From a virus (Duplodnaviria; Caudoviricetes), in IMG/VR virus record IMGVR_UViG_3300028591_000084: 64,000 nt of DNA; one strand, written 5' to 3'. Numbering within the stretch: the first letter of the stretch is position 1; each line of letters begins with the position of its first letter. The position numbers were made by a program, and so were the translations under genes. Shown here one piece after another: positions 1-64,000 of this stretch. Below the pieces are notes generated by a model. The model worked only from the letters and a program-made list of their open reading frames with translations. It was not told where the DNA came from and ran no database searches.

Positions 1-853
1 GTTTCTTAAACAAATCAACGTCTTCAACATTAGTATAGTCTCCGTGTAAGATTTCCTGGATAACTTGATTAGCGTCACAATACTGCTTCTTTGTTCTACG
101 CATACCATTGTGACTCCCTGTAGCTCCTAATGAATCCCAATAAGATTTATAAGCATAAAGACTTATTTGGTCCCTTAGATCTTCAGGTATCTCATTATAC
201 ATCTCGTCATAAGTTATAATCTGAGGATCCTGACCAGATCTTGGAAGCTTTAAGACAGGGCATTTTGGAGTAGTCGAGTAGTTCAAATCCGAATCTTGTG
301 TTACTATGATGGAAGGTTTATCATCAATACTAAATAGCATCATACTGGCTAGATAAGCTAAGTTATCAAACTCCCATCCAGGTACACTAAGACTAGGAAC
401 ACCAAACAACTTAAGATTTTGTGCTATTGCTCTCTTAGCTGCTTGACGAACATCATTCTTATAAAGCTTCTCATAGGCCTCATCAAGATCCTCCTTACTT
501 ACTGTTGGATCAGACTTCATTGCCTCATATTTCTCTTTGGTCATATAAGTCCCAAGAGGATTAGCTTTACCTTTCTCTGATTCAATATCTCCTCTACTAT
601 CCTTGTACGCTCCCCCTAAGATTTGAGTAGTAATATATCCTTTACCACCATCCCATTTATCAAGGAGCAGTACCATTTTATCTGCACTAACACCAAAGTC
701 ACGATAGATTTTATTAAAGGTATAAATGCAGCTTCTTATTAAATCCCCTGCTGTATATTCTCCGGGTTTCTTATCCTTACTAACACCAAATAGGTTCTTT
801 TGAAGGATTCCGGAAAAATCAACAAAAGCGTATTTATATTTATTACTGATCAT
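1..853 (-). CDS. 5'-3' exonuclease / flap endonuclease (T4 RNase H-like), runs off the left edge
   Basis: Not in the ORF track. Manual translation from ATG 853 gives MISNKYKYAFVDFSGILQKNLF...GAYKDSR...GWEFDNLA...IIVTQDSDL, matching the FEN/PIN-type motifs (hhD, YKxxR, GxEADD, SxDxD). Confidence 0.75.
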   Translation of the reverse strand, partial: MISNKYKYAFVDFSGILQKNLFGVSKDKKPGEYTAGDLIRSCIYTFNKIYRDFGVSADKMVLLLDKWDGGKGYITTQILGGAYKDSRGDIESEKGKANPLGTYMTKEKYEAMKSDPTVSKEDLDEAYEKLYKNDVRQAAKRAIAQNLKLFGVPSLSVPGWEFDNLAYLASMMLFSIDDKPSIIVTQDSDLNYSTTPKCPVLKLPRSGQDPQIITYDEMYNEIPEDLRDQISLYAYKSYWDSLGATGSHNGMRRTKKQYCDANQVIQEILHGDYTNVEDVDLFKK

Positions 854-921
854 GACTATTCTAAAAAGAAGAGGCAAGAGTCTAAGCTCCTACCCCTTAA
901 AGTTATTTAAGTTCCCCTCAA

Positions 922-2265
922 TTAGAAGGGAGCCTCTGAACTACCAGATCCACCAAACCCACTAGCAAAAGAGGGTTGAGTGAACGGTGCCTTTCTTACT
1001 TCTTGGCTCTTCTGTTGTTGTTGACCGCCATTATCTGGAGCCATAGGAGCGCCAGAAATAGGATCAAGATGACTAGCTGCTGGGTTCTGGAAGGGATTCG
1101 TATTATTTTCTACGATCCTTTGACTATTCTCGTTGGTTACGAAGTTATTTCCTCCACCGAAACCTCCAGCCCAAGAACCTTGACCCTGCTGTTGCATAGC
1201 TTCACGAGCCATATCAGCGAGAATTGGGTCATTTGTCTCTACACCACCAGCATTAGTGGGCTTCTGATGAGCCAATACTGTTTGATTAGTAGCTTCAATT
1301 GCTTCTTCAATACTTGTTCCGCTTTCCTTAGCCAGTCTCGTTTTAGCAAGAATATTTGTCATATAATCAATAGCCTCACGAATTAGATTTCTATTGAAAA
1401 GACGAGCCTGATCGGCAGGAACATCATCATCCTCTCTATTAGCTTGCCAACCGAGGAACAGTTTTACAGGATTTTGCATGATTTGAGCATCTTCCTCTGG
1501 AATTACTACATCCTTGAGATATTGGCCAGCATTAAGAGAGTGTTGAACAGAGATACTAAAGCCCGGAGAGTCTGACTTACTAATACTGAAAATCAGAAAT
1601 CCCTTACGACCGGATAGCTCTCTGTTGTAGATGTCGTTAACCCATTCAGAATCACCCATACCACTGGTCAAGTTAATATCAGAAATATTATTACCAATAA
1701 TATCGGGGAATCCTTTACTAGTTACTACAAGAAGACCACTAAAGTTCTGCCTAATAGGATTGCGAGAATCACCAAGACCCCAATAATTCAATACACGGGC
1801 CATAACTAGGGTGTAACACTTTCTACGAATCAAACCACCAATAGTTGGATCCATAGCTTTATTTCTCACATCAAGTTCCTTATACAACTCTTCATAAATC
1901 TGATAAGCTTGATCAAGTAACTCTTCATCAGCAGCTGTAAGGCTAGAAACCTCACGGCCGGTTGAAGGATCCTTAATTGTATAAGCACTCTTAGGCAAAA
2001 GTTTGATCCAGGCAGAATAAGTCTGCTCTGTTCCATCACTCATCACATTTCGACGGGGCATCTTAATCTCTCTCGTATTCTGGAGGACAACGAAAGGAAA
2101 ATCGTTAATCACACTAGTCAACGGGAGGAGCTGATACTTGCCAAAATTGCTTTTTGCATTAGTAAAAATAGTCTCCACTGTACGACGCTTCACAAACTGT
2201 TTCTTCTGTTTTGTAGGTGAAATTGTCTGAAGTTTTTCCAAAAACGAATCTACATTCTGAATCAT
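922..2265 (-). CDS. hypothetical protein, possibly single-stranded DNA-binding protein
   Basis: 447-aa ORF with a low-complexity Gly/Gln C-terminal tail ending EAPF (SSB-like tip). It sits beside the exonuclease and has its own promoter motif at 2341-2361. Confidence 0.4.
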   Translation of the reverse strand: MIQNVDSFLEKLQTISPTKQKKQFVKRRTVETIFTNAKSNFGKYQLLPLTSVINDFPFVVLQNTREIKMPRRNVMSDGTEQTYSAWIKLLPKSAYTIKDPSTGREVSSLTAADEELLDQAYQIYEELYKELDVRNKAMDPTIGGLIRRKCYTLVMARVLNYWGLGDSRNPIRQNFSGLLVVTSKGFPDIIGNNISDINLTSGMGDSEWVNDIYNRELSGRKGFLIFSISKSDSPGFSISVQHSLNAGQYLKDVVIPEEDAQIMQNPVKLFLGWQANREDDDVPADQARLFNRNLIREAIDYMTNILAKTRLAKESGTSIEEAIEATNQTVLAHQKPTNAGGVETNDPILADMAREAMQQQGQGSWAGGFGGGNNFVTNENSQRIVENNTNPFQNPAASHLDPISGAPMAPDNGGQQQQKSQEVRKAPFTQPSFASGFGGSGSSEAPF

Positions 2266-2340
2266 AATTAAATAAATAAAATAAATTAAATAATATAAAT
2301 AAATAAATTAATCACTAGTGAGGGAAACTTAATCTTCCCT

Positions 2341-2361
2341 CAATAATAAGAATTTAAGGGG
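2341..2361 (-). promoter_or_regulatory. phage promoter motif CCCCTTAAATTCTTATTATTG
   Basis: Matches the window-wide consensus CCC-N7-YCTTA-N4-TG, upstream of 922..2265. Confidence 0.6.
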
Positions 2362-2455
2362 ACGTTAGGTAACTTTTTTACATTTCAGAAAGAAAAATTG
2401 AGAAAGCAATATTATACTTTCTCTGTTTGATTTTTGACGAGATTTCAAGGGAAGT

Positions 2456-2490
2456 AAAAAAAAAAGGTCCAGGATTTTACTCCTAGACCT
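2456..2490 (-). terminator. intrinsic terminator closing the tRNA / DIP1984-like / ncRNA unit
   Basis: Minus strand AGGTCTAGGA-GTAAAA-TCCTGGACCT followed by a long T run. Confidence 0.75.
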
Positions 2491-2500
2491 AAAACACTCA

Positions 2501-2804
2501 ACTAAGCAGCCTTGACGATGAGGCCGAGGGTACAACTGCAAAACCTCTACACTGGTTTGTGTACGTCGTTGAACCAAGGATTTTATCTATCTTTGATCTT
2601 TCGTCTTTCATCTTTGATAATAAAAATCTTTGATCTTTGATCTTTTCATCTTTGAACTTTCAGCTTTAAGGTAAAATTACATCTGAAACATATGGAATGT
2701 AACAAATCTAACTATTAATTCCGCTTAGTTTAATCCTAATAAGAAATCTACCTTTTTAGCCTCTAGTAGAAAGAGAGCGTTATTTTTAGCCTCTTTCGCT
2801 TAGT
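2501..2804 (-). ncRNA. candidate structured ncRNA with AAAGNNN heptamer array
   Basis: 5' ACUAAGC (2804-2798) pairs with 3' GCUUAGU (2507-2501). Ten AAAGNNN units at 2588-2667. 3' domain has CCUUG/CAAGG, GACG/CGUC and UACAC/GUGUA stems. Confidence 0.6.
2588..2667 (-). repeat. tandem 7-nt repeat AAAGNNN x10 (6+4)
   Basis: AAAGCTG AAAGTTC AAAGATG (A)AAAGATC AAAGATC AAAGATT -TTTATTATC- AAAGATG AAAGACG AAAGATC AAAGATA. Confidence 0.9.
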
Positions 2805-2812
2805 AAATATTT

Positions 2813-3436
2813 TTATATCTCAATTTTTGTGGTGCTATTGCTTTCTGACAGGGCATAGTCAATATTAGAGTTGAAATCCTCAATATACTCTTCCAGATCC
2901 TTGATCATCTTGTTAATATTGCAGGGATCAACCATAGCCACCTCCTTGCTCTTTTCAATATACCTTTCAGCCTCCTCTTTTGCGGCGGCCTTATTTTTAT
3001 CGCTGGTGGCGTCTATTCCACTTATCAGTCTCTCTACTTGAAGGTCATTCTCCCTCAAGGCTTTGTCAAAATCCTCAGTAGCACTCAAAGCTTGTGCCTT
3101 TAGCTTCTTGAGAATCATCATCTTGTATTCGATGAGATTCTTCTTGTTCAGGGCTTCCTGAATAGTCATCTCCTCGTTACAGACTGTTATTGTCGTAATG
3201 CTATTTGACTTATCAATAGCACACTTTATGGCATTGATCCTCTCATAAAGATCCATAACGCTTTGATATCTTTCCTTAGCTTGAGAGATGAAATCCTCCT
3301 TCTTAATTGAAGAATAAGGACTTCTCAGCTTAGTACCATGAGATACAGCAACGATGTTCATATCGTTCACTTCTTTTGTAACTCTCGCTTTTAACAGTTT
3401 CAACTCTGCTAATGCTCTAGTAATTGTTAGTTCCAT
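2813..3436 (-). CDS. coiled-coil protein, DIP1984-like family
   Basis: N-terminal ITRALAELKLLKAR, central IDKSN...MTIQEAL and C-terminal IDYALSESNSTTKIEI resemble DIP1984-family proteins. Recognised from memory, not searched. Confidence 0.55.
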   Translation of the reverse strand: MELTITRALAELKLLKARVTKEVNDMNIVAVSHGTKLRSPYSSIKKEDFISQAKERYQSVMDLYERINAIKCAIDKSNSITTITVCNEEMTIQEALNKKNLIEYKMMILKKLKAQALSATEDFDKALRENDLQVERLISGIDATSDKNKAAAKEEAERYIEKSKEVAMVDPCNINKMIKDLEEYIEDFNSNIDYALSESNSTTKIEI

Positions 3437-3476
3437 AAACTTTAAAAAATTAATTAATATCTTTAATATAAGTTTG

Positions 3477-3547
3477 TTGGGCCAGGAGGAGTCGAACCCC
3501 CATCCTTAGAGCCAAATTCTAATGTAATTCCGTTATACCATGGTCCA
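3477..3547 (-). tRNA. tRNA-Gln(UUG)
   Basis: Cloverleaf: acceptor TGGACCA/TGGCCCA (one mismatch), anticodon arm TTAGA-ATTTGGC-TCTAA, T arm GGGGG-TTCGACT-CCTCC. No encoded CCA. Confidence 0.9.
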
Positions 3548-3551
3548 TTAA

Positions 3552-3572
3552 CAATTATAAAGATTTGACGGG
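3552..3572 (-). promoter_or_regulatory. promoter motif CCCGTCAAATCTTTATAATTG upstream of the tRNA
   Basis: Variant of the consensus, ending 5 nt before the tRNA 5' end. Confidence 0.55.
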
Positions 3573-3590
3573 ATTATATTTTCCAAATAT

Positions 3591-3775
3591 AAAAAAGAAA
3601 GGGAGGGTTAGGCTAATTAAACTTTTTGTCTTTAATTCAAAAAACAAGCAAAAACAATTAAAGATGATTGCGGTACCTTTCAATCAAAGTTTCAGCACGA
3701 CCTCCCCGACAGTCTTTATCATACTAACTCGCCTCTCTTGCGCCGTGATTGGTTGATCAGTACTTTCAGACTGTT
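3591..3775 (-). ncRNA. candidate multi-stem ncRNA (~185 nt)
   Basis: Stems ACAGUCU/AGACUGU, UACUGA/UUAGUA, GGGAGG/CCUCCC, GCUGA/UUAGC, AAACUUU/AAAGUUU, GAUUG/CAAUC and UCUUUAAUU/AAUUAAAGA, followed by a U-tract. Confidence 0.55.
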
Positions 3776-3785
3776 ATTTCTATTA

Positions 3786-4055
3786 TTAAGACCCTGACCG
3801 GGTTCTAAGAGTATTTTTCTCCTTTTCAACGATACCCTCTGCTTTTTTTAAGAAATCACTAATACTTTTCTTTGCTTCTTCTGGCAAAAGTTCTGTTGTT
3901 GGTAATGCTGTTTTAAATTCTTTAATTATGTCTTTCGATTTTTCACATTCTTCTATTGACACTAAAGAATCAGCACTTACTAAACACCCAAGTACTAACC
4001 AAAGCGCTTCATTTTTATATAACTCATCAAGAATATTTATACCCATAAGCTCCAT
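3786..4055 (-). CDS. hypothetical protein
   Basis: 89-aa ORF co-oriented with its neighbours. Confidence 0.6.
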   Translation of the reverse strand: MELMGINILDELYKNEALWLVLGCLVSADSLVSIEECEKSKDIIKEFKTALPTTELLPEEAKKSISDFLKKAEGIVEKEKNTLRTRSGS

Positions 4056-4107
4056 TAAAAAAGTCCTGAAGTGCTTAATTAATTAAACACCCCAAGACCG
4101 ATAGTTA

Positions 4108-4752
4108 TTATTCTTCGTTTCTGAGATCTCTAAGTCTGAAATATCTATCTACACTATGATTATGAGTAATGTCATGAACATCATATTCTTTCGAATTATC
4201 TCGATCATAGGAAATAATAAAATCTTCAAAATGAACATAAGAGTCTCTCAAAACTTTCTTCAATGTTTCATTCTCTACATACTTCGAACTAGTACCTGGC
4301 TCAACTTCAGCCAAAGTAAGATGTGGCGTATAAGTAGGAAATTTTGATTTAATCTTGTAATACTCCGATAAGGATTTATTTAATTTACTCATTGAAGTAT
4401 ACCAAAAGTTATCATGTTTCAATTTCAAAACTACATAACCACTATCATTTTCAAAATTATCAAGTTCAAATAGATCAAGCACGGGGACAGCATTTTCCTC
4501 AAAACTCTTCTGTCTCTCTAGGTAATCAAATATAGATTCTTTGACAGGAGGATTTGATTTCCACCAACACTTATCAATAGTATCAAAAATATCACCTTTC
4601 TCTAGGAACTTATCAGCAGCATAAAGAACTGTGATATGAGAATCAAACTCAATTCCAGTATCCTTCAGATCAATTTCATCAAAAATAACATTAAGAGATA
4701 CTGGAGTTTCTAAATTCGCTGCTAGCATTAAACAAGAAGTTATACTTTCCAT
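4108..4752 (-). CDS. 2H phosphoesterase, T4 gp57B/Acb1-like
   Basis: Two HxT motifs, SHITVLY and YTPHLTLAE, with spacing typical of 2H phosphoesterases. Confidence 0.7.
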   Translation of the reverse strand: MESITSCLMLAANLETPVSLNVIFDEIDLKDTGIEFDSHITVLYAADKFLEKGDIFDTIDKCWWKSNPPVKESIFDYLERQKSFEENAVPVLDLFELDNFENDSGYVVLKLKHDNFWYTSMSKLNKSLSEYYKIKSKFPTYTPHLTLAEVEPGTSSKYVENETLKKVLRDSYVHFEDFIISYDRDNSKEYDVHDITHNHSVDRYFRLRDLRNEE

Positions 4753-4760
4753 ACCGCTTA

Positions 4761-7700
4761 TTATTTCTGATTCTTAAGTCTGAATTTAACCTTCATCTCG
4801 TTAACTCTATCCTTAAGAGCTGAACCACCTTGATTATAACCCTTAGAGTCTGTTATAGTTAGACCTAATCCAAGTAAGTGATTGAGGAAGGTTTGGTTGT
4901 CTACTATAGAGGTATCCCCTCTAGCAGACTCGATAAATCCCTTAGCGCCTCTAGCCAATAAAGCAGTAAGCTCCATTTCACCAACAATCTGGCCAGTAAC
5001 TCTATAACGACCACGGCCCATTATTGGACTATCCTTCCACTCATTGACATCCACGCCAAACATAGAGGAAGTTACTTTATTGCTATAAGAAGGAATATGA
5101 TAAAGTTGAAGCAAAGTGAGAGGACCACAGTTAAGAGGCTTATCAATCTCAGTATATTTGCCTTCCATGTCCTTTGTTACCTTCAAATATTCCTCTTCAC
5201 CTAAGGCATCTTTTAATTCTTTAAGATCTGCTACTGTCTTTGTAGGAATGAGAATCCTACTTTGAGGCTTAACCCCTAGCTCATTTGCCCATTCATCCAG
5301 AAGTTGAGGTGTATATTTCAAACTATAGGATCCTACATTAAAGTAGTACATATCCTCTATTTTTGAATTATTATGCATCTCAATTACTTCTTCTACAGTC
5401 TTGCCGTTAAATCTACCTGGATAGTACTTTTCAAGCAAGGGAAGAATCTCCTTCTGTTTTATTTTTGATGTTTTATATGATTCTACTAAGTCATGGATTC
5501 TATAAGCTATTTTAGATAAGAGCTGTTCCATGTTTACTCCAGGAATTTTACGATTGACTGTTGAATAAGGGTTCATTACAACTTCAACAACTCTCTTTTC
5601 TCCAGTAGAATCATCAATCATAACGGGCATTTCGTCATCGGGCAAAATCTTACTGATAACACCCTTACCTCCAAATCGATTAGTAATTTTCGAACCGACC
5701 AAAAGATCTGTTCTCTTGATTAATCTTACTCTAACCTTATATACGAGTTTGGGGCTAGCATCATCCAAAACAATAGGACGAAGTCTATCAGCGGCTACAT
5801 AATCAGGTAATCTACTGTAAATCTCTTTCTTTCTAGACTCTTCTAATTTATCTTGATAGCCTTTAACAAGATCTTTAGCCATATAAGCCAGTGTTCTATC
5901 TGGAAGCTTAACGCCGCCTTTGACTTTCGGATTTACATTCTCCTGAATCAAAACATCAGAAACATAAGCTTCATCAATATTATTAGGTACAATAAGATCA
6001 TTAGCAATAGTATATTCACTAAGATTCTTACCCGCACCAAACATAGAACCTAACTGTCCCTGAATAACTTGATTAGCTTTATCTAACTCGATAACTTTAT
6101 AGGTCTTCACAACAGACTCCTTACTCTTAACCTTACTACCGATGGGTGCTATCCACTTAATTATTTCAGTGTTTTTAACATCCATACAGAGATCGATAAT
6201 ACTGTAAGAACACATCTTGCTTGCAAAGGACCTGCTTACTACTAGGGCGTCCTCATTAACGTATCCAAACATAGCGTGGAATAGTACAAGTGCATTAATA
6301 CCAGACTTATACGTATCCTTCTCTAAATTAACAGCTCCCACAATAACGTCGCCCTTCTTAACTTTATCACCTACCTTAACTTTAGGTTGGGTATAAACAT
6401 CGACATCATTAACTGACTGAATTGCAGATCTTCTTGGGATCTCAACTGTATCTTTATTCGGGAGCTCAATGACTACATTCTCCTCGGTAATTTCTTTAAC
6501 AACACCAGACTCCTCACGGAATCTATCGTTCAGGACATTTGATGATAGTTCTTCATAATTACCGGTATCAACAAGCGGTCGTTCTGCATTCGGTAAGGGG
6601 ATTGATTGTTTTAACCGTTGGATTTTAGAAATTATCTTTCTAAGTTAGACTATATCATCGAGTTATAGGTATAGTCGTTGAACACTGAAAGGATTTGTAT
6701 GCCCGGGCTGTTTTCATCCAATCAATGCTGCCGATTTGTTTTCTTACTTTCCGGCAATTCTTATAATTTTTAGAGCACATTAATACTATGCTCGATCCCA
6801 TGTGAATACGAACTGAATCTGAATAGTTAATAAAAGGTATTTGTCTGACCTCTTCCGACAACCTATAGTCAGGATGTTTATCAACAAGCTCCACTTCATT
6901 AGCAGGAACCATGATTTTTTTCATCCTATACTTTACCATGACCTCGCCCTTTTCATTTGGCTTAATCACATTATTGTCATAATCTACAAATTCAGAAGCA
7001 CAAACCTTCTTGTTTAAGTAGTCAAGATAAGGAATTGTGATAGGCTCAAAATTAGGAGTCATCACGTCAAATAATACATCTTCATCTGTTACATGAGTAC
7101 TAACCGTCAAAGCATTTTGTTTGTTCATGTTTTGGTTATTAGGTGTTGCCCCTACACAGATGAGATCACTAAAGGTTGAGTTATAGGCTACACTCAGAGG
7201 AACAGTAATCTTATTAGTGATAGATTCAATATTGATGGCATTAATACCTGTCGAAATCTGAATATCTTGCTCACCTTCCGATTTAGTTGAAGATCCTTTC
7301 CAGAACTTGGCACATAACATCGTAAGTACCTTAATACCGCCCTTCTCTGGCTCCATCAGTTTGCCCTGATTAGTCCAGTAATTTCGAATCTTCTTCTTTG
7401 TTCCATAAAAATTCTTTCTATTACCTCCATTAAAGATAAAATCCATAAAACCTGCTGGAACAGACTCAATTTTCTTATCAATAATCAAATCCTTAATCCA
7501 ATCATCACCAAAGGCTATACAATCCTGAATAAGCTTTCTGGTGATATACTCAGGTTTATAGTCCAGATCTAATTTAATCTGGAGCTTTTTAACTTGTCTA
7601 TCGGTAAGTCTGAGTGCCTCTTTTTCAAGACCGGAGACTTCATCAATGGCGTCGTAAGGATATTCTTTAACCCTTTCAGAAAAACCCAATAGAGGATTAT

Positions 7701-8115
7701 TTCGTCTAATCTTCAGAATTTGTTTGTCTATGTCATATTGATGGTCATAGTCAAAATTTATATAACGCTTCTTCCCCGCTAGGTTAATACGACAATCATA
7801 ATCGTTTCCTAGTGTGTTAGTTGCAATTCTAAAAGCACCCTCGATAATAAAAACACCATCGATCTCTCGAGGAACCTCAAATTCTGAATATCTAACAACG
7901 TCATCATAGTTGATCGTATACTCAAGTACTACCTTGTGAGTAGCAGTTAGACCATTCTCCACATAATATGAAGCTGGTTCACTCGGCTCTTCCGCTAAGT
8001 GCCACTTGAGATCCGTTAGTTTATTAGAACTGTAATCATCAATTCCATAACTAAAGAACCGCTCAACCATTATTTGTGCTCCTTTGTTCTTGAAATACTG
8101 ATTAAAATTACTCAT
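4761..8115 (-). CDS. rpoB: phage multi-subunit RNA polymerase beta subunit, spliced join(8115..6788,6615..4761), 1060 aa
   Basis: Motifs IPFINYSDSVRIHMGSS^MLKQSIPL (cf. RALMGSNMQRQAVPL), GYVNEDA, GSKITNRFGGKGVIS, VMNPYS and GQIVGEME. The ORF track shows it as two pieces. Confidence 0.92.
6616..6787 (-). mobile_element. group I intron (172 nt, ORF-less) in RNAP beta
   Basis: P1 exon GAGCAU pairs with IGS GUGCUC (U.G at the splice site). P10 UUAAU pairs with 3' exon GUUAA. R element UUCAACGACUA, S element GAUAUAGUCU, terminal G. Splicing restores AT|G (Met) in frame. Confidence 0.88.
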
Positions 8116-8116
8116 T

Positions 8117-8488
8117 TTATAATAGAATTTTTAAATTTATCTGCTTAAAATCGCAGTCCATTGAATTAAAATATTCCTCTAACTCTTTCTTAGCTGCTTC
8201 CTTAATCTTAGAGGCCTCCACATATTCTTCCATGGGTAGACCAACAGTAGACAAGAAATATGCCTCAAAAGTAATTAAATAATTAAATGAGTCCTTTCTT
8301 TGATACATACTGAGCTTTACAAAAAACTTATCATATCGGTCCTCGCTAACTAAAGAACTAAGTCTTTCATACAACGTCTCCCTGGCACTAAGTTTATCTG
8401 GCTCAGTACTTTCTAAAACATTATAAGGAACTTCATAAGTTAGAATTATTCTATAGTGATAATCACTTTCGTTGTTCTTATCTAACAT
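8117..8488 (-). CDS. hypothetical protein between the RNAP genes
   Basis: 123-aa ORF tightly packed between beta' and beta. Confidence 0.7.
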   Translation of the reverse strand: MLDKNNESDYHYRIILTYEVPYNVLESTEPDKLSARETLYERLSSLVSEDRYDKFFVKLSMYQRKDSFNYLITFEAYFLSTVGLPMEEYVEASKIKEAAKKELEEYFNSMDCDFKQINLKILL

Positions 8489-8493
8489 AACAC

Positions 8494-8712
8494 TTAAAAT
8501 TCCATTTCCATCATGTTTCCACTACTAACCATTGGTGTAGCGGCCTCTTTTTTCTTTTTTCCTGACTCTTTAATGGGTTTGGGCGTTACAGCCACCGGAG
8601 AAGGAGTGCTGACTGCTGATTTAACAATCTTGCCATCCTTCTTCAGTGTGACTATAATCTCTAGCTCATTCTCAAATTCAGGAACCTCAAATTCTATTTT
8701 AAGATTTCCCAT
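8494..8712 (-). CDS. small hypothetical protein between the RNAP genes
   Basis: 72-aa ORF abutting the beta' stop codon. Confidence 0.6.
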   Translation of the reverse strand: MGNLKIEFEVPEFENELEIIVTLKKDGKIVKSAVSTPSPVAVTPKPIKESGKKKKEAATPMVSSGNMMEMEF

Positions 8713-11700
8713 TTACTTTTTTGTAGCATTATCCAGTTTATCGTGTAATAACAGACCAAGAACAACGTTAGTCATAATGTCATCCTTAATCTTCATATCA
8801 CCCCTAACAGCACGATCAATAATCTTACCTGCCCAACCAAATGATAAGGTTGTAAAGAAAGATTCACGATCCAAGATAGCCTTCTGAGTACCTAAATAAT
8901 CAATCTCTTCAACCTGATCTGTTCTAGGATTTCTGACAATACGAGTAAGACCAGCAAATACCATTTCAAGAATTTCTTCAGGCATATCGCCAGGACTAAC
9001 AATACCAGTTTTACTAAAATCAGAAGACATCAACATATAGTATTGATTTCTAAATATATTAAAGGCTGAAGAAATATCATCACCGAGATCTGAGGTTACT
9101 TGTCTCATATTGACAACTCCTGAACAGATTCTCTGAAGTGGTTTGATTTCAGTTCCTTCTGGATAGTAATATAGGGAGTTTGGAGAGTAGACATATTGAG
9201 TATCTCCGACAAATACTTCAATCTCACCCCTCTTATTCTCCTCATATCTGATCTTTCCACCAAAGTAAGCATAACAGTCGGCGTTAATGACTTGATCCTT
9301 CTCAAAATACTTAGTTCCATTGCTTCCCTTAGCATTCATAAGCTTAATAACAGCATTAAGGGCATAAACGGGACTAGTAGTGTGATAAGCCGAACCAATC
9401 AAATCGCCTTCTTTATAGCTCTCTTGAGGAATGCCAACCCAATTATCAGGGCGAGGATATTTCATCTCAGTTCTACCTGATTTAAGAATAAGCCACTTTC
9501 CATCCTCAATGAGAGTGCAATTCTTTGGTGCATATAGATTTCCACTAGTATCTGCTACACGTTCATGACCACCATGTTTAAGACCAAGAATTCCCTGTGT
9601 AGTACTTTCTGAAAATGAAGTACCAGCACTAAGACCTACAGCAGATCCTTCCGGGAACGATGCCTTAAGGAATCTATTGCTAAATAAGTCGGGAGTAATG
9701 ATATCAAGGTCGCCCTTAGTCTTTGTTATAATTGATCGGACGGGTACTAAGTCAAATTCGTTTCTCTTTGATACTTCAGGATAAACCTTTCCGTTAGGAG
9801 CTGTTCTACCTGATGCTACATATCTAGGAATCAAAATACCTTCATTATCGGGATCCTGACCTGTTTTGAATATATAGTTTTGTAACAAGAAACCCATTTG
9901 TCTGTTTGTATATCCGCCAAGTGGTTGATCCCCACCAGTTAAGTAAGTGGGGACTTTGATAACAGAAATTTCTTTCTGATCTAGACTATACCTTGAGCTT
10001 CTACGCTCTCATTACATATAGTCGTTGAGCTCGCTTTTATTTTCCTCTGTCTGTGTTTTGACTTTGTTTGCTTTTGCTGGATCTTCTGTATTTCCAAGAT
10101 CCCAACTACGACTGCACCAACAGAGGCAACGAGTTTTGTCACTGCATTGATAACTGAAATTACTGAATCTACTTTCATAAGCGAGTTGCTGATTAAATTA
10201 AATTAAATTTTATCCTTCCAGCAATAATTAATGATTTTATACTGGAGCACCATTTTACCACAATTATAATTTACTCCAGAATTTTTCAGAGACAACAAAG
10301 ATCTATTCTCAATTGCATGAGAAATATAATTAGTCTCAGAGAATCCCGATAAGAGAGTTTCACCTCTCGTAATAATTGGTTTCTCCTCTGGACCACTAAC
10401 GATCAATGAAGGTGATGCCATTGACATAATAGATGCTAGTTTTACACGACCAGCTCTATCAAGCTCGTTCTTCAAGTCATCACTAAACTCTGCTTCTATT
10501 TCTTTTTGGTATTTACCATAAGATTCAGTAAGAAGTAGAAGTTTTTGTTTATCTGTGAGATCCTTATTATCACAGATTTTTTCAATTTCTTTATAAGTCT
10601 TAGTGTTAATATCAGCGTATAAGGTTTTAGTGTCGAAAGTAACCACACCTCGACGCGTTACTACTTTTAAAGCAAATTTTTGTAACTCATTCGCCTTTTC
10701 AACCCAATCCTCAAATCCATAAAGATAGGTCATTAATTTAGCTGCTGACTTACCACTAAGTCTCTGATAAGGTTTCAATATCGGTTCTCCACCAACTTGA
10801 ATCAAATCCAAGTCAGCATCAATGATCTTTGAAATCCTAAGTCTACCATAAGTCGTTGTTTTAGACTTATACTCTACATTTCCAAGTTTACCAGTAAAAA
10901 CAATTGGGGTTCCATAGTTAATAACTCTGTTTACCTCAACATCCTTAACAAGTTTAGCCCAGTCATCATAAAAATATTTGGGATTCTTTAAGTCGTCTTC
11001 ACCGTTCTCAGGTACAAACTCTGATGCATTAGCTAAGCCATCCAATGTCTCATGATTAAATTCAAAGATATTCTTTAAATTCTTTTTGTAGATATTATTA
11101 TATCTAGGAGACATTTTCTTTAGAGTTTCATCTCTCTCACTCTCTGGCACTAAGATCAAACTGACCGTATCGCCATCAAAATCAGCATTAAGAGGACCAC
11201 AAAGCTCAATAGGATAGTGAATAACGTAGTCATCAAATAGCTTAATTTTGTTACAGTAGATGCTATACTCGTGAAGAGTAGGCTGTCGATTAACTCAAAG
11301 ATTAAAAACAAATTGTCCTTAATCCCTAGACTATATCTTTTTCAATTTGCACATAGTCGTTGAACCAATACTAAGATAAATTTTGTATTTCAAATTTCAA
11401 ATTAGGATCCTCAGCTACACGATCTTTTAAATACTTGTAAATATCACGTTTCTTTGATTTTTCTAAGAATTCCGTGTACCTAGTACCTTCATCATTTAAT
11501 TTTGTGTATTTCTGAAATTTTATTAGAGTATCAAACTCTAAATCTGCTAAGATGTCTGTGGGACCGCTAATAATTGCAATCACACGACCACCTAAAATCT
11601 GTTTTGGGAGCTGCTTGTTTATCCTTCTTTCCCAATCCTTAGAAAACCCTATTTTAACACTCATAGGGAAATCTAAGAAATAGATATAGCCGGAATCACC

Positions 11701-13184
11701 CTGAAACTTATTGTGAAGCAAGGTTCTATCAGCAACTCTCATTGCGTACTCCGATCCGTACCCATGAGAAGATTTGTCTAGAACATTTCTTGCTCGTATC
11801 TGGGCCATTTTATCATGCTTAGCCTCTGATCTATTCCATTCACCTATTCTACTAGTCCCAGTATATCTACCTTGGCTATGTAAAAGTTTCATGTGTTCTG
11901 ATCTAGACCAGGGAATTTGAGGATCGGAGGGCTTAAGTATCGTCATAGGCAATTTCTCCTTTCCTTCAATCTTTCTTAGTGTTGGCTGCTGATTAGGTCT
12001 CATACCTTTCCAGCAATTCTCAAATTATTAGTACCAGTTATACCTAGCACTGCCTGTTCCTCTGCATATTCCTTGAACATCTTCTGTATTTCAGGATTTT
12101 CAAACTCCTCCTGAGTAGACTTCTTAGCTTCCTCAACAGTAAAGTTAAGCTCTTTAACCAAATAGTTAATAAACCCTTCTCTACACATTTCATAAGCAAT
12201 GGAAATAGGAACACCAATTCTATCGACAGGTAATTCAGCGTCGGGAACAATAGGGAGTCTAGCCGAATTCTTCACACGAACTGAATATAAATCACGAGCC
12301 TCATTCTTTTTACTGGTATTTAACAGATCAGTGGCCTGCTTCTTACCAGCATTAAGTAACGCCCTGAGAAGAGCAGTATAACGAACCTTTTCACCTGGGG
12401 TGTCAAATTGCTCAATAACTTTACTGTATCTCTGAATAGACTCTTCATCCTTATCACTGCAAAATCTAGTAATAATACCATACCAAGTCGTGAGTGGATT
12501 AGAAGTAATTTTTTTCTTACCACCAATCATCATCGCTGATATAGGCCTCATTGCAGCAGGGAGAACTAAGTATTCTTTATTGACTAATCTCTTAAATTCA
12601 GGAACGTAACCAGGGAAATGCTTCTCAAGGATCGCTAAAAGACCCTCATAAGAACACTTCTTCTCGTCCGTTATAAACTCAGAGACCTTCAATTCATTCT
12701 TTGCCTTACTGTACGTAAATTGACAAGTATCAAAAGCTTTAATACCTAGTTTCTTAGCACTACGACCAGCATAACCATTTCTCCTAAGATCGTTACCGAA
12801 AAACTCTAACTTAATCTTAGTATCCTTGAATATCTGATCGAACAATTCTTTGAAGACATTAAATCTCAACTCATTCAAATAATAGAAAGCTAAATCAATT
12901 CTTGCAAATCTTCTTAAAGCCTCCTCTTTCGAATAAACTCTTGCACCACAATTAGGACAAGGAACACTACTTTCCTGTTTAATATGACCACAAATACACT
13001 GACCTACAAAAGGAGAGCCAAACATATCTAAGTCATATAAACCACCATTAACTGGAGTTAGTGTTGTTGAGAAACGAAGGTTGTAGTCTCCGTGATCAGT
13101 GATGACACGCTCTTTACCACCTTCAGATTTAGTATAATCCAAAATGTCCTCGTCAGTTAATAATTCAAGACTTACTTCTGCCAT
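8713..13184 (-). CDS. rpoC: phage multi-subunit RNA polymerase beta' subunit, spliced join(13184..12046,11295..10273,9925..8713), 1124 aa
   Basis: N-terminal Zn finger CICG...CPNCG, VL^VNRQPTLH, catalytic NADFDGD (in 11160-11295, missed by the ORF track), bridge-helix NSGV^PLGGYTNRQ and trigger-loop SFSESTTQGILGLKHGG. Confidence 0.92.
9926..10272 (-). mobile_element. group I intron (347 nt) in RNAP beta', predicted 3'-terminal A
   Basis: P1 exon CUGGAGU pairs with IGS GCUCCAG. P10 UGGU pairs with exon ACCA. P4 UUGCUGG/UCAGCAA, R CUCAACGACUA, S AGGUAUAGUCU, and a GUCCCCAC/GUGGGGAU hairpin before the 3' end. Confidence 0.85.
9981..10178 (-). CDS. intron-internal small ORF (hydrophobic helix + basic tail)
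   Basis: 65-aa ORF starting in the P6 loop insertion (flanked by CUCGCUU/AAGCGAG) and reading through the P7 core. Confidence 0.35.
   Translation of the reverse strand: MKVDSVISVINAVTKLVASVGAVVVGILEIQKIQQKQTKSKHRQRKIKASSTTICNESVEAQGIV
11296..12045 (-). mobile_element. group I intron (750 nt) in RNAP beta' carrying a homing endonuclease ORF
   Basis: P1 exon AGUGCU pairs with IGS GGUACU. P10 UAACU pairs with exon AGUUA. P4 UUGCUGG/UCAGCAG, R UUCAACGACUA, S AGAUAUAGUCU, terminal G. Splicing restores CT|A in VLVNRQPTLH. Confidence 0.9.
11371..12003 (-). CDS. intron-encoded GIY-YIG-like (T5orf172-type) putative homing endonuclease
   Basis: GYIYF...VKIGFSKDWERRI...LE motif preceded by short basic helical repeats (RSEHMK, RSEAKHDKM). 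Lies inside the intron. Confidence 0.7.
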   Translation of the reverse strand: MRPNQQPTLRKIEGKEKLPMTILKPSDPQIPWSRSEHMKLLHSQGRYTGTSRIGEWNRSEAKHDKMAQIRARNVLDKSSHGYGSEYAMRVADRTLLHNKFQGDSGYIYFLDFPMSVKIGFSKDWERRINKQLPKQILGGRVIAIISGPTDILADLEFDTLIKFQKYTKLNDEGTRYTEFLEKSKKRDIYKYLKDRVAEDPNLKFEIQNLS

Positions 13185-13196
13185 GATATTATAAAA

Positions 13197-14318
13197 TTAA
13201 TTCACACGTAAATCTTTCCAGATGATCTTGTTGGCGAAACTAGAATCAATAGGATTCTCCTCCGACCATTCTTTGTAAACCTGCTTGACATCCTCAATCG
13301 CTAAGGCTCTCGTCTTAGTCTTCTCACCAAGATTCTCGTAGATCTTACCCGGCTCAATGACCACTTCAATAAATTCACTGATCAACTCCTGAGTAATACT
13401 TCTTGATGCATTGGTAAATTTAGGACGAAATTCCCTATAATCCTGAATATCTTCATAGGTTAACTCCAAATCTGCATAACCAGCTCTGTTTCTAATCTCA
13501 GCAGGCTCGTTCTTCTTATCAAACCACTCTAAACCCATCTTTCTAACACGATCAGCAACCTTCTGACGACCCTTAGACTCATAGCGTTGAGCTAGTTGTT
13601 CAACTATTTCATACTGTAAGTCTTGAATCTTACTAAATGCTGCATTGATCTGCTTGTCATACTCCTCAGGCATTGTGGGACAATTAAGAATTAAGTCATA
13701 AAGATTAGAAGAGAATAAGAAAATTATAAAAGCAGGCAATTGACGCTGCTTACGTCTCTTACTGGTAATACTATCCTTGCTGAGATCTCGATTAGCTAAG
13801 TATTCAACAAACTTAGCAATATGTTCACGTGCTGCTTTGGCAAACTCCTCATTAAAGCCGTTATCACCAGTACCACCAAACTCCTCAGGCAAATCACTAG
13901 CACTGAGAGGCTTGTCCGGAACATATACACTCGAAGGAATACGGTTGTGAGACTGAGTATTGAAAACCTCGTTAGTCATGAAAGTAACAGTAGCAGAAGA
14001 AGTATTGGCAGGAATAGCATTCAGCACATTAGTAACTGCATCAACTAGATTCCCGTCAAAAATACCACTATCAAAACTTACCCTGTTCTTATTCTTACGA
14101 CTAGAAGCAGATATATTGTCATAAAACGTAGACATATCTATCTCCCTCTTAGTCATTTTACCTTCATAATTACTATTATCTACTTCTATATCTTCACCTT
14201 CATCCTCGAAATCTATATCTTCATCTTCTTCTTCTTCCTTGGAATCATCCTCTGGTTCCTCGTAATAAGAAGCAGCAAGACCATCTTCTTCATCTAATAA
14301 ATAATCATCATCATACAT
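13197..14318 (-). CDS. hypothetical protein with very acidic N-terminus, first gene of the RNAP operon
   Basis: 373 aa; roughly the first 50 residues are D/E-rich. Ends 12 nt upstream of beta'. Confidence 0.75.
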   Translation of the reverse strand: MYDDDYLLDEEDGLAASYYEEPEDDSKEEEEDEDIDFEDEGEDIEVDNSNYEGKMTKREIDMSTFYDNISASSRKNKNRVSFDSGIFDGNLVDAVTNVLNAIPANTSSATVTFMTNEVFNTQSHNRIPSSVYVPDKPLSASDLPEEFGGTGDNGFNEEFAKAAREHIAKFVEYLANRDLSKDSITSKRRKQRQLPAFIIFLFSSNLYDLILNCPTMPEEYDKQINAAFSKIQDLQYEIVEQLAQRYESKGRQKVADRVRKMGLEWFDKKNEPAEIRNRAGYADLELTYEDIQDYREFRPKFTNASRSITQELISEFIEVVIEPGKIYENLGEKTKTRALAIEDVKQVYKEWSEENPIDSSFANKIIWKDLRVN

Positions 14319-14447
14319 AATCCATAATTATTAAAATTTATTAAAATAATTAAACCTGAAATTTATTATTTTACTCATATATTAAGGAGCAGGTTGGATA
14401 TTATCGGTAAAATTAACATTTGGGGAAAGAAATTGAAAGAAAATTTT

Positions 14448-14767
14448 AGTGATAGGCAGTAGCAAACAGGGAGTCTCGCCTTCCCCTATTCGGCCATTCC
14501 TTCCTTCACTAAACGTTTCAGAAGGAAAACCCGAAACTCCCTGGATACGCCCCACGCTCGGCCCAAAAATTACAGGGGCCTCGCTCTTTATGGGGCTACG
14601 CTTTTGACAATATACCCCTGAATTTTAACTGTAATATTTTTTAGTAAAATATATGAGATAAGCGTTTTCTTAGTATATATACGAAAATGGAACAAAAATA
14701 TTACACTTTTTACTGGTAAATTCAGTCAAAAACCTAATATTTGAGGGGTTTGCTATTGCCTATCACT
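14448..14767. repeat. nested inverted-repeat region (candidate origin or structured RNA)
   Basis: 20-bp IR at 14448-14467/14748-14767 (one mismatch) enclosing CAGGGAGT/ACTCCCTG, TTTTGAC/GTCAAAA, CTGAATTT/AAATTCAG and TGTAATATTTTT/AAAAATATTACA. Confidence 0.8.
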
Positions 14768-14829
14768 CAAAAAAGGTGTGCGACCGTTAGGGAGATAACC
14801 TTTATTTAATCTTTAATTTATAATTTATT

Positions 14830-16992
14830 ATGAATATTAAGTACTATCGTACTGAAAATTTATTTAATGATTCAGAGAAAGAGATGTTATTGGGGGCTTA
14901 TTATAAAAATTTTAATTGTTCTGAGATCCTAGTAACACCAGAAAATGGGGAGCCTATAAAAAAATTAGTAGTAAAAATTAGTGAGGGCCATAAGTATGTT
15001 GATGATAGTTGGTACGAATTGCCCAGAGGAAGAGTAGTTCTTGATAAAGGAATAACAGGTTGTGGGATGACTGAATTAGCCTTAACCTGTAAAAATAGAA
15101 ATGTAATAGTACTCAGCCCTCGTCTTTTACTTTTAGAAAATAAGGCCGAACAGCATAAACAAGATCCAAATATTCTTTACTTAGATGTGACTTATGAGAA
15201 GGATACGGTTAATCTGGCAACTGGTGAAGTAAAGAAATCTAAAAAGAATAAGATAACTTATGAGGAGTTTCTTTCTATAACCAGGGATCGTATATCTAAT
15301 CATATAATTTCCTGTGCTCAACATAAGATGTGCGTAAAGTTCTTAGTTACTTACGATTCTGCTCATTATATTATTGATTTTTTAAGAGAGTATAATGCTT
15401 TAGGTAACTATACTTTTGTTGTAGATGAGATGCAGTCGCTACTGACCGATGCCTTTTTTAAACCAGAAATTGAGAATGAATTAATTACTCAATTATCTCA
15501 ACCAGACATAAGTAATGTTATTTATCTATCAGCTACTCCAATGATGGATGAGTATCTCTATCAGTTAGACGAGTTCAAAGAAATACGATATTATATGGAA
15601 CTAGATTGGACAGAGTCAGGGTTTGTAAGTAAGGTTACTGTCAATAAGAGTCAAACTACAGATCTAATGAGAGAGATGAGATCGATCATTGAAAAATATC
15701 AGAAGGGTATTTATCCTACATATACGGATCCTAATACTGGACAAGTATATATATCGACTGAGGCTGTTTTTTACGTTAACTCGGTAAAACAGATAGTGAA
15801 TACAATAAAAAGAATGAAACTTCTTCCTGATCAAGTAAATATTCTTATTTCTAAAACTCCAGAAAATCAGAAAAAGTTGTATACAATCGGTTTAAGGGAT
15901 GAAAATGATAAAAAATATTCCTATAAGTTTGGTACAATTCCTGGTAAAGGGGAACCACATAAGATGTTTACTTTCTGCACTTCAACTGTATATGTCGGAG
16001 CGGATTTTTATTCAACTTGTGCATCTACTTTTATTTTCGCAGACAGTAATATTAGTTGCTTGGCTCTAGATATTAGTACTGATCTCCCTCAAATTGTAGG
16101 GCGCCAAAGACTTGTTAGTAATGTCTTTAAAAATCAAGTAACTTTGTTCTTTAAAGTTACAAGAGAGTCGGGGTTTGCAAGTAGGGAAGACTTTGATGCT
16201 CTTCAGGAAGAACGCATGAAAGAGACAAAAATAATGATCAGGGTCTGGGAAAACCTAGATGAAGAAGCACGTAGAGTTATTTTATCTAGATACTTAGTGG
16301 CTATTAAGTATTTACAGTATGAAAAAGACTTTCTAGGATATTCAAAGACGACTGGCAAGTGTGTTGTTAATAAATTAGTTCGATTAGCTGATGAGAGAGC
16401 TTTTGAGCTTCAACAACGACTATATTCTAGTACTTTGATGGTAGTTAAAACTATTGAGGATCTTGATATAGTAGAGCAGGTTCAGAACGTTGATGAGGAA
16501 TTGAAAAGTAGGTTAGACCAGTTCCTAGCTTGTTTTTATAGTTTTGGACTTTTTACAGATCGGCTAAAATATCTTTGTGAGTTTTTGGATCTTTTTGATG
16601 ATTTCCCAGAAAATAAGCAGAGATTAATAAGTATTTTGAGTTATAGATTACCTAAAGATGTTTACTTATCGGCTTATCTTGCTTTAGGTACTAAAGGCTG
16701 CTCGGCTAGAAAGTATAGAGAAAAAGATATTAGGAAATTACTTTATAGTAGTACTAAAGAAGTTACAGTTTCTTTGAAAACTAAAGTTCTTGAAACTTTT
16801 GAGATAGGTAAAAAATATACGAAAGAAGGAATTAAAAAGACACTGGGAGATATTTATGATAGTGTTGGTAATAAAAGAAGGCCTAAAGCATCTGATCTAT
16901 TAAACTATTTTGAATTAAAAGATTGTTTAATTAGCAATAAAGAAACTGGCAAAAGAGATAGTGGTTTTGAAATATTAGGATTAAAAGAGTAA
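14830..16992 (+). CDS. SF2 helicase-like protein with C-terminal putative DNA-binding domain
   Basis: Walker A-like GITGCGMT (no Lys), Walker B VVDEMQ, motif III LSATP, motif VI QIVGRQR. Confidence 0.7.
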   Translation: MNIKYYRTENLFNDSEKEMLLGAYYKNFNCSEILVTPENGEPIKKLVVKISEGHKYVDDSWYELPRGRVVLDKGITGCGMTELALTCKNRNVIVLSPRLLLLENKAEQHKQDPNILYLDVTYEKDTVNLATGEVKKSKKNKITYEEFLSITRDRISNHIISCAQHKMCVKFLVTYDSAHYIIDFLREYNALGNYTFVVDEMQSLLTDAFFKPEIENELITQLSQPDISNVIYLSATPMMDEYLYQLDEFKEIRYYMELDWTESGFVSKVTVNKSQTTDLMREMRSIIEKYQKGIYPTYTDPNTGQVYISTEAVFYVNSVKQIVNTIKRMKLLPDQVNILISKTPENQKKLYTIGLRDENDKKYSYKFGTIPGKGEPHKMFTFCTSTVYVGADFYSTCASTFIFADSNISCLALDISTDLPQIVGRQRLVSNVFKNQVTLFFKVTRESGFASREDFDALQEERMKETKIMIRVWENLDEEARRVILSRYLVAIKYLQYEKDFLGYSKTTGKCVVNKLVRLADERAFELQQRLYSSTLMVVKTIEDLDIVEQVQNVDEELKSRLDQFLACFYSFGLFTDRLKYLCEFLDLFDDFPENKQRLISILSYRLPKDVYLSAYLALGTKGCSARKYREKDIRKLLYSSTKEVTVSLKTKVLETFEIGKKYTKEGIKKTLGDIYDSVGNKRRPKASDLLNYFELKDCLISNKETGKRDSGFEILGLKE

Positions 16993-16997
16993 TCCTT

Positions 16998-17027
16998 AGG
17001 AGAGTATAATGCTCTCCTTTTCTTTTT
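16998..17027 (+). terminator. intrinsic terminator
   Basis: AGGAGAG-TATAATG-CTCTCCT followed by a T-rich run. Confidence 0.65.
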
Positions 17028-17044
17028 ATTTCGAGAAAAAAAAT

Positions 17045-17079
17045 AAAAAAAGAAGTTATTCATCACGAACCACTTCTTT
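17045..17079 (-). terminator. intrinsic terminator with the same C-GUGAU-G loop as the 20-kb array
   Basis: Minus strand AAAGAAGTGGTTC-GTGAT-GAATAACTTCTTT followed by a T run. Confidence 0.7.
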
Positions 17080-17096
17080 CTTCCCTTAAAACTCTC

Positions 17097-18488
17097 TTAT
17101 TTGATTATTCTGATTATTTTGATAGAAGGCTTGTTGTTGAGAGTACAATCTTTGACTTCAAACCAGTTTCTAATATCAGAGCTTTGTGGATTTCTGATAT
17201 ATCCCATTTGTTTGTATATGGTTCTAAGTTTTTTCTCTAGATCTTTCTTAATTATTTTAGTTCCAGGCGAAAATAGTGGCCAAATTAAATGGCCCATCAT
17301 TTCTTTTATTCCTATACCATTAATCCATTCGATTCGATACACATTGTTTAACTTTCTATCTTTTGTTCTCACTATTTTTATATTATACTCTTCAAAATCC
17401 ACTAATTGATCTATTCCGGTATAGTAATTTAGGGATCTAAAGGCGTTATTAGCCCTGTCTATAAGATCTATCCTACTCATTGAATCTCCTGGTTTTAAGA
17501 ATTTTTTAAGTTTTTCTTCCAGGCATTTTCTTTGCTGTTCTTTTATGGTTCCAGGTATAGCCTCATCTCTTATACCCAGGATCTTTATACACAGTACCGG
17601 TCTTTTATTATTTAGTGTTTTTCTTTTTATTTTTTCCAAGATGAAGTATTTATCTAGCTCTCCTAATCTTGGTTTTTGTGGATAATCAACTTCTGAGTAG
17701 ATATTGGCTAAGATATTAAAAATTGTAGTTTGTGGAATACAGTCATTAATTTTCAATCTCAGAATTAGTTTCTCTCTTATTAAGTTGAAATCGTTAAATA
17801 CTTCTAGTCTATAGTTTTTATAGAGTATTCTAATATTATAATCTTTTTTTATAATTTCTTCTGTGTTATAATATTGGAGGACATCTTTATATCTTTTATC
17901 AGTTATATGTGTAATTAGATCTAGTATTTCCTTATCATCTTTATATTTCACTGCATATCTTAAGATCGTTGTGAAGTCATAGGATGAAATTTTACTTATT
18001 TTTTCATATACTTTTTTAATTTTCCCACCAGGTAACTTCCCTCCGTATTGGTCAAGGAAGTAGATTATATTATCAGCTTCATTAGGAAACAGAACTTTTA
18101 TTAATTTTTTATAATTTTCTTCTGTTTGCTGAATATTATAGTAGAGGATCCTTCCATATATCTCCTCTTCTGTCATTCTGTCCCTAAATGCGATCTTAAT
18201 AGCATTCATAATAGGCTCTGGATTATAGGACGTATCAGAAGTTTTAATATCAGGCAGATTACTACAATCTGTTTTTAGAAATTTTTCAACTTCATTCGGC
18301 CCTATAAATCCATCCCCTGTTCTGCTGAAGAGAATATTTATTTTATCGTAAGTGTCATCAGGCAAATCATATTCTTTCCAAATAATCTCTAGATTTGGAT
18401 TAAATTTTGTGATTAGTCTGAGTTCTCTTTCATCCTTAAGTTTTTCAAGCAAAAAACTTGAATCACTAAGTTTTCCAAGTACTATCAT
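17097..18488 (-). CDS. hypothetical protein with three C-terminal repeats related to the tail of 14830..16992
   Basis: FSPGTKIIKKDLEKKLRTIY...PQSSDIRNWFEVKDC aligns with FEIGKKYTKEGIKKTLGDIY...PKASDLLNYFELKDC. Confidence 0.75.
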   Translation of the reverse strand: MIVLGKLSDSSFLLEKLKDERELRLITKFNPNLEIIWKEYDLPDDTYDKINILFSRTGDGFIGPNEVEKFLKTDCSNLPDIKTSDTSYNPEPIMNAIKIAFRDRMTEEEIYGRILYYNIQQTEENYKKLIKVLFPNEADNIIYFLDQYGGKLPGGKIKKVYEKISKISSYDFTTILRYAVKYKDDKEILDLITHITDKRYKDVLQYYNTEEIIKKDYNIRILYKNYRLEVFNDFNLIREKLILRLKINDCIPQTTIFNILANIYSEVDYPQKPRLGELDKYFILEKIKRKTLNNKRPVLCIKILGIRDEAIPGTIKEQQRKCLEEKLKKFLKPGDSMSRIDLIDRANNAFRSLNYYTGIDQLVDFEEYNIKIVRTKDRKLNNVYRIEWINGIGIKEMMGHLIWPLFSPGTKIIKKDLEKKLRTIYKQMGYIRNPQSSDIRNWFEVKDCTLNNKPSIKIIRIIK

Positions 18489-18840
18489 TAATAAATTTGA
18501 TTACATCTTTCAGATTTAGGTTTCTAGTACCCATCTTTCTTAGAATGAGAGCTCCTATTGATTTATAAGCTTGCTCCAATCTAAAATCATCTCTAATATT
18601 AATAAAGTCCTTAAGTTCTTTCTTTACTTTCTTTATAATTTTTAAGTCAGAATCTTCAAGACTTTCAGTATTTGATAAAACTGTAAATCCACAATCTTCA
18701 CATTTAAATATTGCGGTTTTAAAGGGTCCGACATCTTCAATAAAATGTGGAATATCATTGGAGTCTCTTTCTATAATTTTTAAGATTCCAGTTTTTCCAC
18801 AAACAGGACATTTTATTATTTCAACTTCGTATTCTTTCAT
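18466..18840 (-). CDS. Zn-ribbon protein
   Basis: CPVCG...CEDCG. Confidence 0.65.
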   Translation of the reverse strand: MKEYEVEIIKCPVCGKTGILKIIERDSNDIPHFIEDVGPFKTAIFKCEDCGFTVLSNTESLEDSDLKIIKKVKKELKDFINIRDDFRLEQAYKSIGALILRKMGTRNLNLKDVIKFINDSTWKT

Positions 18841-19907
18841 TTGTTTTTAGCTATTATAGCATCAGGACTAAGAATAATTGTTTCTACTTCACCAATAAAT
18901 TCTTTTAGGGTTTTCTTTCCAGTATAAGACATAGCAGACTTAAGATAGTCAGTCATATTAGTAGTCCAACTTTCAAGAGTGTATTCAACATTAAGAAATA
19001 CTCTTATTCCTTCTGCAGTTTTTGTCTTAACTCCAAACAAAGCAGTTTGACCTTCTCTACTAGCCATTCCATAGAATGTTGCAGTAATATCACCCAAGAA
19101 TATCTTTTTATTATTAAAGGTGCCGTACCAAGCCTTCCCCTCTCTGTGAATATCTGTAAGGTCTGATAACTCAGTTTCTATTGGTAGAGAAAACCATTCA
19201 TCACTATTACACGTTTTTGGCGCAGCAGATTCAAGCGCCTTAGCAAACACACTGCCAATCATAACGTAATCAGCACCAAGGGCCAAGGCTTTAATAACAT
19301 CTGCATAACCTCTAACTCCTCCATCAGCAATAATCTTAGTATTACCTTTGATTGATTTCTTAATCTCGGCTGTCTCTTTAATTAGAGATCCCATAGCATA
19401 GTGAACTCCCAGATTACTACTACTAATACACCCTCTTCCTGAGCCTATTCCAAGTCGAATATAATCAACTCCGGCTTCATTAGCAATTCGATAGGTTTCA
19501 GGATTAGCAATATTACCAGCCATTATAATAAGTTCGGGACAAATTTCTTTTGCTTTTTTGATATAGTCGTATAGAATTTTCATATGTCCGTTAGCAATAT
19601 CAATCAGAACCTTACCCTTCCTCGGTTTAAAGTCTTTAAATTCCTCCAAAGATAAAGCAATCCAGGTTCCCTTATCGAACTGTCTCATTCTAAGTTCAAG
19701 TGCATAGGTTCTAGGAATGATTGGAATAATCCCAACTTTCTTATATTCCTCAATATTCTTCAAGCCAACAACAGTATCCATTGGGGCTGTAAAGATAGGT
19801 AAGGATCCTTCTTCAGTTAAGACACTACAATCACTTCTATGCTCTATCTCACTGATGATTGCAGGTACAATAGAGACATCATTGTATGAAAACTTAATAT
19901 TACCCAT
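18837..19907 (-). CDS. GMP reductase / IMP dehydrogenase family (no CBS domains)
   Basis: APMDTV, IDIANGH, catalytic GIGSGRGCISS, IIADGG, MIGS and FYGMAS. Start moved to ATG 19907 because TTG 19928 lies inside the promoter motif at 19926-19946. Confidence 0.88.
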   Translation of the reverse strand: MGNIKFSYNDVSIVPAIISEIEHRSDCSVLTEEGSLPIFTAPMDTVVGLKNIEEYKKVGIIPIIPRTYALELRMRQFDKGTWIALSLEEFKDFKPRKGKVLIDIANGHMKILYDYIKKAKEICPELIIMAGNIANPETYRIANEAGVDYIRLGIGSGRGCISSSNLGVHYAMGSLIKETAEIKKSIKGNTKIIADGGVRGYADVIKALALGADYVMIGSVFAKALESAAPKTCNSDEWFSLPIETELSDLTDIHREGKAWYGTFNNKKIFLGDITATFYGMASREGQTALFGVKTKTAEGIRVFLNVEYTLESWTTNMTDYLKSAMSYTGKKTLKEFIGEVETIILSPDAIIAKNK

Positions 19908-19984
19908 AAAATAGTAGTTTATATTCAACTTTAAGGGTAGGGAGGGAGGATAGAGGCATTTTTTATTGAAGTGGACTCTGTATT

Positions 19985-20502
19985 AAAAAAAAGAGAGAGA
20001 CTATCCATCACGAACAATCTCTCTTTAAAAAGGAAAACATTTAATAAGAGGTCCATAATTGATTTTTCTCTCGCATATAAGGTTTTGATGGGAAAATAAA
20101 AAAAGAGAGACCATTTATAATAAATAGCCTCCCTCTTGACAAAATCAGGACTTGGTTCTCAAGCCATAATTAAGGTATTGGGTTGAGTGTAAATAAAAAA
20201 AAGAGACTATTCATCACGAACAATCTCTTTGTGAAACCAATTAAATCTTTGCCAATCCAATGTAAAAGGTCAATTGACATTTAGTCATATATAAGGTTTT
20301 GATGGGAAAATAAAAAAGAGAGAGACTATCCATCTCGGACTATCTCTCTACAAAATAATAAATATGTCAATAAATCATATATAAGGTTTTGATGGGAAAA
20401 TAAAAAAGAGAGACTATCCATCTCGGACTATCTCTCTTAGCGAAAAAAAAATAAAATATGGAAAAAAATTATCTACAATTTCAATTTTAAGGTATTGAGG
20501 TG
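19985..20502 (-). repeat. five-unit array: promoter + variable segment + conserved hairpin/U-tract (candidate small-RNA array)
   Basis: Promoters at 20072-20092, 20165-20185, 20286-20306, 20376-20396 and 20482-20502. Hairpin AGAGAU(U/A)GU(U/C)C-G(U/A)GAU-G(G/A)AUAGUCUCU + U-tract in four units, divergent in unit 2. Confidence 0.8.
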
Positions 20503-20572
20503 ATATGAGGAGTAAAATTTACTTTCCTAAGACTCTTAATTCTTTATTACTAGATAAAATGCTTAAATTAAT

Positions 20573-22432
20573 ATGGTTAACGAAAGTAGTAATTATTTTG
20601 ACTTAGTATTAGCTATGTTTAACCAATACCTCTTTCAGGAGTGTAAGTCTAACATTGATGACATTATGTATGCTTATCAGGTTACTCCCTCGACAAGTGA
20701 TAATGCCTTCGTGGAACAATTGCTTAGTGCAATTAAGAATTACAGCCTAGATAGTATTGGTTATCCCTTGTTTCAGAGTATTTTTAGTAGGACCGGTAAG
20801 ACGCAGGCCGAATCAACTGAAATACTAAATAAGATTGTTGAATATAAAAAATACACTAAGGATCAGATTGCACCGTTCCGAACTTTGATTCGTGATATTG
20901 TAGCTCATTCTTATATTATTCGAGCTAATAATCTATATGGTGATAGTCCTAGTGAATTTATTAGTTATCTCAAGAATACTACATTTAAGTCGTCTGAAGA
21001 GGACTATTTTGTGACGACGAAATTTAAGGATCTTGATATTAACACTATAATAGCAGAAAGAGCTGACGGTGGCATCCCCAGTGCTTTTAACTGGATTAAT
21101 CAAACTTTTAGACCAGAATGTTGTTATCCTACCTCTGGTTTGATGTGTATTGCTATGCCACCAGGATGTATGTCGGGAGATACTGAGGTATTCCTAGCAG
21201 ACGGGACTGTAGATACTTTAGAGAATCTATATAAGAAGAAGGTTGAAGGTATTACAGTTTATTCTTGTGATGGAGAAACATCAAAAGTCTCCGTTGCTGA
21301 AAATTGTCAGATTTCTAAGTATGTGAGTGAGTGGTATGTTGTGGAGGTTGATGGTAAAAGAGAATATAGAGTAACTGAAAATCACCCACTATTATTAATG
21401 GGTGGGGAATGGAAAAGAGCTGATAAGTTAAAGATTGGTGATACTTTAATGTCATTCAATATTAAGTCAGCAGATAAAACAACTCACACAATCACTAATG
21501 TTTATCTTGAAAAATTAGATACTCCTCATCCAGTATATGATCTAGTAAATGTAGCTCTTTATCATAATTATGCAGTTAAGTTTGATGATGAGTCTGGATT
21601 CTTCAGTCATAATACAGGTAAGACTCTGTTTTGTATGCAGGAGTGTTTAAATATGTGTTTGATGGGTAAAAAGTGTCATTATCTCTGTATGGGTGATATG
21701 ACAGAAGAGGATTTTATTATTAGAATGTCGGCTCAGTATTTAGGGATCCCATTTTATGAGGTTAAACGTAATATCCTTCAGTGTTACAATGAGTTAGCGA
21801 AAGCGATAGGTGATAATTTGTCTATTTCCTGTATTCCTGCCTCAGCAATGACGGTAGATGACTATGTTGAAGAGATGAAGAATAAGCCTTATGATGTTTT
21901 GTTTATTGATTATGATAGTCAATTTAAATCAAATGTGGCTACAGAATCTATGTACTTAACTTATGGCGATATCTATGCCAAGCTATCAGAACTGACAGTT
22001 TCATATAAAAAGCTTGTTTTCATCCTAGCCCAACCAATGAAAGCTGCTTGGAGTTTACCCGTTATCGAGATGGATCAAGTTGGTGAATCTGCCCGAAAGA
22101 TTCATACCGTCGATTGGTGCTTAACTAGGGCTAGACTTCCAGAGAATCTCAATGGTTTAGGAACTAGTAAAATTGTTAAGTCTAGACGAGGTGAGGAACA
22201 AGTTATAGATTATAATATCCGTTTATCTAATGGCAGATTTAAGTCAGTTCCAAAGAGCGTGTTTGAGAAATTGGCTGAGATAAAGGATAAGCAAGAGTTT
22301 AAGGAGGCTGAGATTGATCATTTTATTGAGTCTTATTATAGAATCAATAAGGAAATTCAGTCAGATATTAAAAAGAAAACAACAGCACCAGGGTCAAGTT
22401 CTGGAAAGGATGCTTTGCCTTGGGAAAATTAA
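20573..22432 (+). CDS. DnaB-like replicative helicase with intein
   Basis: Walker A AMPPG|TGKT split by an intein, Walker B LFIDY, LAQ motif, VKSRRG arginine finger. Confidence 0.85.
   Translation: MVNESSNYFDLVLAMFNQYLFQECKSNIDDIMYAYQVTPSTSDNAFVEQLLSAIKNYSLDSIGYPLFQSIFSRTGKTQAESTEILNKIVEYKKYTKDQIAPFRTLIRDIVAHSYIIRANNLYGDSPSEFISYLKNTTFKSSEEDYFVTTKFKDLDINTIIAERADGGIPSAFNWINQTFRPECCYPTSGLMCIAMPPGCMSGDTEVFLADGTVDTLENLYKKKVEGITVYSCDGETSKVSVAENCQISKYVSEWYVVEVDGKREYRVTENHPLLLMGGEWKRADKLKIGDTLMSFNIKSADKTTHTITNVYLEKLDTPHPVYDLVNVALYHNYAVKFDDESGFFSHNTGKTLFCMQECLNMCLMGKKCHYLCMGDMTEEDFIIRMSAQYLGIPFYEVKRNILQCYNELAKAIGDNLSISCIPASAMTVDDYVEEMKNKPYDVLFIDYDSQFKSNVATESMYLTYGDIYAKLSELTVSYKKLVFILAQPMKAAWSLPVIEMDQVGESARKIHTVDWCLTRARLPENLNGLGTSKIVKSRRGEEQVIDYNIRLSNGRFKSVPKSVFEKLAEIKDKQEFKEAEIDHFIESYYRINKEIQSDIKKKTTAPGSSSGKDALPWEN
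21167..21613 (+). mobile_element. mini-intein (149 aa, no endonuclease) in the helicase P-loop
   Basis: Starts CMSGDT, block B VTENHP, block F VYDL, ends SHN followed by Thr. Confidence 0.9.
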
Positions 22433-22435
22433 AGT

Positions 22436-23251
22436 ATGAATAAGGAAATTAACTTAATAATAACTCTTGAAAAGATTAAATTGATCTCTGTTAATGCTCT
22501 TTATAATGCAGGGTTAACATATAAAGGGGTTAAACCAGTACCTTATATCTATAAAACCCCATTAGCTAAGAGGTTTGAAGCTATTATGGATGAGCAATTA
22601 AGGGCTATTAATTGGGAGGAGCATATTGGTTGGATTTCGGAAACAAAACAATTCACTATGACTCAGCAATATATCTTCAAGAGTGGTATAAAGCGCAGAG
22701 ACGTAGGAAATGTTGAGAAGCTAAGTACGGATTGTTTAGTTCGGTTTATAAGAAATGAGCTTGGGGTTTTAACTTTTGATGATGCCTTAATTTCAGATGC
22801 TCACCTTTATAAATCAATTATTCCAGGATCTCAAAATGAGTATCTCTGTATTAAGCTTACACCTTCTGATTTTAATATGAGATTTGATCAGATAGATAAG
22901 CCTGAGCAGATTCTAATTCATACTTCTGGCGATACTTCTTGGGAGAATAAAGATTTTAAGAAGGCATTTAAAGATTTAGGTCTTAAGTATCAATTATCAA
23001 CGACAGATAAGAAAATAAAAGATCATAATACTGATGTTTATTTTCTTAACTCTTCTAGTGAAAATTTTACTGAGGATCTTATTGACGTTATGGACTTTTT
23101 ATATTCCCATAAAGATTCTGGTTTCTGTTATGTTGGTATTTTTGGGGATCCTAAACCAGAAATAGTAAAGAAACTTAATGATTTAGGGGGTAGTAATATA
23201 AAAGCCGGCCCTATTAAAGATTATATTGATATTATAAACTTTTTCAAATAA
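22436..23251 (+). CDS. RusA-like Holliday junction resolvase with C-terminal extension
   Basis: SVNALY and RRDVGNVEKLSTD...DD resemble RusA motifs. Confidence 0.6.
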   Translation: MNKEINLIITLEKIKLISVNALYNAGLTYKGVKPVPYIYKTPLAKRFEAIMDEQLRAINWEEHIGWISETKQFTMTQQYIFKSGIKRRDVGNVEKLSTDCLVRFIRNELGVLTFDDALISDAHLYKSIIPGSQNEYLCIKLTPSDFNMRFDQIDKPEQILIHTSGDTSWENKDFKKAFKDLGLKYQLSTTDKKIKDHNTDVYFLNSSSENFTEDLIDVMDFLYSHKDSGFCYVGIFGDPKPEIVKKLNDLGGSNIKAGPIKDYIDIINFFK

Positions 23252-23640
23252 TGAATACTAATGAGTTTAGAGTAATTATTTCTGGTGCTAAGGAATTTGA
23301 TGATTATGAGTTATTGAAAGAGAAGTGTGACTATTACCTATCAAGAAAAGCTGCAGACCCAACCTGTAAGATTATTATAATGTGCGGTCATGAGCCTGGA
23401 GCTGAAGTTCTTGGTGAGCGGTATGCCTTAGAGAAAAAGTACGAATTAGACCTATTCATTCCTAATCGGGGAAAGAATGGTAAATCAGCAGTATTTATTC
23501 GAAATAAACAGATGGCAAAAGTTGCTAATTGTGCTATTATATTTAAGAGTGCTTACGGTAATAATTTCCCAGCTGAGGCTTTAGAGAAGTGTGTCAGATG
23601 GTTTCACTTATTAGTTAGAGTAGTTGAAGAAGAAGCATAA
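23251..23640 (+). CDS. SLOG-family (DUF2493/YspA-like) protein
   Basis: RVIISGAKEFDDY...GAEVLGERYA...GKSAVFIRNKQM. Confidence 0.7.
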   Translation: MNTNEFRVIISGAKEFDDYELLKEKCDYYLSRKAADPTCKIIIMCGHEPGAEVLGERYALEKKYELDLFIPNRGKNGKSAVFIRNKQMAKVANCAIIFKSAYGNNFPAEALEKCVRWFHLLVRVVEEEA

Positions 23641-23643
23641 TTT

Positions 23644-23922
23644 ATGGAGATAGGATATTTTAGAAAAGAAGTAGAGTCTGCTGTTAAGAGTTTAGGAATG
23701 AGAGATAATCTATTACTAGATATCTTAAAAAATTTGCTAATTAAGGCAGGAGGTGAAATTAGATTATCAGAAGAGGCTGGAGGCCCTTATGCCTTCACAT
23801 TAACTTATCTGGATGGTAATCTTATTTATAAAGCAGGAGGAACTGAAAGAATAGTTGATGAGGGTTATGCAAGACCTATCATCAGCATTATTGGAACTTT
23901 TAAAGATGATATAACAATATGA
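23644..23922 (+). CDS. hypothetical protein
   Basis: 92-aa ORF in the operon. Confidence 0.65.
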   Translation: MEIGYFRKEVESAVKSLGMRDNLLLDILKNLLIKAGGEIRLSEEAGGPYAFTLTYLDGNLIYKAGGTERIVDEGYARPIISIIGTFKDDITI

Positions 23923-24635
23923 TTAAGTGTTGTGCAATTAGTGATTTGCATGGGAGATTTCCAAGATTAAGTAAGGATCTTGATTATCTCTTTATTGCTG
24001 GTGATTTTATTGATATTAGTGTTCAGCATGATGACAAGGCCTCTCTAAACTGGGCTAAAAAGTATTTTATGCCTTGGCTCAATGGTTTAGGTGTGAGAAA
24101 GAGAATTATTCTAGTGGCGGGAAATCATGATTTTTATCCTTATCGTTGCTCAGCTGAATTTAGAAAAGAAGTTATTAGGCCGTATAATAAGCTTGTAACC
24201 TATTTGGACAATGAACAATATAAAGATGAGCATGTAAATGTTGTTGGCGTTCCTTGGTGTAAGCCTTTTTATAATTGGGCTTATATGAAACCACTTGAAA
24301 AGATCAAAGGGGATTTAGATGCTTTGTTTCCTGATAATATTTTTGAAGGAGATCAATATTCCATTCTCTTATCTCATGACGCCCCTTATGGTGTTAGTGA
24401 TGTTCTTGATCCTACTCAAGCCCATATTTCCTACGTACCAGGAACTCATATTGGAAATACAGTCCTTGCTGAATTTATTGAAAGAACAAAACCCAATTTG
24501 AATTTACATGGGCATCTTCACTCAACAAATCATGAGGCTGAATTTTTAGGTCAGACGGAGGTTAGGAATGTTAGTATCTTAGATGAAAAATATAAAGAGA
24601 CTTATCCATCACACTATTTTGAAGTAAATGGATAA
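23919..24635 (+). CDS. calcineurin-like metallophosphoesterase
   Basis: SDLHG, AGDF, GNHD and HGHLH motifs. Confidence 0.88.
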   Translation: MIKCCAISDLHGRFPRLSKDLDYLFIAGDFIDISVQHDDKASLNWAKKYFMPWLNGLGVRKRIILVAGNHDFYPYRCSAEFRKEVIRPYNKLVTYLDNEQYKDEHVNVVGVPWCKPFYNWAYMKPLEKIKGDLDALFPDNIFEGDQYSILLSHDAPYGVSDVLDPTQAHISYVPGTHIGNTVLAEFIERTKPNLNLHGHLHSTNHEAEFLGQTEVRNVSILDEKYKETYPSHYFEVNG

Positions 24636-25221
24636 AAATAGTGTTGTAGAGTTTAAGTGTCTTGGAGAATATAAGGATCTAGAAGAGATAATAAAATTAT
24701 CTCAAGGTAAACTAGTTCTTCCATCTCTCACGGAAGTCACGGCTCTTTTTTTGAATCATTTCTTTAGTGTATATGGTCCAGTTAATATAAAAGAAGATAG
24801 AGGTATTCCATTTATTGGTTTCAGTTATTCTGGTCAAAATGCTAGTAATATCCTTACAGATATAAAAATATTGTTTGATAATTATCTATCTAAAGTATTT
24901 TATATCTATACTGCAACTAGAGTTACGGATTTTCAAAAACATTATTTTGTGACTAATGACATCTTAGGGGACGCTTTTCCGAATCGTTATAGATTAATAG
25001 GATCTATCCCCGATTATGATGGAAGAACTGAGTGGCCAGATTTTAAATCTTGCTGGTCAGACATTTTAACGATACCTTTCATATCCTATACGTCTAATTG
25101 GTCTTTACTTAAAGATTACAATCTTGCTTTAAAATATGGTAAACAAGATTTAATTAATGATTTTTTTGATCAGATGTATATTGAGGCTAATATAATCTGT
25201 TACGATCTTAGGTGGGGATGA
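24628..25221 (+). CDS. hypothetical protein
   Basis: 197-aa ORF overlapping the upstream stop. Confidence 0.65.
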   Translation: MDKNSVVEFKCLGEYKDLEEIIKLSQGKLVLPSLTEVTALFLNHFFSVYGPVNIKEDRGIPFIGFSYSGQNASNILTDIKILFDNYLSKVFYIYTATRVTDFQKHYFVTNDILGDAFPNRYRLIGSIPDYDGRTEWPDFKSCWSDILTIPFISYTSNWSLLKDYNLALKYGKQDLINDFFDQMYIEANIICYDLRWG

Positions 25222-25229
25222 ATTCCCTG

Positions 25230-25250
25230 CCTTTCTTTTCCTTATTGTTG
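25230..25250 (+). promoter_or_regulatory. promoter motif CCTTTCTTTTCCTTATTGTTG, ATG follows after 4 nt
   Basis: Consensus match. Confidence 0.55.
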
Positions 25251-25254
25251 AGAT

Positions 25255-26355
25255 ATGAAAAGAATAAAATTTGATATTCGATTGAATATGCCTGAAACTA
25301 ACAGTAGTTCATCACATGCTGTTGTGATTGATAGGCTAAGTAATGAAGTGTCTGCCCCAGGATCCCCATACTGGGATTTACCTATTAGTGAAGATGGTTG
25401 TCTTCACGTACCCTCTTCAATTTCTAATTTTGGTCAGAGATTTGATATAATTAACAGTGTAAAAAGTAAAGTGCACTATGCAATGGGCCAAGCATTATCA
25501 CAAGACTATCAGACTGTATTTAACTGTCTGGATAAGATTAAAGTCTTGAAAGAGGTACTAATTGAGGTAAGTGGGGCTAAGGACGTTATTTTTGATGCTT
25601 TCCCAGAGTACTTTAATAAGCTAAAGGAGATTCATGATCTAAAAGATTGGGAAGAATTAGTTTATTACTATGATTATGATTGTATTTTTGGATTACCAAC
25701 AATAGATCATGACTCTAAGGACAAGTATCCAGAAATATTTAATTCCAAGGAAACTCTTAGACAGTTTTTGTTTAATCCAAGATCGATGGTATTTATTGGA
25801 GGAGACTGTGAGAAGGAGACCAGGGAGGATTATTATAAAGTCTTAGAGGGCTCTGGACTAATACCGCCTAATGAAAATCCAAAAGCTATACTTCAGATAA
25901 TGTTCCCAGAGCCAATAGGGAGAATAGATTTTGAGCTAGATCGATATCCCTTGGAAAGTACTACTACTGAGGTCAATAAGATATTAGGGTTATTGTACTA
26001 TGATATCCAAGAGAAGAGATTCGTTCAGGATTTTGAATGGGATACATTTAATGCAAATAGGTATGCTAAGTACGTAGATGATGTCTCTATTGATGTAAAA
26101 TATTTACCCAAACTTAAGGAACATTTTGGGAAATCATTTTTATTAGTAGATGGTTATACTTGGATAACAACAAGGCTAAATGATGATTTGCTGAAGCTTT
26201 ATTTAAATAGTATAACTAAAAATAGTGGTGATAATGATACAGGATATCTTAATTCTCTTATTCAACTTTTAGAAGAAAATAAGGAATCCTGGTATTGTCT
26301 GAAGAGTAAAATAATATCGGAGGAATTCGGCGAAATTAGCGGACAAGATGAGTAG
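25255..26355 (+). CDS. phage protein with ETNSSSSH motif
   Basis: RLNMPETNSSSSHAVVI N-terminus and a later IDH motif. Overlaps the radical SAM gene. Confidence 0.7.
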   Translation: MKRIKFDIRLNMPETNSSSSHAVVIDRLSNEVSAPGSPYWDLPISEDGCLHVPSSISNFGQRFDIINSVKSKVHYAMGQALSQDYQTVFNCLDKIKVLKEVLIEVSGAKDVIFDAFPEYFNKLKEIHDLKDWEELVYYYDYDCIFGLPTIDHDSKDKYPEIFNSKETLRQFLFNPRSMVFIGGDCEKETREDYYKVLEGSGLIPPNENPKAILQIMFPEPIGRIDFELDRYPLESTTTEVNKILGLLYYDIQEKRFVQDFEWDTFNANRYAKYVDDVSIDVKYLPKLKEHFGKSFLLVDGYTWITTRLNDDLLKLYLNSITKNSGDNDTGYLNSLIQLLEENKESWYCLKSKIISEEFGEISGQDE

Positions 26356-27406
26356 TAGTTATATAAATGGTAATTATATTGTAACGTTTGATAGGAGTGG
26401 GACAAGGTTTAGAAGAGCTTTGAGAGTAGGTGAAAATTTTAATCCTATTTTTCCAGACTCTATAGATCTTAAAGTTAGTAATATTTGTGACATAGGTTGT
26501 CCATTCTGTCATGAAAATTCTGTTCCTACAGGTAAAACTTGTTCTTGGGAAAATTTAGAACAAGTACTTTCTCCGATTAAGGATTATCCAATTGAGATAG
26601 CCATAGGAGGTGGAGATCTTACTATGATTGTTCCTCAGGTTCTTGATTTTGGAAGTTGGTGTTCAATGAATACCCGGTTTCAGCTAAGAATAACTATAAA
26701 TTCTAAGAGTATAATTAAGAGGCCTGGAGAAAAATCTGAAATTGTGTTTAATAGGCATAGTACTAGTCATAAGGATAGGTATACAAGAAATGTGGGTTCT
26801 GGATCTGCCGCATTACTCAGCGAACGTCATTATTTTCAAGCTATCGGTATTAGTATTTCCTCTTTTGATGATCTTCATAATTTGATAAGTAATGACGGGG
26901 AAGAGGGGTCATTACTATATAGGCTTGGTGGAGAGGTGAATCAAGTTGTTTGGCATATCGTGATTGGTGTAATGCCAGTATCAGATTTTGCTAGGATCTT
27001 AAAAGAATACACAAATAATTCTGACATTTACTTCGGATTTAGTAGACTTCGATTTCTTATTCTAGGGTTTAAACAATATGGTAGAGCCTCTAATGTTAAA
27101 GAAATAAATGAATTAGACGAATGGAGATCTATAGTCAAACAAACTCTATGGACAGCCCGTCATGTATATTCTATGGAGAGACTCAAGTGTATTTTTGCTT
27201 TTGATAATCTCGCCATAGAACAATTGGGAATAAAAGAGTCATTGTCAGTAACAGAGTGGTCAGAATTATACCTAGGAGATGAATTTTCTTCTTCAATGTA
27301 TATTAATGCTGTTGATGGATATTTCGGTCATAATAGCAGATCTAAAGAGGGTATTAGGTCTTGGGATGAAATAAGTATTTTAGATTATTTTAAAGATCAT
27401 GCCTAA
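26348..27406 (+). CDS. radical SAM protein
   Basis: CDIGCPFCH (CxxxCxxC) and a GGGD motif. Confidence 0.85.
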   Translation: MSSSYINGNYIVTFDRSGTRFRRALRVGENFNPIFPDSIDLKVSNICDIGCPFCHENSVPTGKTCSWENLEQVLSPIKDYPIEIAIGGGDLTMIVPQVLDFGSWCSMNTRFQLRITINSKSIIKRPGEKSEIVFNRHSTSHKDRYTRNVGSGSAALLSERHYFQAIGISISSFDDLHNLISNDGEEGSLLYRLGGEVNQVVWHIVIGVMPVSDFARILKEYTNNSDIYFGFSRLRFLILGFKQYGRASNVKEINELDEWRSIVKQTLWTARHVYSMERLKCIFAFDNLAIEQLGIKESLSVTEWSELYLGDEFSSSMYINAVDGYFGHNSRSKEGIRSWDEISILDYFKDHA

Positions 27407-27974
27407 GATTTATATAGTTAGTAAGGAGGCTTATTATAAAGTATTGGGAGAGGACATATATAAAGATTATGTTCCAACACAGGTTATAGTTGATTTTCCA
27501 AGCGATAAGCTCCCCTTTATTAAAAGTTTGGATACTTATCCTTATTTTGTTACTGAGGATTTTATATCACTAGCTTACCTTCCTAGTGACTGTTATGATA
27601 TTGATCGATATTTTGTTCCTAGGAAGTTCGCAGATAGAAATATAGCCCCTAGGTATGAAATCTCGTTAGATAATTGGAAAATTACTCCTATTAACGACCC
27701 TGATCCTTATATATTGAATGAGTATTATAAGTCTGATCTTTATTATGGTGAGAAGTTTTCAATAAAGGAATCAGGATACTTAGTAGAGGATATAGTTAAT
27801 GGTTGGAGTGAGAAAGTATTTGTTCATGAAGATAAAGAATACTTTAGCAGCTATTATATTTGTTATCCTTATAAAACTGTTTGTAGAAGAGACAGTACTT
27901 TATTTGCTGAGAGAGAGGAGTTATTTAAATTTGTAATGGTAAATTTATTAGGTAGTGAAAAAAGCAAAAATTAG
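27399..27974 (+). CDS. hypothetical protein
   Basis: 191-aa ORF in the operon. Confidence 0.65.
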   Translation: MPKIYIVSKEAYYKVLGEDIYKDYVPTQVIVDFPSDKLPFIKSLDTYPYFVTEDFISLAYLPSDCYDIDRYFVPRKFADRNIAPRYEISLDNWKITPINDPDPYILNEYYKSDLYYGEKFSIKESGYLVEDIVNGWSEKVFVHEDKEYFSSYYICYPYKTVCRRDSTLFAEREELFKFVMVNLLGSEKSKN

Positions 27975-28374
27975 AGAGATTATTCGAGATGTAAACCAGA
28001 GCTTAATTCATTATAAGAGAGGTGGTTGCATCGACTGTAGAAGAACTCCTAATTCCTCTATCAATATGGTCAACACAATAGAAGAGTATGTTGATGCTAG
28101 ATTTAATAGAGAGTGTTGGGAGGTTCCAGAGTTAAGAGAGGCTTGTGATCTGTTAGAAGGTCATCTGTTTATCTGTACTTTGGAAGGTGTTGATGAGGTC
28201 CGGAAAAGATATAAGACGGCTACTCTTAAATTAGTTAGTCCTACTGACATTCTGGATCCTACTCCAGAGCTTGAAAATCTACTTAAAGAAGTTAAAATCT
28301 TTCTTGGTGGAAATAAAATTAAATTTAATGGTTTAAAGTATAAAGTAAAATTTGAAATCCTTTTCGAAGAATGA
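27955..28374 (+). CDS. hypothetical protein
   Basis: 139-aa ORF in the operon. Confidence 0.65.
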   Translation: MKKAKIREIIRDVNQSLIHYKRGGCIDCRRTPNSSINMVNTIEEYVDARFNRECWEVPELREACDLLEGHLFICTLEGVDEVRKRYKTATLKLVSPTDILDPTPELENLLKEVKIFLGGNKIKFNGLKYKVKFEILFEE

Positions 28375-29858
28375 GTTGGAGATTAGTTTGTGATATTGAT
28401 GCCTATATTGGTGATGATAATACAGTAGTTTTCGCACCAACAGTAGAGACAAAGAGAGTATTATCGAAGTATATTAAACATATTTCAGGACATACAAAGA
28501 AAGTTATTCTAGAGGATCCTCAGTTTAGTTTATCTATTACAGACGATTTAAAGATTCTCTGTAAGTCTGACGAGCTGCCTGAATGGTGTACTGTAAAGAA
28601 TTTTGCTGACTCTACTGTAGGAAGAATTATTAGTCAGAACTTAATCTCTAAGACTCAAGGCCAGTTTGATAGCCAAGAGTTTGAGATTATAATTAATAAT
28701 GATGAGGGCTTCGTTAGCTTTGTTACAAGTGAAATGAAAGAATATGATGATTGTTACGATGAAATGAATCGTCAACTCTATTTTTCTATTGGAAAGAAAG
28801 TAAAGAAGCTGATTGTAGGTCATAAGTATTATAGTTCTGAGGATTCGTTTTATTATCTAGGAACTTTTCTTAGCAGAAAAACCGGAGGAGATGTTATATC
28901 TGATTTTGAAACAAATGTAGATAGTCTTCAGAAAGTATATCTGATTTACAAAGGTGTAGCCCCCAGAGATGGTTCAGGAAAGATCAGTGATATTCTTAAG
29001 TCTAACTATCCATCCGCCCTTGGTAATTTAAGACTTGTTTTTAAACTTGGTAGCGTTGTAGATGGTGGAAAGGGACTTATTGATGATGTTCCTGATATTA
29101 GACCTTATTTTGAGTGTATTATTCAGAATGCCTTAGGACAACCTGGAGTTAACCCTCTTGAAATTTTATCAATCTGGAAAAAAGATTGGGAAGCTAAGTT
29201 GTCAGAAGATATAGTTGAACTGATTCTTAAGTATTACAAGGATCTCTGTGTTAGTACTTTAATTAGTGAATGGGATGTTGTAAAGTCTAATATGATTTCT
29301 AAAGCTAATACAGAGAAAGATAATCTTAATAATCTCCAGTCAAAGACCTGTGCACTCATTGATACTAATAATGTTTGGTCAGGACCTTTCTATCAAAACC
29401 TATTTCAGTATTTTGGGATCGATATACAGGCGATTACATCACAAGTCTTAAAGACAATTGAAAATCCTATTAACTATGTTTTTAGTAGTTGGGAAACCTA
29501 TTCTAAGTACTATGAGATTTTCTTTGCTAATCATTTTGTAGTTAATAATAGAGACTTGGATCAAACTGTAAAAAAGTCAAATAAGATCCAGCCAATTACT
29601 GAATTATTGGGAGAAGGGCCTTTATCGGAGGCAATTAAATTCCTACTAGATGAGGCAAGAGAAAATAAAGTAATTTTATCATCTTTTGTCTTTTTACCTA
29701 AAGCTGAGGGAGATGGTTATTTTATTAGAGCCAGAGTAACCTTAGCTGACATCATTAATAATATCAACTTGACGGATGATCTCAAGAAGGATATTATTAA
29801 GAAGAAGTTTAATTACATTAACGTCAGTTTTGACGAGAATGCAGAAATCATTTTATGA
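28371..29858 (+). CDS. hypothetical protein
   Basis: 495-aa ORF with ATGA overlaps at both ends. Confidence 0.75.
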   Translation: MSWRLVCDIDAYIGDDNTVVFAPTVETKRVLSKYIKHISGHTKKVILEDPQFSLSITDDLKILCKSDELPEWCTVKNFADSTVGRIISQNLISKTQGQFDSQEFEIIINNDEGFVSFVTSEMKEYDDCYDEMNRQLYFSIGKKVKKLIVGHKYYSSEDSFYYLGTFLSRKTGGDVISDFETNVDSLQKVYLIYKGVAPRDGSGKISDILKSNYPSALGNLRLVFKLGSVVDGGKGLIDDVPDIRPYFECIIQNALGQPGVNPLEILSIWKKDWEAKLSEDIVELILKYYKDLCVSTLISEWDVVKSNMISKANTEKDNLNNLQSKTCALIDTNNVWSGPFYQNLFQYFGIDIQAITSQVLKTIENPINYVFSSWETYSKYYEIFFANHFVVNNRDLDQTVKKSNKIQPITELLGEGPLSEAIKFLLDEARENKVILSSFVFLPKAEGDGYFIRARVTLADIINNINLTDDLKKDIIKKKFNYINVSFDENAEIIL

Positions 29859-30142
29859 AACAAGAAAATATAAAATGTGATGGTGAAGTAGTACAAGAAC
29901 TAGGTAATTCTATGTTTAATGTGATGTTAGACTTAAAGGGAGAAGATCATACTGTTATCTGTACTATATCTGGTAAGATTCGTAAAAATTTTATCAGAAT
30001 TATGACAGGTGATAAAGTTACTATTGAAATGAGTCCCTATGATCTAACGAGAGGACGTATTGTTTTTAGATATCCTCCTATTGCTTCACGACAGGTAGAT
30101 TCAGAGTTAATTAATAATAAGTCTAACAAAAAGAAAAAGTAA
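29855..30142 (+). CDS. infA: translation initiation factor IF-1
   Basis: GEVVQELGNSMFNV...ISGKIRKNFIRIMTGDKVTIEMSPYDLTRGRIVFR. Confidence 0.93.
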   Translation: MKQENIKCDGEVVQELGNSMFNVMLDLKGEDHTVICTISGKIRKNFIRIMTGDKVTIEMSPYDLTRGRIVFRYPPIASRQVDSELINNKSNKKKK

Positions 30143-30145
30143 GTA

Positions 30146-30844
30146 ATGAAAAGACCTAAAATTTCAGATACTCCTATTGGAAAGTTGTATCCATTTTACT
30201 TAGAGAACAAAGTGCTTAGAGATCATTATCTCTATCAAGTAGTAACCCCAGAAATGCTCCCAGATTATACACCACTCCTAACTTTGGTGAAGATTTCTGA
30301 GAGAGTTCATCCCAATGAAAAGCTGCAGGCAACCAAAAATAATATGTACCATGGTGATTTGCTTGCTATGATGATGCGTGGATCAAGAAAGGATCTCAGC
30401 AAGAAGGCAGCAGCTTTCATTGAGAAGTCCTTTAGTGGAAAGATGGGTTCTCACATCTACGAGTCTAGTGAAAAAGCTCCCGCTGTTTTTGAGAATGGTA
30501 CTGATTTTCCTCTTTACGAGATGGACCCTTTTGGCACCAGACTAATCGTTTGCGGTATTCGTGATTTGATTAGAAAGACAAAGTATCAGATTCGTGATGG
30601 TGCTTTGATTGATATTTTGTTAACTCAAGATACTTTTGGTGTTTTCAAGATTGTCGGAGTAGGGGAAGGAGTAAAACTTCAGATCCAGGGTGTTTATAAT
30701 ATGGCAGATATTGCTAGACAAAACCCCCTTAATCTGGATCTTTCAAAAGTAGTCAATTACCCCAAGAAGACTTTTACTGGAGAGACTAAGAATTATGATC
30801 TCTTTCGTGCTATTAGATCTTGTGAGTGGCGATCTTTTGAATAA
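30146..30844 (+). CDS. hypothetical protein
   Basis: 232-aa ORF followed by a hairpin/T run. Confidence 0.7.
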   Translation: MKRPKISDTPIGKLYPFYLENKVLRDHYLYQVVTPEMLPDYTPLLTLVKISERVHPNEKLQATKNNMYHGDLLAMMMRGSRKDLSKKAAAFIEKSFSGKMGSHIYESSEKAPAVFENGTDFPLYEMDPFGTRLIVCGIRDLIRKTKYQIRDGALIDILLTQDTFGVFKIVGVGEGVKLQIQGVYNMADIARQNPLNLDLSKVVNYPKKTFTGETKNYDLFRAIRSCEWRSFE

Positions 30845-30895
30845 CCTAAATCAAACGGGGATTGGTGATGAGCCTTTCCCCTCTTTTTTAATTTT

Positions 30896-31321
30896 ATGAT
30901 GCAGGAATATTTTTCAGGGAAAAAGAAAATATTAAAGTCCCTATATCTTCTTTATTTTTTGATATGCGGGACTTTCTCTTACTTTATATTTCTTAAGACG
31001 GGTTTTAGTATATTATTAGGTTTGGTATGCCTTTGCTCTATTGTAGGGTTTGTAGTATTTCACGATCTTTTAGTATTGTGGATCTTTAAGCAGTCTGTAA
31101 TAGTAGCAACACAAACCTTACTGAATGAGATAAGAAAATATATAAGAGATAATATTATTCTAGATTGTTTAGAAAAAGAAGATATATCAGGAATTCGTTA
31201 TGGTGAATTAAGAGATAAGATTGAACTAATTTTTGATAGCATTGAAACCCCTGAATTAAAGGAGTTTGCCGATCTCTTGGCTGATAGAAAGAGGTTTATT
31301 CGGGAAAAAGAAAAGAAATAA
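30896..31321 (+). CDS. membrane protein (two TM helices)
   Basis: Two hydrophobic stretches near the N-terminus. Confidence 0.65.
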   Translation: MMQEYFSGKKKILKSLYLLYFLICGTFSYFIFLKTGFSILLGLVCLCSIVGFVVFHDLLVLWIFKQSVIVATQTLLNEIRKYIRDNIILDCLEKEDISGIRYGELRDKIELIFDSIETPELKEFADLLADRKRFIREKEKK

Positions 31322-31350
31322 GGAGCCGTTAAAAGCTCCTTTTATTTTTT
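31319..31350. terminator. bidirectional terminator between convergent genes
   Basis: AAGGAGC-CGTTAAAA-GCTCCTT flanked by A and T runs. Confidence 0.7.
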
Positions 31351-31860
31351 TTATTTAACAAGTCTAAGAAATAGTCCGGTTAATTCTTCTATTTCTTGTC
31401 GATTGTAAGTCTCGTTTTCATCCTTGAACTTTAAATCTACAAAGTAAGCAGCAAAATCTAGATAATTGCTGTGAGAATTTGAAGTTTCTTTTAGGATTAA
31501 TTCTTCAGATTCCTTGAGAAAATCTTTCACTATTATTATTTTACTAAATAAAGGATATGCATTATTATTACATAATAACTTTCTTATAAAATTTGAAGTA
31601 AGATATTTCTCATTAAACATAGAATCTTTCCCTACTAATTTCTGCTTATTTTTAAAACATATATAGGCAGGCCCGTATTCATCATAGAACTTTGTATTAT
31701 ATAGTCCTGAAGATCCTATCAGTTTCTGATTAAAATCAAAATGAGGGTCAGTGTAAAATTTTTCTATTTTTACTTTAGATAGTACTGGAATATAAATTGA
31801 ATGTGAAATCGCCTTATATGCACCTTTATCAATCTTAGTAACTATGACTATACATTTCAT
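31351..31860 (-). CDS. hypothetical protein, paralog family A
   Basis: Shares IYIP, PAY, IIVKDFL and YFVDLKF with the adjacent ORFs. Confidence 0.7.
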   Translation of the reverse strand: MKCIVIVTKIDKGAYKAISHSIYIPVLSKVKIEKFYTDPHFDFNQKLIGSSGLYNTKFYDEYGPAYICFKNKQKLVGKDSMFNEKYLTSNFIRKLLCNNNAYPLFSKIIIVKDFLKESEELILKETSNSHSNYLDFAAYFVDLKFKDENETYNRQEIEELTGLFLRLVK

Positions 31861-32435
31861 TCTTTAATACTTTCAATTATATCAATTTTGATATTACTAT
31901 TACTTAGATTTTTCATTTCCTGCCTACTGCAAGTGCCTTTATATCCTTTAAATTTTAAATCTACAGTATAAGTATAAAAGATTTGAAATCTTTGACAGCC
32001 TGCTTTGATTGAATGTAAGTTATTGGGGGTTTCAAGAAAATCACTTACTATTAGAATATTAGAACAGTAAGCACCCCTAATCATTAATTTTATTAAGTTT
32101 GGTGTCATTATTTTATCTCCGATGCCACGTGCCTGGTGATAAAAACACTCAAATTTTAGGTAGGCAGGTTCATATTCCTTCTTATATGCCGGAGTAATAT
32201 CAGGTCCACTAATAACTCCTATTAATTTTCCATCAAAATTATAAATATTACTCTTATAAGAAAATATTTGATCTAATCTGGTAAATATAGGAATATAGAT
32301 CGAAATATTATAAGTTATATATTTCTGACCAAGAAAAGATAGAGTTATTATACTTTTCATATTTCTATAAGAAGTCGTTACTCCTATATAATAAAGATAA
32401 CATCTCTCGCTTACTACAAGTCCCATAAATCCCAT
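31857..32435 (-). CDS. hypothetical protein, paralog family A (true start probably MKSIITL)
   Basis: IYIP, PAY, TPNLIK, IVSDFL, YTVDLKF and GTCSRQEM. Confidence 0.7.
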   Translation of the reverse strand: MGFMGLVVSERCYLYYIGVTTSYRNMKSIITLSFLGQKYITYNISIYIPIFTRLDQIFSYKSNIYNFDGKLIGVISGPDITPAYKKEYEPAYLKFECFYHQARGIGDKIMTPNLIKLMIRGAYCSNILIVSDFLETPNNLHSIKAGCQRFQIFYTYTVDLKFKGYKGTCSRQEMKNLSNSNIKIDIIESIKE

Positions 32436-32865
32436 TAAACCCCAGTTCTACAAAATAAGAGTGAAATTCTTGAAAGGCCTTGTTAGTTCTTTGTGGTGTT
32501 TTTATATTTTCCTTATCAAGAAGAAACTCTTTTACGACTATAGTTCGAGAATAAATTATTGAAAAGCTTTTTAATAACTCTTTAACTAACCTAGGAGTTA
32601 ATATTTTTTCTGTAATTCCTAGGTGCGAGTTATAGCAATAGTCGAAGCTAGCATAGGCAGGCCTGAGTTTATCACCATCTCTCATTGAATAGTAATCATA
32701 AGTCTCTATAATAATATCTCTTTCAAAACCAGGGATAATTTTAGTAGTGTTATTTACAATATTAGAACCTGTCTTAGTAGTTAATATTGGAACATTAATA
32801 GTAATAAAACAAGTCTTATTCTCATTTAGTTCATCCAACGAAGATATTACTACTAAACTTTTCAC
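32365..32865 (-). CDS. hypothetical protein, paralog family A
   Basis: INVP, PAY, TPRLVK, VVKEFL, YFVELGF and GTCSKREM. Confidence 0.7.
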   Translation of the reverse strand: MKSLVVISSLDELNENKTCFITINVPILTTKTGSNIVNNTTKIIPGFERDIIIETYDYYSMRDGDKLRPAYASFDYCYNSHLGITEKILTPRLVKELLKSFSIIYSRTIVVKEFLLDKENIKTPQRTNKAFQEFHSYFVELGFNGIYGTCSKREMLSLLYRSNDFL

Positions 32866-33283
32866 AATTCTTTATAGTTTCTTCAAGATCCATCGTAAAT
32901 TTCTCTGGTAGCTGTCCATATATAGTTTTTATCTGATCATCAAATTTAGGATAATCATATTCAATAATGTCTATTATTTCATCATAAAACTCTTCTATCA
33001 CTCCCTTAATTTGGTCGATTTCATCATAGACTCCACATCTAGTAAGTGGAATTCTAACTGTACTTCTAAGCAGTCTTAGTTGATTAAGGGTTGGTATCTT
33101 TGTCACTTCTCCTGTTATTGTTCCGAAATAGTATCCGGCAACAACATGATGATTATTAAATGGAATCTTTGGAAAAGCCGATAGACGTTCTTTTGCTCGA
33201 AAATAGGTCTTAAATCTAATTGGTATTGCTCTAACAAATGTAAATCCCGATAAAGCTCTAATAATAAAAAAATAGCATTTCAT
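32831..33283 (-). CDS. hypothetical protein
   Basis: 150-aa ORF, first of the minus-strand block. MKCYFFII start resembles family A. Confidence 0.65.
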   Translation of the reverse strand: MKCYFFIIRALSGFTFVRAIPIRFKTYFRAKERLSAFPKIPFNNHHVVAGYYFGTITGEVTKIPTLNQLRLLRSTVRIPLTRCGVYDEIDQIKGVIEEFYDEIIDIIEYDYPKFDDQIKTIYGQLPEKFTMDLEETIKNCEKFSSNIFVG

Positions 33284-33374
33284 TTATTATTAAGGATTTG
33301 AAACCTATGTTTTTACTGTTAGATCCACTTTAGACTCTTATTATTGAATATAAATAATTTAAATTTCAGGAAAT

Positions 33375-33638
33375 ATGAAAACAGTTGATGTAAAAATTTT
33401 AGTAAAACATGAGGAACTAAAGGACTCTAGGCTGTCTGAAAAGCTAGGTGGTTTTGAGTTACCAGCAGGAGCAGGTGAGTATGATACTTATCGTGTTATT
33501 TCTGTTGGTGAAAATGTAACATCTTCTCTTAAGGAAGGTGACTTAATTGCTACCTATCCTAAAGCAGGTCATGAAATTACTGTTGAGGGAGTCAGCTATA
33601 GAGTTATTACGTTATCAGATATTTTGCTAGTATTTTAA
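33375..33638 (+). CDS. groES: GroES-like co-chaperonin
   Basis: GGFELP, VISVG, LKEGD and DILLV. Directly upstream of GroEL. Confidence 0.75.
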   Translation: MKTVDVKILVKHEELKDSRLSEKLGGFELPAGAGEYDTYRVISVGENVTSSLKEGDLIATYPKAGHEITVEGVSYRVITLSDILLVF

Positions 33639-33653
33639 AAAATTATTAAAGAA

Positions 33654-35297
33654 ATGGACAATAAAATTATTAAGACGGGAAGATCCTGTCAAGAGAAAAT
33701 TATTGAAGGTGTTAATAAAGCCGTTGATGCAATTAAGATTTCGATGGGACCGTCAGGACATGGCATTGCTATTGCTGATGATGGTCTAGGTTGTCAAATT
33801 ACTCGTGATGGTGCTACTATCGCCAAGAATATTAGACTAGCTGACCAAGAGGAAAACATCGGAGCTGAGCTAGTAAAGAAAGCTGCTGCATTAACAGAAG
33901 AAAAGGCTGGTGACTCAACCTCTACTTGCTCCTTGTTTATTCAGGAGTTCTGTAAGAGAGGTCAACGGGCTATTTCTGCTGGTGCTAATGTGAACGAAAT
34001 TAAAGCTGGTATGTTGTTAGCAGGTAAATGGGTAACAGAATTTATCAAGGCTAATTCAATCCCCGTTAATGGAGATCTTGAGAAGGTCTGTAAGGTTGCC
34101 ACGATATCTGCAAATAATGATCCAGAGGTTGGTTCTTTAGTAGCTGAGGGCTTTAAGACTGTTGGTTTTAATGGTCTAGTTACTGCTGATACTTCATCTG
34201 CCCTAGACACAACGATTGAGGTAACGACTGGTATGAAGCTAGACAAAGGTTGGTGTTCTCCCCAGTACGTAACTAATGCCGAAGAAGGCAAGTGTGTCAT
34301 GGAGGATGCTTATATTTTGGTGGCATCAGAACGTATTTCATCTATCCCTCAGATTGTTAATTTTTTGCAGGACTATCAGACAAATGCTCAGGGTCGTCCT
34401 TTGCTTATTATCTGTGATGATATTGATGAGACAGTTAATGCTATGTTTGTTTATAATACCATAAGAGGTGCTATTCGTTGTTGTGTTGTTAAGGGTGTCG
34501 AATTTGGAGATACTCGAAAGAATACAATGGAGGATATTGCAGTTGTTGTGGGCGCTACTCATATCATTGCTGAGGCCGGATTGACTCTTAGTTCAGCCAC
34601 CCTCTCTGATCTTGGTCAGGCTAAGAAGGTTGTAGTTGGAAGAGACTCTTGTATTATCTATAATGGTGCTGGAAATCCTGATGCTATTAGTCAGAGGGCT
34701 TCAATTATGGTTAAGCGTCTTGAGGATCCTACTATTTCGGATTACGACAAGACTAAGTTTGAGAAGAGAATTGCTAATCTAACTGGAGGTATTGCTGTTA
34801 TTAAAGCTGGTGGAGCTAGTGAAGCTGAAACCGCAAACAGAAAGGCCACTATTGAGGATGCAATTCTTGCTGCCAAATGTGCTATTGAGGAAGGTTGTAG
34901 TCCTGGTGGAGGTTATACTTTCTTTAAAGCAGCTGAGGCACTTGGACGAGATAAATCCTTCTGGTCTAAACTAACTGAAGATGAACGTGAGGGTGCTATG
35001 ATTGTTCAGAAGTCTCTCCCAGTTGTTCTTACCACTATTGCTGAAAATTCCGGTGTTAATGGTGAAGTTATTCTGAGAGAGCTTCAAAAGATCAAGAAAC
35101 CTGGTGTTGGTTTTGATGCCAAGACTAAGTCATTTGTTAATCTAGAGCAAGCAGGTATTTTAGATAGTGCTAAGTGTCTAAGGGTTAGTATTGAGAATAG
35201 CATTAGTGCTGCAAGTATGATCTTGCTAATTGACTGCACTATAACGAAAGATGCGGAGTCAGATAAGAATGATTCTGGATCGAGCAGTATCTTCTAA
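33654..35297 (+). CDS. groEL: GroEL-like chaperonin
   Basis: SMGPSG, ITRDGATIAK, AGDSTST, TISANND, GGIAVIKAGG and IEDAILA. Confidence 0.95.
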   Translation: MDNKIIKTGRSCQEKIIEGVNKAVDAIKISMGPSGHGIAIADDGLGCQITRDGATIAKNIRLADQEENIGAELVKKAAALTEEKAGDSTSTCSLFIQEFCKRGQRAISAGANVNEIKAGMLLAGKWVTEFIKANSIPVNGDLEKVCKVATISANNDPEVGSLVAEGFKTVGFNGLVTADTSSALDTTIEVTTGMKLDKGWCSPQYVTNAEEGKCVMEDAYILVASERISSIPQIVNFLQDYQTNAQGRPLLIICDDIDETVNAMFVYNTIRGAIRCCVVKGVEFGDTRKNTMEDIAVVVGATHIIAEAGLTLSSATLSDLGQAKKVVVGRDSCIIYNGAGNPDAISQRASIMVKRLEDPTISDYDKTKFEKRIANLTGGIAVIKAGGASEAETANRKATIEDAILAAKCAIEEGCSPGGGYTFFKAAEALGRDKSFWSKLTEDEREGAMIVQKSLPVVLTTIAENSGVNGEVILRELQKIKKPGVGFDAKTKSFVNLEQAGILDSAKCLRVSIENSISAASMILLIDCTITKDAESDKNDSGSSSIF

Positions 35298-35338
35298 AGG
35301 GTGTGGAGTACAAGTTACTCCTCCCTTTTTTGTAATTA

Positions 35339-35842
35339 ATGAACGTAACAGTTTTTGGATACTCTCGAAGACCGAGTGGATCTTTCGTCGAAATACCATT
35401 GGGAGATTATTTCTGGGTCCCTGATATTGAATATATTGAGTCTATTCAAAAAGCTTCTAAACCCAATATAATAAACTATATAAAAAATAATCCCCCAAGA
35501 ACACGGACTTTATGTAAGGATGCTTGTTTAACAGTACCTTTATTTGATTATTGTCCCTACAAATACGTAACGGAGATGATCATCCTAGGTAGTATTAAAG
35601 AAGAAAGTAAGGATTTTTCTAGATTTTCTGATTTCTTTAGGTTTGAAGGAAGAGCTAGAGAATTTCCCATCCATTATGATAAAAGAATTAGAACTAAGGT
35701 CGATTTATTCTATATTATGGATCAGGTTAGTGATATTTGGACAGTTAACATGATTTATAATTCAGAAACAGATCTTAACGTAGTTCTTGCATACCTCTTA
35801 GTGTATTACTATACTGAACAATTTACCAAAAAGATCAAGTAA
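35339..35842 (+). CDS. hypothetical protein
   Basis: 167-aa ORF. Confidence 0.65.
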   Translation: MNVTVFGYSRRPSGSFVEIPLGDYFWVPDIEYIESIQKASKPNIINYIKNNPPRTRTLCKDACLTVPLFDYCPYKYVTEMIILGSIKEESKDFSRFSDFFRFEGRAREFPIHYDKRIRTKVDLFYIMDQVSDIWTVNMIYNSETDLNVVLAYLLVYYYTEQFTKKIK

Positions 35843-35863
35843 ATGCCTTAACTTTGAAAATAT

Positions 35864-36196
35864 ATGAGTCATATAATTGAAGAAAGTGATTGGTTTTCAA
35901 ATAACGAGAGCTATAATGAAAATGAAGATGACGGTTGTGAATTTGCCAATGACATTTTATGCTCAATAGAAGCTTCTCGTCCTTTTGGAATTATCTGGGA
36001 TGTAGATAAAATGAAAGAGTTTCTAGAGAAACGCGGTTATAATGTCGTTCCACTAGATACTGATCCAGAGGATTATATAGTCTACAAAGATACAGATGAT
36101 CTTATCCCAGATTTGCCAAACATAGATGAAGTTTTCGCATCTGAAATTCAATCAATTCTATTAAAATGGTTAATAAAACTAGATGCAGACAATTGA
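35864..36196 (+). CDS. acidic hypothetical protein
   Basis: 110-aa ORF preceded by the CCTTAACTTTG promoter core at 35846-35856. Confidence 0.65.
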   Translation: MSHIIEESDWFSNNESYNENEDDGCEFANDILCSIEASRPFGIIWDVDKMKEFLEKRGYNVVPLDTDPEDYIVYKDTDDLIPDLPNIDEVFASEIQSILLKWLIKLDADN

Positions 36197-37688
36197 CACG
36201 CAAGTATTGTTGAAGTGGGAATTTTTGATTAATGCAGCAAAAGCTTATTGGGTAGATTCTAAGCCGACTGGAATGTCAGATCAATTATTTGATGCTTATG
36301 AATTACAAGCTGCGCGAGAAGACAAGTTTAATGTTCGTGATTATGTCATCCAAACCTATCTTAAAGGAACCAGAAGTAAGAATAAATATATTCAAAAAAT
36401 TCAGAAATTCAAGGTTCAGGGGTGTACGATGATAGAGGCTATCTGTAAGACTGCTAAGGAGTTAGGAATATCAGAAGACGAGATGTATTGTGATCTCAAG
36501 TATGATGGTTGTTCTATAGCTCTTTATCTGGATCCTAAGACAGGAATTCCATTACGTCTTACTTCAGTTGGCAATACTTCATTTGATTATGGAGTAGATC
36601 AGACTTGGAAACTTTTAAAACTCGTACCTAAGAAATTTCCAACAGGAATACTAGCTATTCAGTGTGAGGCTTTAGTAGATCTTGAACGTTTGTCTGAAGC
36701 AGAGCCTGAAAGAGCAAGGCAAAAAGCTAGTGGCCTAATAAACAGTAAGCATCTTGAGTCAGAGGTTAATAATCTCTTAACACTCAGGGCTTATCGGTAT
36801 TATCTAGCTCCAGATTCACCATTAGAAGGCAAATCTTATCGTGAGGTTCTTGATTCTTTCCCTATCCAATATAGTAAAATTGATGGTCATATTACATTTG
36901 CTCCAGCCCAGACTTGGACACTATCAGAGCTTCTTAATATGCCAGAAGGTTTTACTGAGGTAGATAGAACAAAGACTAATACCGGTAAATTTTTGAATGA
37001 TGGCTGGTGTCTTTATAATTCTCATGGCGTTTGTCAGAGAGCGCTTAAATTTTCAGGAGCAGGAACGGACACTGAAGCCCTAAAGACGGTTGTTCACGGA
37101 ATACAGTGGAATGATCAGTCGGATAAAGGTAAAGATTCATGGTCTGCTAATGTAATTATTGATCCTGTCTATATTAAGGGCTGTAAGATCGTTAAGCCTT
37201 CTGCTGGGTCTGTTTCAAAATTAATAAAAAATAATATTACGGAAGGTGCTGAAGTTGGTATTATCCTAGCAAACAGCACTATTCCTATGGTTGGTAGTGT
37301 ATTCTCAAGTGGGTCAGGTAATTTTGCTTGGCCGACATGCGAGTGTGGCTATACTTTAGGAGAAAAAGATATATTTGGATCTTTTCTTAAGTGTGGTAAT
37401 CCTCTATGTACCTCAAGAATAAATAGAATGAGAACATACCTGAAGAATCTTGCCAACCTTGAGGATCTTGATCTCAATCTACTTCTTGTTATTGACCGAT
37501 TTAGATGGGAAAATACGGACATTGATATTAAGACCCTTTTGAAGCTTGTGAAAGAAGGAAAGGAGGGAGATTATCATGAATATCTTAATCAATATTTAAA
37601 CACAAGTCTTCAAAAACGAAACTTAGAGTTAGTCTGGAAAGCATCGTATATAACGTTAAATGAAAGACTGCAAAAAGACAAAAAATGA
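36183..37688 (+). CDS. NAD-dependent DNA ligase (divergent, no BRCT domain evident)
   Basis: YW...MSDQLFD, adenylation motif LKYDGCSIALY, NDG, ALKF, TIP and Zn finger CECG...CGNPLC. Confidence 0.8.
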   Translation: MQTIDTQVLLKWEFLINAAKAYWVDSKPTGMSDQLFDAYELQAAREDKFNVRDYVIQTYLKGTRSKNKYIQKIQKFKVQGCTMIEAICKTAKELGISEDEMYCDLKYDGCSIALYLDPKTGIPLRLTSVGNTSFDYGVDQTWKLLKLVPKKFPTGILAIQCEALVDLERLSEAEPERARQKASGLINSKHLESEVNNLLTLRAYRYYLAPDSPLEGKSYREVLDSFPIQYSKIDGHITFAPAQTWTLSELLNMPEGFTEVDRTKTNTGKFLNDGWCLYNSHGVCQRALKFSGAGTDTEALKTVVHGIQWNDQSDKGKDSWSANVIIDPVYIKGCKIVKPSAGSVSKLIKNNITEGAEVGIILANSTIPMVGSVFSSGSGNFAWPTCECGYTLGEKDIFGSFLKCGNPLCTSRINRMRTYLKNLANLEDLDLNLLLVIDRFRWENTDIDIKTLLKLVKEGKEGDYHEYLNQYLNTSLQKRNLELVWKASYITLNERLQKDKK

Positions 37689-38049
37689 CACAGACTTTAC
37701 AGACTTTATGAAAGTTCTGTATAGTTCATTGATTAGTAGATACGGCGGCAGATTAGTCATAACTAGGTTCTTTGAGTACCTAAGAGTTTCAATTGATCAA
37801 GTTGAGTGGGATTTGTTGGATGGAGGGAGAACGATTCAGGATCCCTTCTTTATGTCCCACCTAATTGACCTAGCTATCGACTTTAAAAATAATCTTGCCG
37901 TAGATTTTAATAAATTGGCTGATGAAATATTAGACCTTAATCAATTTTCTGCTAGTGAATTGAATCTATTAGGAATTAATTTTTCTGAGAGACTATGGAC
38001 TATATTTTTAGCCATTGAAAATCCAAAAATTAAACAGTTATTAAATTAA
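37660..38049 (+). CDS. hypothetical protein
   Basis: 129-aa ORF in the operon. Confidence 0.6.
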   Translation: MKDCKKTKNDTDFTDFMKVLYSSLISRYGGRLVITRFFEYLRVSIDQVEWDLLDGGRTIQDPFFMSHLIDLAIDFKNNLAVDFNKLADEILDLNQFSASELNLLGINFSERLWTIFLAIENPKIKQLLN

Positions 38050-38667
38050 ATGATTGAAGTAAGTTTGTATTCTATCACTGGTCGTGATGTGAATGTTTCT
38101 ATGGGTAAGTGCGTTGATCGTGCTAGACTGAATAAGACTGCTCTTGGTGTAGATACTATGGAGTTCATTAAAGGTTTCTTGAAGCAGAATGTTGCTTCTA
38201 TTGAGCTTGCTCTTAAGAATCCTGACATTATCAATTTTATTAATGATGACGCCACTATGACCTTCAAGGATTTCGCTAGCCTTAATTATTGGCTGGCAAA
38301 GAGCGGTTATTTGGTAAAGGTTTTCAACGTAACTGATGATGAGGAAAATCCAACTGGTCCCGCACCTGAGGTTTCGGAGTGGAATGTGATCGATTATAAT
38401 TTTTATCAGAATGGATTCCCTACAGCTATTAAGATTGTTCCTGCTGATGGAGCTGATGTTGTTGAGATCCTGAAGCAAGTCGTAAATGATTCCGGCCTGT
38501 TTGATAAGAATAAGCTCGGTAATACTAAGAATCCTTTGACAGAATATATCGAGTTGCTCGAAAAATCTAAGAAGTTGATGGGAAAGATTGAACCCGGTGC
38601 TGCTTCAAAGATTTATGATATCCTTGATCAGGTAGGTGTTAAGCTGTTTTTAGCCGTTGGTGAGTAA
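38050..38667 (+). CDS. hypothetical protein
   Basis: 205-aa ORF with phage-typical codon usage. Confidence 0.75.
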   Translation: MIEVSLYSITGRDVNVSMGKCVDRARLNKTALGVDTMEFIKGFLKQNVASIELALKNPDIINFINDDATMTFKDFASLNYWLAKSGYLVKVFNVTDDEENPTGPAPEVSEWNVIDYNFYQNGFPTAIKIVPADGADVVEILKQVVNDSGLFDKNKLGNTKNPLTEYIELLEKSKKLMGKIEPGAASKIYDILDQVGVKLFLAVGE

Positions 38668-39125
38668 TGACAGTACTACAGGAGGACCTATTGGAGATGT
38701 ATAATAATCTTACTGAGTTTAGTAAGACTATTTCTACCAGTACTAATCCTATGCCAATTCGAGTATGGTTTGATAGGGAGGGTATTGAGTCTCCTCTGGT
38801 ATTTGAATATAAAGGAATATCAGTGAGACTTAGACTTCCTATCTACTATTGCTTGGACTTAGAAGAGCTTGAAGGTAAAGGATCTTATCTAGTTCCTGAG
38901 GATTATAATAACCTTATGCAATCGCTCAGTGACTTAATCTATGATGAGAGAGTTCTGAACGATAGAGGAATTGTTCTTAGCCCTGAAAATATGGGTTTTG
39001 ATGTTTACGCTATTGATATCAAACAGTTTCAAAAAGGTTTAGAGTTTGTTAGAGGAGTTAGGTTTGTTTCCGGGTCTGGATGGTGGTTTAGATTAAAGAC
39101 AAAATTTAAGTATGGAATCAGTTGA
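38667..39125 (+). CDS. hypothetical protein
   Basis: 152-aa ORF in the operon. Confidence 0.7.
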   Translation: MTVLQEDLLEMYNNLTEFSKTISTSTNPMPIRVWFDREGIESPLVFEYKGISVRLRLPIYYCLDLEELEGKGSYLVPEDYNNLMQSLSDLIYDERVLNDRGIVLSPENMGFDVYAIDIKQFQKGLEFVRGVRFVSGSGWWFRLKTKFKYGIS

Positions 39126-39564
39126 TGTTGTAGTGTACAATTCGTCGCCATATAAACTCCCCGAATATGCGAAATCGGGAGATTCTGGTATGGACGTAAG
39201 AGCTAATATTGAAGAAGCTATTATTCTAAAACCTGGAGCTACTGTTATTGTACCAGTTGGATTATTTGTTGAACTTCCAGAAGGCTATGAGATACAGGTT
39301 AGACCCAGAAGTGGATTAGCTGCTAAATACAGTGTTACGGTTCTTAATACTCCTGGGACAATTGATGAAGGTTATAGAAATGAGATTGGTGTTATTCTAA
39401 TCAATCATCACCAAACTAATGACTTTGTTATTGAACCTGGTGATAGAATTGCTCAAATAGTACTTCAACAAGTTCCTAAGATAAACTGGATTCCTAAAGA
39501 AACTATGGTAGACACAAATACCGAAAGAGGTCTTGGTAGATATGGGCATACTGGTAGGAGTTAA
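39112..39564 (+). CDS. dut: trimeric dUTPase
   Basis: SGMDV, RPRSGLA, GTIDEGYRNE, GDRIAQ and RGLGRYGHTG. Confidence 0.95.
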   Translation: MESVDVVVYNSSPYKLPEYAKSGDSGMDVRANIEEAIILKPGATVIVPVGLFVELPEGYEIQVRPRSGLAAKYSVTVLNTPGTIDEGYRNEIGVILINHHQTNDFVIEPGDRIAQIVLQQVPKINWIPKETMVDTNTERGLGRYGHTGRS

Positions 39565-39913
39565 TGACATTGATCGCCTTCTTAGAATGAGAGGGCAAAG
39601 AAGATTACAAATAAAGAATAAACTAACTGATTATATAACAGAGTATCCCTTCGATAAAAGAGGGGTTAAGCTACAGTTTCTTGAATCAATCAATATTATG
39701 GGTGAGGAAAAGCCTTGGGAGGAATATAAAGTTCTCCTGAAGATCCCAAAGATTAAGGAAGATTCTGAATATCTTGGTTCTGCTCTTGAGGCAGTTGGGA
39801 AATTTATGAAGGATATGAAGGCCTGTAAAGATTGTTATGAGACTATTGGAATTCAAGAGATTGAATGTGGTTTAGGAAATTATTACTTTGTTTTAATTTA
39901 TTTAATTAACTAA
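39533..39913 (+). CDS. hypothetical protein
   Basis: 126-aa ORF. Confidence 0.6.
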   Translation: MVDMGILVGVNDIDRLLRMRGQRRLQIKNKLTDYITEYPFDKRGVKLQFLESINIMGEEKPWEEYKVLLKIPKIKEDSEYLGSALEAVGKFMKDMKACKDCYETIGIQEIECGLGNYYFVLIYLIN

Positions 39914-39916
39914 TAG

Positions 39917-40294
39917 ATGAATGAAAGAAATTTAAATATTGAAGTTGATGTAAAAGAACCTTTGGATGGGGAGAGATACGTTTGGGGTTGGCATTCAGTA
40001 GAGGAAGCTGCTGCAGATTTATATTCATCATTGCACAGAGATCTTCTTAATGGTCGACCTTTATTCCTATATAAAAATACAACATCAGGAAAGTCAGACC
40101 TAATCCAAGTAGTTGTAGTAGAGAGTACAAAGAATCCTAATGATTATGCACTTGGGGTTGTAACAACAGGGTACTCTTACTTATATCCGCATGTTGGAAA
40201 AGATTACTTAATATCCGAGCTGATTGTGGATCTAACTAAGTGGAAGATCGATAAGAAGATCATAGAAGAATATACAAAAATAGTAAATAAGTAA
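39917..40294 (+). CDS. hypothetical protein
   Basis: 125-aa ORF. Confidence 0.65.
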   Translation: MNERNLNIEVDVKEPLDGERYVWGWHSVEEAAADLYSSLHRDLLNGRPLFLYKNTTSGKSDLIQVVVVESTKNPNDYALGVVTTGYSYLYPHVGKDYLISELIVDLTKWKIDKKIIEEYTKIVNK

Positions 40295-40308
40295 TTTGTT
40301 CTAATTAT

Positions 40309-41337
40309 ATGCAGAAAAAACCGAGAATTTTAAGTATTGATCTGGGATATAGTAGTGTAAAGTATAGTTACTTTGATGAAAATGGACTCCTTGTTAATGA
40401 GAAGTTTATTTCGTCTGTTGCAAAATTACCTGAACAACCTTTAATGGCTGATCAGAACAGCGTTTTTAGTCTTAATGGTTGTTATTATGTCCTAGCAGAA
40501 AGCGCATTAAAGTTGGATCGTAGTCTCTTAATGCCACTCGAGTCCTATAATGATATGAAAGAGGTTTACCCGGTCGTTATTTCCTATGTCCTTAAAAAGT
40601 TAGGAAATCAAAATTGGAGTAAAGTATGTCTTGGACTGAGTATGGCATTCTCTGATAAAGCTGATGACTTGCTTGATTATCTCTATACAGCACTTCTTAT
40701 AGATAGATCAAACAATTATTTCCTTGTCTATCCTCAAGGATTGGCTTGTCGATATTGTTATGATACCTATAAAGAGAATCCTAGAGATCCCGCAGTTCAT
40801 AGTTCAAGTAATACTCTTAGTAATGCTGTCATTTGTGATGGTGGATTTTTGAGTTTGGATCTTTGTGCAATTATTGATCACAAGTCCGCAGCTGGACAAA
40901 CAATAGGTCTTGAAAATACTGGGGTCTTGAATATTAGTAGAGAACTTGCTAACTATATTTATAAAAATTATGAGTATAGAATCAGTATTAAAGAAGCTCA
41001 AGTGGCTGTTGATAGCAGACAGATTGTAAGAAGAGGAAGAACTATTGATCTGACTGATATTGTTGATAAGCTTTCTAAACAATATTTGATTAGTGTTCTT
41101 AACCTAATTGAGGAAAAATATTCTAATTACCTTGATGTTGTTGAAGGAATTTTATTTGTTGGTGGAATTTCTTACTTTATGTCGAGGGCTTTAGAAGATC
41201 CTGAATTTTGTAACGAAGTTGAGAAACACTACCCAGTAAGCTTTATCCACTGCCCGAAAGAGCTTGGAGAATATTATAATTCCATTGGATATTTATTGCT
41301 TACTGAGGATCTACTTAAGAAAGGTAAGATCCAGTAA
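40309..41337 (+). CDS. ParM/StbA-like actin-fold ATPase
   Basis: Phosphate-1 SIDLGYSSVK, connect YPQG, phosphate-2 ICDGGFLSLD, adenosine FVGG and a terminal NSIGY. Confidence 0.8.
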   Translation: MQKKPRILSIDLGYSSVKYSYFDENGLLVNEKFISSVAKLPEQPLMADQNSVFSLNGCYYVLAESALKLDRSLLMPLESYNDMKEVYPVVISYVLKKLGNQNWSKVCLGLSMAFSDKADDLLDYLYTALLIDRSNNYFLVYPQGLACRYCYDTYKENPRDPAVHSSSNTLSNAVICDGGFLSLDLCAIIDHKSAAGQTIGLENTGVLNISRELANYIYKNYEYRISIKEAQVAVDSRQIVRRGRTIDLTDIVDKLSKQYLISVLNLIEEKYSNYLDVVEGILFVGGISYFMSRALEDPEFCNEVEKHYPVSFIHCPKELGEYYNSIGYLLLTEDLLKKGKIQ

Positions 41338-41399
41338 AAACAGGAGAAGATATGATTAATTGTAGTCATATCTTTTCTTTTATTGTATGATTGAATTAA

Positions 41400-41897
41400 A
41401 TGGCAATTACTAAGACGATAAAAGGTTCTGTATGGGTAAGTGGAAATCAACTCGTACAAAACCAAACGCTGGTTACTCCTAATGGTATGGGAGAGAATAC
41501 AGTTGTTTTGATTAATGATATTTGGGAAGATCTCCTCTCCTCTGAGTCGACTGCTAAGAGGGAGAGAAACTATTGGTACTGGGAAGTACAGCAAACTAAT
41601 CTAGAAGATGAAGAGGTAACAGTTAGATTTGAATGTCCAAAGCCAAAAGACGGTCTGTTGGATCAATACGAATTGGATCCTAATAATGCCGTGTCTGATT
41701 GGGCTAAATATTGGGTTGGAAAATATAAGGAGGTGTCAGATAGGTATGCAGACTCTTGCACTATTCAGCCTAAGTCAGTAGTGTTCCAATCCGCTGATTT
41801 GGTAGATTATGATGACGGACATATGTATACTGTTGATGAATTAACGGTTCCTAGAAATAATCTCGGAGATATTAAGTCTCTCATTACAAAATTTTGA
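41400..41897 (+). CDS. hypothetical protein
   Basis: 165-aa ORF followed by a terminator. Confidence 0.7.
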   Translation: MAITKTIKGSVWVSGNQLVQNQTLVTPNGMGENTVVLINDIWEDLLSSESTAKRERNYWYWEVQQTNLEDEEVTVRFECPKPKDGLLDQYELDPNNAVSDWAKYWVGKYKEVSDRYADSCTIQPKSVVFQSADLVDYDDGHMYTVDELTVPRNNLGDIKSLITKF

Positions 41898-41905
41898 ATA
41901 AATAA

Positions 41906-41945
41906 GCACCTTAAGGATATTCTTTGAGGTGTTTTCTTTTTTTTT
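41906..41945 (+). terminator. intrinsic terminator
   Basis: GCACCTTAAGGA-TAT-TCTTTGAGGTGT followed by a T run. Confidence 0.7.
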
Positions 41946-41964
41946 AGACCTCAGTTTTTCAAAT

Positions 41965-41985
41965 CCCCCCAAAACCTTATATATG
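41965..41985 (+). promoter_or_regulatory. promoter motif CCCCCCAAAACCTTATATATG
   Basis: 19/21 identical to the array promoter CCCATCAAAACCTTATATATG, and located upstream of a protein gene. Confidence 0.7.
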
Positions 41986-42058
41986 TGATGATAAAGTGGT
42001 TAACCGGGGTCCACAGTCACAGTAAACAAAATCCCGTTATTTAACGTTGTAAGGTGTT

Positions 42059-42382
42059 ATGGAGAATACACAGCAAACGCAACCCGAGAAGAAGTCTTGG
42101 GTGAAGAAGACGATCAGGGTAGTCGGTAAGGCTGCCTTGTTAGTAGGCGTAGGATACGTCTGCTACAAACAAGGGAAGGACAAGGAGTTCATTCCCGGGA
42201 CCTGTCGTAAGGTCAAAAGTACGGTCTTCCCAACTAGGGAGGCCGACCAGGCATTAGAGCCTGAGATGAGGTCAGAGGAGCCTGTAGCTGCTCCGACGAC
42301 AAGCGAGAGTTATCGCCAGGGTCAGAATGGTGGTTTTTACCGCCAAGGCCATGGCAAGTTCAACAACAACAGCAACAACTAA
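42059..42382 (+). CDS. small membrane-anchored protein
   Basis: Hydrophobic VVGKAALLVGVGYVCY followed by a disordered tail. Confidence 0.65.
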   Translation: MENTQQTQPEKKSWVKKTIRVVGKAALLVGVGYVCYKQGKDKEFIPGTCRKVKSTVFPTREADQALEPEMRSEEPVAAPTTSESYRQGQNGGFYRQGHGKFNNNSNN

Positions 42383-42387
42383 GTGTT

Positions 42388-42600
42388 ATGGAAAAGAAAG
42401 GTAATGGACTGAAAGTCCTGATAGGAACCGCTGCAGGTTTTGCAGTGGGATACTACTGGCCGAAGATCTCGGCCAGCGTGAGAGAGAAATACTCCCAGAT
42501 TAAGAATCAAGTTGAAGAAGCAAAGGTTGCCGCCACTAAGGCGGTGAACGAAGAAGCTTCTAAAGCTAAAGGCGCTGGTGAGGACAAGACGGAAGGATAA
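42388..42600 (+). CDS. small membrane-anchored protein
   Basis: VLIGTAAGFAVGYYW followed by an Ala/Lys/Glu helical tail. Confidence 0.65.
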   Translation: MEKKGNGLKVLIGTAAGFAVGYYWPKISASVREKYSQIKNQVEEAKVAATKAVNEEASKAKGAGEDKTEG

Positions 42601-42624
42601 TATTCTTCTGTAACACTTGTTGTT

Positions 42625-42672
42625 AGGAGAGGTAAGAGAGAATAAAATCTTGCCTCTCCTTTTATTTTTTTT
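42625..42672 (+). terminator. intrinsic terminator
   Basis: AGGAGAGGTAAGA...TCTTGCCTCTCCT followed by a T run. Confidence 0.7.
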
Positions 42673-42694
42673 AAGAAAACAAAAAACTGAGGAA

Positions 42695-43303
42695 TTAATC
42701 CTCAGTTTTCTTTTCAAAATGCTTAATTAGGTCCGGGAAGCTGATCATAAAATTCCCAGTGTTCTTAGCTATTTCAGAGTCAAACCCGATATCAACTCTG
42801 AGATCCCCAGATTCTTTGTTATAAGAGTCCAGTGCACCATGAGTATGTCCAGCTATCATCCACGAACCTCTACTTTTATCTCTCCACGACAACAATGGAT
42901 AATGACTTAGTACTAGTTTATATATCTTCCCCTGATAGTCTACATTTATCTCCAGGATATCAGATATAAGACTAAACAAAGTACCCACATAAGATTTTTT
43001 ATAGACATTATAATTATCATGATTTCCCATGATTTTGTAGATTCGTTGTTTAGGTATTTCACTTATAATCCTTTTCATCTCTGTTTCTGATACTCCTTTC
43101 CAGAACAGATCTCCCAAGTCGAAGATTATATCTCCTTTCTTGGGTGTTGTCTTGAGAGTTTCTTCAATGTGTTTATTCATTCTATACACATTCTCAAATG
43201 GTCTTTCATTAAATCTAATAACATTTGCATGGTTGTAATGTAGGTCTGACATAAACCATAACATACAATCATCTGTTATTATAAAAGGTTCTACTATTTT
43301 CAT
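42695..43303 (-). CDS. metallophosphoesterase
   Basis: SDLHYNH, LGD, GNHD, LSHYP and GHTHG. Confidence 0.88.
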   Translation of the reverse strand: MKIVEPFIITDDCMLWFMSDLHYNHANVIRFNERPFENVYRMNKHIEETLKTTPKKGDIIFDLGDLFWKGVSETEMKRIISEIPKQRIYKIMGNHDNYNVYKKSYVGTLFSLISDILEINVDYQGKIYKLVLSHYPLLSWRDKSRGSWMIAGHTHGALDSYNKESGDLRVDIGFDSEIAKNTGNFMISFPDLIKHFEKKTED

Positions 43304-43378
43304 TTTTAATATAATTTCAAGCCAATTAATAATTATTCTTCTGGCGGGTCGTGCATGTTATTGCTTCATCTTCTTTAT

Positions 43379-43894
43379 TTACCAGACTTCAACGACATTA
43401 CCCTTCTTTCTGAGCCACCAGATTGGTTCTCCTTTTCCATCATTGCCTCGATAGATAGGTGTGTTCATTGGAAGTCCTGGATCAGCTGGTCTATTCCAAG
43501 GATAATCTCCATAGGCATAACCATTATTATCCGGTTGAACCGCCATATTTTCATAATATTTCGGGTCAAACATTTTGTTAATACAACTAATAACTGATCC
43601 AATACCACTAATAACAGCAATAAGACTACCAATAACTGATTGACCAATCCTTAATCCTCTAACAATCTTTTCACTAGTAGGTTTCTTTTCTTGTTTAGGC
43701 TGTTCTTCTTCCTGCACAATAGGTGATTCTTCTGGCGGAGGTATCTGATTACAATCTTTGTCCTCACTCGAATCCCCTGTAGTCTTCTTTTCATCAAAAA
43801 GTTTAGTAATGCCGGAATAAATAGCAGCAGTACCCGCCAAGGCTAAGATTAACTTCAATCCTACCTTAGCTACTTCAGAATAATCGATTTTCAT
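43379..43894 (-). CDS. membrane-associated hypothetical protein
   Basis: Two hydrophobic/amphipathic segments. Promoter motif at 43953-43973. Confidence 0.65.
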   Translation of the reverse strand: MKIDYSEVAKVGLKLILALAGTAAIYSGITKLFDEKKTTGDSSEDKDCNQIPPPEESPIVQEEEQPKQEKKPTSEKIVRGLRIGQSVIGSLIAVISGIGSVISCINKMFDPKYYENMAVQPDNNGYAYGDYPWNRPADPGLPMNTPIYRGNDGKGEPIWWLRKKGNVVEVW

Positions 43895-43952
43895 TGGCTT
43901 TATTTTATTAAATTACAAAATTATTCTAAATAAAATTTTAGTTTAATTTTCA

Positions 43953-43997
43953 CAGATATAAGGAAATAGAGGGTATCCCCTTAAGTCCTTACTACTG
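43953..43997. promoter_or_regulatory. back-to-back divergent promoter motifs
   Basis: Minus CCCTCTATTTCCTTATATCTG (43953-43973) and plus CCCCTTAAGTCCTTACTACTG (43977-43997, ATG at 44001). Confidence 0.65.
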
Positions 43998-44000
43998 AAT

Positions 44001-44195
44001 ATGATTTTATTTTTAAGTATTTATTTAATTATTGGAGTTCTTATTGCGTTTGTAGCGTATAAGTTATTTTTCCTTGTCCCCCTTAATCGTAAGTTTTTGA
44101 TTTTAGGTGGAATAGTGTTTGGCTGGCCTTTAGCCGTAATAACCATCTTAATTGTAGCCTTAATCGTCGTCTATTTTGTTCTTAAAAGGAGATGA
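44001..44195 (+). CDS. small two-TM membrane protein
   Basis: Almost entirely hydrophobic 64 aa with a WP motif. Confidence 0.6.
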   Translation: MILFLSIYLIIGVLIAFVAYKLFFLVPLNRKFLILGGIVFGWPLAVITILIVALIVVYFVLKRR

Positions 44196-44476
44196 ATACT
44201 CAGATTTATGATAAGGTAGTTAATACGAGAAAAGCCTGGGAATATTACAAAAGCAGGCTTAATTCTATTATAGGAGAAATTAATCGAATGAGACTCTTAG
44301 TTGATCAAGCCCCAAAGGCAAATAATGCTAATGAATTGTTTAATCTTGAGAGAATCAAACGTGAAATACACAGAAAGAAGGTTGAGAGAAGAATTTTTAA
44401 CAAGAGATGTAAATTCTGGAAGAAGGAATTTAAGTTAGCCTTATTCTGGTGGGATCTTCGGGAGAAAAAGAATTAA
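44192..44476 (+). CDS. basic coiled-coil hypothetical protein
   Basis: 94-aa ORF with an ATGA overlap. Confidence 0.6.
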   Translation: MNTQIYDKVVNTRKAWEYYKSRLNSIIGEINRMRLLVDQAPKANNANELFNLERIKREIHRKKVERRIFNKRCKFWKKEFKLALFWWDLREKKN

Positions 44477-44528
44477 ACCCGTTAAATCCTTATGTTTGAT
44501 AAAATTTTTTAAACTTAAACTTAAAATT

Positions 44529-44786
44529 ATGGAAAAAATTGAAAAAATCCGATTAGAAATCGAGAGACACACTAATGTGTCAAAAAAACTGTTTTCCGTA
44601 GCCGATGGTGTAGGCTACGTTGGAAAAATTATCACAACAGGCGGGATCGCCCTGTTAATGGTTGGCGGAATTGCCGCTATTGGAGCAGACGTTGCTGCTC
44701 AACTTGCGTCAAGAAAGCGCAGAAAGTTTGTCTCTCTGCAAAGAGAGGCTAGAGTTAATAATATTAAAATAAAGAATGATGAATAA
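44529..44786 (+). CDS. small membrane protein
   Basis: Gly-rich hydrophobic helix. Start moved to ATG 44529 because TTG 44496 is part of the promoter motif at 44478-44498. Confidence 0.6.
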   Translation: MEKIEKIRLEIERHTNVSKKLFSVADGVGYVGKIITTGGIALLMVGGIAAIGADVAAQLASRKRRKFVSLQREARVNNIKIKNDE

Positions 44787-45027
44787 TCTAATAAACGTAC
44801 TAAACTTTAACCGGTTGTTCGAGAAAAACGAAGACCCTTCTTCTATTTCAGGCAATTTTGCCCGAACCCATGTTGAAGGGCCAATGAAGATGATGGTTGG
44901 GGCTATCACCCTTCTAGCCGTGTCGAATATTATCATATCGGCAGTCTTCAGGACTACATCCGGAATGGCGGATGCAGATAGCAATCGCCAAGTGATGAGA
45001 AACAACAACAAGTTTAACAGGAGATAA
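44776..45027 (+). CDS. small membrane protein
   Basis: Hydrophobic MMVGAITLLAVSNIIISAVF. Confidence 0.55.
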   Translation: MMNNLINVLNFNRLFEKNEDPSSISGNFARTHVEGPMKMMVGAITLLAVSNIIISAVFRTTSGMADADSNRQVMRNNNKFNRR

Positions 45028-45072
45028 TAATGTAATATAGAGTGTTACAGAACCCTAAACACAGTTTGTTAT

Positions 45073-46203
45073 ATGAAGAATAAGAAAATGTGGACAGGCG
45101 TAGGCATTATCGTGGCCGGCGTCGCAGTCGGGATGTGGATTTATAAGTCCATAAAAAAGACTGAAAAAAAAGTTGCGAAAAGAGCAGCAAGTATGGATGA
45201 GTTCAACCCAGAAGTTCTTGATGAAGAACTTGGAGAAACAGAACCAACTCCATCACCATCAGTTACCACAGAGAGTGATGTAACTGAAGAGAAAACTAAC
45301 TTGACTCAAGAAATTTTTGAGTCATGCGTAGAAAACAGCATAGCCCCAGAAGAGTCATTTAAGGCTACTGATTTCTGGCCAACGACAGGCTCTGAGGACA
45401 GAGTTCATATCGTTGAGAGAGAATACAGGGGCAATAAGATAGTGGACCTCTTGTTTGAGGTTCCTCATACGGCCCTTGGGGATCCTAAAGATCCAAGAAC
45501 ATCGAGAGATTACAACATAAAAGACTTCTCTCGAGTAATAAAAGGAGAATACAAAGAAGGTCGGCAGGTCTCAGAAGGAATTGTAGGCGACTTGGCGAAC
45601 GAAATCATAAATGGTCTTGGCTTCTCTGTAAAACAAGACCACAGTTCTCCTCTATTTGAGACAATGATAGAGGGATATTATTTAACAAACGGAAAAATCC
45701 AGGAAAAGGATGGATCTGTTGAGTCTACCGGATGGATTCAAAGAATCCCGAAGGAGGACTATCAATCCTCTGCGTTTAGAGAAGGTTTTAACCTTCAGAA
45801 GAAACGTAAGGTGACGGAGTATGTCTATGACCTACAGAATGCGTTGTCTGCTGGGAAAGAGGTCAGAATGACAGAAACGGATGATGGAGTCTTTGATGTA
45901 AAAGTTATAGACTCATTCGCGGCCATCAGGGTATCTTTCTGGGTACAAGATGGACCCGGACAGATAGGTGTCAACGCAAAGTCTGGACTGGCATTAGTTG
46001 ATTGGATTTATAAGAATCTGGTCATTAATGTTGACGTTCCTGGCCGTACTACAAAGGAGTGGAGGTATAACAAATTCTTGTTCCACGTTCCTGACACGGT
46101 TGGGACCTATGAGAGCCAAGTCTATAGCTATGTTATAGACCCGGAAGATGGCAAGTTTGAAACGCTTAAGGTAAACATCTTGGGCGAGGAGATTGACGCG
46201 TAA
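45073..46203 (+). CDS. N-terminally membrane-anchored protein
   Basis: WTGVGIIVAGVAVGMWIY anchor; 376 aa. Confidence 0.75.
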   Translation: MKNKKMWTGVGIIVAGVAVGMWIYKSIKKTEKKVAKRAASMDEFNPEVLDEELGETEPTPSPSVTTESDVTEEKTNLTQEIFESCVENSIAPEESFKATDFWPTTGSEDRVHIVEREYRGNKIVDLLFEVPHTALGDPKDPRTSRDYNIKDFSRVIKGEYKEGRQVSEGIVGDLANEIINGLGFSVKQDHSSPLFETMIEGYYLTNGKIQEKDGSVESTGWIQRIPKEDYQSSAFREGFNLQKKRKVTEYVYDLQNALSAGKEVRMTETDDGVFDVKVIDSFAAIRVSFWVQDGPGQIGVNAKSGLALVDWIYKNLVINVDVPGRTTKEWRYNKFLFHVPDTVGTYESQVYSYVIDPEDGKFETLKVNILGEEIDA

Positions 46204-46209
46204 TAAGAT

Positions 46210-46258
46210 AAAAAAGAAAAGGCGGAGATGTAAAAGTCTCTACCTTTCTTTTTTTTTT
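46210..46258. terminator. bidirectional terminator
   Basis: A run + AAGGCGGAGA-TGTAAAAG-TCTCTACCTT + T run, between convergent genes. Confidence 0.7.
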
Positions 46259-46442
46259 AATTTCGGAGCAATAAGAGTTTCTTCCCTAATCGCCCCTTAT
46301 AAACGATCGTATCATATTTTGACATATCTCCCAGTTTAAAACCAAAAGATCCTATCTCAATATCATCAATCTTAACATCTTTCTTCTTACATTCTAGTTC
46401 TGAATCTTCTAGAATTAGTAAGTTTGAAGTTCTCCTAATCAT
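46257..46442 (-). CDS. small hypothetical protein
   Basis: 61-aa ORF following 46446..47075. Confidence 0.5.
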   Translation of the reverse strand: MIRRTSNLLILEDSELECKKKDVKIDDIEIGSFGFKLGDMSKYDTIVYKGRLGKKLLLLRN

Positions 46443-46445
46443 TTC

Positions 46446-47075
46446 TTACATCAAAATCTCAACTACTTTATTTCTATCGCCGTCCAGTTCTTTAGTTCTA
46501 CTTCCTGACATAATCTCTTTTGGTTTCTCAGTAGGACTAATAGTGAAACTGTCCAGGTTATACTTACCTACAATCCCACGATACATAGAGGTCTTGATAG
46601 TATCAGCGAAATTGAAGAGCTTATCATTCTTAGACTTATTTCTGATATTATTCCAGAGATTATTGATCACTTCCTCAATCTCTTTAAGGTCAGATCTCCT
46701 ATTTTCTGAATCTTTAACTTCATTAATTATCTGAACCATCTTTCTCATAATACAGATTATTGTGTCTGCCTCTGATAACCTCTTTTCTACTAATCTCTTA
46801 TATTCTCTTTGAAAAACTGGCTTAAGAAGGAATAAGACTTTTCCAAAACAAACCATTTCTTCATTACTGACATTTTTATTGATCTTGTTAAAGGCAATAG
46901 CAATCTTCTCCATATAAGTATTGATTACACCAAAATAACGACCCTCCTTCTTTAGGTGGTCTTTTAGATCTTGATATAAAAACTCAAGAATGTCAACTAA
47001 ACAGAGAGCATAATACTGGGTGTCAATAGTCTCATTCTGATTAACTCTCTGATCAATACTGAATCTCTTTTTCAT
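46446..47075 (-). CDS. hypothetical protein
   Basis: 209-aa ORF. Promoter core at 47098-47118. Confidence 0.7.
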   Translation of the reverse strand: MKKRFSIDQRVNQNETIDTQYYALCLVDILEFLYQDLKDHLKKEGRYFGVINTYMEKIAIAFNKINKNVSNEEMVCFGKVLFLLKPVFQREYKRLVEKRLSEADTIICIMRKMVQIINEVKDSENRRSDLKEIEEVINNLWNNIRNKSKNDKLFNFADTIKTSMYRGIVGKYNLDSFTISPTEKPKEIMSGSRTKELDGDRNKVVEILM

Positions 47076-47135
47076 TTTTTATTTTAGGTTTATAATACAT
47101 CAGTAAGGATTTTACCCCTATTTCACTTTTCTTTT

Positions 47136-47156
47136 CCCTCTTAACCCTTATTTTTG
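47136..47156 (+). promoter_or_regulatory. promoter motif CCCTCTTAACCCTTATTTTTG, ATG follows after 2 nt
   Basis: Consensus match containing an exact TAnnTTTG. Confidence 0.65.
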
Positions 47157-47158
47157 AT

Positions 47159-47767
47159 ATGAGTATATCTAAAAAAGATAAGAATACTATTGTATACAAG
47201 TGGTTTAAGTCCTCCGAGAACTATAAAATTTTGGGGGACTTAAATAAGAAAATTACGTCAACAATTGAGGATTTTTGTGAACGCTGTTTAACGATAGAAG
47301 AATTGAGCTTTCTTAATTGGGTTAGAGAGGATCCTAGTAGAAAGGATTATCTAAAGACTCAATTAACCCCTATAAACGCCCTTTCGTTATTCAACTATTA
47401 TGGTCTTCCAATAAAAAATATTGAAACTCTCAAAAATAATAGGTACTATGATTCAATGAAGAGTAGGGTTAGCTTTATGGATGATCAAGACTTTTATGAA
47501 ATTAGACAGGAACTGTACACTTTTAACGTTAAATCTGGTCTACCAGTATTAATAACAGAGGGTTCTATGGAGTTATTTAAGGGTTTTCAGAAATTAATTT
47601 TTAAAACTGAATATGAAGAGCTAAAGTCCTTAGTAACTAAATATTGGTCTCACTTAGGACAGGCCTACCTAAATCTTCGGTCTTTATCGGAGGTTTTATT
47701 GGATAAAGACTGTCGGATTGATCTTCTTGAACGACATTTTCCTGAATTGTTGAACTATGATAAATGA
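47159..47767 (+). CDS. hypothetical protein, paralog family B
   Basis: SENYK...LT..E...KDYLKTQ...LSL...GLP...FPEL shared with 48298..48891. Confidence 0.7.
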   Translation: MSISKKDKNTIVYKWFKSSENYKILGDLNKKITSTIEDFCERCLTIEELSFLNWVREDPSRKDYLKTQLTPINALSLFNYYGLPIKNIETLKNNRYYDSMKSRVSFMDDQDFYEIRQELYTFNVKSGLPVLITEGSMELFKGFQKLIFKTEYEELKSLVTKYWSHLGQAYLNLRSLSEVLLDKDCRIDLLERHFPELLNYDK

Positions 47768-48317
47768 TAATTATAAAGATTATAGACTATCTGTTAAAGA
47801 TAACTATTTTATTAGAAGCCACCTTAGTAAGGTCAGTAACTTAGAATCCGCCATTAAAAATTTTGATGACTTCTTAATTGAAAAAATAAAGGAGCGGATT
47901 GACCCAAGGTTGTTATTCTTAGCAAAAGGGGCTACCAGAATTCTTAATTGTCCTAATTTAATATCTATTACTATCTTAGTCGATTCTGAGAAGGCGACAT
48001 ATACAATTATTAATAATGATTTTCTTCCTGTTAGTTCAGATAAAATGATTATTAAGTTAGATAGTACTGAAGATATTGATAAATATAGAGAACTTCTTAA
48101 AAATATAGAGGGTTGTCATAAAGAGGACGAATTTAACTGGTTTGAATTCTTAGGTGATGCTGCTAGAGAATTATCAAGTGATGATATTCATACTCTCGTT
48201 AAATTCATGGGTTTAAGTGAAGAGGATGTTTTTGCAGCTGGAGAACCTAATGAAGGGTTGATAGTAGATAAATTAATTAACTTAAAGAAAATATTAAATG
48301 ATATCGGGGAAGCATAG
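47757..48317 (+). CDS. hypothetical protein
   Basis: 186 aa, weakly similar to 48888..49565 (LSVKD/LSIQD, IDP/YDP, LKKIL/LKKLK). Confidence 0.65.
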   Translation: MINDNYKDYRLSVKDNYFIRSHLSKVSNLESAIKNFDDFLIEKIKERIDPRLLFLAKGATRILNCPNLISITILVDSEKATYTIINNDFLPVSSDKMIIKLDSTEDIDKYRELLKNIEGCHKEDEFNWFEFLGDAARELSSDDIHTLVKFMGLSEEDVFAAGEPNEGLIVDKLINLKKILNDIGEA

Positions 48318-48891
48318 GTATAATATTTTGTATAATTACCTGGTTACATCAGAAGAATATAAGGAGTTAATAAAATTAAAACAAGAACTTAAGAATAAAA
48401 TTATTGAATATTCTGTTAAGTCTCTAACTGACGGTGAGCGCAAGTATTATGATCTTGTCAAGGATCGTAGGGATATTAAGAACTATCTTAAGTTACAGCC
48501 TGCGTCTCTTGATATACTTAGTTTGTGGAGATGGCTTTTACCTTTGTCGAAGCGACTTAATACTAAGACCCTATACGATATTGTACATTATCATGAAACT
48601 AAAGGGGGAGCACTAATCTATCTGTTTGATACTTCTAGGATGAGTAGAATTCGTAAAGAGTTGACAAGGATAGACAATATACCCCCTGGTCTCCCACTTT
48701 TTGTTAGTCTTAATTCCGTACCTACAGAAACAAAAGAGATGGAGGAGTTTACAGCCTTAGTAGATAATTACTATAAGAAACTCCTAGGGGTTCATACTAC
48801 TTTAGTGAAGATTTCTCAAACACTACTATTGCCCGGATTAGGACTGAGGATGTTAAGATTAGAATTTAAAGAACTTTACGACTTAAGATGA
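48298..48891 (+). CDS. hypothetical protein, paralog family B
   Basis: SEEYK...LT..E...KNYLKLQ...LSL...GLP...FKEL. Confidence 0.7.
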   Translation: MISGKHRYNILYNYLVTSEEYKELIKLKQELKNKIIEYSVKSLTDGERKYYDLVKDRRDIKNYLKLQPASLDILSLWRWLLPLSKRLNTKTLYDIVHYHETKGGALIYLFDTSRMSRIRKELTRIDNIPPGLPLFVSLNSVPTETKEMEEFTALVDNYYKKLLGVHTTLVKISQTLLLPGLGLRMLRLEFKELYDLR

Positions 48892-49565
48892 AAAAACTAG
48901 TTAGTAAATTTGCTAATACGAAGTTATCTATACAGGATAGACTTTATGCTTATCGACTTTATATTAATAAAAATGAAGACAAAAAAGAGCTTGATACTCT
49001 GTTTGATGCCTTAACTAATCTAACTCGGGAATATCTTGCAAGTAGATATGATCCAGTAATTTACAAAGCTAGTCAAGAGGCTAGAAGGATAGTACCCAAA
49101 GATACTATTCACACTAAAATAGTATTTCAACTAGTACCTGGACAAAACTCTGTAATTCCTATAGCTTTATCGAATAGTAAAGATGTTGCAGTATTGCCCT
49201 TTTCCAGAGAAAACTACAATCTAAATATTGATCCTCTTGGCATTCTTTCTATATGTCCTGATACTTTTGAGGATAAAATTTTAAGAGATAAATTTATTTC
49301 TCTGGCTCAGACTTACGTGAAAGTAAAAGAAAAAATATATCAATATAATATTAAGTATGGACAGTCTTATAGAGATTTCTTAGGACTTAAAGCTACATAT
49401 AAGACATTATTTGAATTTAATGAGGAGATATTTGAAGAAGTAATTAAAAAATCTGGAAAATCGCTTGAGAAGGTTTATTTGGGTGAAAATAATCCTGAAT
49501 TAGATCAGTTGGAAGTTCAGGAGGCTTTAGATAGTCTAAAAAAATTAAAAGATTATTTGAAATAA
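48888..49565 (+). CDS. hypothetical protein
   Basis: 225-aa ORF followed by a hairpin/T run. Confidence 0.7.
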   Translation: MKKLVSKFANTKLSIQDRLYAYRLYINKNEDKKELDTLFDALTNLTREYLASRYDPVIYKASQEARRIVPKDTIHTKIVFQLVPGQNSVIPIALSNSKDVAVLPFSRENYNLNIDPLGILSICPDTFEDKILRDKFISLAQTYVKVKEKIYQYNIKYGQSYRDFLGLKATYKTLFEFNEEIFEEVIKKSGKSLEKVYLGENNPELDQLEVQEALDSLKKLKDYLK

Positions 49566-49609
49566 AACTAAAGAGAAGAGAATGGTTTAAGTTCTCTCCT
49601 CTTTTTTTT

Positions 49610-50254
49610 TTACTCATTCTCGGTCCTTATTCTATGACCGCAAGTACAATCTGGTTCATTTGATAAACTAGCTCTCCAGGAAGCAGTAGTTGAATAAGCA
49701 TTATAGCCATAATCAAATTTACTATATTCCTCATCTTCAGCGTAAACATGGCCACTATTATAGGCCTCCCAATCTTTATAGGTTTCGCCTGGAGGACATA
49801 AACATCCACAGCCCTGTTTAACTGGCTGGTATAAGAGACTAGCATATTGTAACTTAAGTCTAGTTACAAGACAAGACATTACATTAGTCCAGCAGAAGAT
49901 AAAGCGGTCTTGTTCATAGGCAACGATAGTATAGTCATCAGATTCTTCCTCTTCACCCTCGTCAGCCTCGATAACCCCAATTTCTTCAGCCAGAGTTTGA
50001 CCCATTAAGGTTACAATCTTATCTGAACCTTCATCAAAGATGTCAAAAATCTTGTTAAGTTTCTCTAGGATCTCAGCATCATCTCCCAGCTTAATGAGTT
50101 CTGTGTTGAGATATTTGAGGATCTTAGTCAGGTATGGACCAAGTTCTTCTCTGATGAGATAGTCTACTTTTCCAATACCTAGTTGTCTCATTACTCCGTC
50201 TTGGGCAGCTTTAAATTCATAATACCCACTAGTTTCATTCCACTTCATTACCAC
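49610..50254 (-). CDS. hypothetical protein with Cys-rich C-terminus
   Basis: 214-aa ORF with CGCLC and CTCG. Confidence 0.7.
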   Translation of the reverse strand: MVMKWNETSGYYEFKAAQDGVMRQLGIGKVDYLIREELGPYLTKILKYLNTELIKLGDDAEILEKLNKIFDIFDEGSDKIVTLMGQTLAEEIGVIEADEGEEEESDDYTIVAYEQDRFIFCWTNVMSCLVTRLKLQYASLLYQPVKQGCGCLCPPGETYKDWEAYNSGHVYAEDEEYSKFDYGYNAYSTTASWRASLSNEPDCTCGHRIRTENE

Positions 50255-50598
50255 TCTCCTCCGTCAATACGATCATTAAGTGTGACTACCCAATTATTAT
50301 CAGAGTTCCAATCGAGATCGCCAGTACTATTACCACTAAATACCCACTGCGTCCATATTCCACCTTCCTGTCTAAAGATTAACTTAAATCCACTAGCTCT
50401 TCTGGTTACTGGAACTAAGGCTCTAGCGGTGGAAAGTGTATAGGCATTGTTAGGAGTATTCAATTCCAAGTTTACATTCATTCCTGACTTTTGCAGAATA
50501 TTTATTGCATCAACCAGTTCATTTACCTTATCTACGATACTATTGAGATCGCTGCTTGATAAACCTCCTGGCGCAAATCTTACTGTAAGCTTTTCCAT
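50248..50598 (-). CDS. hypothetical protein, possibly virion/tail-fibre associated
   Basis: DLNSIVDKVNEL, YTLSTARALVP...RRASG and IDGGEW resemble motifs in phage fibre-related proteins (weak). Confidence 0.55.
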   Translation of the reverse strand: MEKLTVRFAPGGLSSSDLNSIVDKVNELVDAINILQKSGMNVNLELNTPNNAYTLSTARALVPVTRRASGFKLIFRQEGGIWTQWVFSGNSTGDLDWNSDNNWVVTLNDRIDGGEW

Positions 50599-50741
50599 TA
50601 CGTCAAAATTATAGAATCGATATCACCTAAATCTCCCTTATTAGGTCTCTTAGGTTTCTTAGTAAGCATAACAATTCCCCTTGGCTTAGGTTTAGGCTGG
50701 ACCAGGGACATTTGTGCTGGATTTTTTATTTTTCTGCTCAT
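50598..50741 (-). CDS. small basic hypothetical protein (47 aa)
   Basis: Below the ORF-track cutoff. MSRKIKNPAQMSLVQPKPKPRGIVMLTKKPKRPNKGDLGDIDSIILT exactly fills the gap and overlaps both neighbours. Confidence 0.55.
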   Translation of the reverse strand: MSRKIKNPAQMSLVQPKPKPRGIVMLTKKPKRPNKGDLGDIDSIILT

Positions 50742-51082
50742 ACTACTATCTCAATATCTTTAAGGGTGAAATATCTATCAGTAATCTCCTCAAAAGATAT
50801 CAAAGTTATAGTTTTTCCATCTACTGATATTCTAAAAGAGATTGCTGATATTGTGAATCCTTTTTGAACTGAATTTTCTTGAGTCTTCTTACCATCTTTA
50901 AAAGAAATAACTCCTGTAACAGTCTTTTTCTCCAGTCCTTTGATATTGTGCATTGTTCCTGATCTGATATATGCTTTCTTACCTATCAAATCTTCTATGG
51001 AATAGAGTCTTACTTGTTCTGGGATATCGATTCTCCTTTCATTATTATTACAAATTCCCTTACTCATTCTCTCCTTTAGCAA
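50738..51082 (-). CDS. hypothetical protein
   Basis: 114-aa ORF in the operon. Confidence 0.6.
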   Translation of the reverse strand: MLKERMSKGICNNNERRIDIPEQVRLYSIEDLIGKKAYIRSGTMHNIKGLEKKTVTGVISFKDGKKTQENSVQKGFTISAISFRISVDGKTITLISFEEITDRYFTLKDIEIVV

Positions 51083-51539
51083 GTTTATCAGTTATCCCAT
51101 TCCAATAAGCATCAATACTAATAGCACTATTCTGATGTCCTTTAACCCACTCAAACTTAATCTTTCCAGTCAAGTTTTTTATTTTTATTAGGTTATCGAT
51201 AGATTGCTTAATAATTTTGATGTATGGCTCTTTAATTTTCCAGGACCCCTCATTCCAGCACTTAACTCCTTGATAATCAGCAAAGATAATTACTTGCTTG
51301 ACTTCTTTAGGAATATTAAACTTTTTTAAAGCGAAGTAGGCACCCAACATTTCAGCTGTTGGATTTGATACTTTAGTAGTTCCAAGGAAGTTCTGGAGAT
51401 ATCTGGGAGTTAATTCCTCGCTAAACTTATCGATCAGTTTACCAGTATCTCCATTGATCATAACTCCTCCACAGCCTAATCTTCCATTATTCTGTTTATC
51501 TAAGTGGGATCCGTCTGTGTATATTTTTACTAGGTTCAT
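51060..51539 (-). CDS. ribonuclease HI
   Basis: IYTDGS, SNPTAEM, FADY, WVKGH and N..TDKLAK. Confidence 0.88.
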   Translation of the reverse strand: MNLVKIYTDGSHLDKQNNGRLGCGGVMINGDTGKLIDKFSEELTPRYLQNFLGTTKVSNPTAEMLGAYFALKKFNIPKEVKQVIIFADYQGVKCWNEGSWKIKEPYIKIIKQSIDNLIKIKNLTGKIKFEWVKGHQNSAISIDAYWNGITDKLAKGENE

Positions 51540-51997
51540 TATATATTGAAGTTTTTAATTGGAGAATTATATGACAGTTCAGGAAGTACTATTGAGTATT
51601 CCCGGTTCACATAATCTCTAAATCTCTTTGTCCCAATAATACTAATATCACTTAAGACGTCAAGGAACTTATCGCCATCAATATTTTTATGGCCAATTAT
51701 TAAGGATTGAAGCTTGACGAATAATTGAATGAAATATGCAAGTATATTATGGGGTGAGCAATCAATGGATAGAATTTGATCTCCACTATGAAGAGATAGG
51801 TTATAAAACAAGTCTATCCAAGGCCAGGGAATAAACAAAGATCCTCCATCAGAAAGATAATAGACATGATCACCATCAGTAAGTTGTCTAAGGATCCTAT
51901 TTCCCCCAAGAGAATAATCAGAAAAGTAATTATCAGGTCTGGTTCTTCTAATATATTCCAGACTCATAAAATCATTGAATAGTTCTATGATTCCCAT
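51539..51997 (-). CDS. hypothetical protein
   Basis: 152-aa ORF. Confidence 0.6.
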   Translation of the reverse strand: MGIIELFNDFMSLEYIRRTRPDNYFSDYSLGGNRILRQLTDGDHVYYLSDGGSLFIPWPWIDLFYNLSLHSGDQILSIDCSPHNILAYFIQLFVKLQSLIIGHKNIDGDKFLDVLSDISIIGTKRFRDYVNREYSIVLPELSYNSPIKNFNI

Positions 51998-52260
51998 AAT
52001 GCTAGATTTTCCAATGCCAATCCAGTTAGTAAAATTGTATTAGTGGATCGGTAAATTATATATCCAGACTTATCACAGGCGGTTCTATACCCCAAGAGGT
52101 CAAGTATTTCATCGACATCCGAACTTAAGAAGGTAGTGATAGCCAAAAGACCACTAGAACTACGGCCAATGACTTTTGTGTATATAATAGAGTAGGGGTA
52201 GATTTCATACCTATCCAAAAAATCTCTAACACAGGTCTCTACCTCTTTAGCTAGATTCAC
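51985..52260 (-). CDS. hypothetical protein
   Basis: 91-aa ORF. Confidence 0.6.
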   Translation of the reverse strand: MNLAKEVETCVRDFLDRYEIYPYSIIYTKVIGRSSSGLLAITTFLSSDVDEILDLLGYRTACDKSGYIIYRSTNTILLTGLALENLALWES

Positions 52261-52691
52261 AGAATAAATTCCTTTATCGGGTTAACAAGTAACTCTGAAT
52301 TATTCAAGATTTTAGTCAGAGTTGATCTATGGCAGGATTCATAGGAGCTACCATATCCAAGCAAAATTAAACCTTTAGCGTGAGAACAAGAACTTAGGAT
52401 TTCCCACTCTCTTAATACTTGTTCCAGGTCAACTTCACTTATTTCTTTGGCGTAACCCTTATGAAATTCCTCTAGTGTTATTTTTTTATCTCGTTTCTTT
52501 CTAAACAGTTCTGTACTCGGAGACAGGATCTTATAATGAACACTTGTATCGGAGTAACAGCCGATTAAGTCTGATGTTTTAATGTTTCTAATTATAAATA
52601 TTGGAAGTAAGTCCATCGAAATAAAGATGGGCAATGTGAGAGGTGACACAAATGATGTGCTTATTTTGAGATCAGATTTCATTTCCTTCAA
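52257..52691 (-). CDS. DUF488-like protein
   Basis: LSPSTEL...EF..GY..E...LILL...SCHRS. Confidence 0.6.
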   Translation of the reverse strand: MKEMKSDLKISTSFVSPLTLPIFISMDLLPIFIIRNIKTSDLIGCYSDTSVHYKILSPSTELFRKKRDKKITLEEFHKGYAKEISEVDLEQVLREWEILSSCSHAKGLILLGYGSSYESCHRSTLTKILNNSELLVNPIKEFIL

Positions 52692-53116
52692 AATTTGTTT
52701 CCCCCAAACTTTTTAAATGCTGCCTTGAATCCTGCTGCATTTGTAAAGCCTGAGGATCTATTTTTCTTTTTCTTGCCTCTACTACTCTCAAAAGATGGCT
52801 GAGAATCTTGTCTCTTTGGTTGTTGTCCGCCGAATCTTTGATTGCTAATCATGAATCCAGAGGGAGCAGACGATAATCTTTTTAAGAGTGCCCTATTACC
52901 CTCAACTATACTGCTCATAGTTTTAGAATCAATATGGTAAGAGATATCTGGACATTGAAGAATATCAACCTTACTTAGTCCTTTATCAAGTAAAAGCTTA
53001 TTCAGCATAACAAGCGCTTCTGTCAAGTTAGTAGAAGCCATTAGTGTGTCAGAATTAGGTTCGTAAATAAGATAACTCTGTTTATTATCGTCGTACTTGA
53101 TGACCACTTCTATCAT
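52688..53116 (-). CDS. hypothetical protein (start revised to MIEVVIKY)
   Basis: The upstream part of the tracked ORF overlaps the lipoprotein gene. An in-frame ATG exists at 53116. Confidence 0.6.
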   Translation of the reverse strand: MIEVVIKYDDNKQSYLIYEPNSDTLMASTNLTEALVMLNKLLLDKGLSKVDILQCPDISYHIDSKTMSSIVEGNRALLKRLSSAPSGFMISNQRFGGQQPKRQDSQPSFESSRGKKKKNRSSGFTNAAGFKAAFKKFGGNKF

Positions 53117-53354
53117 AATAGTAATAATGTTGATGCTTAGGCTGGTGATGCTTATCAATTGCCTTTTTCTTTGGAATACGATATTTATAAACAGGTTTTC
53201 TTGGTGGTGGAGGAGCTGGTCTATACCTATAATAACCGGGATGTGTCTGCCACTGATGATGATTATAAGGAGTTGGATCATCCCCTACATAAACTTCCCC
53301 TGAGCACCCAATCAACAAGAGGGCGCCAAGTAATGATAAGATGAACTTTTTCAT
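53085..53354 (-). CDS. small Pro/His/Tyr-rich lipoprotein
   Basis: MKK + hydrophobic core + lipobox-like LLIGC. Confidence 0.6.
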   Translation of the reverse strand: MKKFILSLLGALLLIGCSGEVYVGDDPTPYNHHQWQTHPGYYRYRPAPPPPRKPVYKYRIPKKKAIDKHHQPKHQHYYYYDRSGHQVRR

Positions 53355-53734
53355 AGCAAAATACCAATAATAAGTCCAATTATAGCACCAATACCGGATC
53401 CTTTAAGAAAACTAAGAGTCTTCTTTTTCTTTAGGTCCTTCTTTAGTGCTGCTGTTTGATCAATATAGAAAGCCTCCTTTTTCTGTTCTCTAAGTTCTGT
53501 ATATTGAATAATTGAGTCCTTTTCCGCCAATAGGGCTGAATCTGCACTCAAGAGTTCATTCTGAGTCTCTACGGTCTTTCTTAAATATTCCTCACTTACG
53601 ATAATTTTATTGATTTTAACAAGTTCTTCAGGCGTAATAACCACCATCGTATCTTTGCCGTTAATCAATAGATTCTGAGCATTGGTTGGAATAAAAAGAA
53701 AGAACAATAGGAATGTCATTATAATTCTACTCAT
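53351..53734 (-). CDS. exported coiled-coil protein with C-terminal TM helix (spanin-like?)
   Basis: Signal peptide ending TNA-Q, a coiled coil, and C-terminal GIGAIIGLIIGILL. Confidence 0.55.
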   Translation of the reverse strand: MSRIIMTFLLFFLFIPTNAQNLLINGKDTMVVITPEELVKINKIIVSEEYLRKTVETQNELLSADSALLAEKDSIIQYTELREQKKEAFYIDQTAALKKDLKKKKTLSFLKGSGIGAIIGLIIGILL

Positions 53735-54035
53735 ATTGTTCTAATTTTTCTTTTAAGAATTTGATACCACTATCAACAGAAAGGTTCTCTACCTCCTTTT
53801 GCTTCTCCTTAACTTCTTCAAGGATCTTTATCACACTATCCTTTAAGTTTTTTCTCTTCTCTTCTAATCTAGCCTCAATGACCCTCAAGGAATCAAGAGT
53901 TGCCTGTTCCTTCGCATAGTTGTCTGGGGGACAAACAGTTGGGTCAGGATTAAAAAACTGGAAGGTGCAAAAACCAATGCACCACCCAGCTATCAAACCT
54001 ATAAAGGCCAGTAGAATCTCTTTTTTATTTTTCAT
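53727..54035 (-). CDS. N-anchored coiled-coil protein (Rz/i-spanin-like?)
   Basis: N-terminal TM helix followed by a coiled coil. Confidence 0.55.
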   Translation of the reverse strand: MKNKKEILLAFIGLIAGWCIGFCTFQFFNPDPTVCPPDNYAKEQATLDSLRVIEARLEEKRKNLKDSVIKILEEVKEKQKEVENLSVDSGIKFLKEKLEQYE

Positions 54036-54600
54036 CTACAAAAATGCCTAATCTATATTCAACACCCTCACGCTTAGTATAGTTGACGTTCAGGTGGAAG
54101 ATCTTATAATCAGCATCACCATCTTTCATGATAATATGATCGTTCCAACCACCAGTCTCATCTAAATTGTCAATAAGGGTCTTCAATTTCTTGATCTTAT
54201 GAGCTACCTCTGTCATATTCTCAAGCGAGGAATGAGGATTCATCATTTGCTTCTCAAGTTCCTTATATGCTTCAACAGCAGCGTCACGATCAAGTGTGTT
54301 ATCGGGGAGATCTTCAATTCGGTATTGAGACACGCCTGACTCTTTGTAAATCGTATTCATAAACTGATCCCCGACCTTCTTACTAGTAATTTCGACAATC
54401 TTAGCCTCACACTTTCCATCAGAAGCTATGAAGTCTTTAATATTTTCTAGAGTCTTAAATTTTGTTGTAAGCCCTAAGCTAACAAAAACACCTATGGGCT
54501 TGACAAACTCATTTCCATCCACACTATTGACGTAAAATGTCTTGAATGTATGTGGATAGAATAGTTTAACGAGTTCATAAACTTTTTCTCTACTTATCAT
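54025..54600 (-). CDS. hypothetical protein
   Basis: 191-aa ORF. Confidence 0.7.
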   Translation of the reverse strand: MISREKVYELVKLFYPHTFKTFYVNSVDGNEFVKPIGVFVSLGLTTKFKTLENIKDFIASDGKCEAKIVEITSKKVGDQFMNTIYKESGVSQYRIEDLPDNTLDRDAAVEAYKELEKQMMNPHSSLENMTEVAHKIKKLKTLIDNLDETGGWNDHIIMKDGDADYKIFHLNVNYTKREGVEYRLGIFVDEK

Positions 54601-54605
54601 AATAA

Positions 54606-56405
54606 TTAATAGCCTCGTCCTCCAACATAGGACTTATTAAAATTCTTCACTTTGAAATTCCTCGGCCAATCAATTTTATAATTCTGACGGCCATAGTTAA
54701 AGCCCCAGCCTTCATATCCAGGCATCTCCTTTAGTGCAGTTACCCATTCCTCAAGGTAATCCTCAAAATCACTACAAATAATGAAAGTAGTAGAGGAATC
54801 ATAATTTTCCTTGATAAAACGGATAGACCCAGAGAGTCTAGTACCACCGCCCATGTGAATCTTTGGTATAGATTTCCTAGGATCAATATTCTTAATCCAT
54901 TCGCCCATTGAAGTAGACCAAGTAATTATATCATACTTTAATCCTCTATTGATGGATGCCATTTTTCTAGCAATAGTACTAATGATTCTATCTATTAGAT
55001 CTGTATCCATGGATCCAGAAATATCAATGATAAAAACTAACTTAGGTTTTCTATCAATTCTATTTCTAACAATCATACTGGGGGCTATAACGGATCTATT
55101 CTTGCCAAGGTTGTAGTTTCTTATTACATTTCGGGTTACAATGTGCCTCAGAACTTTCGTCTTAGTCCGATTCATTACTTCATCAATTGCTTCGTCTACC
55201 GGATCTAACTTCCTTACTATTCTTATAGCATCAGGGTCACCGTCGGAACCACAACCATAACCACCACCAGCAGCAATAGAGCCAACCTCTCTAGCGTGAT
55301 CAGCCTTGTCCCTGCTCGGGCTCCTATGGTCAAGATTCCAATTAGCCTTGTTCCCTCTTTTACCCTTGTTTCTTAGGTCTCTCTTTTGATTTGTACCTAA
55401 AAATCCTCCAGAATTACTTGTATCGTGTTCAGAACCACTAGGCGCTCCTTTTCTATCACCTTGACCTGGTTGATTACTATCCTGATTTTTTGGATCAGTA
55501 GTACCTTGTTGCTCATCTTCGCTGTCATCATTAAACATTCCGGCAGCTTTCATCAGGTCTTCAAGCGTCGAATAGGAAGAACCATTACCTAGCGCTTTCT
55601 GGAGAGTTTCATTATCAATTTCTGAAGTATCTCCTGAACCACCCATACTAATAGAAACCATCATCTTAATGAATTGACTCAAGTTTCTAATGATTTTCAA
55701 AAAGTATTCAGGATAAGACAAACCATCGGGCCAAGGATTACCATCTTTATCATGGTATTTTCCAGGGAGAATAAACTTAATCTTGGACTCTTTTTCGAGT
55801 TTATCCAAGGCTTCTTTAGCTTCTTTTTTCTTCTCCTCGTCCTTTTCATTGTCAATATAGGCCTTCAAGTCTTCTTCAAGATATTTAGGCATCAAATCGC
55901 TAATATCCTTTTCCATCTCCTCAATATCTTCAGGACTAAGGATCTTGGTATTAACCTCCATATCCATAGCGATATTGTGAAGCTCATGGTTTAATTTGGG
56001 GTCGTCGAGAATTCTATTAATGAGCTCTTCTGCCCACGTAATATTACACTCCTTATTAATTTCATCAATTAACTGACCCCTATAATTTTTCAAAACATCA
56101 TAAGCCCTTCTATCGAGTTCCTGATATTGATTTGAGGATAAGTGACCAAAATAGCAATGACCCCATTCATGTGCCTTGATTCGGTATTGAGTATATTCCT
56201 TATCCGGACCAAGATCAGCAGCAAAAATCGTTACTATCTCAGTTTTATCAGTAGGATCTACGTATGCCCAAGAATAACCAAGAGGCATTTGAGATGAAGG
56301 ATCATAAGGTGTATCATACTGCTCCCTTAATCTCTTATTACCTCTATTATAGGTTCTTCTAATCGTTCTTTCAATAATCTCAATGTCAGATCTTCTTTTC
56401 TTCAT
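54606..56405 (-). CDS. HExxH metallopeptidase-like + vWA domain protein
   Basis: AHEWGH, NIAMDMEVN, MIDAS IDISGSM, GGGT and SD. Confidence 0.85.
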   Translation of the reverse strand: MKKRRSDIEIIERTIRRTYNRGNKRLREQYDTPYDPSSQMPLGYSWAYVDPTDKTEIVTIFAADLGPDKEYTQYRIKAHEWGHCYFGHLSSNQYQELDRRAYDVLKNYRGQLIDEINKECNITWAEELINRILDDPKLNHELHNIAMDMEVNTKILSPEDIEEMEKDISDLMPKYLEEDLKAYIDNEKDEEKKKEAKEALDKLEKESKIKFILPGKYHDKDGNPWPDGLSYPEYFLKIIRNLSQFIKMMVSISMGGSGDTSEIDNETLQKALGNGSSYSTLEDLMKAAGMFNDDSEDEQQGTTDPKNQDSNQPGQGDRKGAPSGSEHDTSNSGGFLGTNQKRDLRNKGKRGNKANWNLDHRSPSRDKADHAREVGSIAAGGGYGCGSDGDPDAIRIVRKLDPVDEAIDEVMNRTKTKVLRHIVTRNVIRNYNLGKNRSVIAPSMIVRNRIDRKPKLVFIIDISGSMDTDLIDRIISTIARKMASINRGLKYDIITWSTSMGEWIKNIDPRKSIPKIHMGGGTRLSGSIRFIKENYDSSTTFIICSDFEDYLEEWVTALKEMPGYEGWGFNYGRQNYKIDWPRNFKVKNFNKSYVGGRGY

Positions 56406-56448
56406 AATAAAAGAAGCCTCAAGGAGTTAATCCCTAAGGCTAATTTAA

Positions 56449-58014
56449 TTAATTAGTAATCTCAATTGGATTAATTTCAGGCATTATATCGAAAGCCGGA
56501 GACCCAAGTCTCTTTGCAGTCTTTCTGATAGTCTTCAAGTTATATTGATATCTCTTGCAGGATAGCGTTACTGTTTCCAAGATATTCTTAACCTCATCAC
56601 TATAATGCTTGTTAGGATCGTTGACTAGGTTACTAGTTACTCTCATCAATCCTGCAATATTATTCCATAAAGCAATATACTTGACAAATTTATCAGGGTT
56701 GTTAACCAAATCCTGCTTAATCTTATCACCATCATCAATACTAAGTTGATTAGCTCTAATAGTGGCAACAACTCTTTCACCAAGCACCTCAATTACATGA
56801 TCATCTAGGGGACGATCAATGTTAGCTAGATCCTTCTCAGCAACCAAACTTTCAATCTTCTTAGTAATAGCAATAATATTACCGTCATCAATAGGTTTAT
56901 TTGCTGCATCATCCTTGTTAGTTTCAAGAATGTCATAGAAGAATTGATTGTATTGAGGAAGAAGATCATTACTCATCTTCTCAATATCGTTAGCTGCATC
57001 AGCAATAGCTTGCATATATCTGTTGGTTACGATCTCTTTTTTCAGCTCATCATTATTTCCACGACTTAGAGCCAAACCTACCGTACCATGAACAACTTTC
57101 TGAAAATTGTTACTAGTCAAACCAGACTTTCCATAATTGATATAACAAGCCACAGCCGCATCAATCAGATAACAGAGAGTACGGAATGTTGCGATATTAG
57201 GAACACCCATCCCCTCATTATCCTGATTTCCAGAATAAATATCCTTAAGTTCTGTTACTGAAGGCACATTGATACCTTCACGGATTTGCATACCTGCCTC
57301 AATCTCAACGGCGCTCTCTAGAATCTCACCTATCTTGTTAATCTGTTCGTCTGATATATTCTTAATACCACCTTCCTCTAAAGCATCGGAAGCCTTCTTC
57401 AACTCATCATACAGGTTAACTCTGTTTCCTGTCATTGAGCCCTTATACTTACACAAGAAGTGCTTCAAATCAGATGCCTGAGGAACAAGATTTACTATAA
57501 AGAATCGATTCAACATTGGAGCAATAACCTCCATCTCAGAACTCAGGTTGTCTGCATAATTACCTGCAGCACAAAGAATCACATTTGAACCGCCGCCAAT
57601 AAACTCATCGTGGCACTTTCTATCGAAAATAATATTCAATGCAGCACCTTGAGTATGACTGTCGGCAACCGTAATTTCATCGAAGAATAATAAGACTTTT
57701 TTACCCTCATCCAGGAGATTCAAGGTCTTCTGAAACCATGACGGTCTGATATGCTTGGCTGACGTTACTGTTGCATCGTTTGTATTAGCAGCAATGTCAT
57801 ATCCAGTCAGAGTATCCGGGGTCTCATTTGATATTCTCAACAATACCATTTCGTACCCATGGATATCACACCACATCTTAACCGCAGTAGATTTTCCAAG
57901 ACCTACATTACCAAGAAATAAGGGGCTAATAAATCTTCCAAGTCTTTCTTGACATGTTCTAGTCATGTTTAACGACATAAAAATCGTTACGTCGATTGAA
58001 TTACTAAAATCCAT
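56449..58014 (-). CDS. MoxR/dynein-related AAA+ ATPase
   Basis: GNVGLGKS, LFFDEI, AAGN and LNRF. Upstream of the vWA gene; promoter motif at 58055-58075. Confidence 0.85.
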   Translation of the reverse strand: MDFSNSIDVTIFMSLNMTRTCQERLGRFISPLFLGNVGLGKSTAVKMWCDIHGYEMVLLRISNETPDTLTGYDIAANTNDATVTSAKHIRPSWFQKTLNLLDEGKKVLLFFDEITVADSHTQGAALNIIFDRKCHDEFIGGGSNVILCAAGNYADNLSSEMEVIAPMLNRFFIVNLVPQASDLKHFLCKYKGSMTGNRVNLYDELKKASDALEEGGIKNISDEQINKIGEILESAVEIEAGMQIREGINVPSVTELKDIYSGNQDNEGMGVPNIATFRTLCYLIDAAVACYINYGKSGLTSNNFQKVVHGTVGLALSRGNNDELKKEIVTNRYMQAIADAANDIEKMSNDLLPQYNQFFYDILETNKDDAANKPIDDGNIIAITKKIESLVAEKDLANIDRPLDDHVIEVLGERVVATIRANQLSIDDGDKIKQDLVNNPDKFVKYIALWNNIAGLMRVTSNLVNDPNKHYSDEVKNILETVTLSCKRYQYNLKTIRKTAKRLGSPAFDIMPEINPIEITN

Positions 58015-58054
58015 TTTTTCTTTTAATTTTTGTTGTTCTTTAAATATAATTTGT

Positions 58055-58075
58055 CATATATAAGAGAATCACGGG
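58055..58075 (-). promoter_or_regulatory. promoter motif CCCGTGATTCTCTTATATATG
   Basis: Consensus match. Confidence 0.65.
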
Positions 58076-58093
58076 TTAGTAGAAGCAAAATAT

Positions 58094-58528
58094 TTAAATG
58101 GGAAACAAATTTTTTAATTGTATTTCCTCAAACTTATCAACTATATTATTAATGATAATGTCCCTCTGTTTTACTACTTCCTCAAGGGTAATCGTATAAT
58201 AGTAGTTTATGCTTCCTTCGAATTTTATTTCAACTCTTATTGAATTCTCTTGTGTAACATAAATATTAATAGTCAAACAGGAAATAGACTCTAAAAATAA
58301 TTTACTGATTGAGGTCCAAAGTTCTTTATCTTCGTTAATGAGAATCTTTTCACTAATTTCATTTAATATAGATCTCATATCGGCGAAGAATTTTTGAAGA
58401 ACTTTCTTTAATTTTGGCTTGATATGGATTATCTGTTCATAATCCGAAGCTAATTCACAATACCAAAACTTATAAAATACTGAACAAGGCTTACATTCTA
58501 TTATAGGAACTTTAGATAGTTTCATCAT
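58094..58528 (-). CDS. hypothetical protein, paralog family C
   Basis: 144 aa ending QLKNLFPI. Confidence 0.6.
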   Translation of the reverse strand: MMKLSKVPIIECKPCSVFYKFWYCELASDYEQIIHIKPKLKKVLQKFFADMRSILNEISEKILINEDKELWTSISKLFLESISCLTINIYVTQENSIRVEIKFEGSINYYYTITLEEVVKQRDIIINNIVDKFEEIQLKNLFPI

Positions 58529-58953
58529 ATTTTCAAAAGATGATTAAGTTGATAATTAAGAACTTGATTGGAAATCTCTCTTGCTAAAGATTTCTTTGTA
58601 TATTTCTTCTTACGGCTATAGAACTCTGTCATTTCTTCATTTGTATAGACAACTAGGTCTTTCTCTCCGAAAAATTTAATCTTAATTGAATTAATTTTAT
58701 CAGTCTTTGAGTTAAGATCAATCTCAACTTCTATTTCTCTTAGAAAAATTCCTAACATTATTTCAACAAAAGAAGTTATATAAGTATCGTTAGGAATCTC
58801 ATTAAATACATCCGAGATAATAGTATATTTTAAAAGACTCATCCCAACCTTTATACGATTAAATCTTAATCCTCCTACATCAAAACAACTAGGCGTTTTC
58901 TTTTTACCATCAACAAGAATTGAATAATGCGTTATTATATCTGACATCTTCAT
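58525..58953 (-). CDS. hypothetical protein, paralog family C
   Basis: 142 aa ending YQLNHLLKI. Confidence 0.65.
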   Translation of the reverse strand: MKMSDIITHYSILVDGKKKTPSCFDVGGLRFNRIKVGMSLLKYTIISDVFNEIPNDTYITSFVEIMLGIFLREIEVEIDLNSKTDKINSIKIKFFGEKDLVVYTNEEMTEFYSRKKKYTKKSLAREISNQVLNYQLNHLLKI

Positions 58954-59384
58954 ACTGGCAAAAGATGATTAAGTTGATAATCAAGAGCCTTCATTATTAA
59001 AAAATTCTCTAGTTCAGGCGTCGAGTAATATTTTCGTTCTAATATTGACCAGAAACGCTCCAGATCATCACTGACAAAAGTTATCTTCTCAGTCATATGA
59101 AAGTCAATCGTTATTACTGGATCATAACTATTTTTTAAAAAATCAACAGTAATATTGATATGGCCGAATAAATAAGATATCATATTGTCGACATAGTTAT
59201 ACTCAAATGAACCAATATCTTCCCTTAGTTGATTAATTACTGAGGTTCTGAGATTTACTATGTCTGATTTTATTTTATTATATTGTATCACATATCTTGG
59301 ATTTGAATGATTAGTCTTTACTTCAATTTCACTTATATGTATACCTTCTATAAACAAATCAAAATGTATAAATAAATTTGTCAT
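58950..59384 (-). CDS. hypothetical protein, paralog family C
   Basis: 144 aa ending YQLNHLLPV. Confidence 0.65.
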
Positions 59385-59455
59385 TTCTAAAAGTAAGGTT
59401 TTTAAATGAAATGAAAAATTTACCGGTGAGGAACAGTTATCTCCTTATAAGTGTT

Positions 59456-60253
59456 ATGAAACAATATTTAGATATTTTGAAAAAAACCTTAAATGAAGGG
59501 ACAGATCGTATTGATCGAACTGGAGTAGGAACAAGGGCTATTTTTGGAACATCTACCAGGTATAACTTGGCTGATGGTAAATTTCCCTTATTGACTACTA
59601 AAAAACTCTTTACTAGAGGTATTATTGAAGAATTGTTATGGTTCATTAGTGGTTCTACAAATGCTAAGGATCTTCAAGCAAAAAATGTCCATATTTGGGA
59701 TGAATGGGCTGGCCCTGATGGTGAATTGGGACCTGTCTATGGTAAACAGTGGAGATCCTGGACAATGCCAGATGGTTCTGGAAAGGATCAACTAATGGAA
59801 GTTATTAGTGATATAAAACAAAATCCCTCAAGTAGAAGACTAATTGTTTCATCTTGGAATGTTGGTGAGATACCTGATATGGCTTTACCTCCATGTCATT
59901 GTTTCTATCAATTTTTTGTTAGAGGGGAATATTTAGATCTTCAACTCTATCAGAGAAGTTGCGATATTTTCTTAGGGATGCCTTTTAATATTGCTTCTTA
60001 CTCATTACTTTTAATGATGGTAGCACAAGTAACGGGATTGAAGCCTGGAGAGTTTATTCATACGACTGGGGATACTCATCTGTATAGTAATCACTTTGAA
60101 CAGGCTAAACTGCAATTAACGAGAGAACCAAGAGAGTTACCAACAATGACAATCAATCCGGAAGTGACTGATATTACGAAATTTACAGTTACTGATTTTG
60201 TCTTGTCTGATTATAATCCTTGGCCTGCTATTAAAGCTCCAATTGCAGTATGA
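59456..60253 (+). CDS. thyA: thymidylate synthase
   Basis: [31 protein letters not shown] and PFNIASY. Start revised to ATG 59456, 2 nt after the promoter core. Confidence 0.97.
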
Positions 60254-60340
60254 AGACCTATCGAGAATTCTTGATTGGCTGCCTCACTAAAGCACCGGAT
60301 ATTAGTGAGATTAAAGAAATATTGTCGGAATTAGAAAGAA

Positions 60341-60832
60341 ATGAAAATATCAATGATTGCAGCAGTGGCTACGGGTAATTTTGCTATTGGAAGAAATGGA
60401 GACTTATGTTTCCATATTTCTGATGATCTTAAGCATTTTAAGGAATTAACTATGGGACATCCTATTATTATGGGATCTAATACAATGAGAAGTATTGAAA
60501 TTCCTCTGCCTGGGCGTAGAAATATGGTACTCAGTAGAAATCCTAATCTTCTTACTGCTGATGATTTTGAAGTTTACAGTAGCTTAGAGGAAGCATTGAA
60601 GGCTTGCGAGCAGGAAGACGAAGTGTTTATTATTGGAGGTGGTCAGGTTTATAAAGAGGCTTATCCGCTAGCAGACACTCTATATCTAACTGAGATCTTT
60701 GAATCTCCTCAAGGAGCTGACACATTCTTCCCTCCATATCACCACGACTTTAAGTGTGTTGAAAGAGAGTATCATTATAGTGAGGGAAAATATAGATTCG
60801 AGTTTACCAAATATGTCAGATATAATACATAG
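60341..60832 (+). CDS. folA: dihydrofolate reductase
   Basis: IG..GDL, DLKHFKELT, IIMG, LPGRRN, IIGGGQVY and ADTFFP. Confidence 0.95.
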   Translation: MKISMIAAVATGNFAIGRNGDLCFHISDDLKHFKELTMGHPIIMGSNTMRSIEIPLPGRRNMVLSRNPNLLTADDFEVYSSLEEALKACEQEDEVFIIGGGQVYKEAYPLADTLYLTEIFESPQGADTFFPPYHHDFKCVEREYHYSEGKYRFEFTKYVRYNT

Positions 60833-61817
60833 ATGTCCGTACTGTAGTTTTACTTTTACAGACTTAGCGGACTTAGAAAATCATTTAAAGGAAGAGCATT
60901 ACCTAACAATGCAGGCCTATTATGAATTGGAGGAGCTAAGAACGGTTGCTCCTGAAACCTGCTATAAATGTGGAAAAGATAGAACTCCCCTGACTTATTA
61001 TTTGCCGGGAGGTTATTATCTACCTTGTTGGGGATGCTTGACAAACAAATTTGAAAGATCACAAAATACAACTATTATCTTATCGGCTATTAAGAATTAC
61101 TTCTCTAAACTTGTTAATGATAGATACTTACAAATGTTCCTTGTTAGTGATATGTACTTTACCTGGACATTAAGTCATACTTATGACGAGTTTAAAGAAG
61201 TTCTTAAGAATCTTGAGAAATATAATAGAAGTAAAATCTGGTTCCTGGATTGGATCCCTGGATATCCTAAAACAATCTGTTTAGATAATATTGATGGAAT
61301 TCAAGTTAAATTGATCGATGACTGGTATTCAGTGGAATCAGAGCCGGGGGAAATTAAAATCAATTCCTGGAAAGTTATTATGCCAGAGATCATACCATTT
61401 GATCAAAGACATCACTCCAGGTATAACTTACTGAACCTAGCCGCTGATTCTAAAGGTACTAAGAGACTGAGACTCAAAGGTGTCGGAGAGGGTGATACTT
61501 GTGTTAAACTATTTAATAATGGAGAAATGAAATCTCTCTTTCAAATAGTTGACTTAGAGGGTAATCCTATCGAACGACTATCAGAACAAGATCTGACTGT
61601 TACAAAATTAGTATTAATGAGAAATAAACCTTTCATGAAATTAATTTGGTCAGTCTTAGAGGAGATTTTAAGTACTTCTTGTATTTTTAGTGATTCAGCT
61701 TTCTTAAGGAATACTATTACAATTAATCCTGATGAGAGATCTGGTATTAAACTAAATTTTTCTTGGGATCCTTCAAATTATAAAGAAACCTATAATATTA
61801 ATTTATCAATTTTATGA
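60813..61817 (+). CDS. Zn-finger protein (C2H2 + CxxC pairs)
   Basis: CPYC...HLKEEH, CYKC...CWGC. Start revised to MSDIIHR. Confidence 0.7.
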   Translation: MSDIIHRCPYCSFTFTDLADLENHLKEEHYLTMQAYYELEELRTVAPETCYKCGKDRTPLTYYLPGGYYLPCWGCLTNKFERSQNTTIILSAIKNYFSKLVNDRYLQMFLVSDMYFTWTLSHTYDEFKEVLKNLEKYNRSKIWFLDWIPGYPKTICLDNIDGIQVKLIDDWYSVESEPGEIKINSWKVIMPEIIPFDQRHHSRYNLLNLAADSKGTKRLRLKGVGEGDTCVKLFNNGEMKSLFQIVDLEGNPIERLSEQDLTVTKLVLMRNKPFMKLIWSVLEEILSTSCIFSDSAFLRNTITINPDERSGIKLNFSWDPSNYKETYNINLSIL

Positions 61818-63058
61818 GTAAATTCAAAATTCAGGGTATTGGTCTTGATACGAGCACAATAGATTATAAGCCAGAAAATCTCTATGAGAATTTTGATTAT
61901 GTTTATACTTCAATCAGGGCTAATAACGACTACTTGGTCAGTGACGCCATAAGTAGTATTAAGAAAACGCCAACTCTTATCGTCTCTACCGACTATCTAG
62001 ATAATATTAATATTGGTCTGGAAGAACATTTGAAAGCTCTAGATAGAAAGTTCTGTCAGCTTTTACTTGTTGATGCTGGAGCAAATTGGGCATTTACTTC
62101 TTATCTACTTAATGACGAATGTAAGGCGCTTTATGAGAATATAGGTATTGAAAATCCTAAAGACCTAGACCAATTAAAAGAACTAATTGAAAAAGCTGGA
62201 AGTCAAGGAATTAAAATTGAGTATGTTTCAATTCACATCAGTCCCTTTGAGTTTAATAAAGAGCTAATTGAGTTTTGTGTTGAGAATAAAATTACTATCC
62301 TTGGTACTAATCCAATGGGCGGTTATCTCAGCGCAAATAGAAATATTGAAACTTTCTCAGTACCTTATCTACTCGGTTTTGCAGCTAATTACGCGGATAT
62401 TGTCTTTTTATCGGGTAGAAATTTAGTTAAAGCTTCGGATGATCTAGCTTACTTAACAGAATTGATTGGAACTGAAGCAGGAAATGAGTATACCCTAAGC
62501 AAGAGTGTTTATAAGCCTGTTAAACCACTAAAAAAGGCTATCTACACGTCCATTCAGCTTGGAAATAAGACTATTGTTCCTTATGACTGTCCAGAGCTTT
62601 GTGTTGATCCTAGGGTACTTGTTACTAAAATTGGGTCTTACGTTAATACTGTGAAGAAAATCAGTGGTAAGAAAAAACTTGAGTCTACTGCTGATCTTGA
62701 AACGGAGGGCACTGAACCACTTGATGCTGAAACTGAAAACTTCCTTAAACTGCTTTACTATCCCTCTGATGGAACTCTGGAAGACTGTTTTGCTATCGCC
62801 AGGTATAAAGTTCTTAATTTTCTTAGGGTTACGTTGACTAAAGCTGAAGGGTGGGATTTTCAGTCATTTAAGATCGGAAACAATATCCTCTTAATAACGG
62901 CTAGTAAAGAACCTAAAGTAGAAGGTTTTTTGATTTGGAAAAATCTGAAAATTGAAAAGCCAAGAGAGTTTATGCTCGTTTTCCCAGATAAAGATAAGGA
63001 TAGTATAATCTTCCAAGAATTAGTCCACCCTGAACAGAAAGAATTACTTAGCAAATAG
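61814..63058 (+). CDS. degenerate aldo/keto-reductase-fold protein
   Basis: IGLDT, LKALD...LLLV, IGIEN, ISPF and ELIEFC..NKI...PMGG. Catalytic tetrad not evident. Confidence 0.55.
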   Translation: MSKFKIQGIGLDTSTIDYKPENLYENFDYVYTSIRANNDYLVSDAISSIKKTPTLIVSTDYLDNINIGLEEHLKALDRKFCQLLLVDAGANWAFTSYLLNDECKALYENIGIENPKDLDQLKELIEKAGSQGIKIEYVSIHISPFEFNKELIEFCVENKITILGTNPMGGYLSANRNIETFSVPYLLGFAANYADIVFLSGRNLVKASDDLAYLTELIGTEAGNEYTLSKSVYKPVKPLKKAIYTSIQLGNKTIVPYDCPELCVDPRVLVTKIGSYVNTVKKISGKKKLESTADLETEGTEPLDAETENFLKLLYYPSDGTLEDCFAIARYKVLNFLRVTLTKAEGWDFQSFKIGNNILLITASKEPKVEGFLIWKNLKIEKPREFMLVFPDKDKDSIIFQELVHPEQKELLSK

Positions 63059-63104
63059 GTGTAATTCCTTAATAATAAATAATGAAATTAATTTTTAAAA
63101 AGTT

Positions 63105-63653
63105 ATGAGAATTTATAATGCAAAAAATTCTTTGGTAGACATCCCTCTGCCAGGTTCGAAGGTTAGAGTTGTTATTCCTGCACATTCAATTAGTCAGGAT
63201 GTTCTTCCCAGTGATGAGCTTTTTACAATGTTGGCTACAAACTTTGAGGCTAACGAGTTGGCTCTCATTGTTAATGGTCCCTTTGAGGTCAATCTTGCAG
63301 CTAAGTCACCTGCTGTTACTCCAATGATAGTTAATAGCATTGACGAGGCAATTAAGAGATTTACTGAAGAGGATGATAAGCCGGAGTTGAAGATTGAGCA
63401 TGCTGCTGAAACTCCAGAACCTATTGAAGAGACTGCTCCTGCTGTTGAAGAGGAGAAGCCTGAAGACAAAAGTGTAATGAATCTGAACCCTGCACCTGAA
63501 GAGGATGTCAAGGATGAACCTGAAGTGCCTTCCTTTCCGGAAGTTAATGAGGTTGCTGGTAACGTCGATGTTGTAGAAGAAACTCCAGCACCCGCTTCTG
63601 AAAAACCTATTGAGAAAGCTAAGCGTAAAGCTAGAAGAATCAAGAAAGGTTAA
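63105..63653 (+). CDS. hypothetical protein with acidic Pro-rich tail
   Basis: 182-aa ORF. Confidence 0.7.
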   Translation: MRIYNAKNSLVDIPLPGSKVRVVIPAHSISQDVLPSDELFTMLATNFEANELALIVNGPFEVNLAAKSPAVTPMIVNSIDEAIKRFTEEDDKPELKIEHAAETPEPIEETAPAVEEEKPEDKSVMNLNPAPEEDVKDEPEVPSFPEVNEVAGNVDVVEETPAPASEKPIEKAKRKARRIKKG

Positions 63654-63711
63654 TTAAACAAATTTTATGGGGTCCTTGAGAGATTAATTTCTCCCAAGGA
63701 TCTCTTTCTTT

Positions 63712-64000
63712 ATGGAGTACAAAGAGGTTAATACCCGAAGTGGTAAACATATTGTATTTTGTGATTTTAAGGAATTATTAACGGAATTTTATAAAGTCAG
63801 TTCCTTTGAAGAGATAGAGAATAGAGCTAATAGCGCAGGAGAATTTATTATTCACTGCCCATTCTGTAAGAAGGAAGGACATAGAAAACATAAACTCTAT
63901 ATTAAGAATGACTTGACGGTTGGACATTGTTTCGTCTGTTGTAGAGATTTTATTAATGTAAATGACGAAATTAATTTAAAGTTTAACTTGTCGGGGCTTC
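63712..64000 (+). CDS. probable DNA primase, N-terminal Zn-binding domain (runs off the right edge)
   Basis: Manual translation MEYKEVNTRSG...IIHCPFC...KHKLYI...GHCFVC. Confidence 0.6.
   Translation, partial: MEYKEVNTRSGKHIVFCDFKELLTEFYKVSSFEEIENRANSAGEFIIHCPFCKKEGHRKHKLYIKNDLTVGHCFVCCRDFINVNDEINLKFNLSGL

Follow-up and report, generated by a model that had tools for sequence, protein, structure and literature searches.

Locus organization

We characterized a protein gene and an adjoining structured RNA in a 64-kb stretch of DNA from a rumen jumbo phage (64,000 nt, hereafter the window). The features of the locus are as follows.

3476-3547, minus strand: tRNA-Gln, 40 nt upstream of the 207-aa gene
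2813-3436, minus strand: gene for a 207-aa T5.085-like protein (phrog_1491); open reading frame, predicted helical bundle with a small sheet
2501-2812, minus strand: whole structured RNA, ~305 nt (~300), from just past the stop codon to the 3' strand of helix P1
2798-2804, minus strand: P1 5' strand, ACUAAGC, pairing with 2501-2507
2789-2793, minus strand: P2 5' strand, GAGGC, pairing with GCCUC at 2520-2524
2747-2776, minus strand: 5' H-type pseudoknot, stem S1 formed by UCUCU (2776-2772) and AGAGG (2764-2760)
2668-2746, minus strand: variable hairpin region (columns 96-225 of alignment A2), differing in length among relatives
2625-2667, minus strand: heptad block 1, six AAAG-H-U-N units, from Tandem Repeats Finder and the sequence logo
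2616-2624, minus strand: U-rich spacer between the heptad blocks, with a hairpin insertion in three relatives (L050, L061, L064)
2588-2615, minus strand: heptad block 2, four AAAG-H-U-N units, leading into the conserved AGAUAAAAUCC
2575-2579, minus strand: P5 5' strand, CCUUG, pairing with CAAGG at 2510-2514
2548-2563, minus strand: P6 hairpin (helix 6), UACAC/GUGUA
2526-2547, minus strand: P7 hairpin (helix 7), GAGG/CCUC, with the 14-nt loop UUUUGCAGUUGUAC
2455-2490, minus strand: intrinsic terminator, a 10-bp stem with a U-run

The original prediction, made from the letters of the DNA alone, had placed an element with paired ends 8 nt past the stop codon of the gene. This was borne out with all coordinates holding on the minus strand: the stop codon TAA occupies 2815-2813, ACUAAGC starts 8 nt later, and its partner GCUUAGU closes the element at 2507-2501. 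The minus-strand RNA folds at -95.3 kcal/mol (z = -5.4) with its ends paired in the minimum free energy structure, compared with z = -2.7 for the plus strand. It is the only CM match in the 64-kb window, and relatives carry a homologous element at this place. The terminator expected after the element is likewise present as a terminator-like hairpin and U-run at ~2490-2465, and a terminator hairpin is also found 3' of the RNA in relatives.

The tRNA-Gln, the gene and the RNA probably form one transcription unit, and one RNA-library contig spans all three. Contigs from RNA libraries of rumen samples cover the gene and the RNA; they neither prove transcription nor define ends. No such contigs were found over 2250-2494, and contigs of three studies end at 2495, 2511 and 2528 with no loose ends, which is at most a weak hint at the 3' end of the RNA.

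Architecture of the RNA

The predicted structured RNA proved genuine, as indicated by strong covariation. Across 7 helices comprising 35 pairs, 91.6% of alignment cells were paired compared with 35-49% in slid controls. Compensatory changes were seen in 25 of the 35 pairs, and the observed values were matched by none of 500 shuffles. The closing helix P1 (8 pairs, 88% paired, 6 pairs changed on both sides) is followed after its 5' strand by a universally conserved GAAA junction (2797-2794). P2 was paired in 100% of 33 sequences with compensatory changes in all five pairs, and it crosses P5, thereby forming a pseudoknot. P5 itself was 97% paired in alignment A2 and 98.8% paired in 66 sequences of the wider family, where four of its five pairs carried compensatory changes in a model-fitted alignment. 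Together, P1 and P2 join both ends of the RNA, and from the closed core a single-stranded stretch of ~80 nt, rich in purines, loops out.

In the 5' pseudoknot, S1 was 94% paired. The second stem, S2, is formed by the S1 loop UCUACU (2770-2765) and GGUAGA (2752-2747); in an alignment-free test, 6 to 7 contiguous pairs, made up of differing bases from one RNA to another, were found in 29 of 33 sequences (mean 6.45 compared with 4.69 for shuffled sequences). Toward the 3' end, P6 was 97% paired, its row for the window having been misaligned by MAFFT and read by eye, and P7 was 93% paired. The P7 loop consists of invariant columns and is conserved in the rumen clade; no partner for it above chance was found within the 64-kb window. 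The variable region can accommodate a whole tRNA gene, namely tRNA-Gln in L174 and tRNA-Ile in L201, which in both cases sits between the 5' domain and the repeats.

Two short sequences had been highlighted beforehand. The duplication of AGAGGCUAAAAA is real, with copies at 2794-2783 and 2764-2753. A second AACUAAGC is present at 2730-2723 in the window, as had been stated, but its counterpart is missing in 32 of 33 relatives. The conformational switch proposed on its basis is therefore not supported, as an alternative partner for the 3' strand exists in 1 of 33 sequences. TRAP-type attenuation, which relies on conserved alternative structures controlled by protein binding, lacks support on the same count.

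AAAG heptads

The loop held out by the core contains ten 7-nt AAAG units in the 6+4 arrangement originally described, with the U-rich spacer between the two blocks. Tandem Repeats Finder reported a period of 7 with 9.9 copies (2589-2660), spacings of 7 and 14 dominate, and AAAGNNNAAAGNNNAAAG occurs four times in the window, always within the RNA repeats, compared with 0.05 expected copies. The logo reads AAAG-H-U-N. Of the last three bases, all of which had been taken as variable, only part behaves that way: position 6 is U in 97% of 240 units (97% in close and 87% in distant relatives) and position 5 avoids G. Because six heptad positions are constrained and have no complementary partner, protein recognition fits better than base pairing. 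An AAAG count of 18 in two further loci (L117 and L124) is explained by an unrelated simple repeat, rich in purines, that is inserted between gene and RNA.

Repeats of this kind could also act at the DNA level, as iterons recognized by a DNA-binding protein, at an origin for instance. Several GATC sites fall within the repeats of the window. However, the units show no conservation of GATC, the purines lie on the sense strand of the gene in every case, and covarying RNA helices enclose the repeats, which makes this explanation barely credible.

Linkage of gene and RNA

In most of the loci fetched, the RNA lies behind a phrog_1491/T5.085-like homologue on the same strand. Carriers of both gene and RNA include PVP-SE1/rV5-like phages, T5 in diverged form, jumbo phages, and chromosomes of Bacillaceae and Clostridia, where the pairs form solitary islands. 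An nhmmer search of 173 sources recovered the 3' domain in 100, each time on the gene's strand and downstream of it. Among 100 more distant sources, a first CM (R1) located the RNA in 74, in each case where it was expected, and a second (R2) added ~30 of 48 further sources, PVP-SE1 included; ~7 loci with sufficient downstream sequence gave no RNA match by R1 or R2. For T5, membership is based on a marginal R2 match at the right place (E 0.87) together with inspection by eye. The 360-nt gap in question, unannotated in about 440 related GenBank records, folds with z = -6.9 and a 20-bp closing helix and contains 8 AAAG motifs in 110 nt.

Searches starting from the RNA led to the same association. 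A repeat-pattern scan returned 80 loci, 7 of which had the RNA 3' domain, and the gene was directly upstream in all 7. Exact-motif scans returned two loci (L010 and L011), both without the gene and without the RNA by CM. The family is too diverged for DNA search, and blastn with the RNA found nothing in the phage collection; a single-sequence peptide scan of IMG/VR returned nothing. Gene and RNA remain paired even among phages with a protein identity of only ~30%. In Bacillus chromosomes, solitary pairs sit amid unrelated genes without phage context, and the small ORFs upstream in two of these loci are unrelated to each other, arguing against a conserved third component. The claimed tie between the RNA and the adjacent protein is thus upheld by co-occurrence across distant phages, by the solitary chromosomal pairs and by RNA-side occurrences that are all preceded by the gene. 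Conserved AAAG heptads and helix covariation, for which a test downstream of homologues had been suggested, are both seen.

The same co-occurrence would also be expected if the RNA merely controlled expression of its own gene. As a cis-acting 3' UTR, the structure would stabilize or autoregulate the upstream mRNA with no separate particle function, or, in a TRAP- or gp32-like feedback variant, the heptad-bound protein would change mRNA decay or termination. In all loci read, the stop codon and the start of the RNA lie within about 5-25 nt of each other; the RNA also ends at the terminator and shares one RNA-library contig with the gene, all of which suits such a role. However, 3' protection calls for far less than a double pseudoknot of 300 nt whose junctions and loops are conserved, and the putative switch is not conserved. 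Further, the tRNA nested in L174 and L201 would, once processed, sever the RNA from the mRNA, while P1 and P2 would still hold its halves together, which fits a trans-acting particle. We thus regard a purely cis-acting role as unlikely.

The associated protein

The 207-aa protein belongs to phrog_1491, as shown by a full-length profile match (E 6.3e-51, residues 2-207). A tblastn search found T5.085 of T5, gp082 of PVP-SE1 and 694 phage records, and the family profile matched 3459 clusters at 50% identity. Nothing in our analysis backs the label "tail fiber protein". The AF2 model (pLDDT 92) contains five long helices and four short strands. Based on this predicted fold, the protein is structurally related to DIP1984: comparison with PDB 3kdq using VIA-align gave Z 10.0 with 150 of 152 residues aligned, an rmsd of 7.3 and 19% identity, and Foldseek matched the DIP1984 fold with E 0.017 and probability 1.0. 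Assignment to the DIP1984 family by sequence was rejected, as the NF038048 match was partial (residues 51-120) and scored 19.9 bits against a cut-off of 70 (E 6e-4). The earlier label "DIP1984-like" therefore holds for the fold but not for sequence family membership. The phage family is also ~60 residues longer, and no AAAG RNA lay behind the one true DIP1984 gene examined.

Structure prediction supports self-association of the protein as a symmetric dimer. The ipSAE was 0.53 compared with 0.00 for the best control. Of 30 solved same-chain pairs, 20 attained the mark of 0.53, as did 1 of 23 single chains; as the run used its own alignment and four copies, this calibration holds only roughly. 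The runs showed at least 91% contact agreement with a partner pLDDT of at least 81. The predicted dimer is silent on assembly on RNA. Six basic residues are conserved (R7, K13, R18, R66, K71 and K99) in a protein that is acidic overall (pI about 5.4). No RNA-binding domain was recognizable by Pfam, Foldseek or fold comparison, and a PDB sequence search with the protein returned nothing.

CRISPRi-ART classified T5.085 as "Not Fit" (PMC11879866, supplementary file 16), and the gene is dispensable for T5 in the laboratory. It is nevertheless retained in hundreds of virulent phages, and the gene and RNA module is situated in tRNA clusters.

One explanation for such a module would be that of a toxin and its antitoxin: free protein would be harmful, the RNA would sequester about ten copies, and loss of the unstable RNA would release them, following the logic of type III systems without homology to these. 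In type III systems (ToxIN, CptIN), found in bacteria and mimicked by phages, the toxin is an endoribonuclease that cuts ToxI-type repeats of 34-45 nt, which lie 5' of its gene. The locus described here resembles them as a two-part module of a protein gene and a repetitive, pseudoknot-forming RNA. Its compact makeup, its occurrence in phages and as isolated chromosomal islands, and the predicted self-association of the protein are in line with this idea, as would be a weak resemblance of the fold to the helical pore-forming toxins ClyA (Z 6.7) and XaxA (Z 6.4), which is non-significant and within helical-bundle noise. However, the analogy to type III antitoxins that had been drawn for this RNA breaks down in several respects. 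The RNA lies downstream of the gene, its units measure 7 nt instead of 34-45-nt processed repeats, neither PADLOC nor Pfam returned a match (the latter for a nuclease), and neither a nuclease nor a membrane segment is visible in the protein sequence. A suicide module is also not obviously useful to the many virulent phages that keep the gene. Taken together, this makes a toxin-antitoxin-like function improbable.

Alternatively, the RNA may be a decoy or sponge that offers its ten AAAGHU sites not to the phage protein but to a conserved RNA-binding protein or nuclease of the host, for example an enzyme acting on A-rich single strands or tRNA anticodon loops. The neighboring protein would then be a chaperone or serve some separate purpose. 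Phages of Proteobacteria, Bacillota and Bacteroidota share one and the same heptad motif, which would suit a universal ligand. The location in tRNA clusters and the laboratory dispensability, common among counter-defense genes, also agree with a decoy. On the other hand, a pure decoy would not require the RNA to be tied so strictly to a single protein family, bacterial chromosomes without phage context included, and AAAGHU is unlike the known sites of Hfq (A-R-N), CsrA (GGA) and TRAP (GAG/UAG). We consider this reading unlikely.

Comparison with known systems

[quoted passage not shown] The RNA described here similarly combines ~10 short tandem units having fixed and free positions with a conserved pseudoknotted part, and is likewise phage-encoded and sometimes chromosomal. 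In contrast to the 9-16 units of 5 nt in VIPR (GGY or a related trinucleotide/NN), its units are 7-nt AAAGHUN. Further, vrRNAs are ~100 nt long, arrayed and hypervariable, with free positions that match gapped targets in competing elements, whereas this RNA is ~300 nt long and closed over a long range, and occurs once per genome with no array. Vipr is a RAMP/RRM protein (RRM core, G-loop, thumb), whereas the phage protein is a predicted DIP1984-like bundle that does not qualify as a RAMP, as judged from the secondary structure of the AF2 model and not from missing matches.

By analogy, the RNA could act as a noncontiguous guide in which the protein sequesters AAAG and U and exposes positions 5 and 7 for a gapped target. 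Apart from the shared architecture, the close pair L041/L046 would favor this notion, since 5 of ~8 differences fall within the repeat zone. However, free positions amount to only ~1.5 per unit and showed no hypervariability among close relatives or 23 distinct T5-like sequences. Gapped targets for the ten triplets, allowing 0-4 skipped bases, were no better than those of shuffled guides in a very limited test covering the 64-kb window. Given also the single RNA per genome and the non-RAMP protein, guide function of this type appears highly improbable.

TRAP, a beta-sandwich ring of 11 subunits, controls termination in the Bacillus trp leader: the single strand of this 5' leader wraps around the oligomer, with one (G/U)AG triplet bound per subunit. 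Short motifs, regular spacing and a single strand are shared, whereas the RNA here is 3' of its gene and both motif and protein fold are unrelated. In the T4 gene 32 operator, a pseudoknot is followed by an unstructured A-rich tract with short repeated motifs, which the protein, whose site size is about 7 nt, coats cooperatively. As a 5' leader, that operator controls the ribosome-binding site of its own gene, and its protein binds single-stranded DNA; the RNA here is again 3' of the gene and is closed into a circle-like fold. ROOL and GOLLD (Rfam) are similarly large and ornate RNAs with covariation that frequently occur beside tRNA genes in phages, but they have no dedicated protein partner or heptad tract.

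At gathering score, Rfam 15 recognized only tRNAs in the window, T5, PVP-SE1 and two relatives, and the element itself, for which an Rfam search had been proposed, matches no family; the best sub-threshold match was a chance snoRNA (21 bits compared with 44). The literature on T5.085, AAAG heptamers and phage structured RNAs does not name the element, which may be an unnamed computational candidate in a 2023 catalogue of viral structured RNAs, and searches for DIP1984 returned only irrelevant papers. With no name in Rfam 15, about 440 T5-like GenBank records or the searchable literature, the RNA class is previously undescribed.

Conclusions

We propose with moderate confidence that gene and RNA form a self-contained two-part module in which the protein coats the heptads to yield a multi-subunit ribonucleoprotein, likely an accessory factor in conflict. 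The ten heptads would offer about ten equivalent sites in register to the co-encoded protein, which probably binds the neighboring 3' RNA while leaving the ribosome. Predicted symmetric dimers may occupy the heptads, perhaps five in total, and the product would be a defined particle with the folded RNA core serving as a cap or handle. Dispensability in laboratory T5, together with the occurrence in virulent phages and chromosomal islands, makes an accessory role in phage-host or phage-phage conflict most likely, and the position in tRNA clusters points to a possible link of the particle to tRNA biology.

A more far-reaching version, which we consider improbable, is that the module represents a second, independently evolved reader of a tandem-repeat code, where ~10 protomers of a non-RAMP helical protein would polymerize on the heptads and use the bases left free, or the surface of the assembly, to recognize a specific nucleic-acid or tRNA-related target in conflict between viruses or between virus and host. 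If true, T5 and hundreds of other phages would carry an unrecognized RNA-guided or RNA-scaffolded effector.

The present work adds a large and widespread class of structured RNA with a dedicated protein partner and gives the DIP1984-like fold its first functional lead. A closed double-pseudoknot scaffold with ten identical 7-nt sites is an unusual design that predicts a particle of fixed stoichiometry, and the presence of the module in the textbook phage T5 makes it directly testable in E. coli. Following VIPR, our findings suggest that short-period repeat RNAs combined with oligomerizing proteins may be a broader theme in phages.

Results

The 207-aa gene and the RNA of about 300 nt directly behind it are arranged as in the original prediction, with an 8-nt gap after the stop codon, pairing ends, ten heptads (7-nt AAAG units) grouped 6+4 and a terminator.

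Features of the locus in the window
40 nt upstream of the 207-aa gene: tRNA-Gln
3436-2813 (-): 207-aa ORF, stop TAA
2804-2798 (-): 5' strand of helix P1, ACUAAGC, pairing with GCUUAGU
2667-2625 (-): heptad block 1, six AAAG units spaced 7 nt
2615-2588 (-): heptad block 2, four AAAG units, after a U-rich spacer
2507-2501 (-): 3' strand of P1, GCUUAGU, at the far end of the element, pairing with ACUAAGC
2490-2465 (-): terminator-like 10-bp hairpin and U-run, 3' of the element

A second terminator-like hairpin (2400-2423, -) lies 40 nt beyond the first. Immediately downstream of the RNA's terminator is a 447-aa ORF (922-2265, -), with an AT-rich simple repeat of the ATAA type immediately upstream of it (2264-2312). 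Its long, Gly/Gln-rich C-terminal tail ends in EAPF, recalling the acidic tip of single-strand DNA-binding proteins, and searches of Pfam, PHROG and PADLOC gave no match. A 214-aa protein (4108-4752, -) adjoining RNA polymerase genes carries two H-x-T/S motifs (HITVLY, HLTLAE) and a weak Pfam 2'-5' RNA ligase/2H match (E 0.004), suggesting a possible 2H phosphodiesterase; related jumbo-phage homologues bear a faint Acb1 flag.

The 207-aa protein matches phrog_1491 (E 6e-51) and, weakly, NCBIfam DIP1984 (19.9 bits; cut-off 70). Its AlphaFold2 model is confident (pLDDT 92) and combines five long helices with a small sheet of four strands. The sole solved structure above helical-bundle background was 3kdq (Z 10, 150 of 152 residues aligned), the DIP1984 protein, which has no assigned function. 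Profile searches returned 3459 clusters at 50% identity, nearly all of 205-215 aa; the family has an acidic median pI of 5.6, yet R7, K13, R18, R66, K71 and K99 are retained. The 694 phage records in which tblastn detected homologues include T5 (T5.085), PVP-SE1 (gp082), and rV5-like, Felix-like and jumbo phages of Proteobacteria and Bacillus. Prediction supports self-association as a symmetric dimer: four copies gave an ipSAE of 0.53 (best control 0.00). In a calibration that is only rough for a custom alignment and four copies, 20 of 30 pairs of one chain with solved structures attained this mark, as did 1 of 23 single chains. Contact agreement between the four-copy runs was at least 91% and partner pLDDT at least 81. 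Nothing observed backs the phrog_1491 label 'tail fiber protein', and the 'Not Fit' class of T5.085 in a knock-down screen (PMC11879866, supplementary file 16) argues against a tail-fibre role. By this classification, the T5.085 gene is accessory in the laboratory.

The minus-strand fold of the element has paired ends and an energy of -95.3 kcal/mol (z = -5.4), whereas the plus strand is far weaker (z = -2.7). The same element lies within the 400-560-nt gap behind the gene in relatives whose proteins are only 53-56% identical. As had been proposed, the regions downstream of homologous genes were aligned, and this alignment (A2, 33 sequences) contains conserved AAAG heptads and seven covarying helices (P1, formed by the ends, P2, S1, S2, P5, P6 and P7). 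A2 cells are paired in 91.6% of cases compared with 35-49% after shifting partners by 1-3 columns; changes on both sides occur in 25 of 35 pairs, and none of 500 shuffles reached the observed values. P2 pairs in every one of the 33 sequences, and each of its positions shows 3-5 pair types. S1 and S2 form a 5' H-type pseudoknot, and P2 crosses P5 in a second one. Since A2 misaligned the S2 stretch, S2 was tested alignment-free: the S1 loop and a downstream segment form an uninterrupted helix of 6-7 base pairs in 29 of the 33 sequences, built from different sequences each time. Even T5 and Bacillus retain the GAAA junction that follows P1 and the GGCUG that precedes its 3' strand. The conformational switch originally suggested rests on a second AACUAAGC, which is absent from 32 of 33 relatives, and is not supported.

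Tandem Repeats Finder assigned the heptad tract a period of 7 and 9.9 copies. Runs of three AAAG spaced exactly 7 nt apart number four across the 64 kb (0.05 expected), and all lie in this tract. Across the whole rumen clade there are ten slots (6+4), some degenerate. The 240 units, with 7 as dominant spacing, give the logo A-A-A-G-H-U-N, and 63 distant loci give an identical logo (U 87%) with dominant spacings of 7 and 14. The last three bases had been described as variable, which is only partly right: U occupies position 6 in 97% of units, and G is seldom found at position 5. Constraint acts on six of the seven positions. Rival, less likely readings are that the repeats are DNA iterons or the RNA a decoy for a host factor.

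Gene-RNA linkage was assessed from both sides. Sampling by protein in metagenomes, IMG/VR and genomes yielded about 200 loci. The RNA 3' domain was detected by nhmmer in 100 of 173 sources, and by a covariance model of it (R1) in 74 of 100 less closely related ones, always downstream and on the gene's strand. One extra R1 match (L191) was weak, on the opposite strand and probably false. With a second model (R2), about 30 of another 48 sources were added, among them PVP-SE1 and rV5-like phages. For T5-like phages, R2 gave just E 0.87, at the correct position; the T5 gap holds eight AAAG within 110 nt at matching offset, folds with z = -6.9 and a 20-bp closing helix, and by eye shows the GAAAG junction, P5 and both pseudoknot stems. 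Nearly all of 440 T5-like records leave this gap unannotated. A separate T5 locus about 1.6 kb away is annotated 'rnaX, stable RNA with unknown functions' (NC_005859 40848-41566). Scanning IMG/VR for four AAAGNUN units gave 80 loci; the family gene is directly upstream in all seven with the 3' domain by covariance model, and the remaining 73 are unrelated simple repeats. The one true DIP1984 gene examined is without such an RNA. In two loci (L117 2100-2500; also L124), gene and RNA are separated by a long simple repeat rich in purines (GAAAAG/GGAAAA type), which is flanked by a ~70-nt inverted repeat and resembles a separate inserted element.

Contigs from rumen metatranscriptome assemblies of several studies cover gene and RNA, one of 932 nt spanning 3426-2495 (gene plus RNA, nothing further); such contigs weakly support expression and fix neither transcription nor transcript ends.

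Discussion

In phages, the module usually sits within tRNA clusters or at their end. In Bacillaceae and Clostridia chromosomes, the pair is solitary amid unrelated genes (chemotaxis receptor, FIST, GNAT, TetR, Rok), with neither phage genes nor a conserved third gene around it. Gene and RNA are therefore a self-sufficient unit. A toxin-antitoxin-like pair is a rival, less likely reading. Two relatives carry a complete tRNA gene in the variable region of the RNA, which separates the 5' pseudoknot domain from the heptads:

L174 3204-3280: tRNA-Gln
L201 3392-3464: tRNA-Ile

Processing of these tRNAs would leave RNA halves joined by P1 and P2 only, which is a better fit to a trans-acting particle than to the rival reading of a simple, cis-acting 3' UTR.

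The closest analogue in design is the VIPR systems described in 2026 (bioRxiv 10.64898/2026.04.26.720920; 10.64898/2026.04.26.720927), in which a repeat RNA accompanies a RAMP effector. A similar guide role here is opposed by the protein, which is not a RAMP, and by the 7-nt unit, in which only about 1.5 positions are free; neither close relatives nor T5-like phages show hypervariability at these positions, and searching the window revealed no gapped target.

Rfam, GenBank annotation and the searchable literature hold no name for the RNA, the Rfam search having been suggested at the outset, and no function for the protein, although unnamed candidates in large computational catalogues may include the RNA. 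We rate the RNA as a new class and the protein as its new partner. The RNA structure, the heptad motif and the gene-RNA linkage are demonstrated by these results. A ribonucleoprotein is the most likely and best reading of gene and RNA: the folded core would present a single-stranded loop bearing ten equivalent AAAGHU sites, to which copies of the co-encoded protein would bind, and we infer this binding, the stoichiometry and the function of the module.

What the first reader, a model, noticed from the sequence alone, without database searches (positions are those of the whole stretch)
19985..20502. Array of five self-contained small-RNA cassettes (promoter - variable segment - conserved hairpin), two antisense to translation-start-like sequences
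Seen: five tandem ~90-115-bp units. On the minus strand each begins with the 21-bp motif that precedes protein genes and the tRNA elsewhere (e.g. CCCATCAAAACCTTATATATG, 19/21 identical to 41965-41985). Each then has a unique ~25-55-nt segment, then a hairpin plus U-tract. The hairpin pairs best on the minus strand (G.U wobbles), shows covariation (UUC/GGA, UUC/GAA, UCC/GGA), and keeps a C-G(U/A)GAU-G loop in 4 of 5 units. The plus-strand reads of two variable segments look like SD-less translation starts: ACAAAATAATAAAT-ATG-TCAATAAAT (MSIN) and AAAATAAAAT-ATG-GAAAAAAATTATCTACAA (MEKNYLQ). Inference: a modular array of ~60-90-nt RNAs with a swappable 5' guide and a constant 3' handle, which could silence host (e.g. 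defence) or phage mRNAs. It is not CRISPR, because every unit has its own promoter and terminator. Alternative: micro-peptides (unit 3 could encode MTKCQLTFYIGLAKI, unit 1 MREKNQLWTSY) or protein-sponging RNAs.
Basis: partly seen in the sequence, partly recalled or inferred. Interest (0 to 1): 0.87.

Follow-up and report, generated by a model that had tools for sequence, protein, structure and literature searches.

The report
Phage array of host-style small-RNA genes
A roughly 312-kb rumen jumbo phage carries five back-to-back miniature genes with no protein inside, each with its own phage promoter and ending in the RNA hairpin that caps FopS and other small regulatory RNAs of Bacteroidales, so the phage probably makes a set of host-style small RNAs whose targets are unknown.

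Summary
On the minus strand, 20502-19985 holds five units of 88-119 bp. Each has a phage promoter motif, 25-54 nt of unique sequence and an intrinsic-terminator hairpin with a T-tract. They should give RNAs of about 66-92 nt.

The promoter motif is shared by related jumbo phages (39-81 copies per genome against 1-7 in controls). Four of the five hairpins carry one conserved cap: G.U and U-A pairs plus a GNGA(U) loop.

In a complete relative (G002, 363 kb) this cap sits almost only on ORF-less promoter-proximal units: 15 of 18 capped terminators against 10 of 169 others (p = 4e-13). That argues for a real class of small-RNA genes rather than deletion scars.

The same 15-nt cap ends FopS (RF04319) and other promoter-driven sRNA-like units in Bacteroidales genomes. 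The phage units themselves do not match the FopS model.

The "guide" reading is weak. Only unit A looks anti-start-codon above chance (p = 0.004). No unit has above-chance complementarity to phage DNA.

An apparent metatranscriptome contig starts 9 nt after unit E's promoter and reads through into the downstream operon.

This scan has found similar arrays before in other giant Bacteroidota phages. I found no published description.

The parts
20397..20502 (-). Unit A. Variant promoter motif (TCACCTCAATACCTTAAAATTG, last G at 20482), then about 42 nt of U-rich unstructured segment, then the capped hairpin (20404-20437) and a T-tract. Predicted RNA about 83 nt.
   Evidence: The segment's complement resembles a translation start (p = 0.004).
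20307..20396 (-). Unit B. Exact 21-bp promoter motif (20396-20376), a 25-nt segment, the capped hairpin (20318-20349) and a T-tract. Predicted RNA about 66 nt.
   Evidence: The hairpin-plus-promoter junction is nearly identical to the A/B junction (family D2).
20190..20306 (-). Unit C. Exact 21-bp promoter motif (20306-20286), a 54-nt segment containing an 18-bp near-palindrome (20265-20282), the capped hairpin (20203-20230) and a T-tract. Predicted RNA about 92 nt.
20093..20189 (-). Unit D. Variant promoter motif (CAATACCTTAATTATG, last G at 20165), a 27-nt segment with a small 5' hairpin, then a terminator hairpin (20101-20137) with the family's lower stem but an AU-rich top in place of the cap. 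Predicted RNA about 69 nt.
19984..20092 (-). Unit E. Promoter motif with 2 mismatches (20092-20072), a 47-nt segment, the capped hairpin (19994-20024) and a run of 8 T. Predicted RNA about 86 nt. It also serves as a leader, because it is read through into the GMP-reductase-like operon.
   Evidence: RNA-like contigs L001 and L002 start at 20063 and run on to 17036 and 17186.
19908..19983 (-). Leader and promoter region of the GMP-reductase-like gene. It holds a decayed promoter-like stretch (AATACAGAGTCCAC...) and a promoter variant (CCCTACCCTTAAAGTTG) about 20 nt before the ATG at 19907.
   Evidence: AATACAGACTCCAC also follows the last unit of the related array in L059/L069.
17036..17083 (-). 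The same capped hairpin (top TTCGTGATGAA) acting as terminator of the 463-aa gene. RNA-like contig L001 ends at the last T of its T-tract.
41965..41985 (+). Copy of the promoter motif (19/21), placed after a terminator and 74 nt before the gene at 42059.
3548..3572 (-). Promoter variant CCCGTCAAATCTTTATAATTG, ending 4 nt before tRNA-Gln (3476-3547).

Best explanation
The locus is a row of five independent small non-coding RNA genes of a jumbo phage that encodes its own multisubunit RNA polymerase.

Each unit is transcribed from a phage-specific promoter (core YCAAAACCTTATATATG, start at or near the final G). Each is stopped about 66-92 nt later by an intrinsic terminator.

In four units the terminator carries a conserved cap: Y-R, Y-R, U-A and G.U pairs, usually an A.A mismatch, and a GNGA(U) loop. 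The same cap ends FopS and other small RNAs of the presumed host group, Bacteroidales.

Inferred: the RNAs act in trans, using the host-type 3' module for stability or for a host factor. The unique 5' parts may pair with targets. Unit A looks like an anti-start-codon seed of the FopS/GibS type. Alternatively the 5' parts may simply ride along in a decoy role.

Unit E doubles as a leaky leader of the downstream GMP-reductase-like operon.

Shown: the anatomy, conservation of promoter and cap, the specific link between the cap and ORF-less units, and identity of the cap with host sRNA terminators. Not shown: discrete small transcripts, any target, any binding protein.
For: Anatomy and excess over chance.

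The phage has split RNAP beta-like genes.

Promoter. The motif is conserved in three IMG/VR jumbo phages, at 39, 81 and 55 sites with up to 3 mismatches against 1-7 in controls. It sits after terminators and before genes and tRNAs.

Cap association in G002. Of 88 promoters, 56 lead into ORFs and 20 head ORF-less units that end within 190 nt; 13 of those 20 carry the cap and one more a near variant. Of 187 terminator-like hairpins, 15 of 18 capped ones lie within 170 nt of a promoter, against 10 of 169 uncapped ones (odds ratio 80, p = 4e-13).

Structure. In 34 distinct hairpins from at least five phage lineages, stem pairs 6-13 are 91-100% paired, with 4-8 pair types each.

Host link. The pattern of cap plus T-run found 38 places in 185,579 species' genomes, about 30 of them in Bacteroidales. 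Seven hits in the 18 loci scanned are FopS, RF04319; by sequence context about a dozen of the 38 places are FopS copies. Several others have a TAnnTTTG promoter 50-75 nt upstream.

RNA evidence. Contig L001 (JGI 3300024345) spans 20063 to 17036. It starts 9 nt after unit E's motif and ends at the last T of the capped terminator. The same sample's L008 carries polA as one 1195-aa frame with no intron, whereas a DNA contig has it split into 885 + 246 aa.

Unit A's complement scores above the median real start region (12.6 against 9.2; 0.4% of shuffles reach it).
Against: No direct evidence that 66-92-nt RNAs accumulate.

The only RNA-like contig shows read-through of unit E, not termination.

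The RNA origin of JGI 3300024345 is inferred, not documented.

No unit matches RF04319 or any Rfam family, even at E up to 10.

The variable parts are unrelated to each other. They show no above-chance complementarity to the window. For 18 G002 units tested against the whole G002 genome the median rank is 0.70.

Units B-E are not anti-start-like.

The invariance of the cap's top four pairs in the comparative set is partly circular, because hairpins were collected with a pattern that fixes them.

GNRA-type loops are common in terminators generally.

No moderately diverged relative of this phage was found, so selection on the variable parts could not be measured.
Confidence: 0.6

Rival explanations
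1. PeSL-like regulatory cassettes. The conserved thing is the terminator-plus-promoter junction, which serves as a portable transcription signal and a recombination site. The short segments between junctions are functionless spacers or scars left after genes were lost.
For: The A/B and B/C junctions (hairpin + T-tract + promoter) are nearly identical over about 65 nt. DNA assemblies break exactly there, at about 20314 and 20408. The variable segments show no homology, targets or conserved ORFs. PeSLs are described as promoter plus stem-loop cassettes that mediate shuffling (PMC2839356).
Against: Scars should carry any kind of terminator, yet the cap is tied to ORF-less units with an odds ratio of 80. 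Arrays of up to six ORF-less units recur in distant relatives. The same cap ends bona fide host sRNAs. No ORF-containing version of any unit was found. PeSL promoters are sigma-70-like and flank ORFans, which is not the case here.
Confidence: 0.15
2. A stack of promoters with leaky attenuators that tunes the downstream GMP-reductase-like operon. The short RNAs are by-products. Read-through, perhaps controlled by a factor that binds the cap or by an alternative fold, is the point.
For: L001 and L002 start at unit E and read through its hairpin into the operon. Unit E's minimum-energy fold pairs its 5' GAGAGA with the terminator's 3' arm (-23.6 against about -16.7 kcal/mol for the terminator alone). 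That is an antiterminator-like alternative. All five units point toward the operon.
Against: The operon has its own promoter variant 20 nt before the ATG. In G002 capped units are usually followed by a fresh promoter before the next gene, or stand next to convergent genes. This model does not explain why host sRNAs share the cap.
Confidence: 0.12
3. Decoy or sponge RNAs. Only the constant cap matters. Many copies made from strong phage promoters titrate a host protein that recognises the caps of host sRNA terminators. The 5' parts are free to drift.
For: Cap density is far higher in the phages (5 in 64 kb; 18-23 in 363 kb) than in host genomes (1-3 per 3-5 Mb). The 5' parts are unrelated, vary from 25 to 110 nt and have no detectable phage targets.
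Against: No protein is known to bind this cap. The RbpB CLIP peaks on FopS lie in the 5' portion, not the terminator (PMC11697453). Unit D lacks the cap yet is retained.
Confidence: 0.1
4. Micro-peptide genes, for example a 15-aa ORF in unit C, or leaderless ORFs that start at the ATG of the promoter motif.
For: The motif ends in ATG and the transcription start is probably there, so leaderless translation is conceivable. Unit C has a 15-codon ORF. A 41-codon ORF (20056-19931) runs through unit E's hairpin.
Against: ORFs from the motif's ATG are 6-35 codons, irregular and not conserved across 20 units in G002. Before real genes the same ATG is followed by early stops. Gene callers called nothing here.
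Confidence: 0.03

Closest known systems
FopS (family of paralogous sRNAs, Rfam RF04319) and GibS of Bacteroides thetaiotaomicron (PMC11697453)
   Same: These are RNAs of about 70 nt with a single-stranded 5' part and a Rho-independent terminator. They are multicopy. FopS copies in Parabacteroides and Bacteroides end in the same 15-nt cap, GUCCGUGAUGGAUAG. FopS blocks translation starts, and unit A has an anti-start look. The paper notes a FopS sequence in one Bacteroides phage.
   Different: No unit matches RF04319, even at E up to 10. None carries the R1' seed. The promoters are phage-specific, not sigma-ABfr TAnnTTTG. The 5' parts all differ from one another. The units are packed head to tail.
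PeSL (promoter-early stem-loop) cassettes of T4-type phages (PMC2839356)
   Same: Repeated modules of terminator stem-loop plus strong promoter, clustered in a large phage genome and prone to recombination.
   Different: PeSLs use sigma-70-like promoters and flank ORFans whose gain and loss they mediate. Here nothing lies between the modules, and the hairpin cap is specific to ORF-less units.
Short promoter-to-terminator units and sRNAs mapped in phiKZ-like jumbo phages (201phi2-1, PMC11512511)
   Same: A jumbo phage with its own RNA polymerases. Transcription units in which a terminator follows a start site at once were read as sRNAs (11 found). Terminators carry conserved sequence motifs.
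   Different: Those are mostly single 5'-UTR-derived RNAs in Pseudomonas phages. Tandem arrays with a host-sRNA-type cap are not reported there.
CRISPR arrays
   Same: Alternation of constant and variable short segments.
   Different: Every unit has its own promoter and terminator. The variable parts range from 25 to 54 nt. The repeats are not identical. No leader or cas genes are present.

Membership tests
FopS (RF04319) | Match to the Rfam covariance model at or above its gathering score (56 bits) | tested here: not met
   A permissive cmscan of 19800-20700 (E up to 10) lists no RF04319 hit. Host copies score 73-80 bits.
FopS (RF04319) | Conserved 5' seed R1' (GUUUUUCAUGGUAUUAG-like) in a single-stranded 5' region | tested here: not met
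   None of the five segments holds it. Unit A has a different U-rich CAU stretch that is anti-start-like.
FopS (RF04319) | Rho-independent terminator hairpin with a GUGA-type loop | tested here: met
   Four units have it. The 15-nt cap is identical or within 1-2 changes of FopS copies in Parabacteroides and Bacteroides.
FopS (RF04319) | Transcription from a sigma-ABfr promoter (TAnnTTTG) and binding by RbpB | tested here: not met
   The promoters are the phage motif instead. RbpB binding cannot be tested with these tools.
Intrinsic (Rho-independent) terminator | G+C-containing stem-loop directly followed by a T-run on the transcribed strand | tested here: met
   RNA-like contig L001 ends at the last T after the capped hairpin at 17036.
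PeSL cassettes | Sigma-70-like early promoter joined to a stem-loop | tested here: not met
   The stem-loop-plus-promoter junction exists, but the promoter is a phage-specific motif. The sigma-70 scan is at background, 33 sites against 30.6 expected.
PeSL cassettes | Cassettes flank ORFans, and recombination between them inserts or deletes those ORFs | tested here: not met
   No ORF lies between any two junctions here, or in the arrays of G002 and L069. Strain-level gain and loss could not be examined.
CRISPR array | Near-identical direct repeats, spacers of uniform length, one leader promoter, cas genes nearby | tested here: not met
   Repeat copies are 64-100% alike, the segments are 25-54 nt, and every unit has its own promoter and terminator. 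No cas-like gene lies in the flanks.
Trans-acting base-pairing sRNA (general) | A discrete stable transcript and a complementary target | not testable with these tools
No above-chance complement was found in phage DNA. The host genome is unknown.

The most novel reading that the evidence does not exclude
Jumbo phages of Bacteroidales carry batteries of phage-transcribed small RNAs. These copy the 3' terminator cap of host sRNAs such as FopS in order to enter, or jam, the host's sRNA machinery. Each has a different 5' end that reprogrammes host or phage translation during infection. That would be a modular, expandable riboregulator system of a virus.
Probability: 0.3. Interest if true: 0.8.

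Novelty: new variant of a known kind. Interest (0 to 1): 0.62.

Why it matters
Phage-encoded regulatory RNAs are barely explored, and nothing is known about them in the huge phages of gut and rumen Bacteroidota.

This locus and its relatives give a concrete, testable class: dozens of tiny phage-promoter-driven RNA genes per genome, marked by one hairpin cap that host small RNAs also use.

If the cap is a handle for a host factor, it points to an unknown RNA-binding partner in Bacteroidales, which lack Hfq and ProQ. It would also point to a way for phages to take over or blunt host post-transcriptional control.

The work also yields a conserved promoter motif for the phage polymerases of this clade.

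Tried and rejected

Whole genome. None is held for the window.

IMG/VR. It holds no exact copy of the 21-mer or of the window's hairpin, and no close relative by the GMP-reductase-like protein.

Synteny. The GMP-reductase-like gene failed as an anchor. The nearest homologues are at most 61% identical and sit in different neighbourhoods.

Metagenome scan. The scan with the hairpin pattern gave mostly chance or coding hits. Only L016, L052, L059 and L069 were relatives.

Rfam. Nothing was found at either threshold.

Homology among the variable segments. None was convincing. The one 'significant' pair, A against the reverse of E, is a low-complexity artefact.

RNA duplex scans. The whole-window duplex scan timed out. 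A later duplexfold scan of start regions gave implausible output and was discarded. Exact-complement tests replaced them.

L059 against L069. The two differ too little to measure selection. The changes are homopolymer lengths plus two changes in one hairpin, including GUGAU to GUGA.

Replication origin. I considered this because the locus lies next to dnaB at a GC-skew turn. I dropped it because the skew follows gene orientation and similar arrays occur at many sites in relatives.

Box C/D or T-arm mimicry. I considered this for the hairpin and dropped it for lack of the partner elements.

Literature. Searches for the sample and run accessions found nothing.

Full report
**What is there.** The 665-bp gap between the GMP-reductase-like gene (18837-19907, minus) and a DnaB-like helicase gene with an intein (20573-22432, plus) holds five head-to-tail units on the minus strand.

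- Each unit starts with a promoter-like motif. Units B and C have the exact 21-mer, E has 2 mismatches, and A and D have a variant.
- The 21-mer gives 4 matches with up to 3 mismatches against 0.01 expected. The shared core CAAWACCTTAW gives 6 matches against 0.48 expected.
- Then come 25-54 nt of unique sequence, a hairpin and a T-tract.
- The hairpins fold better on the minus strand, and only there are they followed by T-runs.
- Four of the five share the top TYCGWGATGRA (4 matches to the 25-nt pattern, 0 expected). Unit D keeps the lower stem but has another top.
- Measured from the motif's last G to the T-tract, the predicted RNAs are about 83, 66, 92, 69 and 86 nt.

**The motif is a phage promoter.**

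- Variants lie 4 nt before tRNA-Gln, 74 nt before the gene at 42059 (just after a terminator), and before the genes at 47159, 58014 and 19907.
- The phage encodes split multisubunit RNA-polymerase beta-like proteins. It is about 312 kb, judged from the longest contig carrying its GMP-reductase-like protein.
- The core YCAAAACCTTATAKATG occurs in several IMG/VR jumbo phages. With up to 3 mismatches it occurs 39, 81 and 55 times in G001 (305 kb), G002 (363 kb) and G003 (254 kb), against 1-7 for the reversed control.
- In relatives it sits after terminators and before genes and tRNAs, with leaders of a few nucleotides before tRNAs (L016). That places the transcription start at or near the terminal ATG.

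**RNA evidence, indirect.**

- Contig L001 (JGI 3300024345) equals window 20063 to 17036. It begins 9 nt after unit E's motif and ends at the last T of the T-tract behind the 463-aa gene. That terminator carries the same capped hairpin.
- L004 begins 9 nt after a promoter-like G before dnaB.
- In the same JGI sample, L008 carries polA as a single 1195-aa frame with no group I intron. The DNA contig from SRR8436538 has it as 885 + 246 aa with a 443-nt gap.
- I therefore read this sample as a metatranscriptome. This is an inference; no record of the sample was found.
- If so, unit E's promoter is active, the capped hairpin at 17 kb marks a real 3' end, and unit E's own hairpin is at least partly read through.
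- DNA contigs break inside the array, at about 20314 and 20408, as expected for near-identical junctions.

**Relatives show a class, not a one-off.**

- A metagenome scan with the hairpin pattern found four related loci. L016 reads promoter, tRNA, capped hairpin, promoter, gene. L052 holds a capped hairpin followed by the promoter motif. L059 and L069 carry two ORF-less units after a Clp-like gene, and L069 has two more capped hairpins near its start.
- In G002, which I fetched whole, 88 promoters were found. Of these, 56 lead into an ORF of at least 45 aa, and 20 head ORF-less units that end in a terminator within 190 nt. Thirteen of those 20 carry the cap and one more a near variant.
- Of 187 terminator-like hairpins in G002, 18 carry the cap. 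Fifteen of the 18 lie within 170 nt of a promoter, against 10 of the 169 others (odds ratio 80, p = 4e-13).
- G002 has tandem rows of up to six such units (31.3-31.9 kb) and of three (272.1-272.4 kb).
- Deletion scars or generic regulatory cassettes would not select one kind of terminator, so this association is the main argument for real small-RNA genes.

**The hairpin.**

- In 34 distinct hairpins from the window, L016, L052, L069, G001 and G002, stem pairs 6-13 are 91-100% canonical, with 4-8 different pair types each.
- Pair 5 is usually a mismatch (A.A in 15).
- Pairs 1-4 are Y-R, Y-R, U-A and G.U.
- The loop is G(U/A/C)GA, with or without one extra U.
- The fixed top is partly a consequence of the search pattern. 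The covarying lower stem, the T-tract and the upstream promoter are not.
- L059 and L069 differ by GUGAU against GUGA in one hairpin, so the extra U is dispensable.

**Link to host small RNAs.**

- A scan of one genome per prokaryote species for the 15-nt cap plus a T-run gave 38 places, about 30 of them in Bacteroidales: Parabacteroides, Prevotella and Prevotellaceae, Bacteroides, Alloprevotella and Tannerellaceae.
- By sequence context about a dozen are copies of one roughly 70-nt RNA. Rfam identifies the seven such copies present in the 18 loci scanned as FopS, RF04319, at 73-80 bits.
- Several other hits, mostly in Prevotellaceae, have a TAnnTTTG promoter 50-75 nt upstream and so look like other host sRNA genes.
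- Host genomes hold only 1-3 exact caps each. The window holds 5 in 64 kb.
- The phage units are not FopS. There is no RF04319 match even at E up to 10, no R1' seed, and a different promoter.
- FopS sRNAs have a single-stranded 5' seed that blocks the translation start of susC mRNAs. They are bound by RbpB in their 5' part (PMC11697453).

**Is the 5' part a guide?**

- The five segments are unrelated to one another.
- Their longest exact complements elsewhere in the window are at chance: the fraction of shuffles doing as well is 0.60-0.92.
- The same holds for 18 G002 units against all of G002, with a median of 0.70 and one unit at 0.03.
- I scored the segments against a start-region profile built from 67 window genes. 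Unit A's complement scores 12.6, against a real-start median of 9.2; 0.4% of shuffles reach it. Unit B scores 4.8 (17% of shuffles). Units C-E are at or below chance.
- So one of the two claimed anti-start segments holds up. Short seeds and host targets remain untested.

**Verdict.**

- Most likely (about 0.6) these are five phage small-RNA genes with a host-type terminator cap. Whether they work by base-pairing, as decoys for a cap-binding factor, or partly as a leaky leader is open.
- On the leader possibility: unit E's best fold pairs its 5' GAGAGA with the terminator's 3' arm.
- The PeSL-type cassette reading (PMC2839356) explains the repeated junctions and the assembly breaks. It does not explain the cap's specificity.
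- Short start-to-terminator units and terminator motifs have been mapped in phiKZ-like phages (PMC11512511). I found no published account of arrays like this one.
- Earlier follow-ups in this scan reported similar arrays in other giant Bacteroidota phages and named FopS as the nearest family. My cap-to-FopS link comes from an independent genome scan, but it agrees with them.

Noticed in passing
L008 7369-10956 (window 59426 onward and beyond the window end): Contig L008 from JGI 3300024345 carries the phage polA as one uninterrupted 1195-aa frame with no Rfam intron. A DNA contig of the same phage has it as 885 + 246 aa with a 443-nt gap. This looks like a spliced group I intron and suggests the sample is RNA.
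   Followed up: partly
window 19984-20072 (-): Unit E's minimum-energy fold (-23.6 kcal/mol) pairs its 5' GAGAGA with the 3' arm of its own terminator. That is an antiterminator-like alternative and fits the read-through seen in L001. A 41-codon ORF (20056-19931) also runs through the hairpin.
   Followed up: partly
window 20265-20282: An 18-bp near-perfect palindrome (AAATGTCAATTGACCTTT on the minus strand) lies just downstream of unit C's promoter and could be an operator. Unit B holds a half-site-like ATTGACAT.
   Followed up: no
window 20573-22432 (+): DnaB-like replicative helicase interrupted by an intein (Pfam Intein_splicing and PT-HINT at residues about 206-347; PHROG DnaB at 347-572).
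   Followed up: no
window 4761-14318 (-): A run of split RNA-polymerase beta-like genes (phrog_3295, phrog_2987). The 'gaps' between them (6342-6654, 8489-8712, 9898-10202, 11160-11370) read like coding sequence. These may be introns, frameshifts or missed genes.
   Followed up: no
window 2266-2812 (-): Further ORF-less mini-units with other hairpins. One is a promoter-like CCCCTTAAATTCTTATTATTG followed at once by the hairpin AGGGAAGATTAAGTTTCCCT. They sit beside the AAAG-heptamer-rich RNA-like region that another first-stage note flagged.
   Followed up: no
L129 (G003:201100-201700, minus strand): In the 25%-GC jumbo phage G003, four promoter motifs spaced 40-45 bp apart alternate with tiny GGGAAU...CCC hairpins directly upstream of a tRNA cluster. 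It is the same kind of array but with a different hairpin and almost no body.
   Followed up: no
G002 143100-143310, 209855-210000: A second repeated hairpin family (AGACATAGTATTAGAT...ATCTAGTATTATGTCT) ends three other ORF-less promoter-proximal units in G002. This may be a second class of phage small RNA.
   Followed up: no
L172, L175, L182, L184, L187, L191 (Prevotellaceae genomes): Units of TAnnTTTG promoter, 50-75 nt and the same capped terminator that Rfam does not recognise. Several contain UUUUCAU-like anti-start stretches. They look like undescribed host sRNA genes sharing the FopS-type cap.
   Followed up: partly
window 29855-30142 (+): A 95-aa phage protein with an IF1/eIF-1a S1-like fold (PF01176, from the precomputed table). 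It is a possible RNA-binding protein.
   Followed up: no
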